Below the pieces are notes generated by a model that did no database searches, was not told where the DNA came from, and worked only from the letters and a program-made list of their open reading frames with translations. The position numbers and the translations under genes were made by a program. Source: a virus. Taken from it: a stretch of DNA of 64,000 nt. This document shows positions 1 to 64,000 of this stretch, piece by piece. The DNA lies in the IMG/VR virus record IMGVR_UViG_3300028374_000008, positions 1 through 64,000 of that record; one strand, 5' to 3'. The stretch's first letter is position 1; each line of letters opens with the position of its first letter.

Positions 1-87
1 CAGGCTCTTCAACCTCTTCAGGCTCTTCAACCTCTTCAGGCTCTTCAACCTCTTCAGGCTCTTCAACCTCTTCAGGCTCTTCAACCT
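1..87. repeat. 18-bp tandem repeat CAGGCTCTTCAACCTCTT (codes EEVEEP on minus strand)
   Basis: Four to five tandem copies visible. Confidence 0.95.
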
Positions 88-337
88 TAGGCTCAGCAGG
101 CTCTTCAACGACAACAGGCTCTTCTGCGACGACACCGTCTCCATACTTTGCAGCGTACTCGGCTGCGGTGAGAACTTCGACGTAGCCTTTGCTCTCGTAT
201 CGGTGGACGTGATCGTGATCACGCGCCCAGTCGGGGAGTCTTTTTATGGACCCTTTTTGACCCGCAGGCTTGAGCTCGAATTTTCCATGAAACATGAAAA
301 TCTGCGTCTGCGAGATGTTGATGATGTAGTTGCTCAT
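1..337 (-). CDS. Hypothetical protein with acidic EEVEEP repeats, runs off the window's left end
   Basis: Read by hand: ATG at 337 gives MSNYIINISQTQIFMFHGKFELKPAGQKG...VVAEEPVVVEEPAEPKVEEPEEVEEP, open to position 1. Directly downstream of the capsid gene. Confidence 0.7.
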   Translation of the reverse strand, partial: MSNYIINISQTQIFMFHGKFELKPAGQKGSIKRLPDWARDHDHVHRYESKGYVEVLTAAEYAAKYGDGVVAEEPVVVEEPAEPKVEEPEEVEEPEEVEEPEEVEEPEEVEEP

Positions 338-362
338 GATCGAGTCCCGTCGAGAAAGATAC

Positions 363-391
363 AAAAAGGGCGGAGGCCAAAACCCCCGCCC
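363..391 (-). terminator. Intrinsic terminator after the major capsid gene
   Basis: Minus strand GGGCGGGGG-TTTTGG-CCTCCGCCC followed by TTTTT, just past the stop at 402. Confidence 0.8.
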
Positions 392-401
392 TAATGGTGT
401 A

Positions 402-1304
402 TCAGGTGATGGTGCACTTCACCAGGGAAGCGGTGTTACCGATTCCGATACCAGGCGCGGCGTACGAGAAGAACTCGATCATGTCCGCTTCCTGTTTGAT
501 GTAGAGCGTTGCGTCCTGAAGAAGGAAGAAGTTCCCCAGGTACTCTTGCGGCCCGAAGACCCAGAACTCATCGTTAGGCAGGATGTCGTTCTTGATGGTC
601 GTGATGACGGGGAACCCGAAGAGAGTGTTCTCCGACTCCACACCTTCGTCGTAGTGCCGCGACGCAATCCGGTCACCAACCGACGTAGCCGGCAGCGCCA
701 GGACGTCGTAGTAGAGTTCCTTCGTCATCAGAATCTTGCCGATCGGAATCCGACGGTTGAGAAGATTCTGGAACGCTTTGACGAACGCCTCAGCTTCAAG
801 ACCAGCATTCGTCACGATCTGCGTGGTTGCCGTCGCAATTGCGTCGATCGTCTCGTAGAACCGGCTATCCTCTTCATCGGCCATGTCCTTGACGGAGTTG
901 TCCGACAGGATCTTGCGGATGTCGTTCTGGTACGTCATCAGCTCGAACTTCGACTTCTGGAATCGCTGTGATTCCGTCTTGCCGAAGTACACGGCGTAGC
1001 GCGGGCCTTTGAACCAGGTTCGAGGGCCAGTGCCTTTGAAAGGGACGAACGTTGCACGGGAATCCGGCTCGATCTCAACGATCTTTTTCGGCAGGTCCGT
1101 GTTTTCGTCGCGATCGATTTCGTCGTCGCTAAGCAACTGCGGCGGAAGAATTTCGCGAGCGAAGGACGACTGACGAAGCTTTGAGCGGATAAAGGCAGAG
1201 CCTTCCTGCTGGGCTTCTTTCACTCGGCCGTCTTCGATTTTACGAAGAAAGCTCGAGTTGATCAGCTGGGCCGTGACCCGCGAGGTCTCGGTGTTATATG
1301 ACAT
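402..1304 (-). CDS. Probable major capsid protein
   Basis: 300 aa; last gene of the head block with its own terminator; N-terminal VKEA site then F.R.KLR...FAR.ILPP pattern recalled from jumbo-phage capsids. Confidence 0.7.
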   Translation of the reverse strand: MSYNTETSRVTAQLINSSFLRKIEDGRVKEAQQEGSAFIRSKLRQSSFAREILPPQLLSDDEIDRDENTDLPKKIVEIEPDSRATFVPFKGTGPRTWFKGPRYAVYFGKTESQRFQKSKFELMTYQNDIRKILSDNSVKDMADEEDSRFYETIDAIATATTQIVTNAGLEAEAFVKAFQNLLNRRIPIGKILMTKELYYDVLALPATSVGDRIASRHYDEGVESENTLFGFPVITTIKNDILPNDEFWVFGPQEYLGNFFLLQDATLYIKQEADMIEFFSYAAPGIGIGNTASLVKCTIT

Positions 1305-1371
1305 GACATTCCTTGTGTCGTTGTTTGTAGTTACACGCCTCCGAAGAAGCGCTTACTCACCCCTCGCGGGG

Positions 1372-1911
1372 TTATCCAGCAGCGCCGCCAACAGTAATCG
1401 TCAGCACACCACCTGCATCTTCTTCCTTCCGCACTTCACCGAACTGTCGCAGTCCAGGGTTGTCAGTCGGAATTCGAGCAACAGCACCTGCGTTGGCGGT
1501 GACAGCTTCACCGACAGCGTAGGAGCCTGCATCGAAGTTTGTGGTCTCGAACTGGTAGTGGCCGCGAATAGCGACCAGCTTGTCCGCGATGTACTCAGAA
1601 CCGTCTGAGCCGCCGCCCTGCTTGAGGCCGTCGTACTCGTTATCGGTGTTACCCGAGACAACGAGCCACAGCTGCGGAAGAGTGACAAGCGCCAGAGCGA
1701 GGTCTGCACCGCCGTCGCTCGCGGTGACAGCGCCCGCGAGGTCTGTTCCCGTTGCGCGGTCTACAGCGTCAGCTGCGTTGCCTGTGAGGTAGACAATGTC
1801 TCCCTCAGTAAGCGCGGTGGAAACGCCCGAGTCGGGCACGAAATTGTCTTCGATGGTTGATTCGTCGGGCCACCCGCGAATCACGTCGAATGCTGCGTTG
1901 AGAAGGCTCAT
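1372..1911 (-). CDS. Putative capsid decoration/cement protein
   Basis: 179 aa, beta-rich G/A/V/T composition, immediately upstream of MCP. Confidence 0.5.
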   Translation of the reverse strand: MSLLNAAFDVIRGWPDESTIEDNFVPDSGVSTALTEGDIVYLTGNAADAVDRATGTDLAGAVTASDGGADLALALVTLPQLWLVVSGNTDNEYDGLKQGGGSDGSEYIADKLVAIRGHYQFETTNFDAGSYAVGEAVTANAGAVARIPTDNPGLRQFGEVRKEEDAGGVLTITVGGAAG

Positions 1912-1941
1912 GTGTATCTCCTAAACCTTTCGGTTGTGGTG

Positions 1942-2304
1942 TTAGCTCAATGCCCACTGAATGAAGCGAGCGTCTGCAATATCGCCGTTTGACGAAGCAG
2001 TTTTGGTGCGTCGAGGTGTTCCCAGAGCATCTGCCTCTTCAAACGCGGCGAGCTTGTCGAACACAGCTTTGACGTCATCATCGTCGCTAGACGCGATCTT
2101 TTTGAATACGTCCTCGGCCGCAGTGGCGTCGCCCGTTGCGCGCTTGTAGCGCTCTGCGAGCGCAGCGGCTTTGGTCGTGATTTCGGCGTCGCGCGCTTCT
2201 TGCTGTACGCGCTGCTGTTCCGTCGCCGTCTTTTCGAGTTCTTCGATGTAGTCGGCGCTGGCTTCGAGGACAGCCGCAATTTTTTCGAGAGGATGTGCAC
2301 TCAT
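1942..2304 (-). CDS. Head scaffold-like/internal protein with K-x-A motifs
   Basis: Helical 120 aa with EKIAA, EKTAT, KKIAS, DKLAA, TKTAS. Confidence 0.6.
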   Translation of the reverse strand: MSAHPLEKIAAVLEASADYIEELEKTATEQQRVQQEARDAEITTKAAALAERYKRATGDATAAEDVFKKIASSDDDDVKAVFDKLAAFEEADALGTPRRTKTASSNGDIADARFIQWALS

Positions 2305-2308
2305 GTCG

Positions 2309-2443
2309 TTACCTGTTTACTTTGCGTTTCAGCGTTTCCAGGCCCGTCAAAGCCTCGAGTAATTGCGCTGTCTTGATGGTCTTGTCGACCTGCGCGCGAC
2401 TGCGGCATTGCTCTGCCAGCTTACGAAGTTTCTTAGTGTCCAT
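2309..2443 (-). CDS. Small hypothetical head protein (44 aa)
   Basis: Read by hand: MDTKKLRKLAEQCRSRAQVDKTIKTAQLLEALTGLETLKRKVNR; fills the gap between neighbours and has KLA/KTA. Confidence 0.55.
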   Translation of the reverse strand: MDTKKLRKLAEQCRSRAQVDKTIKTAQLLEALTGLETLKRKVNR

Positions 2444-2648
2444 GGAGCGACTCCAGCAGCGCAGCTACGTCACTGAGCATCACTTCAGACTCTGAAGTGC
2501 GGAGCTCCTGCGCAGCTTGCTTGAGTCGCTGTGCTGTTTGCGACGTATTTTCGTCAGGCGCATCGTGTGCGCTTGCGAGTTTTGTTTGTTCGCGCTCCTG
2601 CCGTCCTTCGTGGATAGCGGTAGCGACCATGTCGGCAATCGAACCCAT
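2433..2648 (-). CDS. Small hypothetical head protein
   Basis: 71 aa, TKLAS and LKQAA, start overlaps upstream stop. Confidence 0.6.
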   Translation of the reverse strand: MGSIADMVATAIHEGRQEREQTKLASAHDAPDENTSQTAQRLKQAAQELRTSESEVMLSDVAALLESLHGH

Positions 2649-3298
2649 CAGTAGTACCCCATCTGCGGACGTGAAGGCGGCCGTCCTGAGCCGCCAATAG
2701 AGTTAAGAACGCCACTTGCACGCTCCATGAGCTTAGGCGCTACAGCGCCAGTAGCCATACCCGCGCCAAATGCCAGGTTGCGGTTCTTCTCACCAATTTC
2801 TTGGCCCTGGTAGCGCCCCAGGCCGTATGCCCCGCCACCGATAGCGCCAGCTCCGAGAGCAGCAGGCAGGTAGCCAATACCGCTCCGCCCAGCTTCTTCG
2901 ACGACTTCTTCAGTCGCGTCGTCTGCAGCATTTGCGTTAGGCGGTGCACCCGCCGGCGCCTTCTGCGTGGCATCGTCCGCTTTTCGCGTGGCATCGTCCG
3001 CTTTTCGCGCGGCATCGTCCGCTTTTCGCGCGGCATCATCAGCGGCGTTTGATGCGTCTTGAACTGCTTTTTGCGGTGCAGCTTTAGAGGCAGCAGCCGC
3101 GTCGTCCACACGTTTTACCGCCTGCGCGCCGTCCCCGATGTCACCGAGGAAGCTGCCAGCGCCTCCGCGGGAGGCTTTATTGACGAACCAATTCATACCG
3201 CGCGCAAGAGGGTTAGCCTCTTTCTGCATCAGCGGCGCCCCAACGTCAGCAAAGGCTGCGCGGTAGAGGCTTGCGTAATCGGCGAGAACGTCGGTCAT
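2648..3298 (-). CDS. Putative internal virion protein with ADDAARK repeats and glycine-zipper segments
   Basis: QKEA after a short leader; 21-bp tandem repeats; ALGAGAIGGGAYGLG. Confidence 0.65.
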   Translation of the reverse strand: MTDVLADYASLYRAAFADVGAPLMQKEANPLARGMNWFVNKASRGGAGSFLGDIGDGAQAVKRVDDAAAASKAAPQKAVQDASNAADDAARKADDAARKADDATRKADDATQKAPAGAPPNANAADDATEEVVEEAGRSGIGYLPAALGAGAIGGGAYGLGRYQGQEIGEKNRNLAFGAGMATGAVAPKLMERASGVLNSIGGSGRPPSRPQMGYY

Positions 3299-3300
3299 GT

Positions 3301-3900
3301 TTACTGCCCGGCCAGGTGTGAGACGACTTCTTCAGCGTCAGCGAATCCCCGCTCGAAGCAGTCATCCGCGTACTCAGCAATCTTCTCCATGGCAGCGACC
3401 ACACCGCGCGCGTCTTCGTCAGCTGCGTGCTTGGTGTTGCGGTACGCAGCTTCTTTCTGCTGACCAACAAGCTGGTTAAGCGCGTTCTCGGCTTCAGCGT
3501 AGCCAAGGTCTGCTGCCAGTTTGACTGACTCATGTGTGGAGCCGCCGCCCTGTTGGGCGTTGGCGACTTTCTGTCGCGGTGCTCCAGCAGCGTACTGATT
3601 GGCCCGCGAAACAAAGCCGTCAAAGACTGCAGCGCCGTAGAGCTGTGCTTCTTTGAGGGTCATCGTCTGCTCAGCGTCAGCGAGATCGCTTGCGACCTTT
3701 TCGAGCGTAGCAGTTGCCGACGCGTCGTTTTGGTTCGAGGCGACTTTGGTCTGCTGAGGGTGCACGCCTTCTAAAGCGCTTTCCAGAGCGGCCCGCTTTT
3801 GGTCGAGGTCGTGCACTGTTGCCGGTGCCGACGCGACTTTGGTCGTCTGTGAGTCAGCAACCCCATTGAGGTCGTTGAGGATGTCTTTGATCGAAGGCAT
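3301..3900 (-). CDS. Putative scaffold/internal head protein, K-x-A rich
   Basis: About nine K-x-A sites (TKVAS twice, EKVAS, LKEAQ, QKVAN, VKLAA, QKEAA, TKHAA, EKIAE). Confidence 0.65.
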   Translation of the reverse strand: MPSIKDILNDLNGVADSQTTKVASAPATVHDLDQKRAALESALEGVHPQQTKVASNQNDASATATLEKVASDLADAEQTMTLKEAQLYGAAVFDGFVSRANQYAAGAPRQKVANAQQGGGSTHESVKLAADLGYAEAENALNQLVGQQKEAAYRNTKHAADEDARGVVAAMEKIAEYADDCFERGFADAEEVVSHLAGQ

Positions 3901-3985
3901 GTCTATTCCTTGTTAACGTGGTGATCACGAGATCGGGTCACGGTAGCGCCATATTAAACGACAAGATCTGCAAATCCAAGTCCTT

Positions 3986-5941
3986 TTAGGACAGTATTGA
4001 CTGACCAATCAAGGAGCAAAGATCATCAAGATCTACTTCATCGTAGGACATGGGGTCATGTGACGCCAGTTTAGTTGCGCGTTTGTACAGCTGATTAAGT
4101 AAGTGTCCAACGCCGCCTACACCAGCCGATGTGCCGATGGTAGTGGATATTGGGTTCGCACGTGCGACGTTCCCGAGACCTGCAGGGGCGACGGACCCGT
4201 GGTCTTGTGCGAGTAGTCCCGTCAGGAGAGCGCCGCCTGCAAGAGGCACGACAAGCTCCAACGGTACAGAGCTGCGTTTTTCAATAAACTCTGTATTTAC
4301 AGGGACTTTGATGCCCTGGTCGGTGTCGAGCTTGTCCACGCCTTGGCCTTTTATGAGCCCATATGTGCCGCCCATGGCGCCAAGTGCTGCAGGCGCAGCG
4401 AGCCACGGGTACTTTGAGCTTAAGACTTTGTAGCCGCCGCCCATGATGGCAGACAATCCCGCCAGTTCGGCCATCTGTTTCTTTGTGTTCTCTGTGTCCG
4501 CACGCTCTGCTGCGCGGCGCGTTGTCTGGTACGTACGCCCCGATTTAGGGTCACGCCACTCGAGCACTTGATGTGTCGGGGTGTAGTACGCGCCGTCGGC
4601 AGACATCTCTTCGCCAGGCAAAAGCGCCATGATGTTGGATTTGTCGACCAGCGGGCCTATACTCTCGGGGATGTAGGTACGTGCCAGGTAGTCTTTGTAC
4701 AACGCACGCTTCTCGCGCAGGGGCGCAGCCAGCCGCATGACGTCAGGCGAAACGTACTCTGACGCCACTTTAAAGAAGCCTACGTCTTCTAAGCGTTTGT
4801 AGACGTGAGGCATCTCGGCCATGACCGCGGCCACTTTGCCTTGCGACATCGCTATCCGCTTCTCGACTTCATTGTCTGTGGGAAGTCCATTTTGCGCGGT
4901 CAGGAAGCGGAAAATCTCGACCGTAGTCGGGATCATTCCGAGTGCGTTGAACGAGCTAAAGAGCTGCGGCGATGACACGTGACTGATGGACTGCATCTGC
5001 TCGTGGCTAAGCGTCGGCGTACCGCACAGCCACCCGTTCATCGTACGCAGCAGGTTCTTTGTGTGCTGGTACTCTTCTTCCGACATGGTTACGGAATTGG
5101 TCGTCGGGTTTACCATGTCGCCCGTGATGACCTTGTCGATGTCTGAGACTTTCTGCAGGATCGCGCGCTTCTCGGACAAGTCGTCGACACGCGCACCCAG
5201 CGCGGCACTTGTCTGCAGTGCGTACGGCTCCGCGACCTTTTTCATCGTGTAGCCGATACGGTCTGCTGGCTTGAATACGAAGCTGATGTCAAAGAGATGG
5301 GGTGCGGGGTTCCAGACGTAGTCACGGAAACCGTCAGGGGACAAGCGGTTCATCCCAAACTCAGGGTTCGACCCGTTGACGTGCTCGCAGTACTGCTCTC
5401 GAGTAGGCGCGCGGTTTCCGCACCGGTTGCACACATCGTACTTGATCCGGCAGCCCATCGAGACAGCGGGGAATTCCCCACCATCAATACGGCCTACGAT
5501 GTCCATCGCCTTGGAATTTTCCAGGCTGAGCAGGAGCTCAACGCGGTGCATCTTCCAGTTGTAGAAGGATTTCATGACATCGCCAAAGCCCTTCTTCGGG
5601 TCTTTGTTGATGTGGTGACGGTAGGCCTTTGCGTGCTGCTCAAACGTCTTGTGGTGCTCAGGGAGCGTCTCGCCTGGTGCGACCGCCCACTGCCCTGCAA
5701 TCTTTACAGGCTTTTCCGCGAAGGCGTCGCCGTTGCGGTTTGGCCCGTAGTACTCACTGGCGGACATCGCCAGGACGAGCACAATGGTGCGCCCCTCGAC
5801 AGCATCAATCGTCGAGCAGTAATCCAGTGTGTCCGACGACGCGTATTTGTAGAGTGCACGGTCCCGGGGGTCGATGATTTGACACCGCGCCTCGCCCGTA
5901 CGCTCAAAGTGTTCGTCGAACTGTAGGATCTTTGGGAGCAT
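3986..5941 (-). CDS. Putative prohead (maturation) protease with C-terminal extension
   Basis: NRNGDAF, YRHH, AVSMGC..YDVCNRCG (candidate catalytic Ser followed by Zn-finger), FDISFVFKPAD; lies in the head block. Confidence 0.6.
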   Translation of the reverse strand: MLPKILQFDEHFERTGEARCQIIDPRDRALYKYASSDTLDYCSTIDAVEGRTIVLVLAMSASEYYGPNRNGDAFAEKPVKIAGQWAVAPGETLPEHHKTFEQHAKAYRHHINKDPKKGFGDVMKSFYNWKMHRVELLLSLENSKAMDIVGRIDGGEFPAVSMGCRIKYDVCNRCGNRAPTREQYCEHVNGSNPEFGMNRLSPDGFRDYVWNPAPHLFDISFVFKPADRIGYTMKKVAEPYALQTSAALGARVDDLSEKRAILQKVSDIDKVITGDMVNPTTNSVTMSEEEYQHTKNLLRTMNGWLCGTPTLSHEQMQSISHVSSPQLFSSFNALGMIPTTVEIFRFLTAQNGLPTDNEVEKRIAMSQGKVAAVMAEMPHVYKRLEDVGFFKVASEYVSPDVMRLAAPLREKRALYKDYLARTYIPESIGPLVDKSNIMALLPGEEMSADGAYYTPTHQVLEWRDPKSGRTYQTTRRAAERADTENTKKQMAELAGLSAIMGGGYKVLSSKYPWLAAPAALGAMGGTYGLIKGQGVDKLDTDQGIKVPVNTEFIEKRSSVPLELVVPLAGGALLTGLLAQDHGSVAPAGLGNVARANPISTTIGTSAGVGGVGHLLNQLYKRATKLASHDPMSYDEVDLDDLCSLIGQSILS

Positions 5942-5944
5942 GGG

Positions 5945-6148
5945 TTACCCAGGTAGTTGAGCGGCAGGACCGACCATGGAGTAACCTTTTCGTAGGGCGT
6001 TATCTATATGCTTGTACTCGTCTGTGGCCGCATCACTGAGGCCGCCCGCTTCGTACAGCATCTGCGCGCGAGTTTTTGCCTCTTTTGTGCGCTGATGTGT
6101 AGACAGTCCCGCACACCTCATCGCGCGATTGTATCTGTGCTCAAACAT
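5945..6148 (-). CDS. Short paralog of the upstream virion protein
   Basis: MFEHRYNRAMRCAGL...RTKEAK.RAQ and MVGPA..LPG shared with 6148..7008. Confidence 0.6.
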   Translation of the reverse strand: MFEHRYNRAMRCAGLSTHQRTKEAKTRAQMLYEAGGLSDAATDEYKHIDNALRKGYSMVGPAAQLPG

Positions 6149-7008
6149 CAGTTTGTCCCTTCGTAAGCCATGAGGTTTTGGAGCCGAGATTCCATCGGGA
6201 GGTTGACCGGCGGAAGCTGGTTTAGCGCGTTACGAACAGTGTTGCCCATTGTATCGGCAGGCTGCAACCCGTAGTAGGCGCCGGTGCCCGCGCCGCCAAG
6301 CAAAAGCATGTTGCGAAGCGCGTTTGACGCCTCCGGCGTGGCGTCGGCGAAAGACGGAGCGTCTAAGTCGGGGATGTCGTCCACGACGCTTTCCCGCATC
6401 GTTGGCTCGCCGGGGATGTCGTCCACGACGCTTTCCCGCATCGTTAGCGCGGGCGTTTCGTCTGCGTAGGTTACCTCGGGTATCTCGTCCACGACGCTTT
6501 CCCGCATCGTTAGCGTGGGTCTTCTTTGTTCCATCCGCCGCTGCGACTCCGCTTTTAAACGTGCCTCCTGAGTGGCGTACCGCTTTTCTACAGCCCGGCG
6601 CGGGCCGCCAGGCAGTATTTCCGCGGGGCCGACCATGTTGTACTCCTCGGCGTTAGCACGCTCGATGTTGTGCGGTACGTATGTTGTATCATAAGCGTTG
6701 GCAGCGTAGTAACCACCCTCACCCTCGCGCATTTTACTACGGCCACCGCGCCTCTGACGGTAAAGCTCGGGCGTGTACATCGTGTCGCGCCACGGATCGG
6801 TGAGGTACGGGTCCTTCCAGTACTTGTATCCAGGCCCCGCCTTGTCCTCAGGGGCGGCGACAAAACCGTCCCGAAGGAGGCGGGCAACTGCGTTATCACT
6901 GAGATCCCCTGCCTCAAACAACTCCTGCGCGCGCGACTTCGCTTCTTTCGTGCGAAGAGGCAGCAGTCCCGCACACCTCATCGCCCTGTTGTACCCGTTC
7001 TCAAACAT
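6148..7008 (-). CDS. Putative internal virion protein
   Basis: Start moved to ATG 7008 (AGGAGA upstream); leader ends RTKEA; three TMRESVVD(D/E)IP repeats; hydrophobic Gly-rich C-terminal segment. Confidence 0.65.
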   Translation of the reverse strand: MFENGYNRAMRCAGLLPLRTKEAKSRAQELFEAGDLSDNAVARLLRDGFVAAPEDKAGPGYKYWKDPYLTDPWRDTMYTPELYRQRRGGRSKMREGEGGYYAANAYDTTYVPHNIERANAEEYNMVGPAEILPGGPRRAVEKRYATQEARLKAESQRRMEQRRPTLTMRESVVDEIPEVTYADETPALTMRESVVDDIPGEPTMRESVVDDIPDLDAPSFADATPEASNALRNMLLLGGAGTGAYYGLQPADTMGNTVRNALNQLPPVNLPMESRLQNLMAYEGTN

Positions 7009-7032
7009 CAGTTGTCTCCTCAGGAACATGCG

Positions 7033-7875
7033 TTACTGCGTCAAAAGCTCTTCGACAACGAACTCGCGGTTAAGCGCACGGATACTCGCGACTTTCTCGG
7101 TCTGCTCTACGCCGTCCAAAAGCTCGTCGAGGTAGCAGGCGGTGGCCAGGTGTGCTGCTTTTTCTCGGTTCAAGACTTGTCCAAGGATGGGCTCTTGGGC
7201 CGACCCCATCTTTTCGCCGCGCCGAAACTGGTCCATCGCAGCGTAGTTTTTCTGGCGCTGTGAGTCGATGGCCTGGTCGTCGATCATCTTTTTGCCGCCG
7301 TACCCCAGAAGGCCCAGCCCGCCTACGCCCACGGCGGTTTGCAGAGCTCGGTTGCGTGCATCTTCGGTGAAGTCGTCACTCAACGCGCTTCCCGCGGCGT
7401 ACCCCGGGACGGCGAGCCCTGTGCCAACAGCGCCTGCCTGGAGCAACTTCTTGCCTGCGTCACGTAAGACAGGGTTTTTGGAGATACCATCTAAGATACC
7501 GCCCATGCCTGCTTCCTTGATACCGTCTACGATCTCTTTGTAGAGAGCGTGCTTGGCGGTCGCGACCTTTTCTTGGCCTTCAAATGCTGGGTGGGACAGC
7601 CTTGCTGCGACTTTGATTTTGTCTGCGAGCGTGAACGCAGTCTTCTTTGGCCGGATGTTCAAGGCCGCGGCGGCCTTGATTCCGTTATGGATGGCGCGCT
7701 GCTCACGCTTACGAATGTGCGCGTGCTTGGCGACGTGTCCCACAGCGTCCGCTACGGAGAAGTCTTGGCGTGCACCAAGGATGTCGAGTAGCGGCGCCGA
7801 CTTTAGGTACGCCACTTTTTGCGTCCCAATAGCACCTTCAAGCGCTTGCCAGAGTAGTTCTTGGTCTACCATCAT
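7033..7875 (-). CDS. Putative internal virion protein, K-x-A rich
   Basis: About ten K-x-A sites and two glycine-zipper segments. Confidence 0.65.
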   Translation of the reverse strand: MMVDQELLWQALEGAIGTQKVAYLKSAPLLDILGARQDFSVADAVGHVAKHAHIRKREQRAIHNGIKAAAALNIRPKKTAFTLADKIKVAARLSHPAFEGQEKVATAKHALYKEIVDGIKEAGMGGILDGISKNPVLRDAGKKLLQAGAVGTGLAVPGYAAGSALSDDFTEDARNRALQTAVGVGGLGLLGYGGKKMIDDQAIDSQRQKNYAAMDQFRRGEKMGSAQEPILGQVLNREKAAHLATACYLDELLDGVEQTEKVASIRALNREFVVEELLTQ

Positions 7876-9083
7876 TTCTCTCCTGTCATAGCGCGATTGA
7901 CGCGTGCAAGGTTTCCGAGTGTGCCGTAGTCCGGCCCGTTGGCAGCCATCATGGCTTCACGCAGGAAGTTTTTGACGGCGAATTCATCTGTCGCCACCTC
8001 CGGCGCGAACCGAACCATCGAAGCAAACGCGCGACGAAGCATGTCGAGCTCACTGTCGCTAGCTTCGCGTAAGAGTGGATCACTGTCCAGAGCCCGCTGA
8101 AACATGGCGTCTTGTGAGAACGACATCGTGGCGTTGCGGGCAGCGCCTACTGCTCCGCCCAACGCTTGGCCCAACAAGTCGTTGATCATCGTGGCGGTGT
8201 TCGAGCCTGCCGTTGACGCGAGGGACTGGACGTATTTGTCTTGGGCCTGCGTTCGGGTGTTGACGCCAAACAGCTCTTTTTCAGCCATGTAGGACAGCGG
8301 CTCGTCTACTGCAGCGATGCCTGTCGCGGCCGCCAAGCCCCCAAGACCTGTTAGCGCTGCTTTGCCCGGCGCAAACTCGTCTGCACTGCGCATTAGCTTG
8401 TCGCCTTGGAGCGTGTAGTCAGCGCCCTGTCCAAACATCTGCTTGGCGGTGTCTATAATGGAGCCTGTATCGAAGTCACGCAGCGCGGTTGCTTTGGGAT
8501 CGCTACCATGCGCCATCAGCTCTTCGAGCACCTTGCTGCCTACCGGCTTGTTGCTCTGGCGGGTGACAAAGTTCTTGAGAAGACCACTTAGCGCGTCGAC
8601 AGCGCCTCCGGTTACTTTACCGACGGGGGCACCTATGCCCGCCACCTTTTGGCGCCGACGAACGAATGTGTTGAACGGGTCAGACATGGGCGTTTCTCCT
8701 CGCATTTGTGCTTCGTTGAGCGGGCCAAGTACACGGTTGTGCTTGAACGCCCGGTCTGCGCCGGCGACGTATCCGCCGCCGCTTATAACGGCGGCCAGAC
8801 CCAGCGGCGTGAATAGGGAGCTAAGCACAGGAGACTCGTCCATGTACTCAGCAATTCTGGGGTCGCCGGGCTTTAAAGTCCCTTTAACAGCTTTGCCTAC
8901 TGGGGTAACAGCATCGCGTATGCTTTTTAAAAGCTTGGGGTTGCGCACATTCTCCGCGCGCTGGCGCATTTGGCCGGCTAAGAACCCGTGGCCTTCCTCC
9001 GCAAGCTGCTCCGCGACGTCGTCGAAACGCCCGGACACCAGGTCTCGGCCCGCCCCCGCAAACTTGTACGCGTCATCATGCAT
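7872..9083 (-). CDS. Putative internal virion protein
   Basis: Likely start ATG 9083 (MHDDAYKFAG), overlapping upstream stop; QKVAG; Gly-rich hydrophobic stretches. Confidence 0.65.
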   Translation of the reverse strand: MHDDAYKFAGAGRDLVSGRFDDVAEQLAEEGHGFLAGQMRQRAENVRNPKLLKSIRDAVTPVGKAVKGTLKPGDPRIAEYMDESPVLSSLFTPLGLAAVISGGGYVAGADRAFKHNRVLGPLNEAQMRGETPMSDPFNTFVRRRQKVAGIGAPVGKVTGGAVDALSGLLKNFVTRQSNKPVGSKVLEELMAHGSDPKATALRDFDTGSIIDTAKQMFGQGADYTLQGDKLMRSADEFAPGKAALTGLGGLAAATGIAAVDEPLSYMAEKELFGVNTRTQAQDKYVQSLASTAGSNTATMINDLLGQALGGAVGAARNATMSFSQDAMFQRALDSDPLLREASDSELDMLRRAFASMVRFAPEVATDEFAVKNFLREAMMAANGPDYGTLGNLARVNRAMTGEK

Positions 9084-9891
9084 CAAGTTGCAAGCCCCGA
9101 GTGTACTGGTTATGCCACTCGAGGCCGCGACCAACGTCACAGGCAGTTTGGTATGCTGCAACAGCTTCCTTGAAAAGCGCGTGTTCCCGCCGCTCGATGA
9201 CGAACTCCGTCGGATTTTCCCAGGCTTCGGCGGTCTTCTCTTGAGGCAGCCGCATCAGCTCACGCAGCTTCTCAATGGTGTGCTCAGCGTGTTTACCGAG
9301 TAAACCGTAGGCGTCGCGTGCAAACTCGTCGAACTCGATTGCGTCGGTGTACCGGAACTGTTCACGTAACGCAGCGACCTTGTCGTTGTAGTTGAGGTAC
9401 GCCTCGTGGAGCCGCGTCTCGAGCTCGTCTGTTGTCTTGGCTACTTTGTCTGCCGCGGCCATGACGTGGCGTGCCGCAACCTTTTCTTGCTGAGGTTCCT
9501 CTACATGAGGCACCGCTTCACTCGCTACTTTCTGGACACGCTCGCGTACCTGGTCCCAACGCTCATCAGGGAGCTCAGTGAAGAGCACCGCTGCCGTCTT
9601 CTCTAGCGGCGAATTTTTGTCCACCGTCGCGGGGCTTGCAAACAGGCAATCCAGAACGCCAGTAGGGTCAACTACGTCGAACTCAACGTAACGGTGCTCC
9701 GCCATCTTCTCGAACAGCTCGAGGTGGGCGTGCACGTTGGTTGCCTCGACAAGCCGACGTGTTTCGTTGGCGTTTAGACTTAAGTCCTGCGCGACCTTGA
9801 CGACCCCTGCGTCTAAGGCGCACCGCTTTTCGATGAAGTCTGAAATGATGGCTTTAGCCATGCTTTGGTACTGTCGATCGTTGTAGCTCAT
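9076..9891 (-). CDS. Head-associated protein, K-x-A rich
   Basis: 271 aa; VKVAQ, EKTAA, QKVAS, EKVAA, EKTAE. Confidence 0.65.
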   Translation of the reverse strand: MSYNDRQYQSMAKAIISDFIEKRCALDAGVVKVAQDLSLNANETRRLVEATNVHAHLELFEKMAEHRYVEFDVVDPTGVLDCLFASPATVDKNSPLEKTAAVLFTELPDERWDQVRERVQKVASEAVPHVEEPQQEKVAARHVMAAADKVAKTTDELETRLHEAYLNYNDKVAALREQFRYTDAIEFDEFARDAYGLLGKHAEHTIEKLRELMRLPQEKTAEAWENPTEFVIERREHALFKEAVAAYQTACDVGRGLEWHNQYTRGLQLDA

Positions 9892-10616
9892 GGCGTGCTG
9901 CCTTCGTCAGGATGAATGATGTCGTCGTCGTTGATCTCGCCCTTTGATGCGGTGCTGTTAACCATCTCAAGCCGGATTTTAAGCTCTTCGCGGTGGCTTT
10001 GGTTGGATTCGAGCACGTCGGGAAGCGTACGTATTGCGCCGATCAGTGTCGAGCTCCACTGCCGTGCTTCTTTCGTGAAGTCACTATCCAAGCGGCTTCC
10101 GAACGGTACCTTGGAGAACCGATAACTCTGTCCAATCAACTCTTTAAGGGCAGCATCAGGGGGCACTTCGTAATCTGTACGAGCAAACGTTGCGGACAGA
10201 TAGTGAATACCCATCTCAACGGCAGCCGTCATGACTTCGCGCCCGAATGTGTCGCCGCTGGGGTCGTCGGGGTAGCTCCGTACGTACGCTTCTAAGTCGA
10301 GACGGTCTTTGAATTCGTCGGGGTCAAAGAAGACGTGTGTGTAGATGCGGACAACATCTGTTCGGATCGACAATACGCTTTCAATCTCTTCAGCGCGTGC
10401 GCGCGCAAGAATAAACGCCTCGAGAATGGAACGCTTGTAGTGATTCTTGAAGATCGAGTATGCGTACAAAACGTCCGCGGGGACAGAGGTGTCGCCGCGT
10501 AAAACAGACGCCATTGCAAACAAGACGGGGTCGTCAGACGAGAACGTGTCGGACTCGACTGCCTCTTGCAGCGCCTCGAACTTGTGCCGAGGATTTGGTG
10601 GTGCACCAAAATCCAC
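9888..10616 (-). CDS. Hypothetical protein (possible HTH)
   Basis: 242 aa in operon; AEEIESVLSIRTDVVRIYTHVFFD resembles a helix-turn-helix. Confidence 0.6.
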   Translation of the reverse strand: MDFGAPPNPRHKFEALQEAVESDTFSSDDPVLFAMASVLRGDTSVPADVLYAYSIFKNHYKRSILEAFILARARAEEIESVLSIRTDVVRIYTHVFFDPDEFKDRLDLEAYVRSYPDDPSGDTFGREVMTAAVEMGIHYLSATFARTDYEVPPDAALKELIGQSYRFSKVPFGSRLDSDFTKEARQWSSTLIGAIRTLPDVLESNQSHREELKIRLEMVNSTASKGEINDDDIIHPDEGSTP

Positions 10617-10619
10617 GTC

Positions 10620-13217
10620 TTAGCTCCCCTCAGATACAAAGCCACTCAGAGACTGCAGCGCACCGCCAAGGTCAGAGAACAGCGTTTCGAGCTGGTTACG
10701 AATCTCAGTGTACGCCGCGTCCCCCACTTGGCTGCGCATGTCTGTGCCCTTCATACGCACCTCGGTGAGCATACGCCCAACAGAGTCCAGCGCGTCACGA
10801 AGCATCGGCATCTGCGCCGTGATGGCGTTGTCGAAGGGGTTTTCTTTTGCAAGCGACGCCATCGCAGCCGCGTCAAACAGCTCTGGGTCCTCAAGCTGCA
10901 TGGCGGACTCCATCATGCCGGGCTGCTCTACGGGCATGGCTTCACCGGGAGGCGGCGCAGCACCGGGAGGCGGCGCAGCACCGGGAGGCGGCGCAGCACC
11001 GGGAGGCGGTCCCATGAGCTCAGGGGGCAACATCGGAGGCGGAGCACCCATCGACGCTGCAATCTCGTTTGCACGCCCGGCGACCATTTGAATGGCGCTA
11101 AGCTGTGTCTGTAGATTTTCCTGCTGTGAGGCCATTTGCTGCATGAGCTCATCTGTTTCCATCATGAGCATGTCTGCAACTTCAGAGGCAGCAATCTCCA
11201 CTGGAGTAGGCTCCGGTGGGGGAGGCGGTGCCATGCCCATGCCCCCGCCCTGCAACATAGCAGGGTCAACAGGCTGACCTGTGGCTGGGTCAATCATCTG
11301 TCCCGTCTGAACGTCGATAAGCAGCCCCGTTTGCGGGTCGTAAGGCATGCCCGTAGCAGGGTCGATGGGCAGCCCCGTTTGCGGGTCAATCTGTTCTTGC
11401 GGCGGTGCTCCACCCTGCGGCGGTGCGCCACCCTGCGGCGGGGGCGCTTGTCCTGCCGGAGGCGCCATCATGCCAGGGCCCTGGGCAAGCTTCGTGGCGC
11501 GGTGTGTGAATGTACGCATGGCCTGGCTCGACACAGCGTACCGGGTCGACTTACCGTCAGCCTGTGCCTGTTTCACCATCTCAAGCGCGCCGGGAGACTC
11601 AGCGTCGTAGACGTCGATGAGGTGTTTTACTGCGGCCATTTTGGACGTCAAAAGCTGGCCGTTGCAGTAGAACTCACCTGCGCCCGCCGACTTCATCTGG
11701 ATTCGCGGAGCACCCGAGAGTGTCAGCGCGTCGTAGTACATCGACATGATCGCTTCAGGATCTTTTAAGATCTCATTTGGCGAACGCACCGCTGCTGCCG
11801 CAATGAAGCGGTAGTTCTCTGGGATGAGGATGACAGTCTCGACGCCGAACGGCTCAGATTGCTTACGCTCAGCCTGCGTCTGGAATTCGTGCGGGACATA
11901 CTCCGCGTTGTCGCGCCCGTGTGGTCCGCGTTTGCCTGTGAACAGGCGCGGCGCCGAGATGGGGCTGTTTTTGTGCTGGATGAGAAGCACGCGGTTACCC
12001 GAGTAGGTCTCCCCGTAAACGTGCCGGTCCCCGTCCTTGGTCTTGACCAGGTCGATCTTGATGGGCTCAAACGCCACCATGTTCTTGTGGTCAGGATTGA
12101 AGAAGAAGCCGCGCTGTCCGTTGCGGGGTGTTCCCTGCTGGGGCTTGGTGACGTACTTCTCAAGTTTCTCGGGGGTTTCTTGCGCGTCGAGGTGTTGCGC
12201 GGAGAACCCTTTCTTGGACAGCACCATCTCGCCGTCTTCGGTGAGCACCATGCGACACGTTTCGTTGTACTCTTCGTACTTGCCGTAGCTGTTGCCTGGA
12301 CGCGGGTTCTTGTCGTAGCGCAGGTCGTCGGAAGTCAGAACGCGTGTGAAGACGAGTGACTTGCGTACCTTACCGTCGGTGAAGAAGACGTTGTAGAAGC
12401 CAACAGAGCTCGGAACCTCAAGCTCCAACGGGCGCTCTGTCGACACCATCAGTGCAGGGTCAGGGCGCTGGTCGTTGATAGCGAAGCCTTCCGATGCGAT
12501 CGCTGCCTGCGCTTCAGGGGTGCGGTCACCGAAGAATGCACGCGTCTCTGCGACGGGCGTCTCCATCGTGATGAAGGTCACTTCAGCCGTCGAGGACGCT
12601 TGTTTGACAGTTTCAGGGTGCGGGATAAGCGCAGCTTTGAGCGTGTTTACCCCGTAAACACTGAACGCGTGTTTCGCCAGAAGCGGATTCGCTTCCATCG
12701 TTTTGACAAACGCTTGTTTGACGCGGTTGTGCGCGCAGTCCAGGTACGTCGGGAGCTGTAGCCCTGCACTCGCGTAGCTGTAGCGCCCCGTGGTTGGGGG
12801 CACAACGACGTTACGGATGTCCAAATCAGACGTCGCGTAGTCAGATGGCTTGACCGGACTGCCAAGCTTCGACGCGTCCATACGGTCGAGTTCGGCCAGG
12901 TAGTCAGGCGTAAGGGGCAGCATCATGTCGAGCGACTTCACGTACATCGTGTCGAACGGCATGATTTCGTTGTCGCTTAGGACAACGGGAATGTGCACCT
13001 CGTCATCGCCACGCATGACGATGAAGGTGCCGGTGGCCGAATTGGATTCGGAGTCGAGATCGAGGATTTTGAGTGTGGCGACCTCGTCTGCGATTTCCGG
13101 GTTTTTCGTGATGAGCTGGTTCATAGCGAGGTCTTGAAACGCCGCTTCGAAAAGCTCTTCAGGAGACCCGCCGCCTTCGCTCATCATAGACTGCGTACGT
13201 GGCGACAAAGCAGACAT
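10620..13217 (-). CDS. Large virion/head protein with Pro/Gly-rich and DPxTG repeats
   Basis: 865 aa; VKQAS, MKSAG, TKLAQ; D(P/V)xTG five times; GAAPPP three times. Confidence 0.7.
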   Translation of the reverse strand: MSALSPRTQSMMSEGGGSPEELFEAAFQDLAMNQLITKNPEIADEVATLKILDLDSESNSATGTFIVMRGDDEVHIPVVLSDNEIMPFDTMYVKSLDMMLPLTPDYLAELDRMDASKLGSPVKPSDYATSDLDIRNVVVPPTTGRYSYASAGLQLPTYLDCAHNRVKQAFVKTMEANPLLAKHAFSVYGVNTLKAALIPHPETVKQASSTAEVTFITMETPVAETRAFFGDRTPEAQAAIASEGFAINDQRPDPALMVSTERPLELEVPSSVGFYNVFFTDGKVRKSLVFTRVLTSDDLRYDKNPRPGNSYGKYEEYNETCRMVLTEDGEMVLSKKGFSAQHLDAQETPEKLEKYVTKPQQGTPRNGQRGFFFNPDHKNMVAFEPIKIDLVKTKDGDRHVYGETYSGNRVLLIQHKNSPISAPRLFTGKRGPHGRDNAEYVPHEFQTQAERKQSEPFGVETVILIPENYRFIAAAAVRSPNEILKDPEAIMSMYYDALTLSGAPRIQMKSAGAGEFYCNGQLLTSKMAAVKHLIDVYDAESPGALEMVKQAQADGKSTRYAVSSQAMRTFTHRATKLAQGPGMMAPPAGQAPPPQGGAPPQGGAPPQEQIDPQTGLPIDPATGMPYDPQTGLLIDVQTGQMIDPATGQPVDPAMLQGGGMGMAPPPPPEPTPVEIAASEVADMLMMETDELMQQMASQQENLQTQLSAIQMVAGRANEIAASMGAPPPMLPPELMGPPPGAAPPPGAAPPPGAAPPPGEAMPVEQPGMMESAMQLEDPELFDAAAMASLAKENPFDNAITAQMPMLRDALDSVGRMLTEVRMKGTDMRSQVGDAAYTEIRNQLETLFSDLGGALQSLSGFVSEGS

Positions 13218-13229
13218 AGCGTTCCTCGT

Positions 13230-13640
13230 TCAGCTCAGAATTTCTCGTATCGCCGGTACCGCTTGCAGAAGGGCTTCGACGCCGACGTCTTTGACGGCAC
13301 TACGTGCTTGTGCAGCGCGTGCCTCTGGCGGTGCTTGTCTGACAGCCCGAAGACCGCCTGACATTTTATCTCCCACCAACGGCGCGCCAGTCATGACGTT
13401 GAGTAGGTCCAGAATCTTAAGCAGCTGACGCCGCTGTTCTGGGTCTTCGATGAACACTTGGGCCCCAAGAGTAGCAGGTACTTGTGCTGCTACGGTCATT
13501 CGGTTCAGCGCACGGATGATGCGCAGTAAGTCACCGTACGCACCGGATGCTGCTTGTGGTACGCGTCCGCGTTGCTGTTCCTGACCCGCCTGCAGCAGTG
13601 CTTGGAGGATCTCTTGCTGGTCTTGGGACCCAAAGTTCAT
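13230..13640 (-). CDS. Hypothetical protein
   Basis: 136-aa ORF filling the operon gap. Confidence 0.6.
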   Translation of the reverse strand: MNFGSQDQQEILQALLQAGQEQQRGRVPQAASGAYGDLLRIIRALNRMTVAAQVPATLGAQVFIEDPEQRRQLLKILDLLNVMTGAPLVGDKMSGGLRAVRQAPPEARAAQARSAVKDVGVEALLQAVPAIREILS

Positions 13641-13647
13641 GTTTGAA

Positions 13648-14748
13648 TTACCCGGTTAGCCGGCCGATTTGCGCGAGCAAGTCAGAAGCGGTCTGGTCGA
13701 CTGGGCGGTAAGCTTCTGCAACTTTCTGCAAAAACTCTTCACGCTCGAACGGCTCTTTCGACATGCACGCTTTCACGGCAGCGACTTTCTCGTTCTTGGG
13801 CATGTTCTTGGGCAGACGAGGTGCAATCTCGTGTGCGGTGCGCGAGAAGAAGTCTTCCCACGAAGCCTGCTTCGACGCTTCGGCCACCGAGTTCGAGCTG
13901 GCGCCGCTGTGGCTAGGCTGGTCTGGGTGATCGACTTCTTCACCGACGTTGGCTGCGCCTGTCTCGTTGAGGTTGGCGTTGCCTTGCCCGACGTTCGCGT
14001 ACCCTTCCGGGCGACGCTTAGCGTCCATGGCCGCCTCGGAGTTAGCCGAGTCGTTCATGAGGTTCTGCTGTTCCGGGTCGTCGCCCATGATGGTCGACGG
14101 GCCGCCACCACCTCCACCTTCTCCGCCCATCGCGAGCTTACGCAGCGCGTTGGCGATTCCGGCGGACTTTTGACGTGCCGAAGATGGTGACGTCTGCGTC
14201 GACGCCGCCACAGCGGAGTTGCTTCCAGCGCCGCCATGCGACGGGGCTTTCGGGTGTGCCATTTCTTGGCCGACTCGAGCGGTGTCGTCTTCGCCGATGT
14301 TGGTGTTTCCACCCTGACCGACAAGCGCGTAGTTCTCGGGGCGGTCATCGAGCATCGCCTCAGCGTTGGCCGAGTCGCTCAGAAGGTTTTTCTGGCCGGG
14401 CTTGCCGTCCATGATTGTCGAGGGACCCGACTCCATGGCGAGCTTCATGACGCCTTCGACCATGTCGCCGTAGGCAAGTCGCGCGTTCTGTCCGATGGAC
14501 GCGCCCTGATTGACCGACGCAAATTTGCCGGTCGACTTGAGCTGGCGATCGAACTGCACCAGGTGCTGGGCGACCTTGATGGTGTCTTCCCATGGTACTG
14601 CGTCGGCCGATGGCTCAATGCTAATTTCATATGATGCGACGGCGCATGCCTGCTTGAGCATGTCATGCGTAGGAATTTTGGTAACTCCGCTACGCTGCAG
14701 GTATTCACCAACGCCGCGGGCGAAGGATTGACGAGTGATATTAGGCAC
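13648..14748 (-). CDS. Internal head polyprotein with two paralogous ~75-aa units
   Basis: GTG start with AAGGAG; duplicated GPSTIM...SAN.EA...RPE.YA.VGQG...SH.GA.SNS units bracketed by K-x-A. Confidence 0.7.
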   Translation of the reverse strand: MPNITRQSFARGVGEYLQRSGVTKIPTHDMLKQACAVASYEISIEPSADAVPWEDTIKVAQHLVQFDRQLKSTGKFASVNQGASIGQNARLAYGDMVEGVMKLAMESGPSTIMDGKPGQKNLLSDSANAEAMLDDRPENYALVGQGGNTNIGEDDTARVGQEMAHPKAPSHGGAGSNSAVAASTQTSPSSARQKSAGIANALRKLAMGGEGGGGGGPSTIMGDDPEQQNLMNDSANSEAAMDAKRRPEGYANVGQGNANLNETGAANVGEEVDHPDQPSHSGASSNSVAEASKQASWEDFFSRTAHEIAPRLPKNMPKNEKVAAVKACMSKEPFEREEFLQKVAEAYRPVDQTASDLLAQIGRLTG

Positions 14749-14819
14749 GGTTGCTCCTTGAGAGATCCTCGAAGTACGCGTGAAGTATAAGATCTGCGTT
14801 GATCTAAAACAACAACGTT

Positions 14820-17800
14820 TTAGCGCGCAGGTCGGGTGTTGGCAACCCCGGAGGGTGCTTGCTGCTGTTGTTGTTGTTGTTGCTGCGTTCGGCGGCGTCT
14901 CAGTTCGTCGTAGTATTGCTGCGCGCTCGTACGCGCTGACTGTAGGTCAGAGTACTGCTCCATGACAGGACTAGACTGCCAACCCCGTGAGTAGGCAGAC
15001 CGTAGACGGTCTGAAACGGCGTGGTCTCCTGCGTCTTGAGGCGGCGTGTAGTTCGGGTCGAGACCACGCCCGATTGCTTTACCTCCCGCGATGACGGGCG
15101 AGGCAAACGCGACGCCGCCAAGGTTGAACGGGCTGGCCGCGGCCCACCCAAGAACGTCACCGACAGCACCGCCTACGTTCTCGTAGCGCGACTCGTTCTC
15201 GCCGACAGGTTCCGTTGCGGCGTAATAAAGAGCCTGGGCGGGCGCGACGAACGTGTAGTACTTGGCCGCCGCTTCCATTGCAGCGGGCGCAGCCAGTTCC
15301 TTTAGCGATCCCTTACCTGCGCGCCAACGTTTGTAAGATCGCAGCGTATCCGGGTCGATCGCGAAGTCTCCCGCCATAACACCGCCACGTCCAAGTATAC
15401 CGCCTGTACGGTAGCGCTGGCGAAGTACCTCTAACGGGTCCTCGCCAAAGACCATGTCTTTTGCGAAGCGGCCAATAGGGCGCCCGCGTCGCTGCGCCTG
15501 CATGTAGTCTTCGTACATCTGCGGCGTAATGCGCTGCCCCAACCCCGGTTTAATGGCGTCAAACTCTTTGGGATCGAAATCAGGAATGGCCTCGCCTTTG
15601 TACTGGCGACGTAGGCCCGGACGACTCTCGTCGAGCTTGCGTATGAAAGCGTCGCCTTCAGAGGTCATGATGCCGCGGTCCGTTAGCCCAGCGTCTTCTA
15701 AGTCCAATCCGCCCATACGATCGGCCGCGCGGCGAAGCTCAACTGCGCGCGAGTCGACGCCGCCGCTGGGCGAGATAATCTTAAACGTGTCGTCATCAAG
15801 CGCTTTTCGGAGTTTGTTTGCGCCAGATACACCCGCACCGCGCCCGAACATTACACGTTTAAGCGTGCTCAGCGATGCCTGCTTTGCCTCCATGGGCACG
15901 CCGTCGACCAGAGCTGCAGCGTCCAGGGCAGACTCCTCTGGAGCAGGCGGGGGCGGGGCAGGCGCTGCTTTTGGTTTCGGGGCTTCGGCCACTTCTGCGT
16001 CCGGGTTGTCGACGAAGAACTGTACGATAGATTCGAGCAGGCCTGGCTCTCCTTCGTCTTCTCGCCGCTGCTGCGCGTCGCGACGCAGCTCACGTGTGGG
16101 CCGGTTAATAGGCGCGGTCAGCGTGTCGACAACGAATTGGTCAACTTCGGATGCGTACTTGCCCTGCTGCCCCGTCGCGAACGGGCGTCCCTCGATGTAG
16201 GCAGGTACCGGAGACGTCGACGAAACATCTGTCGTCATGCCAAAGCCGGCCCCGTCGACGAGCGTCTTACGCAGGTACCGGTGGGACAGTCGGCTCATCC
16301 AGTCGTCACTCAACAGAGGCGTCTGGATCATCGACTTCATGATTGGCTCAATGCGCGGCCCTTTGGTTGCTACCTCTACTTCTTTAACGTTTTGGCGCTT
16401 GAGCTCAGATATTACGCTCTGCGTGACGCGGGTGCCTTCTGTGTAGTGAAGTACAGGGGCGGCGAGCGTCTTACCCTGTGCTTGTCCGACGGGGATACGT
16501 TTAGGTGACTTGCCGAACGCTCCCTTTATTTTGTTGAACTCAACAACGTCGCCTGGAATGAACTGGCCTGAGTCGTCGTCTTCGACCCGAACGTAGTTCA
16601 TCGCCTTACGGGACAGGAGCTCCGTGTGACGCCGGTCAATGTCGACGCCCTGACGCCGGTAGAGCTTGGTGAGCGAGTCCGACAGGTAGCGTCTACCTTC
16701 GCCGATGCCTTTGTGCCGTACGACGGCGTCGGGCATGGGCGTGCCATCGGTGAGCGCGTCGCCTGCTTCAACTCGGTCGCCGACCTTTACAATGGGGTCG
16801 AGTTTGGGCGGCGTGTAGTAGCGCTTGCCAGCAAGCGTAATGTAGTGGCCGCCCTGCGGCGCCTTAACGATGCTCTCGATTTTGCCGTCTTTTTCCGCGA
16901 TAGCGGCTTTGTCCGTAAACGACTTTGGCACTTCGGTGAGCGTCTTAAAACCCGACAGCCCACGGAGCTTGTTGTCGTCGCCGCCTGCCAGTCGGACGCC
17001 GTGTTTTGCGTTCAGGACGAACTGTGTAAGCGGCTCCGTCAGAGCCTGCGCACTGCGAGAGCCGACGTTTGTCCCGACAGGGTAGGGCTTGCCCCACTCG
17101 TTTAGGCCCATGCATTTACGGCATACACCGTCCTTGGCTTCACACGTAGAGGGCGAGCGCACGAGTATGCGGTCGACCCCCTTCTTGTTGAGCGTGTTGA
17201 CGACGTCTGGTGTGACGAGCTCGTTCCGGGGCAGGCCTGATTCTGAGCGTGCCAAAAAGCGGTCGGCAATCTGGTCATCGGTGTCGAGCATGATGCCTGA
17301 GCGTGTGCCGCAATCTTCCTGCGTAACGACCAGGTCTTCCATATTCGACACGACCACCTTTGCAGCGGCGCCCGGCTCGACGACCGACCCCGTGGACGCA
17401 ATCGCGTTACGACGTGATTCGACGCCCGTCACCCACGCATCAGCAGGGTTAAGGCCTTGCGCATATGATTTGGTGACGAGCCACGGCGTGACCTCGCCGT
17501 GTGCGGTCGCCACCACAGGGGAAGCCACAGTCTTCATCAACTGCGGAATGGAGCCCCGGCCTCCTGACCTGGCCATGATGGTCATGTCAGAGGGGTGATT
17601 TTTTGTGATGTCTACAAACTTGTTCTGCGTGTCGAGCAAGATGCCGCGCTTTTCTTCGTCGGACTTGGCCGCCTTCATTTTACGCAGCGCGTCCTGCATG
17701 ACAGGGTCACGGTTTTTGTAGTCAGGCGCGATGTCATCAAGCCCCACAGAGATACCTTCCCAGGTAGCTACCTGGTCCCCCACACGCTTGATCTCTTGAA

Positions 17801-17945
17801 TTGCCTTTACGTACTCACGGGGGTTGCTCTTGGCGTATGTGGTCATCGCCTTGCGCAGCTTTCCCTTTGTGATGGGGCCGTCAATGGTGACGCCCGAAGG
17901 AAGCGCGTCCTGCATGAGCATTTGCCCAAACGTCAAATCAACCAT
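14820..17945 (-). CDS. Phage RNA polymerase beta' C-terminal subunit with long C-terminal extension
   Basis: MARSGGRGS, SYAQGL, EDCGT, RSPSTCEAKDGVCRKCMG (Zn site), SAQALTEPLTQFVLNAKH (trigger loop); start ATG 17945 overlaps upstream stop. Confidence 0.9.
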   Translation of the reverse strand: MVDLTFGQMLMQDALPSGVTIDGPITKGKLRKAMTTYAKSNPREYVKAIQEIKRVGDQVATWEGISVGLDDIAPDYKNRDPVMQDALRKMKAAKSDEEKRGILLDTQNKFVDITKNHPSDMTIMARSGGRGSIPQLMKTVASPVVATAHGEVTPWLVTKSYAQGLNPADAWVTGVESRRNAIASTGSVVEPGAAAKVVVSNMEDLVVTQEDCGTRSGIMLDTDDQIADRFLARSESGLPRNELVTPDVVNTLNKKGVDRILVRSPSTCEAKDGVCRKCMGLNEWGKPYPVGTNVGSRSAQALTEPLTQFVLNAKHGVRLAGGDDNKLRGLSGFKTLTEVPKSFTDKAAIAEKDGKIESIVKAPQGGHYITLAGKRYYTPPKLDPIVKVGDRVEAGDALTDGTPMPDAVVRHKGIGEGRRYLSDSLTKLYRRQGVDIDRRHTELLSRKAMNYVRVEDDDSGQFIPGDVVEFNKIKGAFGKSPKRIPVGQAQGKTLAAPVLHYTEGTRVTQSVISELKRQNVKEVEVATKGPRIEPIMKSMIQTPLLSDDWMSRLSHRYLRKTLVDGAGFGMTTDVSSTSPVPAYIEGRPFATGQQGKYASEVDQFVVDTLTAPINRPTRELRRDAQQRREDEGEPGLLESIVQFFVDNPDAEVAEAPKPKAAPAPPPPAPEESALDAAALVDGVPMEAKQASLSTLKRVMFGRGAGVSGANKLRKALDDDTFKIISPSGGVDSRAVELRRAADRMGGLDLEDAGLTDRGIMTSEGDAFIRKLDESRPGLRRQYKGEAIPDFDPKEFDAIKPGLGQRITPQMYEDYMQAQRRGRPIGRFAKDMVFGEDPLEVLRQRYRTGGILGRGGVMAGDFAIDPDTLRSYKRWRAGKGSLKELAAPAAMEAAAKYYTFVAPAQALYYAATEPVGENESRYENVGGAVGDVLGWAAASPFNLGGVAFASPVIAGGKAIGRGLDPNYTPPQDAGDHAVSDRLRSAYSRGWQSSPVMEQYSDLQSARTSAQQYYDELRRRRTQQQQQQQQQAPSGVANTRPAR

Positions 17946-18495
17946 ACCCGCCCCCTGCGCCCATTCGACTGTACCGATTTGCGCCGTATGCAAAGCCCGG
18001 AGCGGCCAGTGCACCTGCGGTAAGCGGCGCGTCCACTACGTCGAACGCTTGCATCGCTTTGCCTCCCGCTGTTGTCGGCTTCGCCGTTTGATCCGCAAGA
18101 CGCGTCGCTCTGAAGTACTGTCGGGAGCTTTTGCCAGCGTTGTTTACGGCACGCGCACCGGCAGCTACCCCTTTCCCGGTTGTTTTAGCTCCCCAACCAA
18201 GCGCTTTGCCGACGCCTTTTGCTGCAGCGCCTATTCCCTGCGCGACCGCTCCCATGACAGCCGCTTCTTTGATGATCTCTTCTTCTGTCATGTAGGCCAG
18301 ACGGTGCGTTACAGCAGCAGTCTTGACCCCTTGCATGGGCATGTGCACGTTCTGCTGTGCAATACTTTGCGACTCTAGAGACGCAGCAGGGCCCCAGTAA
18401 ACCGGCTCTTCGTACGACGGCACGATGCGCCTGGCGTCACGAATATTCGTGCTCGCGTTTTGTACCGCTTCAATAAAATCGGAAGTACTTTTCAT
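17938..18495 (-). CDS. Hypothetical virion protein between the RNAP genes
   Basis: 185 aa, VKTAA and IKEAA, Gly/Ala-rich C-half. Confidence 0.65.
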   Translation of the reverse strand: MKSTSDFIEAVQNASTNIRDARRIVPSYEEPVYWGPAASLESQSIAQQNVHMPMQGVKTAAVTHRLAYMTEEEIIKEAAVMGAVAQGIGAAAKGVGKALGWGAKTTGKGVAAGARAVNNAGKSSRQYFRATRLADQTAKPTTAGGKAMQAFDVVDAPLTAGALAAPGFAYGANRYSRMGAGGGYG

Positions 18496-21400
18496 GACTT
18501 GCCTTTGATCTTAACACGCGAGTTCATTTTTATCTCCCCACGCTTGTACGCAGCGAGCGCATCAGCCTTCGTCGCGAATGTTTTCGTCTTGCCCGTAGCG
18601 CTGTCCTTGGTGGCCATGTAGGCGCCAATGAGCGCCTCATGTGCGGGGAAGACCATTAGATCATCTTTTGAGCGGTCACCAAACAAAAGATTGGAGAGCG
18701 TAATGGATTTGGCCTCGTTCTTGGCGGCGTCACTCACCGGCGTGTGGAGCTGGACAGTATCGCCATCATAGTCAGCATTCATTCCACTTTCAGCAAACGG
18801 GTTGAGCCGAATTGTCTTACCCGGCACAAGCTTAGGGTACGCAGCGACCATGTTAAAGCGGTGCAGCGACGGTGCCCGGTTGAACAGGACAGGCCGGTCT
18901 TGGATCTCAATGTCGAGCTCACGCTTGGCTGCAGGCGCTTGGTCTTTGTAGAGCTGACGCGCTTCGGTCGCAGAGTAGCCGTTCTTGATGAGGCGCTTCA
19001 CGATGAAGGGCTCGTACATGCGCCAACCCATCTGCTCCGGCACACCAAGCTCGTCCAGCCCCAGCGTGTGGTCGGGTGCGATGGTTGCACGCCCTGACAG
19101 GTCTTGGCGCTTCTTGAGCATACGTGAGTGGAAGAACCCGCCTTTGGGTGACCCGGTGCCGGTGATTTGGCGCAAGTGACCTTTGACGCCCCGGCCTTTG
19201 TTCTGCGGGCTGACGGGATCGTTGGTCCCAAATAGCGCCCCAACGGTGTCGTGCAAGTGGCGCCGCTGCAGCTTCATCTCATCAGGGTAGCGCAGTTCTT
19301 CGGGCGTCTCTTTGATGGACTCATTGGCGAGCATGACGTCGCGATAGAGATAGTTGGCGTCAGACACCAGCGTCGTACCATCTGGGTTGGGCGTGATAGG
19401 ACGCACTTTAGGGGGCGTGACGGGCAGCTTTGTAAGTACGTACGCGTCGCCTGGGCGCATCTGTTCTTTGCTAAGCGCCCGGATGTACTTCAGCTTCTTG
19501 ACGGCAGTGTTCCGTGCTGAGCCGCTCCGGGACCGAACCTGCTCTTGGAGATCTTTCTCGAGCTTGTTTAGGTCGAGGTTGTTGAGCATACGCTTGACCT
19601 CTGCGGCGCCCTTGTCGTCGCGGAAATCTTGGAACTCAGACTTTGTCATGCCCAAGAGACGCCGGGCAGGCTCGACAAACACAGGGTTTACGACGGGCTC
19701 TGCTAGGTCAATCTTTGAGTACTTGTCCCCGTCTAAGCCGCCTGTCGCGGCCGGGTCAAAAAGTCCGCCTTTCTCGGGCGCAATCGTGGGCACACCGTCA
19801 ATCTTTTTGGGCTTTACCAGCAAGGCGTTATTGATGGTGCGCTCTGCCATGTCGTCGATGTCACGATCTGTCAGCGGCGCCAAGGTGCGCTTGGTTCCAT
19901 CTTTGTTGACCTTGATGCCTGCGCCGTGGAGCGTCTTGGTAAACTTGTCGTACGCGAAGTTTGTAGACGGAGTGGGCGCAGGCAGGCCAAGCTGTAATCG
20001 ACGCCAGTACTCATCGTTCTTTTGGCCTTTGATCGACGTCACATCAGACAAGATGTTTCGAGCGTTGTGCGCGATGAGCGCATTGAACTCCATCTTACCT
20101 ATAGATTTGGCGCCCTCATCGCCGCCCTTTGTAGGCTGCATGTTGGCGTCGTAGCCAGGACCGATGCCGCGCGCGGCGTAGTTGGTGTCCGTCGACTTGA
20201 ACAGCTTGTAGACGTACTGGCGTCCGACGTGGATGTTGGGGATTTTCTTGTCTGAGAGTGGGTCGTAGACAGTCTCCTTGTCTTTGACCCCATGCTGCTT
20301 CATCAAGTCTTTGGCCCACTGAACGTTGTCGTGGTCGGCAAACTGGTCAATGACGACGGGCTTGCCTGTTTTCTCCGCTACTTTTCCTACCGCGGTTTCT
20401 AGGATCTGATTAGGGTTGATTCGAGTGATGATGCCCGCGGACGTCATCAGGATGTCGAGGGGCTTTTCCTTCTCGTCGCGCACCATCTGGTCGTCGGGGA
20501 CGATTTTGGAGACGACGCCTTTGGCCCCGTACCGGTTCGCTAGCTTGTCGCCCACGCGCATGGGCTCGTCGGTACGGATGGTGACGAGTACTTGGCTACT
20601 CGTGATAGCGACGTCTTCGACTGTGCCTGGGTTGTGGTGGTCCCACGTCACGGCGGCGTCGCGGTACGGCTTGACCAGGGACTTGTGAAGGCGCCCAAGC
20701 ATCTGTTGCTTGGAACTGGCCTGCGAAGACTTCATGGCGGCGATGACAATCTCGCCGTTGTTGATGCGCTGGCCTTTCTTGATGACGCCTTTGCGGTCCA
20801 GCCGGTTGTACTCCGCTTTCGAGTAACGCGACCCGAAGTAGGCTTTGTGCTTGTCACGGTCGAGAACAGTCGACGGGTCGATGTCGATCTTCTCTTTGTA
20901 CATGTGCATCGACGTCATCTTCGACGCAGCGCCCTCCGAGATAACGACAGCGTCGTTTGAGTTCAGCCCGTTGTACGGCATGTACCCCACCGACATGTTC
21001 TTCCCCAACGCGAGTTTACCGTTACGGGTGAAGTTGTTGTCTGCCAGCACCTGGTTCTTTTTGACGCGGTCACCCTTCTTTACTTTGAGCTCGTCGTTCA
21101 GGTACGTCTTCGACATCAACGGAAACATCTGCGAGTAGGGGACTTTGTGAAGCTCCGCGTCGTCCGCGGCTTGTTTCATCATGCGGCCGGGCTCGTCTGG
21201 GTCATACGAAGAGAGCCCCATTCCCTCGTATATTTTCATGAGCGTTTCTTTGTCGACCGCTTTGTCCTTGTAAGGACGTGCACGTAGCCGCAGTACCTCG
21301 CCGCGGTGGTCCTCTGTTATGCGCGCCATAAGCTCACGCGCCAACCCTTGCCCGCGGTTGTCTGGATTTACCCAGACGCCGCTGATCCAAGGCCCATCGC

Positions 21401-23279
21401 CCTCTGTAGAGGTAGGTTTTAGCGACGCATACGCTACGTTTTTTCCATCTATGTGCGCATCGTACCTACGCATGAGTTCTTCGTCGTCGTCAGACCCGTG
21501 GTCATCAAATACGCTGTACGTTACTTCTGATGCGCTTTTCATCCGGTCCGGCCGAATGTAAACGAAGTCTCCGTCGATCTTGTCGATGGTGCCGTCGACA
21601 GGTGAGATTGGAACAGTCATCTCACCGAATTCTTGTTCAACGGTACGATCGTCCCCCGCCCAGCTACGCACTTGGACGTACGGCTCTTCACGCTCTTTAA
21701 GGGGCAGCGCCTGGGTCTGCATCTTCGAGCCCATGATGTTTCGGTTGCCCTGCGCCGACTCCAAAAACGGCACCAGATTCGTAGTAGGCGAGTACATCGA
21801 CGCGGAGGTGGGGATGCTGTAATCGACCTCAGTAGGCTTCACCGATACAACTTTGCCGCGACGCATGGCGTCGACGTACTTACTTCCCGTCAGCTTTTGG
21901 TTAGGGAACGCAATCGTCTTGTCTTCCAACTCGTCTGCCCGCTTGTACTCAACCTGGCCTGTTCGCCGGTTCTTAAGCGGCGCATACATATTGCCGTCGT
22001 CATCGCGCGCCGTGTGCAGCGCCGTGCGGACATCGATACCTGCTTTGCCTGACTCGGGCGTACGGACAGGGTCAATCATTCCGAAGTGGGAGTAGTGGAC
22101 ATCGCGCGCTTCGTCGGGGACGGCCAGGGTCGAGGAGATGCCGCCCTCACCCAGCGACGTCACTTTGACGGACTGGTCGATAATCTCCATCGGGTTGATC
22201 TGCATAGGCGTAGCAGACAGGGCCGACGTCGTGAGGAAGTTGTGCACGGACTTTGAGAACGGCGCGTTGGGCAGCACGTCGCCTACTTTGAGCGCGTCCT
22301 TTGTCTTGGACCGGTTCATTTTTCGTCGGACTTTGGAGCGCACGTCGCGTGCTGCGTCTTTCTCGATGCGCTCTTTGAAGAACGACTCAACGGTATGCAG
22401 CGTCTTAAATGCAGTGGAGTCGCGGTCGTCCTGCTCTTCTTTGTCGTTGTAAACGTTGAGAAGCTTCTGGCTTGCACGCAGGAGCGCCTTGGGCTGGACC
22501 GTGTCGAACTTTTGGCCCAGCGTCATCTGCGTAACGTTGGCGTCCATGCTCGTCGTTTTGTACGACTCTTTGATGGCCTCAATGCGCTCTTCGTGGGACA
22601 GCCCTGTCTTACGTGCAAAAGACGGGATGACCTTTTCGTAGAGCTTTCGGATGTGTTTGTTTTCTTTGCCCGACGAGTACGACTTGTTGATCTTTGTGAC
22701 GTCCGCATTCCACATGCGGGTCATCTTGGAGTCGCTCACGCCAAGGGCAGACAAGACCGCGTACAGCGGAATGCGTGTCGTGCCGTACTGCATGAAGAAC
22801 ACGCCGCGCTCAGGGTCCATCTCCAGGCGGAAGTTGCGTCCTTTGGAGAGGTTAAATGACGCCTCGAGCTGGCCATTTTCGCGTTGGCGTGTGTAGACGC
22901 CGGGCTTGATTCGGACCTGGTTTGCGACCGTGTAGTCGTTACCTCCCATTACAAATGTGTGCCGCTCCGTAAAGTAAGGTAGGTGCACGAGTGTACGCTT
23001 TGATCGGTCGAGGATCTTACCTGACTTCTTGTCCTTGAGAGTCACGGTGCCCTTCAAAGGCTCCACCAGCGTACGGCCTTCCATGAGCGCCAGCTTCTGC
23101 TCAGACGGAGAAAAGACAGTCGGCTTGTAATCGAAGTCTTCAACGTCGAGTTCGTAGTCGTCCGTCGACAGCGAGGGGATGACGTTCCGGATACCGTCCA
23201 TTGCGTGTTGCCGGATGCGCTCGCGGCGGTCTTCTGCGCGGGTCATCAGCTCATACAGGCGTGGTTTGTCGTCAGCCAT
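18492..23279 (-). CDS. Phage RNA polymerase, beta fused to beta' N-half, with internal GNAT domain
   Basis: beta: VRTPESGKAG, MGSKMQTQA, GDKLANRYGAKG, SIGKME. beta': LPVTPPKVRP, KRQDLSGRATI, LFNRAPSLHR, catalytic NADYDGD. Confidence 0.93.
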   Translation of the reverse strand: MADDKPRLYELMTRAEDRRERIRQHAMDGIRNVIPSLSTDDYELDVEDFDYKPTVFSPSEQKLALMEGRTLVEPLKGTVTLKDKKSGKILDRSKRTLVHLPYFTERHTFVMGGNDYTVANQVRIKPGVYTRQRENGQLEASFNLSKGRNFRLEMDPERGVFFMQYGTTRIPLYAVLSALGVSDSKMTRMWNADVTKINKSYSSGKENKHIRKLYEKVIPSFARKTGLSHEERIEAIKESYKTTSMDANVTQMTLGQKFDTVQPKALLRASQKLLNVYNDKEEQDDRDSTAFKTLHTVESFFKERIEKDAARDVRSKVRRKMNRSKTKDALKVGDVLPNAPFSKSVHNFLTTSALSATPMQINPMEIIDQSVKVTSLGEGGISSTLAVPDEARDVHYSHFGMIDPVRTPESGKAGIDVRTALHTARDDDGNMYAPLKNRRTGQVEYKRADELEDKTIAFPNQKLTGSKYVDAMRRGKVVSVKPTEVDYSIPTSASMYSPTTNLVPFLESAQGNRNIMGSKMQTQALPLKEREEPYVQVRSWAGDDRTVEQEFGEMTVPISPVDGTIDKIDGDFVYIRPDRMKSASEVTYSVFDDHGSDDDEELMRRYDAHIDGKNVAYASLKPTSTEGDGPWISGVWVNPDNRGQGLARELMARITEDHRGEVLRLRARPYKDKAVDKETLMKIYEGMGLSSYDPDEPGRMMKQAADDAELHKVPYSQMFPLMSKTYLNDELKVKKGDRVKKNQVLADNNFTRNGKLALGKNMSVGYMPYNGLNSNDAVVISEGAASKMTSMHMYKEKIDIDPSTVLDRDKHKAYFGSRYSKAEYNRLDRKGVIKKGQRINNGEIVIAAMKSSQASSKQQMLGRLHKSLVKPYRDAAVTWDHHNPGTVEDVAITSSQVLVTIRTDEPMRVGDKLANRYGAKGVVSKIVPDDQMVRDEKEKPLDILMTSAGIITRINPNQILETAVGKVAEKTGKPVVIDQFADHDNVQWAKDLMKQHGVKDKETVYDPLSDKKIPNIHVGRQYVYKLFKSTDTNYAARGIGPGYDANMQPTKGGDEGAKSIGKMEFNALIAHNARNILSDVTSIKGQKNDEYWRRLQLGLPAPTPSTNFAYDKFTKTLHGAGIKVNKDGTKRTLAPLTDRDIDDMAERTINNALLVKPKKIDGVPTIAPEKGGLFDPAATGGLDGDKYSKIDLAEPVVNPVFVEPARRLLGMTKSEFQDFRDDKGAAEVKRMLNNLDLNKLEKDLQEQVRSRSGSARNTAVKKLKYIRALSKEQMRPGDAYVLTKLPVTPPKVRPITPNPDGTTLVSDANYLYRDVMLANESIKETPEELRYPDEMKLQRRHLHDTVGALFGTNDPVSPQNKGRGVKGHLRQITGTGSPKGGFFHSRMLKKRQDLSGRATIAPDHTLGLDELGVPEQMGWRMYEPFIVKRLIKNGYSATEARQLYKDQAPAAKRELDIEIQDRPVLFNRAPSLHRFNMVAAYPKLVPGKTIRLNPFAESGMNADYDGDTVQLHTPVSDAAKNEAKSITLSNLLFGDRSKDDLMVFPAHEALIGAYMATKDSATGKTKTFATKADALAAYKRGEIKMNSRVKIKGKS

Positions 23280-23349
23280 ACCGTTCCTTATCCGTCAATT
23301 GTCGCGCCCAAGTCTACACCCAGCGCTGCCAAACTGCCACCCGATCCGT

Positions 23350-23357
23350 GGTATAAG
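23350..23357 (+). promoter_or_regulatory. Candidate promoter element GGTATAAG
   Basis: Same octamer precedes plus-strand genes at 24116 and 44186; TGnTATAAG resembles an extended -10. Confidence 0.45.
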
Positions 23358-23439
23358 TGTGTGCAACACACTCCCCTTGCTCGCATGTCCCAATGCGCAA
23401 GCGGGAGTTTTATTCATTCAAGGGACAACGGAGAAAGCG

Positions 23440-24039
23440 ATGTTCGGTAAGAACAAGGAAACAGTCGCGCCGCAAAACGGCTGGCACCGTCTGGTGCAAC
23501 GTCTGCGTATGAAAGTCCAAGAGCTGTGCGTGCAGCTCGAAGACGCATACGAAGCCCACGCACAGGACGTCGCGGCCAGGGAGGACGCGCTCAACAGCTT
23601 GAAAGTAACCGCACTGCGCATGCGGCAACGCCTGCGCGAGTACAAAGAAGAGGTCGAAGCCCACGCTTCCGACAAGAAGCTCCTTCTGGAGCGAGCAGGG
23701 CGCATTGCTCTGCTAGAACAAAAGCTGCTTCGCCTGCAAAAGGCGATTGCAGCGCGCGACGCCTGGGAGGGTTGCGACGTAGCAACCCCGGCAGGCAGGG
23801 GCACGTGCGTCGGAGTAGGCGCGACCGTGGACGTGCTGCTCGAAGCAGGGCACGTATGGCGCGGAACGTGCTTCGACGAGCTCAAACGCTTGACGGCACC
23901 CGATGCAGACCGCGCACGCGAGCTGCGTCTCCTCCTCGAGGAGCTTCGTGAAGACGGCGCAATCGAGGACCAGCCCATAACGGGCGACGTCGAGCTTCTT
24001 TATTATGGCGAGCAGGCAACGCCAGAGGAGATAAACTAG
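23440..24039 (+). CDS. Hypothetical coiled-coil protein with C-terminal V.TP.GRG.C domain
   Basis: ATG 23440 with GGAG upstream. Confidence 0.7.
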   Translation: MFGKNKETVAPQNGWHRLVQRLRMKVQELCVQLEDAYEAHAQDVAAREDALNSLKVTALRMRQRLREYKEEVEAHASDKKLLLERAGRIALLEQKLLRLQKAIAARDAWEGCDVATPAGRGTCVGVGATVDVLLEAGHVWRGTCFDELKRLTAPDADRARELRLLLEELREDGAIEDQPITGDVELLYYGEQATPEEIN

Positions 24040-24115
24040 TGGATTTCACCGAAATCACTGATCTCAGGCCGCCCCCCAATACGGCCTTAATTTCAAAAAA
24101 CCGCACCCCAAATGC

Positions 24116-24123
24116 GGTATAAG
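24116..24123 (+). promoter_or_regulatory. Candidate promoter element GGTATAAG
   Basis: Intergenic, 80 nt before the 24203 start; matches 23350 and 44186. Confidence 0.45.
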
Positions 24124-24202
24124 AACACGCAACGAGACATGTAGCACTGCCCCTCCAGGCCTACATGTCCAACAATTCAAGAGGGATTAAAGGAGAGTTC
24201 CT

Positions 24203-24778
24203 ATGGGAATTCGTAACGCGCTTATTCGAAAGCTTACCAAAAAAGTAACTGGAGCGGACGCTGTCCGAGCGATCGGGCACGCCGTGAAGGGGGCGGCTAT
24301 GAACGCCCCCCCTGCCGTGAAGGGCGCTGGCGCACTCGCAGCGCTAGGCGGCGCTGTGTACGGAGCTTCCTCCGTACGGAACGCTTACAAACTAAACGCG
24401 GAATGGGTAAACCAAGAGGTGGATACACCTCTTGGTCGCGGCGTCTGCACTTCCGTGCAGGGCTGGGACAACGGAGGGTGCATCCTCCGTTGCCAGGTAG
24501 CACGTGGCGGAAGTGCAGACATCTACCTGTTCCGCACAGAACAGCTCACGCCCGTGCGTGAGCTACCAGAAGTCCCGGAGCTCACGCAGCCTTCGGCTGA
24601 AGAGCCGAAGGCTGAGGTTGAAGAGCCTGAAGAGGTTGAAGAGCCTGAAGAGGTTGAAGAGCCTGAAGAGCCTGAAGAGGTTGAAGAGCCTGAAGAGGTT
24701 GAAGAGCCTGAAGAGCCGAGGGCCCGCGCTTCCCGCCGTAAGGCGGAGAAGGCGGACGACGTGAAGGATGCGTCGTAA
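24203..24778 (+). CDS. Hypothetical protein with hydrophobic segment and EEVEEP repeats
   Basis: AAGGAG RBS; followed by terminator. Confidence 0.75.
   Translation: MGIRNALIRKLTKKVTGADAVRAIGHAVKGAAMNAPPAVKGAGALAALGGAVYGASSVRNAYKLNAEWVNQEVDTPLGRGVCTSVQGWDNGGCILRCQVARGGSADIYLFRTEQLTPVRELPEVPELTQPSAEEPKAEVEEPEEVEEPEEVEEPEEPEEVEEPEEVEEPEEPRARASRRKAEKADDVKDAS
24614..24716. repeat. 18/9-bp tandem repeat GAAGAGCCTGAAGAGGTT
   Basis: Exact reverse complement of the unit at 1..87. Confidence 0.95.
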
Positions 24779-24792
24779 GCCGTAAGCAGCAC

Positions 24793-24828
24793 AGCCTCTC
24801 CCCACTTCCGGGGAGAGGCTTTCTTTTT
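24793..24828 (+). terminator. Intrinsic terminator between convergent genes
   Basis: AGCCTCTCCCC-ACTTCC-GGGGAGAGGCT then TTCTTTTT. Confidence 0.85.
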
Positions 24829-24830
24829 GC

Positions 24831-25208
24831 TCACATCGTATCTTCAAAGGACGCAACCCCTTTGGGGTCTTTGTTCTTGTCCTTGTCTTTGTCTTTTTTA
24901 GGTGTCTTGTCGATCCAGGCAAGCGTCACGGTGGTGAGTCCGTCTTTGTCGTGTGCCCACTTCTCTTGTCGGACCATCTTTTTCCCCATCAAGACGGCCG
25001 TCATGATCTCTTCAAGCGACGACACGTCTGACGCCTGAGTGAGGTCAAACATCTCGTAACGCGCGTTGATGTGAAAGCCCTCAAACATGTCTGCGTCTTC
25101 CTCGACCTTCTGGCCAGGGTGAGAGCGCAGCTGTTTTTTGACGCGAGCGTCGACGGGGCTTTGCGGTGCTTCAGGGCTATTGAAGTGTACGTTGTCTCGA
25201 AATCCCAT
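24831..25208 (-). CDS. Hypothetical protein downstream of portal
   Basis: 125 aa with AAGGA RBS. Confidence 0.65.
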   Translation of the reverse strand: MGFRDNVHFNSPEAPQSPVDARVKKQLRSHPGQKVEEDADMFEGFHINARYEMFDLTQASDVSSLEEIMTAVLMGKKMVRQEKWAHDKDGLTTVTLAWIDKTPKKDKDKDKNKDPKGVASFEDTM

Positions 25209-25217
25209 AGTGGTCCT

Positions 25218-26933
25218 TTATTGTACGGGCTGCCCAGACTGTTGCTGCGCCAGCTCGAGGCGTTGAATGACGACGGAGTAGAAGACAAAGTCTTCGTTTT
25301 GCATCTGCGCCAGCATACTGCGGCGCTCGCCGTATGGCATCTGCATAAGCTGCTCGACCTGCATGTCCGCGTCGGCAATCATCTTCTGCTGATCGTATCC
25401 GTAACCCTGGCCGTGCCCGGCTTCCTGCGCGGCCTGCTCAGCGATCGAGGTCTGAATCTTCTGCATCTCTCGGTCCTGCTTGAGCTGCATACGCATCTGG
25501 TTAAGCGCTTCTTGCTGTATTTGGTCTTGCTCTTCGTCGTAGTCGAGGTCGAGGGTCTCCGAGATGGTGCGTCGTGACATCAAGTTGTAGGAGGCGTCGG
25601 CCTGGAGCATCATCTGCTTCTGCTGGATGTCGTCGATAAACTTGAAGTTGGTGATGTCTGCTTCGACGGTGTCCCACCCCATGTAGCCAGCAATCGAGTC
25701 GCACATCCACTGCAACACATCTTTGATGTCTGCGGTGTGTGAGCGGAGCTGGTTCTCGAGCATCCGAAGAGTCACCGAAGATCCGGTATAAGAAAGTCCG
25801 CCGTACAAAAACTCTCGTGGCACTCCAAGCCCTGCGATGATGTTGTCCTCTGCTTCTTTGATCTCCCCAAGCGTCATCAGCGTTCGGCCCTGGCCGCCCA
25901 TCTGTGTTACGCCAAGTGCAACAGGCGCGAACATGATGTGGAGCGGGTCTTGGCGCCAACGTTTGATCGATTTGCGCGTCTCTTTGACCCACTGCGCATA
26001 CGAGATTGTAATCGCAGGGTCACTCGAGCCAGACGTCTGCGCAGGATGCAGAACCCGCATAGGAACAAGGTGGTCCATCGCGATGGCTTCGTTTGCCTTG
26101 CGTAATATCTCGGCGTAGTAGAACTGTTTCATCACCGCCATCAGAGACGGGAACCCCCACGCACTGGCAACACCTGCTGGGGCATGCGTCTTCATGTGGA
26201 AGATTTTCCCCTCGTCGAACTCGAACGTGGCGTCGTCTTGGAGTGCTGCGCGGATAAACCCTTTGGGCGTATCGTTGAGCATCGTAACGTCTCCCTCGCG
26301 GATGCGTTCTTTGAGCGCCGCAGGGATGTTGTAGTGATATATGATGCGCCCGGTGATGGGGTTTTCCTGCAGGTCAATCTGCTTCGGGTCCCACCGGATG
26401 ATGTTGATACGGTCCGGGTCGTAAATCTTAACGTCTACGACATCGTCGAGCTTTGTAGCCGACGTCTGACCGCAGTTCTTACATGAGAATTTGATGCTGG
26501 GATTGTTTTTGTCTTTAGCCTGAAACGAGTACTCGCCGATGCGCCGGATGTCCCACTGCGACCCGCAGTTTGAGCACGGGACCAAACGCTTGAACGGGAA
26601 GTACATCGACGAGAAGCTGTTGCCGTAGAGCTTGCGGTCCCGGGAGAGCGCTTTTAGCAGGGATGCGCCATGCATCGATTTGTTAATCAGGTCGTCGTAC
26701 TTGCCGCGCAGAACATCGTTTGGTGTGGTGAACGTTATGTCCGTGATAACGTAGTCGCCCATCTTCTCGAGCGCCTGCATGATGTGCGGAGAGTTGTAAT
26801 AAACGTACTCAATCCACCGGAACAAATCCTTGAGCTTTCGCGGCATGAACCCCGTCAAGTAATTGAACATAGGGTTCGGGTGCGAATTTGACCCACCGAA
26901 TAGGTCGGTAGGCTCTCGTACAATCGAACTCAT
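25218..26933 (-). CDS. Probable portal protein with Zn-ribbon insertion
   Basis: 571 aa; LYGNSF, IFHMK...WGFP, IIAGLGVP...GG.SY patterns; CSNC...CKNC insert. Confidence 0.75.
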   Translation of the reverse strand: MSSIVREPTDLFGGSNSHPNPMFNYLTGFMPRKLKDLFRWIEYVYYNSPHIMQALEKMGDYVITDITFTTPNDVLRGKYDDLINKSMHGASLLKALSRDRKLYGNSFSSMYFPFKRLVPCSNCGSQWDIRRIGEYSFQAKDKNNPSIKFSCKNCGQTSATKLDDVVDVKIYDPDRINIIRWDPKQIDLQENPITGRIIYHYNIPAALKERIREGDVTMLNDTPKGFIRAALQDDATFEFDEGKIFHMKTHAPAGVASAWGFPSLMAVMKQFYYAEILRKANEAIAMDHLVPMRVLHPAQTSGSSDPAITISYAQWVKETRKSIKRWRQDPLHIMFAPVALGVTQMGGQGRTLMTLGEIKEAEDNIIAGLGVPREFLYGGLSYTGSSVTLRMLENQLRSHTADIKDVLQWMCDSIAGYMGWDTVEADITNFKFIDDIQQKQMMLQADASYNLMSRRTISETLDLDYDEEQDQIQQEALNQMRMQLKQDREMQKIQTSIAEQAAQEAGHGQGYGYDQQKMIADADMQVEQLMQMPYGERRSMLAQMQNEDFVFYSVVIQRLELAQQQSGQPVQ

Positions 26934-27004
26934 TAGGCACTCCTCGCGTAGTCTTTGCCGTATCTCAATGTACTACCCAACCCGAACAACCTAAAGGACG
27001 CATC

Positions 27005-29185
27005 ATGGTTGATGACATCACCGTGCAATTCGCACACGACTGGGGCACGCCTGTGTTCCTGGTTAAAAACGACGATCCAGAACTCGCCCGCATCATCGGC
27101 TTTCGGAAGAAGGGGCGTACGGGCTTGGCTACCTTTCCAGCTTTCTTCCCGTTTGTCGACCGCGTGGTCGACGACCTGCGTCTGGTCTACAAAGACCGGC
27201 TGCAGTGGACAGACGAGGCGCAAACTTTTTTAGACGAGCTCCCTGCTCTACGCAAAGCGTGGCAGGCGCGTAGCATGCCGAAAGGCTTCTTGTACGTCAC
27301 AGACCCCTTTGATCATCAGATAGAAGGCGTCGAGCGTGCCTTCCACGAGTACCGCACCGCACTCTTCTTTGACTGCGGCTTAGGTAAAACCAAGACGGCC
27401 ATCGACCTTATCCGGGCCATCAAACAGGCTGAGCCAGGCGCTACTGTACTCGTAACCTGTCCCCCGACACTGCCGCACAACTGGCGCCGTGAAATCGACA
27501 AGCACGCAGGAGGGGAGCTCAGCGTCATGACGCTGGCGAACACCGACAACTCAGCGCTTCCGGTACAAACGCGTCACGACATGTACACCGGAACACGTGA
27601 CCCGGACACCGACCCTGACTCGTGGGTTTACCAGGTAAACAAAGACCTGCTCTACACCCCACTCGACGTCGAGCCTGTGTGCGCTACGTCAAAAGAGCTG
27701 CTTAAGCTTGAGCGCGCCTACCTCGACAATGTCTGTGCCGATGGTGACGTCAAAGAACGAACCTCGATTCGAGGTAAGATGGGACGTCGCGCCAAAAAGA
27801 TCGGCGTCGAACTTACGCCGTATGCGCGCATGCTTGCCCCGAAGACGCCACCGGCAAACGCACACGACGTCGTTATCGTGAGCCACTCGCTGCTATGGAA
27901 CGACGTGGACTACCTGGCAAATACAGTGAGCGCCAACGCTGTCATCGTCGATGAGTCACACGCTTTTCGGACCAAGTCATCCAACCGCTCCAAGGCGCTC
28001 CTGCGTGTCGCAAAGCACGCTAAGCGTCGCCACCTGTTGTCAGGCACGCCCACGCTTGGTGACCCGATGCACCTGTTCGTGCAGCTCTTCATTTTGGCGC
28101 CCTGGCTCACCGACGCGTGGTACCGCTTCCGTAAACGCTACGTCGTCCTAAAAGAGACAACGACGGGGCCGCGCACGTTCGACATGCCCGTGGGCTACAA
28201 AAGCATGAGCCTCCTAAACGAGATCGTGAACGAAGTAGCTGTCCGTAAGAAAGCCAGTGAATGCTTGGATCTACCTCCCGTACGCATCGTGGATCATTAC
28301 GTTGACGTGGGCCCAAAAACGCGTGAGGTCTACAACGATTTCATCCGAAACTGGGGCACCGAGATGGGCGACCAGCAAATGCGCGTTGCGCACGCGGCGG
28401 ACCGTCTGACCAAACTTTTCCAGACGTTGTCCGGGTTCTTCATCAACTCAAACAAGAACTACGAGCTGTGCAACGACTGTCCGCATCTGATGAATTGCGT
28501 CGCAAACCGAATTGCGCCGTACACCCCGGAGTGCAAGGTAGAACAGGCGGAACCGCCTAAGGAGACAGTTCGTATCGGCGAGACAGACAGGCGCGACTCA
28601 TGTCTGGAATTGGTGGACTCCATCATGGCGGGCGCCACCAACAAGGTCATCATCTGGTGCGCGTACACCGAAGAGCTCGACATGATTGAGGAGGGAATTC
28701 AGGCACACAACAACACATGCTCCGAGGAAGATAAGTGGGGCTACGTCCGAGTCGACGGCGCAACCAAAGACAAAATCGCAGCCGAAGACGCGTTCCAGGC
28801 AGACGACGACAACTGCCGGATCTACCTGAGCCAGATCGCAACAGGTATCGGCATCACACTAACTGCTGCCAACTACATGATTTACTACTCTGTGACGTTT
28901 GATTTGGAGCATTACGAGCAGTCATCCAAGCGCGCTGACCGTATCGGGCAGACACGTCCGCTGACCATCTACCACATGATTACGGAGGGCTCCGTAAATG
29001 AGTATATCTTCCGTTCCTTACGGAAGAAAGTTGACATATCTGCTACACTGACCGACCACATTCGGTGTGCTACATGTGAGCGTGAGCCAGTGTGTGCGGC
29101 GGCTAATATAAAGCCGTTCGACGAGGACTGTGTGTACTCGGACACGGACTCACGTGTGACGACGCAACCCAAACTACTTCGATAG
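27005..29185 (+). CDS. SNF2-family helicase
   Basis: DCGLGKT, VDESH, LSGTP, GIGITLTAA, RADRIGQ. Confidence 0.9.
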   Translation: MVDDITVQFAHDWGTPVFLVKNDDPELARIIGFRKKGRTGLATFPAFFPFVDRVVDDLRLVYKDRLQWTDEAQTFLDELPALRKAWQARSMPKGFLYVTDPFDHQIEGVERAFHEYRTALFFDCGLGKTKTAIDLIRAIKQAEPGATVLVTCPPTLPHNWRREIDKHAGGELSVMTLANTDNSALPVQTRHDMYTGTRDPDTDPDSWVYQVNKDLLYTPLDVEPVCATSKELLKLERAYLDNVCADGDVKERTSIRGKMGRRAKKIGVELTPYARMLAPKTPPANAHDVVIVSHSLLWNDVDYLANTVSANAVIVDESHAFRTKSSNRSKALLRVAKHAKRRHLLSGTPTLGDPMHLFVQLFILAPWLTDAWYRFRKRYVVLKETTTGPRTFDMPVGYKSMSLLNEIVNEVAVRKKASECLDLPPVRIVDHYVDVGPKTREVYNDFIRNWGTEMGDQQMRVAHAADRLTKLFQTLSGFFINSNKNYELCNDCPHLMNCVANRIAPYTPECKVEQAEPPKETVRIGETDRRDSCLELVDSIMAGATNKVIIWCAYTEELDMIEEGIQAHNNTCSEEDKWGYVRVDGATKDKIAAEDAFQADDDNCRIYLSQIATGIGITLTAANYMIYYSVTFDLEHYEQSSKRADRIGQTRPLTIYHMITEGSVNEYIFRSLRKKVDISATLTDHIRCATCEREPVCAAANIKPFDEDCVYSDTDSRVTTQPKLLR

Positions 29186-29194
29186 GCCCCTACC

Positions 29195-29833
29195 ATGGCA
29201 TTCAAACTACAAGCACAACTCGTTTTCGCTGCTCAAGACCTAGAGGAGCTCATCGCAGACAAAGTTGCCGAGTCTGGCTATGTGATGACTGACCTGGAGT
29301 GGACCGATGACACCGACGCGACGGTTCACGTCCGCCCCATGACACAAGAAGAGAGGGAAGAACACGGCTTGAAGACGCCGCCAGCGACTGCGGACATCAT
29401 CGCTATCGTAAACGCACGTTTTGAGGAGTTGTTTGAAGCCCTTTTCTCCGTCGACATGGCGCTACAAGACAAAGTGGCCACGCTTACAGAGACGGTACGA
29501 AACATGCCGCAACAAGTGGTACAAGATGTCCCGCCTACTCCACTTAGCCCGAGTGTGCCACCCCGTGATGTATCGACGGATGCGCTAAGTGTGGGCAACG
29601 AACTCAACGGCGGGCACGTTGCGGCAACGTCTATCAAAGACTTGCTCGAGCAGAACAGTGAGATGTCCGGCACCGCGCGTCAAAGCGCTATCGACAAGGC
29701 CAAATCACGTCAGCGTATCCAAGAGATTAGAAGTGAGCAGGGCAGTCTTGAAGACGCGCCTGTCGTGTCTCTTGTCTCAGAAGACGGAGAACGCTTTCTT
29801 GGCCCAAACGAATCGTACGAATACCCCGACTAA
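29195..29833 (+). CDS. Hypothetical protein
   Basis: 212-aa acidic ORF in operon. Confidence 0.65.
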   Translation: MAFKLQAQLVFAAQDLEELIADKVAESGYVMTDLEWTDDTDATVHVRPMTQEEREEHGLKTPPATADIIAIVNARFEELFEALFSVDMALQDKVATLTETVRNMPQQVVQDVPPTPLSPSVPPRDVSTDALSVGNELNGGHVAATSIKDLLEQNSEMSGTARQSAIDKAKSRQRIQEIRSEQGSLEDAPVVSLVSEDGERFLGPNESYEYPD

Positions 29834-29851
29834 CTACCCCCGGAGGCCTGC

Positions 29852-30760
29852 ATGACAAAAGGATTAGAAGGTGCTGACTTAGAAGACATCGACGAGGTGG
29901 AACAAGCGTCGTCGATCTACGACCTGCCCAAAGACCACTTCTCACACTCACAGATAAACCTGTGGTTCATCTGTGGGCACCGGTACTACCTCAAGTACGT
30001 ACAGGGGGAGCGGCGTCCAGGGTCGTCAAACATGGTGCATGGACAGATCGTCCACCGCGCTGTCGAGGCGATGAACAACTACAAGATCGAGAACACGTGG
30101 GACATCCCGCCCGAGGAGCTTGGAAACGACGTTATCTCCGATGCTCTGGCGGAGGACCGGACAAAGGACATTGAAGTTTGGGACCCAAAAATCCCGGACT
30201 CAAAGTCTCTGGAGAAGGGCGCACGCTTGATGTCGGGGCTGTACTACAAAGAACGTCTCCCCGAGACGCGTCCCCGCGTTACCGAGCTGAAAGTAGAGAC
30301 TCTGGTACGTAACTCCATCAACATGCTGGGGTACATCGACTTGGTCGAAGACTCCCCCATGGCGCCTGTCGAAGGCGTGCCTGTTAAGACCGTCGACGAC
30401 ATTCGCCGCACGGACTTCATCACAGACTTGAAGAACACCGGGCGTACGTACGGTAAACAACGCGTCGCCAACTCCCTGCAGCTCACGCTGTACTCTGCTG
30501 TGACGGGGGCGGAACACGTTGCCTACGATCTGCTCGTACAGACCAAGAAGCCCAAGTTTGTGCGACAGGAATCGTGGCGTCCGCAGTCTGAACGTGAACA
30601 CGCGCTCGACGTTGTTGAAGACGTCGCTGCTGCGATCACCAAAGGCGTCTTCCCCAAAACCGACCCCGAGTCGTGGGCATGCTCTGAGAAGTGGTGCCCC
30701 TACTGGAGCCAGTGCCGGGGCAAGCGCACTACAACTCACCACGTCAAAGGTATGGACTGA
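29852..30760 (+). CDS. PD-(D/E)XK (Cas4/RecB-like) nuclease
   Basis: FSHSQINLWFICGHRY, G.IVH, GYIDL...TDLK, QLTLY, C..KWCPYWSQC. Confidence 0.85.
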   Translation: MTKGLEGADLEDIDEVEQASSIYDLPKDHFSHSQINLWFICGHRYYLKYVQGERRPGSSNMVHGQIVHRAVEAMNNYKIENTWDIPPEELGNDVISDALAEDRTKDIEVWDPKIPDSKSLEKGARLMSGLYYKERLPETRPRVTELKVETLVRNSINMLGYIDLVEDSPMAPVEGVPVKTVDDIRRTDFITDLKNTGRTYGKQRVANSLQLTLYSAVTGAEHVAYDLLVQTKKPKFVRQESWRPQSEREHALDVVEDVAAAITKGVFPKTDPESWACSEKWCPYWSQCRGKRTTTHHVKGMD

Positions 30761-30978
30761 TGGAAAAGTACGGAGTCGACGAAGAACCCCAAGACAAGAC
30801 CGCCTCGCAGGGATGTCCTGTGTGCGGAGAGGAGCTCATTTATGCAGGCTCTATTCGACGATGCCCAACGCATGGCACCCGACCATTCGAGGTGGATGCG
30901 CCAGCAAGCCCAGGACCCGAAGGTGACGCCGACAACGGCGTGGCTGGGGGTGGTGGTCAAGGCAACGCGGACGACTGA
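30760..30978 (+). CDS. Small Zn-ribbon protein
   Basis: MEKYGV...CPVCG...CPTHG; ATG overlaps upstream stop. Confidence 0.6.
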   Translation: MEKYGVDEEPQDKTASQGCPVCGEELIYAGSIRRCPTHGTRPFEVDAPASPGPEGDADNGVAGGGGQGNADD

Positions 30979-31468
30979 GGACCCGCGTAAAAAGGCATTC
31001 GTGCCCGTGATGCGTATCGACGAGGCGGAGTACCGCGTCGTAAATGAGATCAAGCGCCTGACTGTGAAGTCAGGCGTTTTTCTTTGGGACCTAAACGACC
31101 AGAAACGCTACCAGTGGCTCACCTCATCGGGCAAACCCATGCGGGTGTCCAACGCAGCGTATGAGCTGCCTGCGTTGCTCATACCGGACCCGGATGTAGC
31201 ACCCGTGTGCTGTGACAACGTATGTGACACGTGCCCGTTGTGGTTACCGTGTCGCAACTCAAATGCCATGCGCACCGCACATCTGTACGGCGTCAGCCTA
31301 TCGACATTTCATTTCACAAAACGAGGGAGGTATCCCGACACCAAAACATGGAAGGCGCCTGGCGAGGAGATAACCGGGCTGGGCATGAAGTACTTCGGCC
31401 CTCCCCGCGTCATCGATTCCGGCGTCGTCTTCCAGTACGTACCGCAATTCATCAAGGATGATACTTAA
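30842..31468 (+). CDS. Hypothetical Cys-cluster protein (start uncertain)
   Basis: CCDNVCDTCPLWLPC. Confidence 0.55.
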   Translation: MQALFDDAQRMAPDHSRWMRQQAQDPKVTPTTAWLGVVVKATRTTEDPRKKAFVPVMRIDEAEYRVVNEIKRLTVKSGVFLWDLNDQKRYQWLTSSGKPMRVSNAAYELPALLIPDPDVAPVCCDNVCDTCPLWLPCRNSNAMRTAHLYGVSLSTFHFTKRGRYPDTKTWKAPGEEITGLGMKYFGPPRVIDSGVVFQYVPQFIKDDT

Positions 31469-31625
31469 CGAGACCAGCATGTACTTCTACTTCCGGGCAC
31501 GACGCTTCATTCGCAATATAATTTGGCACGCAAAGCAAATTGTTCCTTGCGATGAAGAGCCCGAGGAGTCGGCCCAGGACGATCCTATAAACATCGTCTT
31601 CCTGGATGTATGGAGAAACAAATGA
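31458..31625 (+). CDS. Small hypothetical protein (55 aa)
   Basis: Read by hand, MILNETSMYFYF...WRNK; stop overlaps the ParB ATG (ATGA). Confidence 0.45.
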   Translation: MILNETSMYFYFRARRFIRNIIWHAKQIVPCDEEPEESAQDDPINIVFLDVWRNK

Positions 31626-32611
31626 AACTAATCGACATCGAAGACATTTTCGTCCCCGATGACAACGTCCGTTCCGAAAACCCGGAGACAGATGAAGACC
31701 TTGAATCACTGAAAGCGTCCATCCACGCGACGCGCCAGATGGCCGGCGGTGAGCCCTTGAAAGCGCTGCTGCAACCCATCTCTGTACGCAATGCAACGCC
31801 GGACGATGACACCGACAAAAAGTACGTCCTACGATACGGGTTCCGGCGGTTCCACGCCTTCCTGTCCATCTTCCAGGACTCGCCGACCAAGAACATCTGG
31901 GCGCGGCGTATCCCGGGTATCGTCGACGTCTTCATTGACGACGAGCAGACTGGCGCAGAGCTGCATTACCGCATCATCGAAAACCTTCAGCGCAAGGACA
32001 TGAACATCCTGGACGAGGCCCGAGCGATTGAGAAGCTCATGAAGGTCACCAAGTCCAACCAGTCACAGGTCGCCAAGCTTCTTGGGCAGACCAAGGGCTG
32101 GGTGTCGCAGCGTCTCAAGCTGTTGAAGATGGCGCCAGAAGTCCAGACCAAGATCGAAGAAGGAGAGCTTGGGCAGGGCAAGGCTCGTGAGATCGCACGG
32201 ATCTCTGACCACGACAAACAACGCGAGGTCTTAGAAGAGCTCGAAGGAGAGGACAAACCCACCGTCAAAGACGTCAAGAAAAAGGTCCGAAAGGCCAAGC
32301 GAGAGGAGCGCAAAGAAGACACCGAAGACACCGACACCGAAGACACCGAGGAGCTCACACACGAAGAGAAAGTCGAAGCCGTCAAGAAACGCGCGGAGTC
32401 CAACGACACCCCACCTGGGCCTCCTGAGCCCGACCCCGTCATCGAACGCGTGACCACGGAAATGGCAGCGCTACAGAAGCGCGTGAAGTCCGCCAAGAGC
32501 AAGGACGAGCGCGAGAAAGCGATCTTCTATTCGGGCGCAGAGCAAGCTCTTCGCTACGCAAATGGAGAGATCAAAACCGTCCGGTTTGATAGCCGGATGT
32601 TTGAGGATTGA
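31622..32611 (+). CDS. parB: ParB/Spo0J-family protein
   Basis: LLQPISVR, GFRRFHA, IENLQRKDMNILDEA, HTH QSQVAKLLGQTKGWVSQRLKLL. Confidence 0.85.
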   Translation: MKLIDIEDIFVPDDNVRSENPETDEDLESLKASIHATRQMAGGEPLKALLQPISVRNATPDDDTDKKYVLRYGFRRFHAFLSIFQDSPTKNIWARRIPGIVDVFIDDEQTGAELHYRIIENLQRKDMNILDEARAIEKLMKVTKSNQSQVAKLLGQTKGWVSQRLKLLKMAPEVQTKIEEGELGQGKAREIARISDHDKQREVLEELEGEDKPTVKDVKKKVRKAKREERKEDTEDTDTEDTEELTHEEKVEAVKKRAESNDTPPGPPEPDPVIERVTTEMAALQKRVKSAKSKDEREKAIFYSGAEQALRYANGEIKTVRFDSRMFED

Positions 32612-32767
32612 CGACCAAAACACCTGCCTGATATACCTCAAAGGCACCCTGCACACATGGCGTAGGCAGGCTCCAAACAAGGGGAATCGGGCTATAGGTA
32701 CGTTCTACGTATCGTGGTGCTTTTGTGTGTCCCTACAACCAAAAAACAAGACCAACAAGGAAATGAA

Positions 32768-33628
32768 ATGGCAACAGATTTGAAAGAATTGCTCGAGATT
32801 GTGCCTTCCCTCGACCAGGCCCCTGAAGAAACACAGCAAGCGTACATCACCATGTACGACGCGATGACCAAGCCTCCCAAGGGCATGGACCCAGAGAACT
32901 GGCGGTGGTCGCCGGACGTGGTCAAGATTCGTCACCGCATGACCTCGGACAGCGCCATGCCAGAAGAGGCCGCTATCGGCGACGTCTGGTCCGCCAACCG
33001 CGTGCTTTGGTCCGCTAAAGAAGACGGCAAAGAAAAGCCGTTTCGGTTCGTCCCGTTCAAGCGCTGGCTCTCGCACGCACGCTTTGTGAAGGGCTCGACA
33101 CGCCCCGATTGCACGTCGATGGACGCCAAGACGGGCTTTGGTGACAACGGCACCGGCACCGGCGAAGGCCCGCATGATTGCAACACGTGCCCGCAGCGCC
33201 CGTGGGCCGACGGCAAGAAAACAGACTGCATGCGTAGCCAGAACTACTACGTGTTCGACTTGGACAACACATGCATCCGCATGATCAATTTCTCCAAGTC
33301 TAACTACAAAGCGGGCTCGGTCATCGTAGACGTTTCGTCGACGAAGAATGCGATCTGGGACACGGTCTTTGGTGTGACGACCAAGATTCAGTCCGCCAAG
33401 GACTACGAGTACCCTGTCTACGTACTCCGTGAAGTCGAATCGCAGCAGGACCCGTGGGTCGCTGAGTTCTGCGACCACGCCTACGACATGCTCTCTGCAC
33501 GGCGCGACGAAGCTGTTGCGCGAATGAAGCAACGTGCGTTGGCTGCTGAAGAGGCTCTTCAAGGTCCCGCACCCGCACTCGAAGATCTCGAGGATGCAGA
33601 AGAGGTCGACGGTTTCGACGACATGTAA
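32768..33628 (+). CDS. Putative ssDNA-binding/annealing protein
   Basis: In replication operon; Cys motif; acidic tail EDLEDAEEVDGFDDM; followed by terminator. Confidence 0.5.
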   Translation: MATDLKELLEIVPSLDQAPEETQQAYITMYDAMTKPPKGMDPENWRWSPDVVKIRHRMTSDSAMPEEAAIGDVWSANRVLWSAKEDGKEKPFRFVPFKRWLSHARFVKGSTRPDCTSMDAKTGFGDNGTGTGEGPHDCNTCPQRPWADGKKTDCMRSQNYYVFDLDNTCIRMINFSKSNYKAGSVIVDVSSTKNAIWDTVFGVTTKIQSAKDYEYPVYVLREVESQQDPWVAEFCDHAYDMLSARRDEAVARMKQRALAAEEALQGPAPALEDLEDAEEVDGFDDM

Positions 33629-33638
33629 GACACTGCTC

Positions 33639-33676
33639 TGCCGGGGCCCCTATTAATGGGTCCCGGCATTTTCTTT
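33639..33676 (+). terminator. Intrinsic terminator
   Basis: TGCCGGGGCCC...GGGTCCCGGCA then TTTTCTTT. Confidence 0.75.
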
Positions 33677-33698
33677 ACCTCACACACAGAACAATATT

Positions 33699-34475
33699 AT
33701 GTCTTACGCCCCCTGGAGCATCTCGAAAGCAGACGTCGCTCTCGCGTGTAATCTGCGGTTCAAATTACGGTACGACGTTGGCGAGAAAGGCCAGGCCATC
33801 ACCAGTGGCGCAGGACGCATTGGCTCCGCTGCACACATCGTTTTAGAGACGATGCTCGAAGGCGGTAGCTTCGAAGCTGGCTTTAAGAAGGGCGTGATGA
33901 AAGCCGCCCTGACGCACAAAGAAACCTACGAACTCAAAACGTATCGAGAGCCCGTCGACCGGTTCATGAAGAAGTACGGCGACTGGAAGTCTCGGTACAA
34001 CGTCTTAGAAGAGCACGTTGAGAAGCAGGTCTCGATCAATAAGGACCTCGACATCATCGGCTACTGGGACAAGCCCGGCTACTTTCGCGGCGTCTTCGAC
34101 TTGGGTGTCTTAGTTGAGCGCGCGGGCAAGAAGTACCTCATCGTCATCGACCACAAGTCCGGTGACCCCAAGCCCATAGAGAACTACACCAAGCAGCTCC
34201 ACTCCTACATGGTGTGTGCACTGAGTCTGTACCCCGACATTGCCGGGGCGCAGGCGGCTATTCATTGGCTACGTGCACAGGAAGATCTCGACCAAAAACC
34301 GATTGAGTGGACTCAAATGTACTCTGCAGAAACCATCCAGAATAAACTCGTCCCCTGGCTTCACGACTATTTGGGAGAAGCCCAGGAACGCGGCGACGCC
34401 GCTCCTGAAGCGAATGAAGGGTGGTACTGCACATTCTGTGAATACCAGTATAAATGCCCAAAGAAAGGGGCTTAG
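33699..34475 (+). CDS. Second PD-(D/E)XK (Cas4/RecB-like) nuclease
   Basis: WSISK...C, G.AAH, RGVFDL...IDHKSG, QLHSY, CTFCEYQYKCP. Confidence 0.85.
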   Translation: MSYAPWSISKADVALACNLRFKLRYDVGEKGQAITSGAGRIGSAAHIVLETMLEGGSFEAGFKKGVMKAALTHKETYELKTYREPVDRFMKKYGDWKSRYNVLEEHVEKQVSINKDLDIIGYWDKPGYFRGVFDLGVLVERAGKKYLIVIDHKSGDPKPIENYTKQLHSYMVCALSLYPDIAGAQAAIHWLRAQEDLDQKPIEWTQMYSAETIQNKLVPWLHDYLGEAQERGDAAPEANEGWYCTFCEYQYKCPKKGA

Positions 34476-34493
34476 CGTTGCAAGGAGGCGTAC

Positions 34494-37400
34494 GTGAAAA
34501 AGGTAACACTCACCACCAAGGAGAAGTCCCGGCTACTGCACGACGCTGGGATTGAGCAGGTATTCGACTTATGCCAAGAGCACAAGCCCGGACACCAATG
34601 GCGCATGTCGGGCCAGAAAATTCAGGGGCAGTGCCTCTTTCCTAACCACAAAGATTCAAACCCATCTTTTGCGCTGTTGTTCGTGGGAAACCGCGTCGTC
34701 GGAAAGTGCTTAAGCTGCGGGCAGATAGTCTCCGACGGCTTCAAAATCCTGGCGCTCATCACAGGCGTAAAAGATGAGCTTCGTCTGCTGCACGACGTGC
34801 TGGGCACCCGGATGCGGGTTAAGTTCGACGACTCAGTCGAAGACGCGCTGGTTCTTGAAGACCAGTTCCAGACCGTCAAAAAGGCGATGCTCCACGCCAG
34901 CACCCAGGTGCTGCACAACGCCATGCACAGCCACGACGATGAGTGGGGCTATGCTCAGGACGCCGTTCAGTACTTTCAAAAGCGCGGCATCATGCCGCAG
35001 GCGCTGCCGCTTCTCGACGTGGGGATCTACCCCAACATGCGTCACTTCCATGACTTCAGCTCAACCCGTTACCCCGAAGCGATGATGCATTGGGAGTCCT
35101 ACTTTGGCCCCACGGTCTTTGACCGGCAGCCTCAAGCCAAAGGTAAGTTCGGCGGGTGGATGCTCTTTGGTTACCGCTTGGACCGCTCACGTATCGGACG
35201 CTTCAAGCTGCGCAACCCGAACAACAAAGACGACCAGGTAACGCTTGGGGCAGACCGTACCGAGACGTTGGGCTTCTTTGGGATGCATGCTGTGTCGTAC
35301 TCCGAGGACGCCAAAACAGGCGTCGTAGTCGAAGGTGAGTTCGACCAGATAGCCCTGTTTCAAGACCAGAAGTTCAACGGACGCACCCGTCAGCCCGTCA
35401 TCGTTGCATGCGGCGGAAGTGGCAAGGTCACGGACTTAGACGTCATGGCAGACATTGGCGTGGAGAACGTCATCATCGCTGCTGACAATGACAAGGGCGG
35501 GTTCACCGCCACAGAGTCGATTCTAAAGCGCGCATCCCAAGATGAGATCACGGACATACGTGTCTACGACTGGTCGGACAAACTGCGCGCTGCGGGCATC
35601 AAAGACCCTGACGAGGCTATCCGCAAGAACATGGCACAGGAATTTGTGTCGTCTCTGTATAGCGCAGCCTTCACGCTCACGGTTCCACTGTGGGCAGTCG
35701 AGGCGACCAAGCGTGTCCTTAGCGGTGTGAGTGACCCTGACGCCGCACAGGTAGCTCGTGCGGCACACCCCTACGCAAACATCCTGGCAGACCCCGCGAG
35801 CAAAGAAGAGTTCTGCATCAAGATCTCGACCACGTTCGACGTCGACCAGGGCATCATCAACAAGCGCATCGGACAGGCAAACTCTGACGTCCAACTCATC
35901 TACAACATTGAGGCATTGCTTAAGCGCACCTGCACGCCTCTGTACCGCTCCGGCACGCACACCATTACGGTGTACGCGCACGACTCACGGCGCGTCTGCG
36001 AAGTCGACACGGGCACCATGCGCAAGCACTTGAGCTCGTGGCGGTTTGTCTTTGGTACGACGGTGTGGGACTTCATCGAGGATCGCTTAGGCATCCCGAC
36101 GTGGGTCCGTATTGACACAGGTAAGAAGCAACCCACCGAACGATCACGCGCAGTACAAAAGCGCATGATTGAAGAGGCATTCGACGACGCCGTCCAGATG
36201 TTCACCGCGACGGTACGCTCTCGAGAGGACCTTATCGTCTGCCGGCAGGGCGTTCACTGGGCGAACGCAGACGACAACTCGCGTGACGACGCACTCATCC
36301 CAGATGACGTACCACGGCAACGTGTTTACGTCGTAAACGGCGACCGTGTTTACCGGGGAGAAGAAGACCCCGTTACAGGCTACGCACACTACACAGAGCT
36401 GGCACGCCCCCGGGAAGGCGCCTACGTCTTCGACCTCGAACCACAGCCGTGGTCAAAGGCGATTACCCGGCCGCAGGACATGGACAACGGAGGCAAGCTC
36501 ACGCACAAAGAGTGTTTTGAGATGCGCCATAAGATGCTCGACTGCTGGAAGTTTAAAGCACAAGAGCCCACGCAGACCTTCCTCGCTGCCCAGCTTGATG
36601 TCCTGCTGCCCTGCTTAGCGTTTGAGTATCTGCCGTTCATCTTCTTCACTGCTCAGACGCAGTCCGGTAAGTCCACGCTTCTTAAAGGACTGATCGGCGG
36701 GGCAGACCCAAAAGAGATTGGGACGGTGGAAGGCGCGTTTGTCTCCGAAGACTACACGTCTGCAGGCGTAATGCAGCACGCTACAGGTGTTGCACTGCCG
36801 ATGTGCCTGGACGAATTTGAAGACCCTGCATCATGCGACAGCCCTCGTAAGGCGACCGCTGTGCGTGGTCTTTTGGAGATGTCACGTAACGCGTCTACCG
36901 GGTCCATGCAGTTGCGCGGCACCCGCGACGGTGAGGGCCGCGAGGCCATGCGCCGGTTCATGTTGATCACCGCAGGGATTGCGCCGTTCCAACAAGGCCA
37001 AGACCTAAACCGTTGGTTCACCATTGAGCTCGAAAACGTCGAAGGCAAAGACGCTCCCGAGATTGTCATTGCGCAGACGTACTCCCAGGACCAAATCGAG
37101 GAGTTGCGCATGTCCACGACACTCAACAGCCTGCGCGACATATTTAAGATGCGTAAGCGGGGCGCGGCGTACCGCAAGGAAGCACTCAAAGGTAAAAATA
37201 ACGGGGGCAAGCTCGAGGTTACGCAGACGCGATTTGCTAAAGCGATGGAGTCTGTTCTTGCCGCGCTTGATATGGCGGAGTACCCCGACGTCTGGGGCTT
37301 TGCGCAGGAGTTTTTGAACCTGAACGAAGACTACGTCACTCGGGCATCCTCCACCGAGGAAGAGCTCATGTACGGTGCGGTGATGGACACGCCATGCTTT

Positions 37401-37793
37401 ACTGTGGGCACGGAGAAGGCACGCTACAGCCTCGTCCAGATGCTGGTCGACCCTGACCGGCGCCCGTTCATCAACTCAAACGGCTACGGGGTGTTCCACG
37501 TCCCCGGCGAAGAGATCGTTGTCATCTGGCCGCAGCAAGTTCTGCGTCTCTTGAACGAGAGCGCGAAGTTTCGTCGTACCCAGTCGGCTCACCAGGTCTC
37601 AGATATGTTGGCGCGTAATCCTCAAGTACACCACAACCCGGCGTTTCTTGAGGCTAAGCCTAGTTTGATGCAATACTTACGCGATTTCATGTCTAACGTA
37701 GACGCCAACCGGTTGCTGTACGTGAAGTGGTCAGACTTGCCGTTCACACAGCCTAATCTGATCAACTACTCCTCGGAGAAGTTCGATGAATAA
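34494..37793 (+). CDS. DNA primase-helicase (Zn-binding, TOPRIM, P-loop)
   Basis: CLFPNHKDSNPSF...CLSCG, VEGEFD, ADNDKGG, KDPDE, QSGKST, LDEFE. Confidence 0.85.
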   Translation: MKKVTLTTKEKSRLLHDAGIEQVFDLCQEHKPGHQWRMSGQKIQGQCLFPNHKDSNPSFALLFVGNRVVGKCLSCGQIVSDGFKILALITGVKDELRLLHDVLGTRMRVKFDDSVEDALVLEDQFQTVKKAMLHASTQVLHNAMHSHDDEWGYAQDAVQYFQKRGIMPQALPLLDVGIYPNMRHFHDFSSTRYPEAMMHWESYFGPTVFDRQPQAKGKFGGWMLFGYRLDRSRIGRFKLRNPNNKDDQVTLGADRTETLGFFGMHAVSYSEDAKTGVVVEGEFDQIALFQDQKFNGRTRQPVIVACGGSGKVTDLDVMADIGVENVIIAADNDKGGFTATESILKRASQDEITDIRVYDWSDKLRAAGIKDPDEAIRKNMAQEFVSSLYSAAFTLTVPLWAVEATKRVLSGVSDPDAAQVARAAHPYANILADPASKEEFCIKISTTFDVDQGIINKRIGQANSDVQLIYNIEALLKRTCTPLYRSGTHTITVYAHDSRRVCEVDTGTMRKHLSSWRFVFGTTVWDFIEDRLGIPTWVRIDTGKKQPTERSRAVQKRMIEEAFDDAVQMFTATVRSREDLIVCRQGVHWANADDNSRDDALIPDDVPRQRVYVVNGDRVYRGEEDPVTGYAHYTELARPREGAYVFDLEPQPWSKAITRPQDMDNGGKLTHKECFEMRHKMLDCWKFKAQEPTQTFLAAQLDVLLPCLAFEYLPFIFFTAQTQSGKSTLLKGLIGGADPKEIGTVEGAFVSEDYTSAGVMQHATGVALPMCLDEFEDPASCDSPRKATAVRGLLEMSRNASTGSMQLRGTRDGEGREAMRRFMLITAGIAPFQQGQDLNRWFTIELENVEGKDAPEIVIAQTYSQDQIEELRMSTTLNSLRDIFKMRKRGAAYRKEALKGKNNGGKLEVTQTRFAKAMESVLAALDMAEYPDVWGFAQEFLNLNEDYVTRASSTEEELMYGAVMDTPCFTVGTEKARYSLVQMLVDPDRRPFINSNGYGVFHVPGEEIVVIWPQQVLRLLNESAKFRRTQSAHQVSDMLARNPQVHHNPAFLEAKPSLMQYLRDFMSNVDANRLLYVKWSDLPFTQPNLINYSSEKFDE

Positions 37794-37995
37794 CGACGAC
37801 ACCAAACTACAGAAGCAGTTCCTCTCCTCGTTTAGCGACTTAGACGACTTCGAAGGCGTCCACGTCAAGGGAGGGGAACTGACTGTCTGGGTACGTGACA
37901 CAAAGACGGCAGACAAAATTACAACCCGCATCGCCGATGACGAGAACCTCCAACAACTTTTCCAACCCGACAACTTAGTCTTCAAATATGGCTGA
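37786..37995 (+). CDS. Small hypothetical protein
   Basis: 69 aa overlapping both neighbours. Confidence 0.55.
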   Translation: MNNDDTKLQKQFLSSFSDLDDFEGVHVKGGELTVWVRDTKTADKITTRIADDENLQQLFQPDNLVFKYG

Positions 37996-40900
37996 TACCG
38001 AAACGATTTCCCCTCCCAGCTGGAAGCGTGCAAAGAAAGCCCACAGCTGCGTTGGATGTCCTTTCCAACGTTCGCAGTGCATGCTCTCCGGCCTCTATAA
38101 CCCCAACGCAACACTCACCATCGTCGCTGAAGCACCCGCTCCTGACACCATGTCCGCACGGCTGCCGTTCCAAGACAGAGAGGCGGCTGTCATCCGAGAG
38201 ATTATTCGTAAGGTCCGTGTCCAACACGGCTTGCCTGTTCAGTACAACGCAGCATACGTCGTCGGCGCCGCCCACCAGCGTGCGCCAAAGAAAGCAATCG
38301 TCACGCAGTGCTTCCCCTACTTAGAAGAAAAGCTTGGTGAGCACCGCAAGTACTACGACCACTTCAAACCTGACTGTGACAACATGCACGTCATCGTCAC
38401 GCTCGGTAAAACGGCCACGCAAGCGTTCTTACCTCGCATGGGGTCGCTTAAAAGCGCACGGGGCAAAGCCATTGAGATAACGGTGGGGGACCGGGACTTC
38501 ATCATCATCCCGACGTACGGCCCGCTTCAGCTTCTGTACACGCCGGGCCTGTCCCGTACGATCAAGCGTGACATCCACAAGGCGTGGCGCCTGTCCCGTC
38601 AATCGTCTCTGGACGCGCGAGCGCCTCTTGAGGAGCTCACCGCTGAGTATGTGTACCCCAAGACCCTCGAGGAGGTCGAAGCAGTCTGTACGGAGATTCT
38701 GTCGTACACAGACCCGGATAAACGTCCCGACCCAGACGACTGGCCCATCGCAGTCGACATCGAGACCAACACACTTCATCCCTACCAGCCCGACGCGCGT
38801 GTAAACGTTGTGTCGATTGCGTGGGACGATGGTCTTGCGACGTCCATCCTGCTCGACCACCCCGACGTTGCGTACGACACCGCGCAAGCGTGGCCGCACG
38901 TCGCCAAAGTCTTGGCCTCGAACAAGCCAAAGGTCTTCCACAACGGCCGCTTCGACATTCAGTTCCTGGAGCACCGCTTAGGTCACAAGGTCAACAACCT
39001 GTGGTGGGACACCATGTTGGCGGAGCACTTCTTGGACGAGGACAAGAAAGGGGAGTACAGCCTCAAAGTTCTGGCAGGGCACTACACTGAGGAGTACGCA
39101 GGCTACGAGAACATCTTGCAGCAAGCGTTCTTTGATGACGAGCTTGAGCGTCGCCGCGCCGACTTACCCGAAGGGCAAACCGCCCCTGACTGCGAGCAGT
39201 CCTGGGCACTCATGGCGTTCTTCCCTGGGCTAGACTACAAACCGTCATTTCTGCAGGTCGATGAGGACGAGGATTTAGAGCTCAAGAAAGAGCTTTTCAA
39301 CCTCGACAAGGACTACCTCAACGCCCACGTCAACAACTACAGCAAGGGCAAAACCAGTGCGCGCGGCAAGATTAACCGCCGGTGCGACAAGCACGACTTA
39401 GAACGTCCTGACACGGTAGACGACCTCGACTTCCAGCGCGTCGGGGACAACGGCTTTGAGCACATTCCAACGCCGGTGCTGTTGCGTTACGCAGCGGTCG
39501 ACGCCGACATCACGCGTCAGATTGTACGGTCGCAGCGCCAGCGCATGGTCTTGGCGGACGTTGAGGAGCAGACGGTGTTCCGAGACGGTAAGCGCACGAT
39601 GACTGAGCTGTACGTGCCAGGGACAATGGCCCTGTCTCGCATGGAGTACAAAGGCACACGGATGAACATTGAGCTCATCGAGACGTACCGCGAAGAAGCG
39701 GCAGTGCTCGAGGACAAAGCGCTGGCTGCGCTGCGTCAGTTGATCTGCCAACCTGAGTTCAACCCAAACTCGACCAACGACTTAGCGCAGGTCGTTGAGT
39801 ACGCTCTCGACATCCCAAGAGGCGATCTACAGTACACCGACGAAGGGTCTATCAGCGTGACCAAGGATTGGTACAACGCCATGGCCACGAAGTTTGAAGG
39901 CTCGTACACCGGCGAGTTCATGTACTACCTGCAGGTCTTTAAAGCGGCAGCCAAAACACGATCGTCGTTCCTAAAGAAGTTCGTTGAGATGGCCAAGCTC
40001 GACGGACGCATCCACACACGTTTCAACCTAAACGGTACAGCGACGGGACGTCTGTCGTCTGCTGGGCCCAACCTGCAAAACGTGCCACTGTACATGTGCC
40101 GCTTCCAGCCTCCGCCTGGCATTGAGCTTGGCCACTCCGGCATGAACATCAAAGCAGCCTTTATCCCGTCGACAGACGACAAGGTGTTCTTCCAGCTCGA
40201 CATTGCTGCTGCTGAGATTCGAGTGCTGTGTGCCTACGCTCGCGACCCCAAGCTGATTAAGGCGTTGCGTGAAGGCCTGGACGTCCACTCCTTTGTGGCG
40301 TCCGAGATCTTCGATATTCCGTATGACGAGGTCTACGCCAACAAGGACATCGACCCCGAGATGAAGCTCAAGCGTACGGCCACCAAGCGTGTGGTCTTCG
40401 GGATGATTTACGGGGCGGGGCCATACAAGATCGCCGAGCAAATCTACGGTGCGCTGGCACCAGAGGACTCGGACGAGTTTCACAAGCAGGTGGGTTTTGC
40501 CAAAGAAGTGATGAGCCTTTTGTTTGACCGGTTCTCCGGCATCCAGAAGTACATCGACGAGACGCATCGCACCGTAGACAGCCGCGGCTTCGTGACCACC
40601 TACTTTGGGCGGTACCGACGCTTCCCGCTCAAAGACACGTCGTGGAAGCTTGCACGACGTGCTGAGCGCATGGCGGTTAACTTCAAGATCCAGTCCACGG
40701 CGTCGGACATCGTGCTGTCGCAGTTGTGCGAGGTCGAAGAACACATCCACGAAATAGGAGGAGACTTACTGCTGACCGTCCACGACTCCGTGGCCGGCGA
40801 GATTGACCGTGACCGCGTCCCTGAGATGCGAGCGTTCTTTGACCACTACATTGTAGAGCGGGTCAAAGAGCGGTTCCCCTGGCTGCCTGTGCCGTTCAAG

Positions 40901-41038
40901 TACGACCTTGAGGTAGGCCCAAGCTACGGAGAGCTCGTGGCTTACGAAGTTCTAGAAAAAGGCCCCGACGCGGTACCCGACGGCATGCGGCCCAAGATTG
41001 ATGACTACATGTCCCGTGCGGGGCTCACATATTTTTAA
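37988..41038 (+). CDS. polA: Family A DNA polymerase with N-terminal UDG-like domain and 3'-5' exonuclease
   Basis: CVGCP...VAEAP...IVTLGKTA (UDG-like); VDIETN, HNGRFD, YAAVD (exo); TGRLSS.GPNLQNVP, DIAAAEIR, R...KRVVFGMIYG, TVHDS. Confidence 0.93.
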   Translation: MADTETISPPSWKRAKKAHSCVGCPFQRSQCMLSGLYNPNATLTIVAEAPAPDTMSARLPFQDREAAVIREIIRKVRVQHGLPVQYNAAYVVGAAHQRAPKKAIVTQCFPYLEEKLGEHRKYYDHFKPDCDNMHVIVTLGKTATQAFLPRMGSLKSARGKAIEITVGDRDFIIIPTYGPLQLLYTPGLSRTIKRDIHKAWRLSRQSSLDARAPLEELTAEYVYPKTLEEVEAVCTEILSYTDPDKRPDPDDWPIAVDIETNTLHPYQPDARVNVVSIAWDDGLATSILLDHPDVAYDTAQAWPHVAKVLASNKPKVFHNGRFDIQFLEHRLGHKVNNLWWDTMLAEHFLDEDKKGEYSLKVLAGHYTEEYAGYENILQQAFFDDELERRRADLPEGQTAPDCEQSWALMAFFPGLDYKPSFLQVDEDEDLELKKELFNLDKDYLNAHVNNYSKGKTSARGKINRRCDKHDLERPDTVDDLDFQRVGDNGFEHIPTPVLLRYAAVDADITRQIVRSQRQRMVLADVEEQTVFRDGKRTMTELYVPGTMALSRMEYKGTRMNIELIETYREEAAVLEDKALAALRQLICQPEFNPNSTNDLAQVVEYALDIPRGDLQYTDEGSISVTKDWYNAMATKFEGSYTGEFMYYLQVFKAAAKTRSSFLKKFVEMAKLDGRIHTRFNLNGTATGRLSSAGPNLQNVPLYMCRFQPPPGIELGHSGMNIKAAFIPSTDDKVFFQLDIAAAEIRVLCAYARDPKLIKALREGLDVHSFVASEIFDIPYDEVYANKDIDPEMKLKRTATKRVVFGMIYGAGPYKIAEQIYGALAPEDSDEFHKQVGFAKEVMSLLFDRFSGIQKYIDETHRTVDSRGFVTTYFGRYRRFPLKDTSWKLARRAERMAVNFKIQSTASDIVLSQLCEVEEHIHEIGGDLLLTVHDSVAGEIDRDRVPEMRAFFDHYIVERVKERFPWLPVPFKYDLEVGPSYGELVAYEVLEKGPDAVPDGMRPKIDDYMSRAGLTYF

Positions 41039-41053
41039 CACGTAGGAGTGCAC

Positions 41054-41365
41054 ATGATTGACGATAAGCACCTGCTCATACTGGCGTTCTCCACACCGGG
41101 GCGCTACCTCATGGGGTTGTCCAAGGTCTCCGCCGATGCGTACAACGCCGACTCTATGGTCACGCTGTATAGCCCAGTGCACATGACGTACATGGACGAT
41201 CGCATCACGATTCAGCCCATTTCGTTCATGAAAGTATTTCTGGCTTCGATGGATGCTTACGCAGGCATGGGCGATGCCGATAAGCAGGCGGAGGACGCGT
41301 ACGCCTCGTGGTACCAACTTCGCAAAAATCCTCCGAAATTTGAGGTAGAAGAAGATGTATCTTAA
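41054..41365 (+). CDS. Hypothetical protein
   Basis: AGGAG RBS; last gene of the replication block. Confidence 0.65.
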   Translation: MIDDKHLLILAFSTPGRYLMGLSKVSADAYNADSMVTLYSPVHMTYMDDRITIQPISFMKVFLASMDAYAGMGDADKQAEDAYASWYQLRKNPPKFEVEEDVS

Positions 41366-42634
41366 CCCAGTCATGCTCAGGCACTGACACGGGTTGCAGC
41401 AATAGAACACCACGGCACCGGTGTTAGTAGGCGTTACGCCTACGCTTTTCACCGCCTGGCCCAGCGCTCGCGAGAGACCCTGGGAGGCGTAGTGGAAAAG
41501 GGCCAGGCGCCTGAACGGCGCCATCTCCTCTTATACACTCCTGCAGTTTGGAGGGTTCCTGGAAGTGATGAAATCCAGAAGCTCCGAGCTCGAGACGGGG
41601 GGGAGTAGAAATAGTATTGCTGATGCACAGTATGAACGTAGAACACCACGGCACCGGTGTTAGTAGGCGTTACGCCTACGTTTTTCACCGCCTGGCCAGG
41701 AGCTTGCGAGAGTCCCTGGGAGGCGTAGTGTAAAGGGCCAGGCGCTCTTCGAGCGCTCCTCCGCCGCCGGCCATCGTATCCTCATCCGAGGACTCGATAC
41801 ATTCGTCCATGGAAAGAACGTGATATTACGCGAATCTTTTCAGAAGGAGCCCGGGCGGCCGAGAAATAGTACGTTCACGTAGTAAGTTCCTAGACGCTTT
41901 CGTGAAAGCGAGACAGCGTTACGCTGTCGTTTCTTACTTCACCAGCTTTGATCATAAGTCCTGGCTGACTTATGATCATGCGCACGTAGTAGGAACTTTC
42001 CCTCACACGAGCTAGTCGTGTCTCCTGGCTCAGTCAGTAGGGACTTCACGCTCAACGCCTCAAACCCGAGCTTGCCCTGGCGCCTGTTCGCTACGCTCAC
42101 GTCAGCCTGTGCAAGATCGGTTTGCGGATGTAGTAGGGACTTCACGCTCAACAAGCAATTCACACTGACGTTTCCAGTGTGAATCGCATGTAGTAGGCTT
42201 ACTAAGTTGCACCACCAGAGACGGGTCTGTAACACCCCCCGACCCGTTGACCAGCGTTACAGGCATGGTCACGCTACGTCTCTGGTGGTGCTTTTTTCTT
42301 TCCTTTTTTACCTCGAACAGACGGTAGGATCTCCGAGTAGGCGCTACGCCTACGCACGCCGCACACCCTTTCTTCGAAAGGATGGATGCACCTGATCCCA
42401 CGCCGAGAAGGATATGGAGACGCAATCCCCCAGCTCCCTGGCGGCCCAGTTGTAAAATAGTGTTCAGAGGTTTACCACGTAAACAGACGACGTCGCGCGC
42501 GTCGTAGTAGGCGTTACGCCTACGCTTTTACCGCGCGCAGCACCTCCGTTGGAGGTGCTGATCAGATGCGCCTACACGCACTAAGTCGTGCATACGCGTA
42601 TTTTTAACTGCCCCGGGCCCCGCATAAATAGTGT
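41366..42634. ncRNA. Non-coding structured repeat/hairpin array (candidate ncRNA cluster or origin)
   Basis: No credible ORF; four GTAGGCG-(T/C)TA-CGCCTAC palindromes, nine AGTA(G/A)G motifs on one strand, four AAATAGT, several 10-15-bp perfect stems. Confidence 0.5.
41403..41745. repeat. Two ~107-bp imperfect direct repeats (41403..41510 and 41639..41745)
   Basis: Both start TAGAACACCACGGCACCGGTGTTAGTAGGCGTTACGCCTACG and end GGGCCAGGCGC; period 236 bp. Confidence 0.95.
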
Positions 42635-44239
42635 TTACGTGCCTGTCATATTGATGGGGTAGAACTCCATCGTTCCCTTCGCCACTTCCATACCCACGCG
42701 ACCAAACACCTGCGCGTGAAGCGCATCGTCGGGGACAGACGGGAAGTGGCGCCACACACGACGTCCGTCCCCTTTTTTGGTGACCTCTTCGTACTCAGCA
42801 AGGATGTCGTCTATCGCGGGCTTCATCTGCGTGGGGTGTGCGAAAAAGACGTTCCCGTTTTTGTAGTCAAGCATCATGGCATCAATGGCCGCTGTGCGGT
42901 CCACGCTGTAGCGGTCTTTGCCGTTCCAGCGGATGTGCTGTGAGATAGAACCGTACTGGGCTTGCATGACTTTGTGTGAGCCCAGCCCTTCCACCAACAT
43001 GGCGTTTGCGACCGCGCCTCCACCTGCATCACCGCAAACCAGGTCGACCCCGTAGTCTTTGCATATGCTTATGATTTCTCGCACATCCGCCACCGCGTTC
43101 GCCGTCGGGAAGATGTGGTAGTACAACGTCTTCATGCGCCCGTCTGGCATCAATCCCCAGATGTGAATCACGGTACGCGACGCGTACTCCGACGACCCGC
43201 CGCCGGACCAGTCTACCCCTGCAACAATCTTTGAGACTTTCCGGAACATCTTCTTGTCCGGCTTGCGCTTGATCTTGTAGTCCCGGCACAGATTCTCCAG
43301 GTCTTCTTGAGACACCATGCGCGTACCGATGGCATCGGATACACCTAAGACCTCGTTTTTAAACTTCGACTCAGAGTACGTGTCGTACTTGTAGAGCACT
43401 CGACTCCAGCGTTTCTCAGACTCATTGTTGAGCGGCATGATGAGCTGAGAGACATGGAACCCGCGGATGTATGCGCCGGGGTTCATGGAGTACCAGATCC
43501 CTTTACGGGGATTTAAGTTCTTGCCGCACTTAACGCAGATGATACCCGTCTTGCCGATGTGACGATCGTCGATGACGTAGTTGTATTTGTTGCACCCCTC
43601 ACACTTCATCAACCACTCGTCCTGAGTGGAATGCTGCCACAAGTACTCGATGGTGTTCTCCATCGACTTGGGCGTTCCGAAGTACCACGTCCACCCGTAC
43701 TCGGACTCCGCCATACACTCGTTCACGACGGGGACGACGGCATCGTAGATGATGTCCTGAATCTCATCCCAGACGAGCTGGTCAGCCGAAACACCACGCA
43801 CCCGGTCAGGATCGTCTGATGCGTAGCTTAGGACCACTTCGGCACCGTTTGAGAAGTGCTTCATCCCAACGTTCATCGGGATGGATGGGTCCGTAAAGTT
43901 GTTGCGGATGTGTGGTGAGTACGTGATCCCCTTCTGCAAACGGGAGTGGGAGAAGCGTGCCGTCTGTCCCTGCGACGGGGACACGAACAACGTACGAAAG
44001 TGCGGTATCGCAATGGAGTTTGTCAGGATCATATTGTTGCCAGTCGTAGACTTGGCAACCTGACGCCCGCACTTCATCAGCAGAGCCTGCCAGTTCCCAT
44101 CGTAAATGGGACGGTAGAACTCGTAGTTTTGAAAGCTAAACGGCTCGCCTTCGAGGTGTATTAACGCTTCAGTGAGCTGCGATCTGGTATAAGAACCTAG
44201 ATCGTTTGGGTCAGCTTTGCGGTTAACATTTAACAGCAC
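42635..44239 (-). CDS. terL: Terminase large subunit
   Basis: GRQVAKST, VWDEIQD, FGTP, CEGC...CVKC, AGVDWSGG, PDDALHA. Confidence 0.9.
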   Translation of the reverse strand: MLLNVNRKADPNDLGSYTRSQLTEALIHLEGEPFSFQNYEFYRPIYDGNWQALLMKCGRQVAKSTTGNNMILTNSIAIPHFRTLFVSPSQGQTARFSHSRLQKGITYSPHIRNNFTDPSIPMNVGMKHFSNGAEVVLSYASDDPDRVRGVSADQLVWDEIQDIIYDAVVPVVNECMAESEYGWTWYFGTPKSMENTIEYLWQHSTQDEWLMKCEGCNKYNYVIDDRHIGKTGIICVKCGKNLNPRKGIWYSMNPGAYIRGFHVSQLIMPLNNESEKRWSRVLYKYDTYSESKFKNEVLGVSDAIGTRMVSQEDLENLCRDYKIKRKPDKKMFRKVSKIVAGVDWSGGGSSEYASRTVIHIWGLMPDGRMKTLYYHIFPTANAVADVREIISICKDYGVDLVCGDAGGGAVANAMLVEGLGSHKVMQAQYGSISQHIRWNGKDRYSVDRTAAIDAMMLDYKNGNVFFAHPTQMKPAIDDILAEYEEVTKKGDGRRVWRHFPSVPDDALHAQVFGRVGMEVAKGTMEFYPINMTGT

Positions 44240-44250
44240 CGGAGATACCT

Positions 44251-44376
44251 ATGAATTGGTTTTTCTCAGCAATCATGACCGTTGTAGTGTGGTCGGCGAT
44301 GATCGCCTTCGCACTCGCTCACCCTGTACTTGGCGGTCTTTTCATCCTCGGCGCAGTGCTGGTCGCTGCCCGATAA
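44251..44376 (+). CDS. Small membrane protein (41 aa)
   Basis: Read by hand: MNWFFSAIMTVVVWSAMIAFALAHPVLGGLFILGAVLVAAR; GGAG RBS; GGTATAAG at 44186. Confidence 0.55.
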   Translation: MNWFFSAIMTVVVWSAMIAFALAHPVLGGLFILGAVLVAAR

Positions 44377-44420
44377 CTGGCGCTTCATGCGCCCTTCCTC
44401 CACTACGGAGATGTTACAGC

Positions 44421-45737
44421 ATGTCTGATAACGCACAAAATGTCACCTCGTATGCCGATAAGATCGGCCTGGAACCCGTTAGCTTGAGCGTCGCACGCGG
44501 CGTTGCACAACTGTGTTGGTACGACCGGCACGTCCCGATGTTCATCTCAGAGTCGGGTATCGGCAAGACGGCGCTCATGAAGTCGCTCGGCCGTGCCCAC
44601 GATATGGACGTCATCATCTACTCACTGGCCCACTGTGAGCCAAGCGACATCACCGGCCCCATGTGGCCGACCAAAGACGGCACCGCATTCACCAACCTGC
44701 GTGACGAGCGCGTCCCCATTGAAGGCGAAGACGACCGGGCGCTGGCGTTTTGCGACGAGCCAAACCGCGCCGATATGACGACGCTCAACGCTGTCTTCCC
44801 TCTGTGGACAGAGCGGCGGCTGGGCTCGCACAAGATTGGTGAAAACGTTGTCGTCGCGGCAGCTATGAATCCACCTGAGGGGGATTACGCAGTTACCTCA
44901 CAGTTCTCCACTGACCCGGCCATGCGCCGGCGTACGTGTCAGATCTACGTTATCTTCAACCTCAACGAGTGGGCACGCCACGCCAAAAATCCTGGCCAGG
45001 CAGCAGAGATCGACCACTTCCCTCGGCTCGACAACAAAGAGCGGTTCGCCAATCGTGACCCGTACCGTCCGATGCACCATGCAGTCATCGAGTTTGTTGA
45101 GGCGCATGCAGACCTCGCGCTCGACGTGAAGTCGCGTCAGGCAGGTAAGGTGTACGCAAACCCCGCGTCCTGGGAGCAGGTCTCCGACACGTTCCACACC
45201 ATTGAGGAGCTTGAGCTCGACACCGATTCCGCGTACGTCGAGCGCGTGGTGAAGACCAAGATCGCAGGCCACATCGGCGCAGCACTCTCCAACGATGTCT
45301 GGGCGTACTACCGGAAGCACGCAGACGTCATCGACCCGCGCGAAGTCTTGCTCGAGTACAAAACAGGCGCGCCTATCCACGAGAAAATCCACCGCATGAT
45401 TCAGCGTGGACACGTCGGCCAGCTCGCTTCGTTGACCAATGTCATGGCGTCGGTGTGGGTCAGCACGCCCGACATGGACGACAAGGTCGTCGCCAAGTGT
45501 CTGGGTCTGTTCTTGTCTGAGGTACCCATGCAGGTAGCCTCGCAGGTCATCGAGCATCTCACCGCACACGACGCTGAGTCATCCGCGGGCGGCGCCTCTG
45601 TGACGTCTGAACGCCTGGCCAAATTGTCGTTGTATTTGTCGTCAGACGACAACTTCAAGAAGTACCGTCGTCACCGAAACGAGACCGTCACTGAGAACGC
45701 GGCAGCTGCGAAAGCAGCTCAGAGCGATGCTAGCTGA
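44421..45737 (+). CDS. MoxR-like AAA+ ATPase
   Basis: SESGIGKT, FCDEPNRA, AAMNP, DPAMRRR, NPASWE. Confidence 0.85.
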   Translation: MSDNAQNVTSYADKIGLEPVSLSVARGVAQLCWYDRHVPMFISESGIGKTALMKSLGRAHDMDVIIYSLAHCEPSDITGPMWPTKDGTAFTNLRDERVPIEGEDDRALAFCDEPNRADMTTLNAVFPLWTERRLGSHKIGENVVVAAAMNPPEGDYAVTSQFSTDPAMRRRTCQIYVIFNLNEWARHAKNPGQAAEIDHFPRLDNKERFANRDPYRPMHHAVIEFVEAHADLALDVKSRQAGKVYANPASWEQVSDTFHTIEELELDTDSAYVERVVKTKIAGHIGAALSNDVWAYYRKHADVIDPREVLLEYKTGAPIHEKIHRMIQRGHVGQLASLTNVMASVWVSTPDMDDKVVAKCLGLFLSEVPMQVASQVIEHLTAHDAESSAGGASVTSERLAKLSLYLSSDDNFKKYRRHRNETVTENAAAAKAAQSDAS

Positions 45738-46390
45738 CGCTCTCTCTTCGCTTTCATCTCTTCGACGTAGAGCTCTATCCCTGCCATCAACGCGAGTTGT
45801 ATGCCGGTAGGGCTCTCGTCGAATGGGGTGTCAGCGAGCTTGTCTTGGTCAAGCCTACCCCACCCCTTTTTTACCTTCTGAACAACGTCCTTATCCACAC
45901 GCGTCAGCTCGTGCAGGCGCTCTTCACAGAACTCTAAGCTCGGAGGCACACAGCACATACCGTCGTGCATGCACGAGGCCGCCGCGTAGCCTGCAGGTTC
46001 GTAGTCGAGGTACTCGTCCGGGGTGCCCTCATCGAACATGTCCTGTGTCAACTCGTTGATCTCGTTGACTGCCCACGCGATGTAGTCGGGTGATGCTTGT
46101 TGGTAGGCGTCTGGGATAACCGGGGTGCCGTTGAACGCTAAGACTGTGTTCTCAAAGACCGACGCGTCGGTGAACGCGCTGGCCTGTTCCCGTATCGTAA
46201 TCGCTGCGTGCAGTGCGTCCCACGCCGCGGGCGCCATCTCAATCCCCATCTCCACGAAGTCGAGCTCGAGTGTCTCCGGCTCGGTGTCGTGTAGCTCATC
46301 GCTGTAGAGCGCACGTGCTGCGAGGTAGCGTATCGACGCACATGTGTCGTCGTCACCTAACAGCTTCTTTGCCTGGTCTTTGGAGATCAC
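45719..46390 (-). CDS. Hypothetical protein
   Basis: 223-aa acidic ORF coupled to upstream minus-strand gene. Confidence 0.7.
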   Translation of the reverse strand: MISKDQAKKLLGDDDTCASIRYLAARALYSDELHDTEPETLELDFVEMGIEMAPAAWDALHAAITIREQASAFTDASVFENTVLAFNGTPVIPDAYQQASPDYIAWAVNEINELTQDMFDEGTPDEYLDYEPAGYAAASCMHDGMCCVPPSLEFCEERLHELTRVDKDVVQKVKKGWGRLDQDKLADTPFDESPTGIQLALMAGIELYVEEMKAKRERQLASL

Positions 46391-47409
46391 AGGTACGGCT
46401 TCAGTTGTGTGTAGAGCATCTTCTGCAGGTCGCCCGGCAGCGTCTCAATGAGCGCCTTGAACTGCGCAGGGTCGATGTCATCGCCGACTTTGCAGTGATC
46501 TAAGACATCTTCTCCCAAGACGTCCTCGACTTCAGGCGCCATAGCCATGAGCTCTTTCATTGGCACGTCGTGCCCTGCGAGCTGGATGGTGCGTGTGCTG
46601 GCGATCTTGTCCATGTTGAACACTGTCTCGACCGGGTTAAGCAATGTCCGGTCGTAACGCGGCCAGAACTCTGCCTGCTGGTCGAGGTCCTCGAGCATCC
46701 CTGCCAGCTTAATGAGCTGGTCACGGTCTTTGATGACGCCGCCACGTGGGAAGTTGTTCTCGATGGCCCACGCAAACTTCTGGAAGTCTGCAGCGCTCTC
46801 CACAGTCGGAGCGGCGCCAATGCGGGCTTCCACCCAATCAAGTAAGACGCCTGCATCGCAGGGGGTAAGACCTGCAAATTTGTAGATGTCTTTGGGCAGC
46901 TGGTCTTCGTCGAGACCAAATGACGCTGCCTTCTCTACAAGCCTGGACGCCGCTTGGGTAAGTGTCGGCGCCATGAGCTTGTTCTTTTGCTCCAACAGAG
47001 CATGCGCGGACACGTCCACATCGCTCGCCTCTTTAACGAGAAGCGCGCCGTATTGTGGTAGAAGAAAGTGTTCAGCATCAGGCTGCTGGTCGGGTAACAT
47101 TTCCGCCGCAGTCTTCTTTGGGTGCATCTCTTTTGCATCCAGTCCGAACATCTCCAGAGCGTTGTCGATGCGTTGCATCACGTTCTGGGGAACATGTGAA
47201 GCCTGCTTGGTCGCGTACGCCTTCGAAAGTAGACTGTGCTCCGGCGTGTGCACAGGAAAACGACGTACTTCGGGAAACGCGAATGCGGTGCCGGGCAGTC
47301 CCGGATCGTCCACAGATGCAGTCTTCACCTGCTGAATTGTTGTTGGATACTCACGAGCTATTTGCTGCAGAAGCAAGTGCTTCGTATCCGTAAACTGGTC
47401 AACTAACAT
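46387..47409 (-). CDS. Putative head protein, K-x-A rich
   Basis: VKTAS, TKQAS, KKTAA, VKEAS, EKAAS, IKLAG, DKIAS; AFAFP..RRFPVH. Confidence 0.7.
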   Translation of the reverse strand: MLVDQFTDTKHLLLQQIAREYPTTIQQVKTASVDDPGLPGTAFAFPEVRRFPVHTPEHSLLSKAYATKQASHVPQNVMQRIDNALEMFGLDAKEMHPKKTAAEMLPDQQPDAEHFLLPQYGALLVKEASDVDVSAHALLEQKNKLMAPTLTQAASRLVEKAASFGLDEDQLPKDIYKFAGLTPCDAGVLLDWVEARIGAAPTVESAADFQKFAWAIENNFPRGGVIKDRDQLIKLAGMLEDLDQQAEFWPRYDRTLLNPVETVFNMDKIASTRTIQLAGHDVPMKELMAMAPEVEDVLGEDVLDHCKVGDDIDPAQFKALIETLPGDLQKMLYTQLKPYL

Positions 47410-47420
47410 AAGGAACCACC

Positions 47421-49190
47421 ATGCGAGTGGATGTAGAGGGCAATGCCCTGGAACCAGACGAAACCGTATCAGAAGAGCCCACAGACGAGAAGGATCAAGA
47501 CGATTACGTTGTCTTTGACCCCCAGCAAGATGCGCTGGGCAAATGGCTGGCGACGTTTACACACAACGACTTCGCCCGGGATAACCCGGACATGTCGGTG
47601 TACGCACGCATCATCCGGCAGCTCCGTATCGAACAGATGCCCGACAAGATGATGGCTGTGACCATCAAAAACGGGCGCCACACCCTCATGTACAACAACG
47701 AGTGGGCTGCCCAGTCCACGTTCCTCGAAGTCGTGGCGACGTTCGCGCACGAGGCGTTTCACATTCTCAACCGCGACATCCCTACGATGCTGCGCTACCT
47801 GTCCGGGTTCCCCGCCGACATGCGTGGTTTCATCCACAGCCTCTACAACGTGGCGATGGACGCCGCGAACAACTGGCTGCTTGTCCAGAAGATGAGCCAC
47901 ATGAAGTACGGCTCAACAGGCCACTGGGTGCTGCCTGAGCCGATGGGCTTTCCCGGTAACCTGGACACCGACATCTATCAGCAGATGTTGTTGGAGCGTG
48001 CCGACCAGCTCAAGCAACTGATGGACGAGATTGACGAGCAGATGGCGAAGTCCGGTGGACAGGGTCAACAGCCTCAACCAGGCCAAGGCCAGCCAGAAGA
48101 CGGCCAGCCAGGTGAAGGAGAAGGTCAAGGCCAAGACCAGCCAGAAGACGGCGAGCCAGGTGAAGGAGAAGGTCAAGGCCAAGACCAGCCAGGAGACGGC
48201 GAGCCAGGTGAAGGAGAAGGTCAAGGCGACGGCGGAGGTCCCGGGCAAGGACAGCCGCAGCCCGGTGGGCCAGGCGGAGGTGACCCCATGGACAACATCG
48301 ACTGGGATAAGTACGGCCCGGTCGTTGAAGCCGTGATGAAGCTGCGTGCACAGGAAAAGCACGACTGGTTCGATGAAAAACTCAACCAGATGGCGCCGGA
48401 AGAGCTTGAGGCGCGGGCAGCCAACGCCGAGTCACAAGCACGTATGATCTCCATCAAAGCGCTTAAGGACCACAAGAAGCAGATCGGCAACCTGCCCGCG
48501 CACCTCGATCACCGTCTGAAAACACTCCTCGAAGAGGAAGCGGTTCCGTGGACAGCGATCCTGTCCAAGCTCATCGCAGCGCAGATGCTTGCGCGGCGTC
48601 GTGCCACGATGACCCGCCCTGCCAAGCGTCGCTTCATTCTCTTCACCGAGGACGAGCAGGGTAACTACGTACGACGTGACATGCCTGCGCCGGCTTACCC
48701 AGGCTCCAAGCGTGAGCGTGAATTCGTCATCCTGTTCGCGATTGACACCTCCGGGTCGATGTCTGACCAGGAAGTCATGGAGGGCCTGTCTGAGATTCAA
48801 GGGCTCTTAAAGCGCGCCCCGCACTCCCACTGTATTGTCCTACAGTGCGACACGCACATCTCCGCAGCGCATGTGCTTGGTCCTGACATGGACGTTGAGA
48901 AGTACGTTGAGGACATCGGACGTACATCCGGCGGCGGCACGCACTTCCTTGAGCCGTTCCGGCTTGCGCGTGCACTGGGCGGGCGGAGTAAAATGCCGCA
49001 GCTCCCCGAGGGGGCGCGCGAGATTCTTAAGCCGTACAAAAAAGCGGACCTCGTCGTCTATCACACCGACACCTACGGCGCGACGCCTGAGATGGACTTG
49101 CACCCTGGGTGCCCGACTCTCTGGACTGTGCCACGTGGCGGTAGCGTCTCCTTCAACCCCGCGTTTGGCCATGTCATCGTTCGAGAGTGA
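47421..49190 (+). CDS. HExxH metallopeptidase-like plus vWA protein (DUF2201 architecture)
   Basis: FAHEAFH, YNVAMDAANN, G/Q/P linker, MIDAS IDTSGSMS, GGGT; the usual partner of MoxR-like ATPases. Confidence 0.85.
   Translation: MRVDVEGNALEPDETVSEEPTDEKDQDDYVVFDPQQDALGKWLATFTHNDFARDNPDMSVYARIIRQLRIEQMPDKMMAVTIKNGRHTLMYNNEWAAQSTFLEVVATFAHEAFHILNRDIPTMLRYLSGFPADMRGFIHSLYNVAMDAANNWLLVQKMSHMKYGSTGHWVLPEPMGFPGNLDTDIYQQMLLERADQLKQLMDEIDEQMAKSGGQGQQPQPGQGQPEDGQPGEGEGQGQDQPEDGEPGEGEGQGQDQPGDGEPGEGEGQGDGGGPGQGQPQPGGPGGGDPMDNIDWDKYGPVVEAVMKLRAQEKHDWFDEKLNQMAPEELEARAANAESQARMISIKALKDHKKQIGNLPAHLDHRLKTLLEEEAVPWTAILSKLIAAQMLARRRATMTRPAKRRFILFTEDEQGNYVRRDMPAPAYPGSKREREFVILFAIDTSGSMSDQEVMEGLSEIQGLLKRAPHSHCIVLQCDTHISAAHVLGPDMDVEKYVEDIGRTSGGGTHFLEPFRLARALGGRSKMPQLPEGAREILKPYKKADLVVYHTDTYGATPEMDLHPGCPTLWTVPRGGSVSFNPAFGHVIVRE
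48093..48227 (+). repeat. 48-bp coding tandem repeat, about three copies (PEDGEPGEGEGQGQDQ)
   Basis: Visible in DNA and protein. Confidence 0.9.
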
Positions 49191-49413
49191 CCATGCGTCG
49201 TGGGGCGTGTCCGTTAGGTGGCGTACGCACAACGGGGCGCTGCACTGGCTTACCCTTTATCACCTAAACAGCACGTGGTGGCTTACCCATGCCATCACGG
49301 GCAACACTTGGACGAGTAAAGCAGACAACGAACTTCAATTCACTGACGTAAAGGATGCGCATGCCGCGTTTTGTGCGTGTATGCGCGCCCTTTGCACGAC
49401 CCCCTCACTGTGA
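49171..49413 (+). CDS. Small hypothetical protein (80 aa)
   Basis: ATG 49171 in frame with track ORF 48835..49413; fills the gap before 49420. Confidence 0.5.
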   Translation: MSSFESDHASWGVSVRWRTHNGALHWLTLYHLNSTWWLTHAITGNTWTSKADNELQFTDVKDAHAAFCACMRALCTTPSL

Positions 49414-49419
49414 GGATGT

Positions 49420-50148
49420 ATGTACAAACTACGAGCCCACCGAGGCGACCAAGGCCTCCGTACACCGTTTCCCTTGATGTACTTTTTCACCCCCAAAGAA
49501 GCTCCAGAGTTTCGCAAAGCGTTTGAGACGTTCATTGGTTTCCCTGCACGCCACGCTCAGTCCATTAAGTGGGACGAGCTGCGTGTGCACCAGGTCGACG
49601 GAAAGACTCTTCCTGAGACCAAGACAGTCTTGGACATTATCCCTGACTTACTCGACCCGCGCCTCAAGTGGTCGGTGGCAATACCCATCTTGGCAGTGTC
49701 GCAATGGGGCAAGCTCTTCACGCCCAACGACGCAGACGTTGCAGGTCTTCAAGCACAGAACGCAGAGCTTGAAGACGCCGACGCCCGGACGTGCGCGAAG
49801 TTTCTCGTGTCACGTAGCTGGGGCAACTACAAAGCCACACGCGGACAACCCCAGCCGCGCCCGGCCTACCCGATGACAGCCTACCTCGTTGATCGGGACG
49901 GCGTGCATGCTCCGCTGTGCAACGCATGTCCCCGTGTGCTTCTGCACGAGGCAGGCCAGTGCCAGATCGGTGACAACATATGCTTTGCTCACCTGCAAAA
50001 CTTTGCGGCGGACAACACCTTCTACAAGAAACTCTCAAAATACCAAGACCTCGAAGGAGACGAAGACGATGGCGTACAAAAAGGGAATGCTGGACAACCT
50101 CAAGACCCCGAAGATACCGGCACACCTGAGCCTCCCCAAGCCGATTGA
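49420..50148 (+). CDS. Hypothetical Cys-motif protein upstream of RT
   Basis: GAGGA RBS; CNACP...C...C; overlaps the RT start by 80 nt. Confidence 0.7.
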   Translation: MYKLRAHRGDQGLRTPFPLMYFFTPKEAPEFRKAFETFIGFPARHAQSIKWDELRVHQVDGKTLPETKTVLDIIPDLLDPRLKWSVAIPILAVSQWGKLFTPNDADVAGLQAQNAELEDADARTCAKFLVSRSWGNYKATRGQPQPRPAYPMTAYLVDRDGVHAPLCNACPRVLLHEAGQCQIGDNICFAHLQNFAADNTFYKKLSKYQDLEGDEDDGVQKGNAGQPQDPEDTGTPEPPQAD

Positions 50149-51136
50149 CGACGTGTCTTTGGCGTTCAGCCTCGGCATCCAAAACAAGACGATGTGGTGG
50201 CTCGTTCACATCAACGACTACACGCTCATCCAGGCAGGATCAGGGGCCTACACCTTGTTCGACATCCCCAAAAAGAGCGGAGGAAAACGCACCATCCACG
50301 CGCCGCACCCGCGCTTAAAAGAGGTGCAGAAGGCTATCCTCGTCACGTACCTCGAGCCCTTCCCGGTGCCCGAGCATGTCGGGGCGTTTGTGAAAGGGCG
50401 CGGACTCAACCACACCAGCGAACAACACGTCGGGGCGAAGTACCAGATCACACTGGACCTAAAAGACTTCTTCACGACGACACGGCGCCAGTGGGTGCGC
50501 GATGTGCTCTACAAGGTAGGCTACAACCGTGACGTGGTGCGGCCTTTGGCCTCGCTTATGACGGTACCCATCGCTCTTAAAAATGGACATAAAGTAGGCG
50601 TCGTTCCGCAGGGTGGTCCTACCTCAGGCATGATTGCCAACCTGGTTGCTATGGACCGGCTAGACACTCCCATCCACAACTTCTTGGAGACGAGCGTTGG
50701 GACGGACAACTTTGTCTACACCCGGTACGCTGATGACCTTGTCGTGTCCTTTTTCGTTAACCTAGACGACGCGCGTATCAAGCAGATCACAGACGACCTG
50801 TTCGACATCATCACGACGTCTGGGTACGCGGTGAACTTCAAGAAGGTTCGTCACACCAAAGAAGGTGCGCCGATGAAGGTCTTGGGGCACACCGTCAACG
50901 TGAAGGTCAACGTTCCTCAGGAAGTTTACCGGCGGCTACGCGCCATCGCACACAACTGTGCGACCCACGGACTGGAGACGCAGTACCAACGATATGGCGC
51001 GGGCGATGTCGCTCAACTCATCAACAAACTACGCGGAGAAATTACTTACTGGAGCTCTGTAAACCCGGAGCGTATGTCAGATATCGTCGTTGATTTCCAA
51101 CACGCATTGGAGAACCGATGCAGTACTACACCTTAA
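50069..51136 (+). CDS. Retron-like reverse transcriptase (355 aa)
   Basis: IPKKSGGKRTIHAP...LKEVQ, AFVKG, LDLKDFF, PQGGPTS, YTRYADDL, GYAVNFKK, VLGHTVN; ATG 50069 with AAGGAG. Confidence 0.92.
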   Translation: MAYKKGMLDNLKTPKIPAHLSLPKPIDDVSLAFSLGIQNKTMWWLVHINDYTLIQAGSGAYTLFDIPKKSGGKRTIHAPHPRLKEVQKAILVTYLEPFPVPEHVGAFVKGRGLNHTSEQHVGAKYQITLDLKDFFTTTRRQWVRDVLYKVGYNRDVVRPLASLMTVPIALKNGHKVGVVPQGGPTSGMIANLVAMDRLDTPIHNFLETSVGTDNFVYTRYADDLVVSFFVNLDDARIKQITDDLFDIITTSGYAVNFKKVRHTKEGAPMKVLGHTVNVKVNVPQEVYRRLRAIAHNCATHGLETQYQRYGAGDVAQLINKLRGEITYWSSVNPERMSDIVVDFQHALENRCSTTP

Positions 51137-52707
51137 CGCATGTTCGGAGCGCCAACACACGTACCGCGTGTAAAAATGTGGTCGTGCTTTCTTCCCCCAA
51201 ACACACACCTATTACCTGCCAGGACATTGACGTTGTGCTACGCAAAGTAGGCGCGCATGACTACTGGGAGCACCCTTGGGCAAGCGTAACCGTTGACGCG
51301 TCTGTCCTGAGAAGCAACACGCAGGGGTACCGAGTTGCGTCCTCTGAGCCCCGCCACACCGCTGTAGTGGCGCCCAGCGTCGACGTGTTTACGGACGTAG
51401 ACATGACGACGCCTCTGACAGGCTTTCGGCTCGGCTTCCACGTCAAGGGAGCTGAGTCGATAAGCTGGCCCTTTGAAGAGCTGCGTTCAGAGTGTCACCT
51501 CGTGTGGGCGCTTACGTCGTCCGTATGTAAGACCTGCAAAATGAACAACCAGTTGGCGTGCCGGTGGGCGCTCTTCACGAAAAAACTTCGTGGGATGGGT
51601 GTCACAAAAGCCCACGAGCAGTTTTATGCGTGGTCTTCGCTGCATTTTCAGCAGAAGAATCTGCGCGATCCTGCACCTATTGTCCCTGTTGAAGGTCTTC
51701 CCCTTAACGCTGAGACGTGTATTGGACGCCGCGCATGGAACCTGGCGTACGACGAGACGATGGTAAAGCGGGCAGGGGACGTGGGCACGTATGAGTACAT
51801 TTCGGCGTATTACACCAGCGCGTGGAGCGCAACGAACACGCGCTGGAAAACCGACACGGGTGCGTGCAGCGTCATCAAGCATGACCCCGACACTATTCAA
51901 AGACGCGTCCGGGCCAAGTCCAACCAGGCGTCTAACGCAGCGACTGCGCGGGAGCGGCGTTCCGATATTTGCGGCACGAAAGAGGAGGCGTGCTATCTCG
52001 AAGACAGGTGTTCGCTGTGGCGTCGTCAAAACTCATGCGTACGTATGCAATCCGAGAGTGACTTTTCGGCGTATGCGGAGCAGCACTTCGACGAAAACCC
52101 AGAGGAGCTGGCGCCTCCTCAGATGCTCTACTTGTCGTCTTTGGTAGCAGGTCGTGAGTTTGACCTCATTGACGAGCGCACGGAGCACGTCCGTGGAAGC
52201 ACGATGGGTGGCGCGGCGAAGCAGTCGCGTTACGCGTCGTCTCTTTTTTGGAGCATCCTAACGGACTCAGGACGCCGGACGCTGCGGTTTCATTCGTGGC
52301 TTGAGCTTACGCAGCACATCCGCCGGTATGCTCCCTGGGAGTTGTCGTTCTTTGAAGATGCGAAGAAGAAGGCGGATGCGTTGGTGTGCGACGTAAACCC
52401 GGAGTCGTTGCGTCTTTCTACGCTGCGCCTTTCGGGGCGTGTGCGCGTGCGCTCAGGGTTTGGCTACAGCTCGTATAGTCCCATTGGCATATGTGTCTAC
52501 CCGCTGCCTGCGTATCCCGAAGACCCCAACTATGTATGGTCGTTTAAGCCAAGCATGCGGTTTGAGGATGGCTCATCGCGCTCTCCGCACACCGTTCGGT
52601 CTTACATGTACGGCTACAAGTTCTTAGGGCTAACGCCGCCGCACCTCTTCACGCCTAAGCCAGGCTCTCCCCTAAAGGTTTACACCTACGATGTGGGCGG
52701 CGAGTAG
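51118..52707 (+). CDS. Hypothetical Cys-rich protein, candidate RT partner
   Basis: 529 aa, overlaps the RT stop; GGAG RBS; no recognisable family. Confidence 0.65.
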   Translation: MQYYTLTHVRSANTRTACKNVVVLSSPKHTPITCQDIDVVLRKVGAHDYWEHPWASVTVDASVLRSNTQGYRVASSEPRHTAVVAPSVDVFTDVDMTTPLTGFRLGFHVKGAESISWPFEELRSECHLVWALTSSVCKTCKMNNQLACRWALFTKKLRGMGVTKAHEQFYAWSSLHFQQKNLRDPAPIVPVEGLPLNAETCIGRRAWNLAYDETMVKRAGDVGTYEYISAYYTSAWSATNTRWKTDTGACSVIKHDPDTIQRRVRAKSNQASNAATARERRSDICGTKEEACYLEDRCSLWRRQNSCVRMQSESDFSAYAEQHFDENPEELAPPQMLYLSSLVAGREFDLIDERTEHVRGSTMGGAAKQSRYASSLFWSILTDSGRRTLRFHSWLELTQHIRRYAPWELSFFEDAKKKADALVCDVNPESLRLSTLRLSGRVRVRSGFGYSSYSPIGICVYPLPAYPEDPNYVWSFKPSMRFEDGSSRSPHTVRSYMYGYKFLGLTPPHLFTPKPGSPLKVYTYDVGGE

Positions 52708-53735
52708 GCCGGGCACAGGTCCACAACTTCAGCCAGCAAGCGCGTCTCTTCGCGCTCCAAGGATTCTTGGACCTGCTGGGAATCAGAGAGCTCTCGCGTG
52801 CACGTTTCAAGTGCCGTGAGAGCCTCATTTTTAGCTGTGGTAGCTGCGTCGCGTATCGTTGTCTGCGCGGAGATCTGCGTGGTCACGGCTGCGATCTCTG
52901 CAGTGATTGTAGAGATGCTGTTACTCAAAGTGACAACCGCATCCTCAAAGCCGCCGGTGTCGTAGTACTCGACGTACAGTGCGCCGGTGGGGTTTAGAAG
53001 CTCATCGTCAACGGTGTCACGTGGCACACCCGCGGCGAATGATACGCGCTGGTTGTTCCATGTGCTGATGGCCGCAACGATGTCTGCTGCAAGGCTTGTC
53101 GACGCAGACTGTATGGCAGTCAAAGCGTTGAGCCCAGCAGTCAGTGCTGTCTTGCTGCGATCGAGCGCACTGAGCGTCGTGTTGGCGTCAGCCTCGGTTG
53201 CGGCGGCGTCGTCGTAGGTGTCTTGGAGTTCGTCACACGACGCCTGCTTCTCGGTGACCGTTGTGTCCTGTGCGGTGCGCTCGTCGCGTTTTTCTGTGTA
53301 CGCAGAGATCGCTGGCGTGAGTATGCCGATGTCTGCAGCAGGGAACGACAGATTCTCTGCTGGGTCGGACAAGAACACGTCAATGAAGGCCTGGTAGTCG
53401 ACGACCAGGGCGTTGACGCGCTCCTGCAAGAAGTCCTTCCCTGCGATAGCAGTGTTGATGTTTTCGTAGCGGTTGATGACCGTCGAGGAACGGAAGAATG
53501 ACGCTTCGTTCGTGACCGCCAGAGCCCGGCTTGTTGCGAGCACTGCCAGGTCCGCGGGCGTTGCCACCCGTGCCAAGATGTCTTGCTTAGGATCGTCTTC
53601 GTCGATGATCTCTAATACAAACGCGCCAAAGTCTGGCAAGTCGCCGCGGTCCGTGACCGTAGATGTAACAACATACTCGACGGTGACGCCGTCGATCTCT
53701 GCCGTGCGTAGCTGTGTTGCCAGCGTAGGTGCCAT
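52686..53735 (-). CDS. Putative virion coiled-coil protein
   Basis: 349 aa, Thr/Ala-rich heptads; N-domain similar to the neighbour. Confidence 0.65.
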   Translation of the reverse strand: MAPTLATQLRTAEIDGVTVEYVVTSTVTDRGDLPDFGAFVLEIIDEDDPKQDILARVATPADLAVLATSRALAVTNEASFFRSSTVINRYENINTAIAGKDFLQERVNALVVDYQAFIDVFLSDPAENLSFPAADIGILTPAISAYTEKRDERTAQDTTVTEKQASCDELQDTYDDAAATEADANTTLSALDRSKTALTAGLNALTAIQSASTSLAADIVAAISTWNNQRVSFAAGVPRDTVDDELLNPTGALYVEYYDTGGFEDAVVTLSNSISTITAEIAAVTTQISAQTTIRDAATTAKNEALTALETCTRELSDSQQVQESLEREETRLLAEVVDLCPAYSPPTS

Positions 53736-54094
53736 TAGGAGTACGTATTCGTGTTGGAACCAAGGAACGTAGTGAGGCCCGCGTTGTACTCTGTGACGAG
53801 CGTTGTCAAAGCCGCGTCCACATTCGTGCGCGCAGTATCGCCGTCTGTAATAGAGTCGTAGCGCCCCGTGACTTCTGACTGGCGGTAGAACGCTGTGCCG
53901 TCTGTGCGCGTCGTCGGGTAGATCAAGTCGCCGGGTGTAATGGTCCGTATAAACGTGTTGTCTGAGAAGCGCAGAAGGAAGACTTCTTCCGGCATATCGG
54001 TGGCAGTATCAACGGTCCATGTTACCGTGTAGACGGTGTTCCCGTCGCCGTCGGTCTCCGTACCGCCTTCGTCTGTGACTTCAATGGACGCCAT
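53735..54094 (-). CDS. Putative virion protein, paralog of the N-domain of 52686..53735
   Basis: ATG 54094 with GAGGT; R..TP.DL...F(Y/F)R.S.V..RY motif. Confidence 0.65.
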   Translation of the reverse strand: MASIEVTDEGGTETDGDGNTVYTVTWTVDTATDMPEEVFLLRFSDNTFIRTITPGDLIYPTTRTDGTAFYRQSEVTGRYDSITDGDTARTNVDAALTTLVTEYNAGLTTFLGSNTNTYS

Positions 54095-54147
54095 TTCAAC
54101 CTCGTTGTGTGCGCGATCACTATACTGAAACCCTACGGCACTGCGCA

Positions 54148-54663
54148 ATGAACTTCATCGGCATTGACCAATCTATGCGGCACACAGGTGTGTGTTTACT
54201 GAGTAAACACGACGAACCAAAGCTGTGGCTCATCGAGCCTGAGCATAAAGGGCCCGTGCTGCTGGGTTACATTTTCGACCGCATCGCTGGCATCCTTGAT
54301 GTTACAACACCTGTGGCTGCTGCCGTAGAGGGCGGATCATTTGGCAGCCGAGGTCGGTTGTTTGACTTAGGTGAGGTCCACGGCGTGGTGATGTTGGCTC
54401 TGCTCCAGGCCCGCACAAGCATTGTTGATGTTGCCCCGTCGCAGCTAAAGAAATTCCAGACGGGCAAGTCTGGTGCACGCAAAGAGTGGATGGTCGAAGC
54501 CGCCAACGACTTTCTTGGCTACGAGATAGACGACGACAACCTGGCTGATGCGGTGGGCCTTGCGCGCATCGCTCGAGCCGTCCACCTACAGGACGCTACG
54601 ACGCGCGCCGAAGCCGAGGTCGTACACAAACTTACAAACTCTGATCGGTACTACAAACTATGA
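54148..54663 (+). CDS. ruvC: RuvC-like Holliday junction resolvase
   Basis: FIGIDQS...TG, AVEG, LGEVHG, PSQLKK..TG.SGARK, DNLADA. Confidence 0.85.
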   Translation: MNFIGIDQSMRHTGVCLLSKHDEPKLWLIEPEHKGPVLLGYIFDRIAGILDVTTPVAAAVEGGSFGSRGRLFDLGEVHGVVMLALLQARTSIVDVAPSQLKKFQTGKSGARKEWMVEAANDFLGYEIDDDNLADAVGLARIARAVHLQDATTRAEAEVVHKLTNSDRYYKL

Positions 54664-54959
54664 AACCTGAACAACGTATTGGACTTACGCCCATTCACGT
54701 ACGCTTGGCAGCGTCGATGCTCACCAAAGGCGAGGGCCACCACCCGTGTGAACGCCTTGGGTACACTACCGCACTTGTTGAAACCGTTGAGGATTGGCAC
54801 AACCGCGCGCTCGATGACCAGCCCGCTGCGTACTTCATGGAGATGCGGGTTAATTTCTACTCAGGGACACGTCGTGTACGCTGGGTAGACTTCAAGCTCA
54901 GCATGACGGGCGGGGGCGGTCAGCCTGCGTTCACAGTCCACGAGGCCGACGATGAGTAA
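54660..54959 (+). CDS. Hypothetical protein
   Basis: ATGA-coupled to ruvC. Confidence 0.6.
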   Translation: MKPEQRIGLTPIHVRLAASMLTKGEGHHPCERLGYTTALVETVEDWHNRALDDQPAAYFMEMRVNFYSGTRRVRWVDFKLSMTGGGGQPAFTVHEADDE

Positions 54960-55341
54960 CTACCAGCCCTACCGCAACTTCATAGAATTTCGGTACGCCT
55001 ACGGGCGCGTGCTAATTCTTCGTGATGCGCTGCCCACAGGGAGACAGCTCAGCACGGCGTGCCGAGCGCTGTGCGCGGTGTTCGGTCAACACACAAAGCG
55101 CATCAACGAAGACAACCCCATCATCAGTGTCGGCAAGCCTGGTATCAGTGTCTTAAAGAAGAAGTGGTTGTTCTTGGAGATTTACGATGCTGCGGGCTTG
55201 GACGACGAGTTCAAAGAGACAATCCTGCGCGGCATACCGCGGCCTATGCTAGACGCTGTTTACGCCTCAGGAATCATGCTCGCTGACGACATCAAGCTCT
55301 TTCCACCTGTCGTAGATCACGCCAGCGACACGCTCGTCTGA
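54952..55341 (+). CDS. Hypothetical protein
   Basis: 129 aa overlapping upstream stop. Confidence 0.6.
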   Translation: MSNYQPYRNFIEFRYAYGRVLILRDALPTGRQLSTACRALCAVFGQHTKRINEDNPIISVGKPGISVLKKKWLFLEIYDAAGLDDEFKETILRGIPRPMLDAVYASGIMLADDIKLFPPVVDHASDTLV

Positions 55342-55722
55342 CCACCCCCACAGAAGATAGTTCGACACTGTGAGGACAGCGGTTGTGCTTTGGAGTCCGC
55401 GGCCATCTCTTTTGTATGCCTCGACTTCCAGTTCAACGCGGCCGCGGCGCGTGATGTATTTCCACACAAACTTCCACAGCCCCATGCGGTCACGCTGCTC
55501 AACGTGTACTTGCTCGTGTCGGTAGACGCGGTCACCTGGCTCTGCAAGGCCATCAGGCGGCGAGTAGATCGTGCGGGTAAAGACCGACACCGTATGGAAC
55601 GTGCGGCGGTACTTCTTCCACCACGTACACGCGACGAGTGCCGCGCCGTAGTAGAATATGCCAAGCCAAAGCCAGTCCAGCGCCTTGTATTTTCCGTGTG
55701 GGCGTACGTCTAATTCACTCAT
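55267..55722 (-). CDS. Small HExxH metallopeptidase-like protein
   Basis: RHEQVHVEQ...ELEVEAY; ATGA-coupled start. Confidence 0.65.
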   Translation of the reverse strand: MSELDVRPHGKYKALDWLWLGIFYYGAALVACTWWKKYRRTFHTVSVFTRTIYSPPDGLAEPGDRVYRHEQVHVEQRDRMGLWKFVWKYITRRGRVELEVEAYKRDGRGLQSTTAVLTVSNYLLWGWSDERVAGVIYDRWKELDVVSEHDS

Positions 55723-56186
55723 GGCTTCACCATCCAACCACCGATAAACCCGGCGGCAGCGCCTGTGATGAGCGCCGCGACAAGCCAGGGTAGTCCGCCT
55801 CCAAACACGGACATCGCTTTGGCTTCTTCGGCTTCCTTGACAGCGTCTAAGTACTTGGGAAAGATCTCGTCGGCACGCTTCTCCATCTTGTCGGCGCGTT
55901 TCTTCTGTGCAAGCCGTGCCTGCTCCTCGAGCTCAAACGATTCTTGCAGATACTCCAGCGACACCTGCAGGGCTGGCACCGCCCGGTGCAGCCAGACGTA
56001 CTGGTTGCGCAGCTCGAGGTAGACTTTGAAGTTGTCCTTGTCGAGGCACTTACGCTCCGGGGCACAGTCTGTGAAGACAGGCCGCTCTACGAACTCAAAC
56101 TCCGCAGTGTCTGAGCTGTCTTGTGCCAACGTAACGGAAGGAGCCAGCGCGATGAGCACGGCGAAGAAGACGATAAGTTGTCGCAT
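55719..56186 (-). CDS. Exported coiled-coil protein with C-terminal TM (spanin-like?)
   Basis: Signal peptide MRQLIVFFAVLIALAPSVTLA; C-terminal hydrophobic helix. Confidence 0.55.
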   Translation of the reverse strand: MRQLIVFFAVLIALAPSVTLAQDSSDTAEFEFVERPVFTDCAPERKCLDKDNFKVYLELRNQYVWLHRAVPALQVSLEYLQESFELEEQARLAQKKRADKMEKRADEIFPKYLDAVKEAEEAKAMSVFGGGLPWLVAALITGAAAGFIGGWMVKP

Positions 56187-56202
56187 GGTGTGCCTGTAGG
56201 GG

Positions 56203-56595
56203 CTAATTGATTTCGCTCTCCAAACGCTCGAGCTCGTCCCACGAGTCGGCGCCTTTGATGGCCGCGACGATAGATTGGCGTCGCTCCTTCGCTTCGTTGA
56301 GCTCAGCTTGGATCTTTGCAGCTTCCTTGGACGCTTCGATTGCTTCTTTGTGTAGCCGCTCCGACTCTTCCTGGCTGGCGGCGCTCTCTGCTTTGAGCTG
56401 GGCTTGCTTGGCGGCGTCTTCTGCGGTGCGGCCTTTGGCTTTAAGGCGCGCCTCTTTTTTAGCTGCCACAACCCACACGATGACAATCACAAGGAACAGC
56501 ACGGCCAAGACAATCGCCCACCACCACCGGATGTACCACGGTGATTTGGCGTCGCCGATGACCTTACGTCGTATGTCTAAGAAAATGGGTTCCAT
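56203..56595 (-). CDS. Membrane-anchored coiled-coil protein (i-spanin-like)
   Basis: WWWAIVLAVLFLVIVIVWVV followed by coiled coil; lies after tail genes. Confidence 0.55.
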   Translation of the reverse strand: MEPIFLDIRRKVIGDAKSPWYIRWWWAIVLAVLFLVIVIVWVVAAKKEARLKAKGRTAEDAAKQAQLKAESAASQEESERLHKEAIEASKEAAKIQAELNEAKERRQSIVAAIKGADSWDELERLESEIN

Positions 56596-58982
56596 TATAG
56601 ACCCGAGTCTCCAAGAGGCGTCGCGAGCAGGCGGTACACGTTTAACTGGTCGGACGCTGTCAGACGGCGGAACAGCTGGTCGTGGCGATACACTCGTAGC
56701 AGCGAGATGCGGCCGGTGCCACCGCTGAAGCCCGTGAGAATAAAGAAATCGCCATTACGTTCAATACGCGGGTTGGTGTACCCCGAGGCGATGGCGAACG
56801 CTGCGCGGAACCCAAAGTTACGCTTACCGTATAGCTGGATGCTATTCGCTGGGTCGACGTACGCGACGTAGTCCTGGTCCACGGCCAACCCGTTCGGGAC
56901 AGACGCGCCGGGCGCTGGAGTAGGCACTGCCTGAAGTAGACCTGTGAGAGAACTCTCGGTTGTCTCCTCGCCGCTCCACTTGTTCAGGACCAGCACGTAC
57001 CCCAAGTCTGCTCCGTCGCTCACCTGAAGCCACAGGTGCTGCGGGTCACATTTCATAGCCCGGTTTGTGAAAACGTCGGTGGTACCTGTGAAAGCGTAGT
57101 CCCATGAGGACGAAGAGCCGGCGCCTTTGTTTGCGAGTGCGCGGACGTTGAACGACCCTGTCCCAGCAGGTCCCGCTACGTACACGTAGAACCCGTCGGT
57201 ACATACGGAGATAAGTGCGGCGCCATGCGCGTACGCCCAATCGTCAGTCGCGGACCCTGCAGTCATGTCTAAACGGCTCACGGTCCCGTCCAACAAGACC
57301 AAGAACAAGTACTCGTCGTCCATGCACATATCGCGCACGTCAGAGCCTGATGTGTACGTCCACACGGATGCGCCAGTCGACGCGTTGTAAAGCTCTACGT
57401 CTGTACCGTCCGCCACAGCAAAGTAGGCGCCGTTTGTGCACAGCGAAGAATCCGGAGCGGCAGCGACCGCCGTCGCGTATGTTTGCTCAACAACGCTTAG
57501 GTTAGTGAGGTCACGCCGCTCGGCGGTCGAACCGCCGTCATCGTACAGCAAGTACACGTAGCGACCGTCTGTACACGCGTTTAAGCTAACGACTGCTGCG
57601 CCGAAAGACTCCGTGCGTTCAAACATGTAGAACGAGATATCCGTCGGCTCCAGCGTCTTAACGAGCAGAACTTCTTTGTTCGTCGTGCCCGCGATGAACT
57701 CGTGGACCGAGCTGGCGACCGCCGTGTTGTCTTGCAGCGTAGAAATAGCTGCAGCGTTTGTTGTGATTTCGGTGTCAACAGCCTCGTTAAACTCTTGCTG
57801 CGACTCTAACGCTGTGCTGATTGTAACAAAAGGAGTTGCGTCGATGCCGAGACGTTTGGCCCCTTCATCAACACCTGACGCCGGCGGCGCCGCAATCGGC
57901 CGTTCGTAGTCCGCACGAATGCTGTTCGCCGTCGCTTCCAAGATACCGAAGTTTGCAAGTCGGATGTCCGTCACAGGAAACGATTTAATCAGCACGCTCC
58001 CGTCTGCCAGCGTGAAAGAATCGTCAACGACACGCCCAACGACCACGCAGTCCGGCGCCTTCTCAGGCTCTGCCGACAGGTTCACCAGGCTTGCGCCCGG
58101 GATGAGATGCTCGTTGGAGTTTTCTTCGACAGACTCCCGTCGGTTCTGGACCGTTGAGTACCAGATGGCGAGCGTGTCCCCTTCGTTGAGTTCGTTGTCT
58201 GACGTTGCAGCAAAGAACGCTGCCAAGGCGGTATCTGTAATTTCGTGGAACAGACCGTCCCCGCCTGAGGTGAGCGTCGTCGGCCCGAGGTCGACCATCG
58301 CCCCGTCTGTGCCAGTCGTTGCGCTGACCAAAACATTGACGGTGCCGTCCGCGTTGATGGCGTCGACGATGTCTTGCGTCGTGTGGCCCAGGCCCGAGTC
58401 GTACTGGACCACGATCTCATGTAAGCCAGGCTGTACAGCTTCGTTGCTTACGACCTCGCCATTTAGGTCGATGTTAATCGCGCCGGCACCGGACAAGTCG
58501 ACAGTCTCCACAGACAGATTAAAGCTGCCGTCAAAATCAAAGACGACGGCTGTCACCGTAAAGTCGTTGACGCCTACGGTACCCAACGTTGCGGTAGCGT
58601 AACGCGTCGGGAAGCGTGTGCCGCCTCCCTCGTTGGAGTCTCCGCGTGCCTCGCCGGGCGTCGTACCCGGCACTGCAATGAGCGACGCGCCAGAGGACAG
58701 CGCAAGTGCTCCCGTACCGCCGCTGGCAGTGACTCCTCCCCAGGCGATGGATCCGCCGCTTGAGAGCTGGAAGAACAGTGAGCGGTCGTTGTCACGCAGC
58801 CACCGTGCTTCGTTTGATTCAATGCGCAGCGCCTCAGAGCGTGCACGCAGCACCTCGTCCGGGCGGGACAGTGTCGCCTGGTCCGCCTGCTCCCCGTTTT
58901 GGATGGGCGAGATTGAGTCGGTAGAGGCTTCGCCCGAGTCATTGCCCGACGGCGTAGTCTGGAAGTCGATTACTTTAGTCAT
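56595..58982 (-). CDS. Tail fibre/tail-associated protein with C-terminal beta-propeller
   Basis: 795 aa; repeated CTDG.YVY / CTNG.YF / CMDD.YLF blades. Confidence 0.65.
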   Translation of the reverse strand: MTKVIDFQTTPSGNDSGEASTDSISPIQNGEQADQATLSRPDEVLRARSEALRIESNEARWLRDNDRSLFFQLSSGGSIAWGGVTASGGTGALALSSGASLIAVPGTTPGEARGDSNEGGGTRFPTRYATATLGTVGVNDFTVTAVVFDFDGSFNLSVETVDLSGAGAINIDLNGEVVSNEAVQPGLHEIVVQYDSGLGHTTQDIVDAINADGTVNVLVSATTGTDGAMVDLGPTTLTSGGDGLFHEITDTALAAFFAATSDNELNEGDTLAIWYSTVQNRRESVEENSNEHLIPGASLVNLSAEPEKAPDCVVVGRVVDDSFTLADGSVLIKSFPVTDIRLANFGILEATANSIRADYERPIAAPPASGVDEGAKRLGIDATPFVTISTALESQQEFNEAVDTEITTNAAAISTLQDNTAVASSVHEFIAGTTNKEVLLVKTLEPTDISFYMFERTESFGAAVVSLNACTDGRYVYLLYDDGGSTAERRDLTNLSVVEQTYATAVAAAPDSSLCTNGAYFAVADGTDVELYNASTGASVWTYTSGSDVRDMCMDDEYLFLVLLDGTVSRLDMTAGSATDDWAYAHGAALISVCTDGFYVYVAGPAGTGSFNVRALANKGAGSSSSWDYAFTGTTDVFTNRAMKCDPQHLWLQVSDGADLGYVLVLNKWSGEETTESSLTGLLQAVPTPAPGASVPNGLAVDQDYVAYVDPANSIQLYGKRNFGFRAAFAIASGYTNPRIERNGDFFILTGFSGGTGRISLLRVYRHDQLFRRLTASDQLNVYRLLATPLGDSGL

Positions 58983-58995
58983 CTTGAAATCCTTA

Positions 58996-59520
58996 TCAGA
59001 CGATGGAGTACTGCACGTCCCACACGTAGCTTATGGCGAGGTCGGCGGTTTTGGTGATGGCGGGGTAGACCTGTCGGCACACAAGTAGTTCGTTGGCTGC
59101 GCCTGCCAGGCCATCGGATACTGTGTAGATGCCCGCTGCGCGGAGGGTAGACCCGTTTGCTTCGCCAGTCCCTACCTCTGCGCGGAACTGCACCAGCCCT
59201 GAGATGCCGCCCAAGTCAATGTCCACATCAGCTGCGCGGTCGAACACGTAGTCTTTGACTACCGTACCCGTAGGGCCGGTGTCGCTGGCCGACGCGCCTG
59301 ACGCAAAGGGCGTAGCGCTTGCTTCAATCTGCATGCTGTTAAACGCCAGCTCCGTGACGTCTGCCACCGCAGCTTTCTGCGTAATCAGGGCAGCAAGCAC
59401 TTCCAGGTGCACGGTCGTGATCTGATTTTTCTTTGCGGAGACACAGGTCTTCTCTCCGGTCGACGTGTTTACCACGTAAACCTTTAGGAAGCCTTGCATA
59501 AGTGCGTTTTCAGATTTCAT
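58996..59520 (-). CDS. Tail collar/baseplate-associated protein
   Basis: GEANG.TLR.AGIY...YPAITKT.DL.ISY.W pattern. Confidence 0.6.
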   Translation of the reverse strand: MKSENALMQGFLKVYVVNTSTGEKTCVSAKKNQITTVHLEVLAALITQKAAVADVTELAFNSMQIEASATPFASGASASDTGPTGTVVKDYVFDRAADVDIDLGGISGLVQFRAEVGTGEANGSTLRAAGIYTVSDGLAGAANELLVCRQVYPAITKTADLAISYVWDVQYSIV

Positions 59521-59602
59521 GGGCTGCTCACAGTTTCGCCAGGTGTGTAATCTACCGAGCGGCGAATGTTTTTACCATGCGTGATCGCGTGTAACCACTG
59601 TA

Positions 59603-59752
59603 TCACGTACCGCCGTTGTAGAGTGCGAGAACGTCGGCAGGTGTAGAATGCGCATCTGTAAACGTAACCTCGTCAATCCTACCAACCCAAAGCTGCGCGG
59701 CGATTGCTGCCTCGCGCCAGGCGAGCAGGAGTTGTTCGGTCGTGTAGGTCAA
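59603..59752 (-). pseudogene. Orphan LamG-like C-terminal fragment (49 codons)
   Basis: Read by hand: LTYTTEQLLLAWREAAIAAQLWVGRIDEVTFTDAHSTPADVLALYNGGT. Confidence 0.45.
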
Positions 59753-62700
59753 AACGGACCCCCCCACTCAGACTCAAGGAAGCCCCAAACCTCGTCGCGC
59801 TGCGCCTCGGTGAGCGTGCCATCGTAGACGACCAGCTCGTGGATATAGCCCGTCCACGGAGTCGCGTTGTATCCGGCGCCCACAAACACGCGGGTAGGCG
59901 ACGGGCCTTCCGGCAATCCGTCGCCCCCGGCAATCGTCGAGTCAACCCGCGTCCGGGCATCATATAGCCCGGTCACAGACGTGGTCCCGTGAATCGCAGT
60001 CAGCATATTTCTTGCGTTGTTCGAGAATGAGCCGCCCGCGAAAAACTCGACCCCCGACACGCGATCTATCGCAGAGACGAATCCGGTGGTCGCGGTCGCG
60101 GAGCCCGCATACATCTCGAATGTTGAGTCCGACGCAGAGTCGCTGCCTCCGTCCATCATAACAACACCCTGGTACAGCACCCCCGCGGTGTGTTCTGCCA
60201 CGGCGAAAACTGTAATCCCGGTCGAAAAATCCGGAGAAAACGCCGACGATAGCTTGTCGTCGGCCCCGTCGTATTGGACAGCGGCGACACCAGCGACCGT
60301 TGTTTTCGTCGGTCGCGCGGACCCTGAGCCTGCGACCGCCAACCCGCTGTGTCGGTCGGTCCAGCTGTCGACCGGGTCACTGTCGGCCAGCGCGGCGAGG
60401 CTTTTCGCAGACCAGTCCCACGACGTGACGCCAGCGAATTCAGGCGCAAACAACACTGGCGCCTGCAGAAACACCTGGTTGTTTGTGCTTTGAAGCGTCA
60501 CAAGAACAGGCCAGCTTGTGATGTAATTACCTGAGGACGTCTTCTCGACGACAGGGTTTGCGCCTCCGACGGCCGTATGTGTGAACGACGTTCGAGGCGC
60601 CGAGAAGTAGTACTCAACGCCAGTCTCAGATGTGAGTGCGGGGGCAGCGCCTGTGACAACACCGACCAGCGTTGCCTTCCCGCCACTGCTAACGTCGACG
60701 ATGCGGAAACGTCGCGGCGTGCCCTGCACCTTAATGACGACTTCGTGGCGGAAATCGAACTGATTGAGCTCAACGTCAAACGTCGCGGTGTCACCTACGA
60801 TGTTTACAGAGCCACCAAAGGTCGGTGCGACGCGCTGCAGTACCGACGGTGTACCCGCGATGTAGCCCACCGACACGCCTTCAACCGTTGCGCCCGTGTT
60901 AAATGACGTCACCTTTGCGGCCAGAAGCCGTCCGTGTGTGAGTACGGCCTTCTGGTTAGTGCCAGGCGCCAACGTGAACATCTCACCCGTGGCAACGAAT
61001 GATGCGCCCGCCCACGCGTACAATTCTACTTGTGCACGTGGGTCGACGCCGCCGCTTTCCTGGTACATGAACACCAGTGTTTCGACTTCACCGGAGTCCG
61101 GAAGCTCTGTGACCGTACCAAAGTCGTCTTTCCGGACAGTGGTGTACCACGCAAGCTGCGGGCCCGAGTACGTGTAGTACGTCCCAATCTCGGTACCGCC
61201 ACCTACTTCAAACGCGCTGTCTACCTCCGACATAAGCTCGGCGTCTAAGTCAGGTTTGCCGACGATGAGGAGCTCGTCGTCGCCGACACCAACCTCGTCT
61301 TGAAACTGCCCGGCTGCGTCGACAAGCAGGTACGTGTAGGCGGACCTGCCTTCAAGCAACACGTCGCGGATGTCGCGTTGAGCACGTGGGAACTCAATGT
61401 CGGGGTAGGCGGCGAAGTCGTAGCTGACGTTGAAGATGTGGTTCTTCAATAGCCGGCTCATGTAATTGTAGCCGGGACTATGCGTCAGCGCCGGGCGGCC
61501 TTCGATGGACCACTCCGCGCCGACTAAGCCGGTTGCCGATGGTTCCAAGAAAAACGACGGGGTTGTACCGTCTAAGTTGTCTACGAGGACCCGATTACTT
61601 GCCAGCACGCCGGTGACAACGTAGTCGCCTGTCGGTATGGCCGACGCAGATACGACGCGTATGACCGTGCCAATGTCCGCCCGCGTAAACGACGGTCCAA
61701 ACGTAATAACAAATTCGTTTGAGCCCAGCGTGACAACACTCAGCTTAAAGGAGTAGTTACTCGCCAAAAATCCGGAGATGTCCAACGGCGACGACGTGCC
61801 GTCCGTGATGGAGAAGTTGTCACGGTCTACCGCGGACACGATCTCATATTCTGTGCCCGCAATGGTGATCGTTTTTGTCTCATCAGATGTCCGGACGACG
61901 TCACCTACGACCTCTAACTGCGCCGTGACGCTTAAGTTGTAGAACAGAGACTTACCTGTGCGCCGCGCCGGCACGGTTCCGTAGCTGTCTCCGCCTACGG
62001 TGTAGAATAAGTCGCCCACTTTAAAGCGTGGGTTGCCTACCCGGTTCTCGTACAACGTTGTGTCGACGCTACGCCGTTGCGCCGTCTCTCCCGGCCAGAG
62101 CTCATCCGGGATGACTTCGGTGTAGTACCAGGTCGGGTTTGAGATGTAGTCGTCGACCTCAAACACAATCGATAACGGCTGGAACGCTTCGAGCGTGTCC
62201 CCTACAGAGAGCGCGGGGTCGATGGACCCGGCAGGCAGTCTGTACACTTCGATGTCTGTTACGACGATGTCCGCAGCGCCGCCCGTTGTGATGGACGCAA
62301 TGACTTCGCCGTCCTGACGCGCAACGGGTATGCCGCTGATAACGTTAAGCGCCGACTCAATACGCCGAAGCGACGGGCCCAAGATGAAGTAGCGAAAGAT
62401 GCCCTGCAGAAGCGCGCGATACGATTCCGTACTTGGCTCGTACCGGTTCAACAGATACCCGAAGGACAGCCACAAGTTCTCTCGGTCAAAGAGCGCGTCG
62501 GGTATCCAGTAAGAGAGCTGTGTCACCCGTGACGGTGACTGGTGCGTCCACTGCAACGTGTCATCGTCTACAGGGTCGAACACCGTCTCTTCGGTAAACG
62601 TGACCTGCAGCCCTGAGTCAACGGTTTCAATGGTGTAGAGCAGCTCACGGTCTTGACGTGTGGGGTCAACGAACAAGATCTGTGTACCGACATCGAACTG

Positions 62701-63444
62701 CGTAAAGTACTCCGTGTCGCGTACTTCCCACCGCACGCCCGTCGCTGCGCTTACGTATGAACCATCGAGCACCACCGTGCGCGCGTCGACAACGCTCAAA
62801 ATCTCACGTTCAAGTGTCGCCCCGCTGTCGGGATGTGACAGTACACGACCAACGTCATCGGCAGTGAAGGCGGCGCGTGCGGACACAAACGAGTTGCTTG
62901 CGGGGAACGTTCCATCGGTCCCACTTCTAACAACTCCGCGTGTAACAAACACGTCAGCGGTGGGCGTTACCTTTCCGTCCCCAGCATTCCGAAACACCGT
63001 AGGGACAATGTCTATCTCGCGCGACGCGACACCGTTCGTTGTGTTGAACGGGTCAGCGAAGAAGCGCAGCTCGTCGGCGTCGGCGTCGATATCGAAGTCG
63101 ATGTCGACCTCAAGCGACACCGTTGGGTCGTAGACGCGGTTGAGCAGGAACATCGCTTCACGCAGCTTGTCGTCGAGCGCTAAGTTCCACGTCTGGGACT
63201 CAAGGTCATACCGGACCTGGTCTTGGCGCACCGTCAGCAAGTACCAGTACTCTTTGTTGAACAGCGGGACGTCGTCTAAGTTTGCGTTCAGAACCTGGGT
63301 AACCATGTCCAGGTACGCCTGTCCCAACTGAACTTCCGTGGCGGCATAAAGCCCGTTCAAGATGTCCCGGTCAGCAAAGAATCGCTGCCAGAAATCTGAT
63401 AAGCCAGTCAGAAGTGTTTGTGCCTGGTTGGTCAGCACGGCCAT
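59749..63444 (-). CDS. Large baseplate/tail protein with C-terminal LamG-like domain
   Basis: 1231 aa; FTxxDVG repeats; C-terminal WTGYIHELVVYDGTLTEAQRDEV. Confidence 0.7.
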   Translation of the reverse strand: MAVLTNQAQTLLTGLSDFWQRFFADRDILNGLYAATEVQLGQAYLDMVTQVLNANLDDVPLFNKEYWYLLTVRQDQVRYDLESQTWNLALDDKLREAMFLLNRVYDPTVSLEVDIDFDIDADADELRFFADPFNTTNGVASREIDIVPTVFRNAGDGKVTPTADVFVTRGVVRSGTDGTFPASNSFVSARAAFTADDVGRVLSHPDSGATLEREILSVVDARTVVLDGSYVSAATGVRWEVRDTEYFTQFDVGTQILFVDPTRQDRELLYTIETVDSGLQVTFTEETVFDPVDDDTLQWTHQSPSRVTQLSYWIPDALFDRENLWLSFGYLLNRYEPSTESYRALLQGIFRYFILGPSLRRIESALNVISGIPVARQDGEVIASITTGGAADIVVTDIEVYRLPAGSIDPALSVGDTLEAFQPLSIVFEVDDYISNPTWYYTEVIPDELWPGETAQRRSVDTTLYENRVGNPRFKVGDLFYTVGGDSYGTVPARRTGKSLFYNLSVTAQLEVVGDVVRTSDETKTITIAGTEYEIVSAVDRDNFSITDGTSSPLDISGFLASNYSFKLSVVTLGSNEFVITFGPSFTRADIGTVIRVVSASAIPTGDYVVTGVLASNRVLVDNLDGTTPSFFLEPSATGLVGAEWSIEGRPALTHSPGYNYMSRLLKNHIFNVSYDFAAYPDIEFPRAQRDIRDVLLEGRSAYTYLLVDAAGQFQDEVGVGDDELLIVGKPDLDAELMSEVDSAFEVGGGTEIGTYYTYSGPQLAWYTTVRKDDFGTVTELPDSGEVETLVFMYQESGGVDPRAQVELYAWAGASFVATGEMFTLAPGTNQKAVLTHGRLLAAKVTSFNTGATVEGVSVGYIAGTPSVLQRVAPTFGGSVNIVGDTATFDVELNQFDFRHEVVIKVQGTPRRFRIVDVSSGGKATLVGVVTGAAPALTSETGVEYYFSAPRTSFTHTAVGGANPVVEKTSSGNYITSWPVLVTLQSTNNQVFLQAPVLFAPEFAGVTSWDWSAKSLAALADSDPVDSWTDRHSGLAVAGSGSARPTKTTVAGVAAVQYDGADDKLSSAFSPDFSTGITVFAVAEHTAGVLYQGVVMMDGGSDSASDSTFEMYAGSATATTGFVSAIDRVSGVEFFAGGSFSNNARNMLTAIHGTTSVTGLYDARTRVDSTIAGGDGLPEGPSPTRVFVGAGYNATPWTGYIHELVVYDGTLTEAQRDEVWGFLESEWGGPF

Positions 63445-64000
63445 TAGGACACCTGAGTCAGAGTGATCAAATCTATGGACGAGAGGTAGCGCACATTAGG
63501 GTCAACGACGCCGAGTGTGAGCGGATCTTCTAAGCGGTCAATGGCATCGGGCAACGCCAACTTGTCGCGCGAGATTTCGACTGCGTCTGTTGTCTCATAC
63601 GTAATCAAGCGTCCGTCTGGCGCGTAGAAATCATACGTGACCGTAATCGGCAGCTCGACGTAGCCCACCTCGGCAGAGTTCTGGCTCTGGAACGCGGTCA
63701 CGATGTCTGAGACGTGGATGGTATCGTCGGCGGGGAAGGCGTTGATGTAGTTAATCAACCCAAGCTTGGCGACCTCTGCGTCGAAGAACGCGTTTGCGTT
63801 ATCTCGCAAAGCATACCGGATCTCAAAGCTTAAGTACGCAGGGTGGAGCCCACGAAGAAGCGTGTTTGCGCACGCCACACGTTCGTTGTCGTCTTCGACA
63901 AACGTGTTGATGACGTCAAACTGTGACAGCGTGTCGTACACGACGCGTAGCGTTTTGTTGTTGTACTTGGTGTCCCACACCAGTTCCCACTCAAGATTTA
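63444..64000 (-). CDS. Baseplate wedge (J-like) protein, C-terminal part
   Basis: Open at the window's right end; position upstream of the baseplate gene; L..YIN.......I.VSDIV pattern. Confidence 0.5.
   Translation of the reverse strand, partial: NLEWELVWDTKYNNKTLRVVYDTLSQFDVINTFVEDDNERVACANTLLRGLHPAYLSFEIRYALRDNANAFFDAEVAKLGLINYINAFPADDTIHVSDIVTAFQSQNSAEVGYVELPITVTYDFYAPDGRLITYETTDAVEISRDKLALPDAIDRLEDPLTLGVVDPNVRYLSSIDLITLTQVS

Follow-up and report, generated by a model that had tools for sequence, protein, structure and literature searches.

Surface loops of the bacterial RNA polymerase subunits beta and beta' tolerate large insertions, often in or near sandwich-barrel hybrid domains, and lineage-specific insertions in both subunits have reportedly been described by Lane and Darst in 2010 and by Iyer, Koonin and Aravind in 2004. 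To our knowledge an enzymatic domain inside a cellular-type RNA polymerase subunit has not been described, and we found no such description; the known inserts are structural repeats or inteins. Several phage systems come close in other respects. The polyvalent proteins of phages and conjugative elements include virion RNA polymerases of the N4 type that carry fused effector domains (PMC5512222). In phiKZ-like jumbo phages, virion polymerases and ejection proteins are processed by the prohead protease at S/A/G-x-E, and the beta subunit of 201phi2-1 loses a propeptide (PMC5694885). The ADP-ribosyltransferase Alt of T4 resides in the head, is trimmed by the head protease and is injected, as recounted in PMC5512222, while Rac, a GNAT of phiKMV-like phages, acetylates the alpha subunit of the host RNA polymerase, as cited in PMC7824862. 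Here we describe a predicted acetyltransferase domain lodged within the multisubunit polymerase of an uncultured phage, found in a 64,000-nucleotide stretch of a viral record (IMG/VR record IMGVR_UViG_3300028374_000008, positions 1 to 64,000; hereafter the window).

A predicted mini-GNAT within a fused polymerase subunit

The features of the host gene and of its insert are as follows.

18492..23279, minus strand: fused gene for RNA polymerase beta and the N-terminal half of beta' (1595 aa), host of the insert
21168..21542, minus strand: 125-aa insert (residues 580-704), first residues M-K-S-A and last residues M-K-Q-A
21171..21524, minus strand: folded mini-GNAT core (residues 586-703; AlphaFold2 pLDDT 94.7, pTM 0.85)
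21339..21356, minus strand: predicted acetyl-CoA-binding motif A, R-G-Q-G-L-A (residues 642-647), read from the sequence

The host protein displays the Pfam domains of a beta/beta'-N fusion (Rpb2_6 with an E of 4e-47, plus Rpb2_3, Rpb2_2, Rpb1_1 and Rpb1_2), has an N-A-D-Y-D-G-D motif near residue 1502 and is 37% identical to gp206 of phage Arash across about 90% of its length. A first-pass annotation of the window had placed a GNAT at 21168-21542, between two beta motifs, starting at MKSA and ending at MKQA. Both beta motifs were found, the translation between them and its two ends read exactly as given there, and the coordinates hold, with the strand corrected to minus. In an alignment with Arash gp206 and with Vibrio phage D69 the whole insert appears as a clean gap, and the polymerases of the closest relatives are 117-119 aa shorter. 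The reading frame is continuous through the insert and the base composition is unremarkable; several independent samples yielded the protein at 98-100% identity, and its presence in several independent assemblies (JGI, ENA, Logan, MetaClust) excludes an assembly artefact. When the DNA at the two borders was compared by eye for a direct repeat, A-T-G-A-A-A alone was common to both, so that there is no DNA-level trace of a target-site duplication. A profile of the insert run against its own genome found a single copy (E 1.4e-59).

The insert passes the Pfam cut-offs of Acetyltransf_1 (E 1.3e-8, 35.6 bits for a cut-off of 20.7) and of Acetyltransf_7 (31.0 bits for a cut-off of 27), and an NCBIfam search returned nothing beyond a sub-threshold rimI match. 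The AlphaFold2 model orders the core as four strands, a helix, a strand, a helix and a last strand. Foldseek returned 108 PDB matches at E<=1e-3, which among the matches listed are GNATs throughout, with a query TM-score of 0.5-0.64; by sequence, the best PDB matches are RimI and N-terminal acetyltransferases. The Pfam match begins at profile position 30 and the model is without helices ahead of strand 4, the N-terminal beta1-alpha1-alpha2 arm of canonical GNATs being missing. As modelled, the insert is a shortened, "mini" GNAT, like the free-standing members of 94-130 aa. The GNAT motif A that had been pointed out, here R-G-Q-G-L-A, and motif B (Y...G) are both there and conserved across the family; R63 and G66 of the insert are conserved at 90% or above among 61 family members. 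By profile, predicted fold and motif A the insert belongs to the GNAT superfamily, and acetyltransferase activity is predicted. When beta residues 520-800 were modelled together, the GNAT came out well and still as an autonomous domain, with the flanking polymerase poorly modelled, so that this model is a poor guide to how exposed the linkers are.

A loop with exchangeable cargo

The slot is a presumed surface loop of the beta portion, within its first sandwich-barrel hybrid region. That this position is variable had been stated in the annotation, and aligning homologous phage polymerases bears the claim out. The slot is empty in Arash, in D69 and in most IMG/VR relatives, including the nearest ones at 70-80% identity; it is filled by a pyrophosphatase-like domain in P0011 (InPase, E 9e-5), and by a different module, possibly ParB-like, in P0168 and P0008. 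In the Protein Atlas the P0168 cargo gives a weak lead (ParB_N/sulfiredoxin, 0.77), so that its ParB label rests mainly on a D-G-R-H-R motif, and the slot cargo of P0009 has no Protein Atlas match. Slots with other cargo are flanked by similar K-x-A motifs, and the empty loops of relatives already carry them. The R-M-x-K at the insert's C-terminal end, in turn, is how free-standing members of the GNAT family naturally terminate, without variation. Thus the bracket was not imported by the insert: the two K-x-A sites described as bracketing the GNAT are indeed present, whereas the K-x-A motifs belong to the loop itself and R-M-x-K is the GNAT's own end.

Other elements also occur in the gene. 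In two relatives, L016 and L023, inteins lie about 10 residues downstream of the slot, and in Vibrio phages D181 and D148 the gene is split by a homing endonuclease. We also considered the slot as the point where beta is split in AR9 and phiKZ and rejected this, the C-terminal piece of AR9 starting roughly 90 residues upstream.

A second slot was found in the other large polymerase gene.

14820..18014, minus strand: RNA polymerase beta' C-half gene (Pfam Rpb1_5; 31% identical to Arash gp216)
15873..16160, minus strand: second cargo slot, within beta' C-half (residues 619-714), a 92-aa low-complexity spacer with a K-x-A-S site on either side

The true start of this gene is probably the Met at about 17945, and the protein aligns with those of P0003 and P0004 from residue 24 on. 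The second slot holds the same GNAT in P0003 and a GNAT plus a second module in P0004, while in the syntenic relative G001 its two sites are 10 residues apart. The junction peptides are duplicated in P0004, which suggests recombination at the linkers.

Copies of the mini-GNAT at 50-71% identity are housed inside beta' C-half proteins, and also inside an SNF2 helicase. The wider family is widespread (146 representatives at 50% clustering), and its members are either free-standing or embedded in large multi-domain proteins beside SNF2, InPase, 2H-SAK and LigD_N domains. These partner domains match the polyvalent protein repertoire of PMC5512222, and the insert itself is, as far as its sequence tells, one of the domains on which polyvalent or ejection proteins of phages draw. 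A tblastn search with the insert as query covered 50,697 records of cultured phages and gave zero matches, and a search of IMG/VR for related loci with the insert alone gave no close relatives. Four related genomes, of which one is complete, lack the GNAT. For G001 the search covered 57% of the genome and found no copy.

Head genes and a candidate protease code

The polymerase genes belong to the head block, whose ends, putative protease and candidate cleavage sites around the insert are listed here.

402..1304, minus strand: major capsid protein gene, first boundary of the head block (42% identity with Arash gp226, E 5e-68)
25218..26933, minus strand: portal gene, second boundary of the head block (31% identity with the Arash portal gp204, E 4e-78)
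3986..5941, minus strand: candidate head maturation protease, 651 aa (PHROG 18299, E 3.1e-8, residues 67-196)
21528..21539, minus strand: upstream K-S-A-S, putative cleavage site (residues 581-584), directly ahead of the fold's first strand
21165..21176, minus strand: downstream K-Q-A-A, putative cleavage site (residues 702-705), its K being the invariant last lysine of the GNAT family

The polymerase genes lie between the portal and capsid genes, in synteny with Arash gp204-gp226. The record spans 102 kb at an estimated completeness of 57%, relatives measure 175-187 kb, and a sigma homologue is located at genome 68000-69091. The phage is Arash-like, with a genome of about 180 kb, a fused beta/beta'-N and sigma factors. 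The annotation had framed it as a jumbo phage; we rejected the phiKZ type, as beta is fused to beta'-N, sigma is present and the relatives are of 175-187 kb. In Arash virions the homologous polymerase gp206 is the top protein by spectra, and beta', sigma and helicase were detected as well, in a virion list so long (116 proteins) that some entries may be carry-over (PMC10585845). Two further claims stand in part: the presence of the polymerase in the capsid is supported by the abundance of the homologue in Arash virions, which is where packaging has been seen, and the processing of jumbo-phage virion polymerases by the prohead protease holds for the beta subunit of 201phi2-1, whereas that of SPN3US is uncut (PMC5694885).

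Within the head block K.A[SA] was observed 38 times when 9.1 occurrences were expected (z about 10), compared to 4 against 3.1 in the replication block and 6 against 5.1 in the tail block. Control patterns were flat in this comparison, and K.A ranks top among all 400 gapped residue pairs of the head block. The enrichment is repeated in G001 (30 versus 8.5 expected), where 20 of 35 sites keep their position versus 2 expected by chance, and where the downstream K-Q-A-A of the insert aligns to K-T-A-A. The sites cluster many-fold in scaffold-like proteins of small size and in the C-terminal portion of the protease candidate, three of whose four sites are retained in G001. The borders of GNATs in unrelated large proteins frequently bear the motif too, and at our insert the two flanking sites are found 2-5 residues beyond the strands that open and close the fold. 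K-x-A-[S/A] is a genuine motif, specific to the head block, conserved in position and employed across the head proteins of this phage group, and its most likely meaning is the cutting site of a head maturation protease. Two other beta sites, at 307 and 1223, fall within polymerase sequence that is widely conserved, and their occurrence is probably incidental; we rejected them as further cuts, including one that would part beta from beta'.

The protease is assigned as a candidate, from one PHROG match. It is homologous to the Arash virion protein gp222, has no Pfam or NCBIfam match, and found no close relatives when searched in IMG/VR for related loci. The Peptidase_S77 and Peptidase_S78 models had no match in the genome, and Pfam returned nothing useful on ten head-block proteins.

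Readings of the insert and comparison with known systems

We lean slightly towards reading the insert as an effector-type mini-GNAT that is cargo of the slot, packaged on the polymerase, cut out at K-x-A-[S/A] and ejected into the host. With the polymerase genes in the head block and the polymerase packaged, as shown for the Arash homologue only, the GNAT would be carried into the capsid and then into the host. Cuts between K581-S-A and S, and between K702-Q-A and A, would free a 121-aa enzyme and leave beta as two pieces held non-covalently; the ejected enzyme, using host acetyl-CoA, might acetylate a protein target and thereby help takeover or counter defence. We infer cleavage from the motif alone; part of the C-terminal motif belongs to the GNAT itself, which counts against this reading, and the domain could remain uncut in its loop, given about 18 linker residues. 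A broader proposal, which we put forward tentatively, is that the paired K-x-A-[S/A] sites in loops or linkers of packaged beta, beta' C-half and SNF2 helicase are landing pads for effectors, such that what is inserted there is packaged, excised and injected. If true, this would constitute a "cut-out cargo" system open to exchange, in which close relatives swap GNAT, InPase-like, possibly ParB-like and other modules.

The GNAT may instead be a permanent insertion that stays covalently in beta and acts in cis on or near the polymerase, its target being a host factor encountered by the phage's transcription complex, a partner protein of phage origin or the very polymerase on which it sits, and K-x-A being part of the native loop. 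This we regard as unlikely, while taking seriously that the empty loop natively has K-x-A motifs, that the linker residues could span between the termini and that the GNAT is still modelled as an autonomous domain in the polymerase context. The N4 virion polymerase is packaged unprocessed despite its extra domains (PMC5512222), and the virion beta subunit of SPN3US is likewise unprocessed (PMC5694885). What weakens the idea is that unrelated enzymes use the same slot, that modules are flanked by the motif wherever they occur and that selection acts on the motif in head proteins; the occurrence of the module in three unrelated host proteins, and free-standing, also disfavours a polymerase-specific role.

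It is improbable that a neutral or selfish cassette, inactive or useless to the phage, entered a tolerant loop in frame by illegitimate recombination. That relatives at 70-80% identity lack it makes the insertion look recent, its distribution is patchy, and the duplicated junction peptides of P0004 point to linker recombination; however, neither motif A nor motif B has decayed, the residues that are invariant in this family are in place, the structure is predicted with very high confidence, the protein is nearly identical in independent samples and the family is widespread. Still harder to defend is that K-x-A-[S/A] serves as a signal for something other than a protease, such as lysine modification (even by the GNAT), docking of scaffold or portal, or cross-linking. 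Its lysine is a conserved residue and its enrichment is restricted to head proteins, as such a signal would have it, but G001 has the same code with no GNAT copy in its covered part, the sites are located at domain borders, and they form many-fold clusters in scaffold-like proteins and in the protease candidate, like the substrates of T4 and phiKZ (PMC5694885). We give next to no credence to an intein, an intron-encoded protein or an assembly chimera: the inteins and homing endonuclease of the relatives named above would fit, but the frame is continuous, the composition unremarkable and the assemblies independent, and an intein in particular is refuted by a fold that is GNAT and not Hint, with no His-Asn at the C-terminal junction and no Cys, Ser or Thr after it (K-Q-A is followed by Ala).

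If the GNAT is indeed packaged, cut out and injected, it would widen the idea of polyvalent and ejection proteins from N4-type single-subunit enzymes to multisubunit phage polymerases, and it suggests an evolutionary rule for loading effectors into capsids, namely insertion between two protease sites of an already packaged protein. It also provides a testable protease code, K-x-A cut before S or A, for a little-known group of phages, the cultured Arash and Vibrio phages among them; the acetyltransferase family of about 100 aa, without a member in cultured phages, becomes a source of candidate host-takeover or anti-defence enzymes, and the slot is potentially useful for engineering protein delivery by phage particles.

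When compared to the inserts of bacterial beta and beta', which are structural repeats (SBHM/BBM2) and fixed in lineages, the present one is a predicted enzyme and is exchangeable between near relatives. With the polyvalent proteins the locus shares the placement of its genes among late virion genes and a common repertoire of RimI-like GNAT, InPase, SNF2, ParB-like and 2H domains, and functionally distinct domains of the conflict-domain repertoire are combined in one polypeptide here as well: polymerase and GNAT in this phage and, in relatives, a GNAT together with another module, placed either in beta'-C or in an SNF2 helicase. The polymerases in that account are single-subunit N4-type enzymes with domains set end to end, and the word "multisubunit" is absent from it (PMC5512222), whereas here a cellular-type beta/beta' enzyme bears its cargo inside the loop of a folded domain, in a motif-bordered slot that differs among close relatives. 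The phiKZ-like phages have a head-packaged multisubunit polymerase and a protease with a three-residue code that cuts many head and ejection proteins, and the present phage would resemble them in both; they differ in that beta and beta' are spread over several genes, without sigma, in genomes of >200 kb, in contrast to the fused beta/beta'-N, the sigma and the about 180 kb found here, and in that an x-x-E code serves to cut an N-terminal propeptide, whereas here K-x-A-[S/A] would serve to excise an internal enzyme. T4 Alt offers the likeness of a host-modifying transferase delivered with the DNA after trimming, delivery being a proposal in our case, although Alt stands as a protein by itself and bears a targeting sequence, and here a polymerase subunit would be the carrier. 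Finally, the likeness to Rac would be one of function, in that a phage bringing its own polymerase turns a GNAT on the transcription machinery of its host; Rac is an early, free protein while the present GNAT is embedded in a polymerase, and by analogy Rac is a plausible model for the target of the insert.

The insert and its slot in the fused polymerase subunit

The insert lies within a single ORF of 1595 aa that displays the beta domains Rpb2_2, Rpb2_3 and Rpb2_6 (Rpb2_6 E 4e-47, Pfam), followed by the beta' N-terminal domains Rpb1_1 and Rpb1_2 (Pfam) including the catalytic N-A-D-Y-D-G-D motif; beta and the N-terminal half of beta' are thus joined in one protein.

Polymerase genes of the window
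18492-23279, minus strand: fused beta and beta' N-half gene (beta/beta'-N), containing the insert
21168-21542, minus strand: GNAT insert, residues 580-704
17938-18495, minus strand: 185-aa ORF with two K-x-A-A sites, between both polymerase genes
14820-18014: beta' C-half gene, the next large gene downstream of beta/beta'-N

The beta' C-half gene is listed with a GTG start (18014) that gives it a 77-nt overlap with the 185-aa ORF; alignment with relatives suggests that the true start is a Met at about 17945. The source record comprises 101,886 bp, with an estimated completeness of 57%. The phage is not a jumbo phage of the phiKZ type. Its closest relatives in culture, at about 37% identity, are Salmonella phage Arash (181 kb) and the Vibrio phages D69, D181 and D148 (187 kb); the capsid-to-portal gene order is that of Arash gp226-gp204, and a sigma-factor homologue is encoded. 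The beta/beta'-N gene of D181 and D148 is broken after about residue 515 by some 950 bp encoding a homing endonuclease and small ORFs, and may thus contain an intron or be split; that of D69 is uninterrupted.

Residues 580-704 read just as described in the first-pass annotation, and their identification as a GNAT acetyltransferase was confirmed by Pfam (Acetyltransf_1, 35.6 bits against a threshold of 20.7; the Acetyltransf_7 threshold is also passed) and by an AlphaFold2 model built from a 61-sequence alignment (pLDDT 94.7, pTM 0.85). A Foldseek search of the PDB with this model gave 108 matches at E<=1e-3, all GNATs among the matches listed. The best solved-structure matches of the family profile were RimI and eukaryotic or archaeal N-terminal acetyltransferases, which fits the RimI-like placement of the GNATs of polyvalent proteins (PMC5512222). 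Family members conserve both motif A (R-G-Q-G-L-A) and the tyrosine of motif B, and the usual GNAT N-terminal helices are missing, leaving a mini-GNAT of about 115 residues. An intein is out, with a GNAT fold and the wrong junction residues.

As expected for an insertion, Arash gp206 and D69_0261 show a clean gap opposite the insert with both sides aligned, and four closer homologues (L005 and L009, 70% identity; P0005 and P0006, 72-80% local identity) are 117-119 aa shorter than the window protein. By offset from an aligned block (E. coli beta 763-833), the slot would fall roughly at E. coli beta 740-755. The proposal that this slot is variable and holds other cargo was borne out by an alignment of 40 beta homologues, in which different modules occupy exactly the insert's position and K-x-A-type motifs are kept at both sides of cargo-bearing slots.

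Content of the beta slot in homologues
Most sequences: short loop
Clade closest to the window: K-x-(x)-A-A motif, in one or two copies
P0008 and P0168: D-G-R-H-R-containing module, about 115 aa, perhaps ParB/sulfiredoxin-like (a weak lead)
P0011: InPase-like domain PF18823 (E 9e-5, below threshold)
P0009: module of about 140 aa, no family match
L016 and L023 (IMG/VR relatives): classical intein, placed some 10 residues downstream of the slot

The inteins of L016 and L023 (about 410 aa each) have a middle part resembling a homing endonuclease, and intein Pfam domains also occur in P0013 and P0015. The homologue P0165 (1993 aa), which shares a 90% cluster with P0012 (1451 aa), exceeds the other cluster members in length by about 540 aa; the extra length may be a further insertion, intein or cargo.

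The same module in other carriers

Using residues 540-760 as query, we found the GNAT module within beta' C-half proteins (P0003, 70% identity; P0004, 57%) and, at 50% identity, in the C-terminal extension of the SNF2 helicase P0007. In the beta' C-half it occupies a second slot, whose contents vary between genomes.

Content of the beta' C-half slot
Window, 15873-16160, minus strand: K-x-A-S sites at residues 619 and 711, with a low-complexity spacer of 92 aa between them; here the slot is apparently empty or decayed
G001 (syntenic relative): both sites, 10 residues apart
P0003: GNAT
P0004: GNAT and D-G-R-H-R module, with a repeated junction peptide after each

Searched exhaustively, 1.8 billion representatives yielded a family of 146 members, many of them free-standing (94-150 aa) and many others lodged within larger proteins (800-2900 aa) alongside SNF2, InPase, 2H-SAK and LigD_N domains, the repertoire of polyvalent proteins (PMC5512222). 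The insert GNAT was not found in any cultured phage of the collection searched, and it is absent from four related genomes, one of them complete. The insert is an accessory module.

A head-specific motif and a candidate protease

The K-x-A sites said to bracket the insert are present; however, they belong to the loop itself and are there even in empty slots. All free-standing family members share the R-M-x-K seen at the insert's C-terminal end, and stop one to five residues after it; in the predicted fold it forms the last strand. K-x-A-[S/A] is often present at GNAT borders in unrelated multi-domain proteins.

In the 22 head-block proteins K-x-A-[S/A] occurs 38 times, against 9.1 expected from shuffles within each protein (z about 10); the replication block has 4 sites (3.1 expected) and the tail block 6 (5.1 expected). 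This roughly four-fold enrichment is restricted to head-block proteins (window 402-26933, minus strand, and 46387-47409), and the control patterns R.A[SA], A.K[SA], E.A[SA] and KA.[SA] were flat. An unbiased ranking of all 400 gapped residue pairs placed K.A first in the head block (z 6.1; next pair 3.7) and not among the top pairs elsewhere. The Arash head block shows K.A enrichment as well (z 3.9), and G001 has 30 K-x-A-[S/A] sites in its head block (8.5 expected) and 17 elsewhere (13.4 expected). Twenty of 35 sites lie within two columns of a G001 site (chance expectation 2), the proteins compared being only 37-71% identical. Small scaffold-like proteins are rich in sites, one of them with seven in 199 aa.

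Head-block genes of interest
1942-2304: small protein, 5 sites
3301-3900: small protein, 7 sites
3986-5941, minus strand: candidate head maturation protease, 651 aa, sites in its C-terminal part

The pattern resembles the substrates of T4 and phiKZ-type proteases (PMC5694885), and K-x-A-[S/A] is probably a protease code. The N-terminal third of the candidate protease matches PHROG 18299 'head maturation protease' (E 3.1e-8), Pfam and NCBIfam gave no match, and its Arash homologue is the virion protein gp222, annotated only as structural. A similar leader, G-Y-x-R-T-M-K-x-A-G-L, starts six genes with unrelated bodies (window 5945-6148 and 6148-7029, minus strand; genome 69482-72861, minus strand), and may act as a capsid-targeting signal that ends with the K-x-A motif.

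Probable packaging and proposed delivery

In purified Arash virions gp206 ranks first by spectra (3516), and beta' gp216, sigma gp10 and helicase gp217 were likewise detected (PMC10585845); the virion list is long (116 proteins), therefore some entries may be carry-over. Polymerase packaging is likely for the Arash-like group, because gp206 is top-ranked and the polymerase genes lie between portal and capsid.

The first-pass annotation proposed an excised and injected cargo. In our version of this scheme the polymerase would be made late in infection and enter the prohead, where the head protease would cut at K-x-A|S/A sites; cuts after A583 and A704 would release a 121-aa GNAT and leave beta as two associated pieces. 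Upon infection both would enter the host cell, the polymerase transcribing early genes and the GNAT acetylating a protein target, by analogy with T4 Alt and with Rac, which PMC7824862 mentions as a GNAT of phiKMV-like phages acting on host polymerase alpha. From the flanking motifs, cutting at both sites has at best an even chance, and the main rival is that the GNAT stays uncut as a permanently inserted domain of beta. We favor a delivered effector, free or tethered.

Precedents exist for each part: polyvalent proteins, polymerases packaged in virions, injected enzymes trimmed by a protease, and insertions in beta. Among virion polymerases, the polyvalent-protein study covers the N4-type single-subunit enzymes only (PMC5512222). 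As far as could be found, the combination is new: a cellular-type polymerase subunit carries, within one of its loops, an enzyme cargo that can be exchanged, while beta' and a helicase have matching slots and one head-specific motif borders all.
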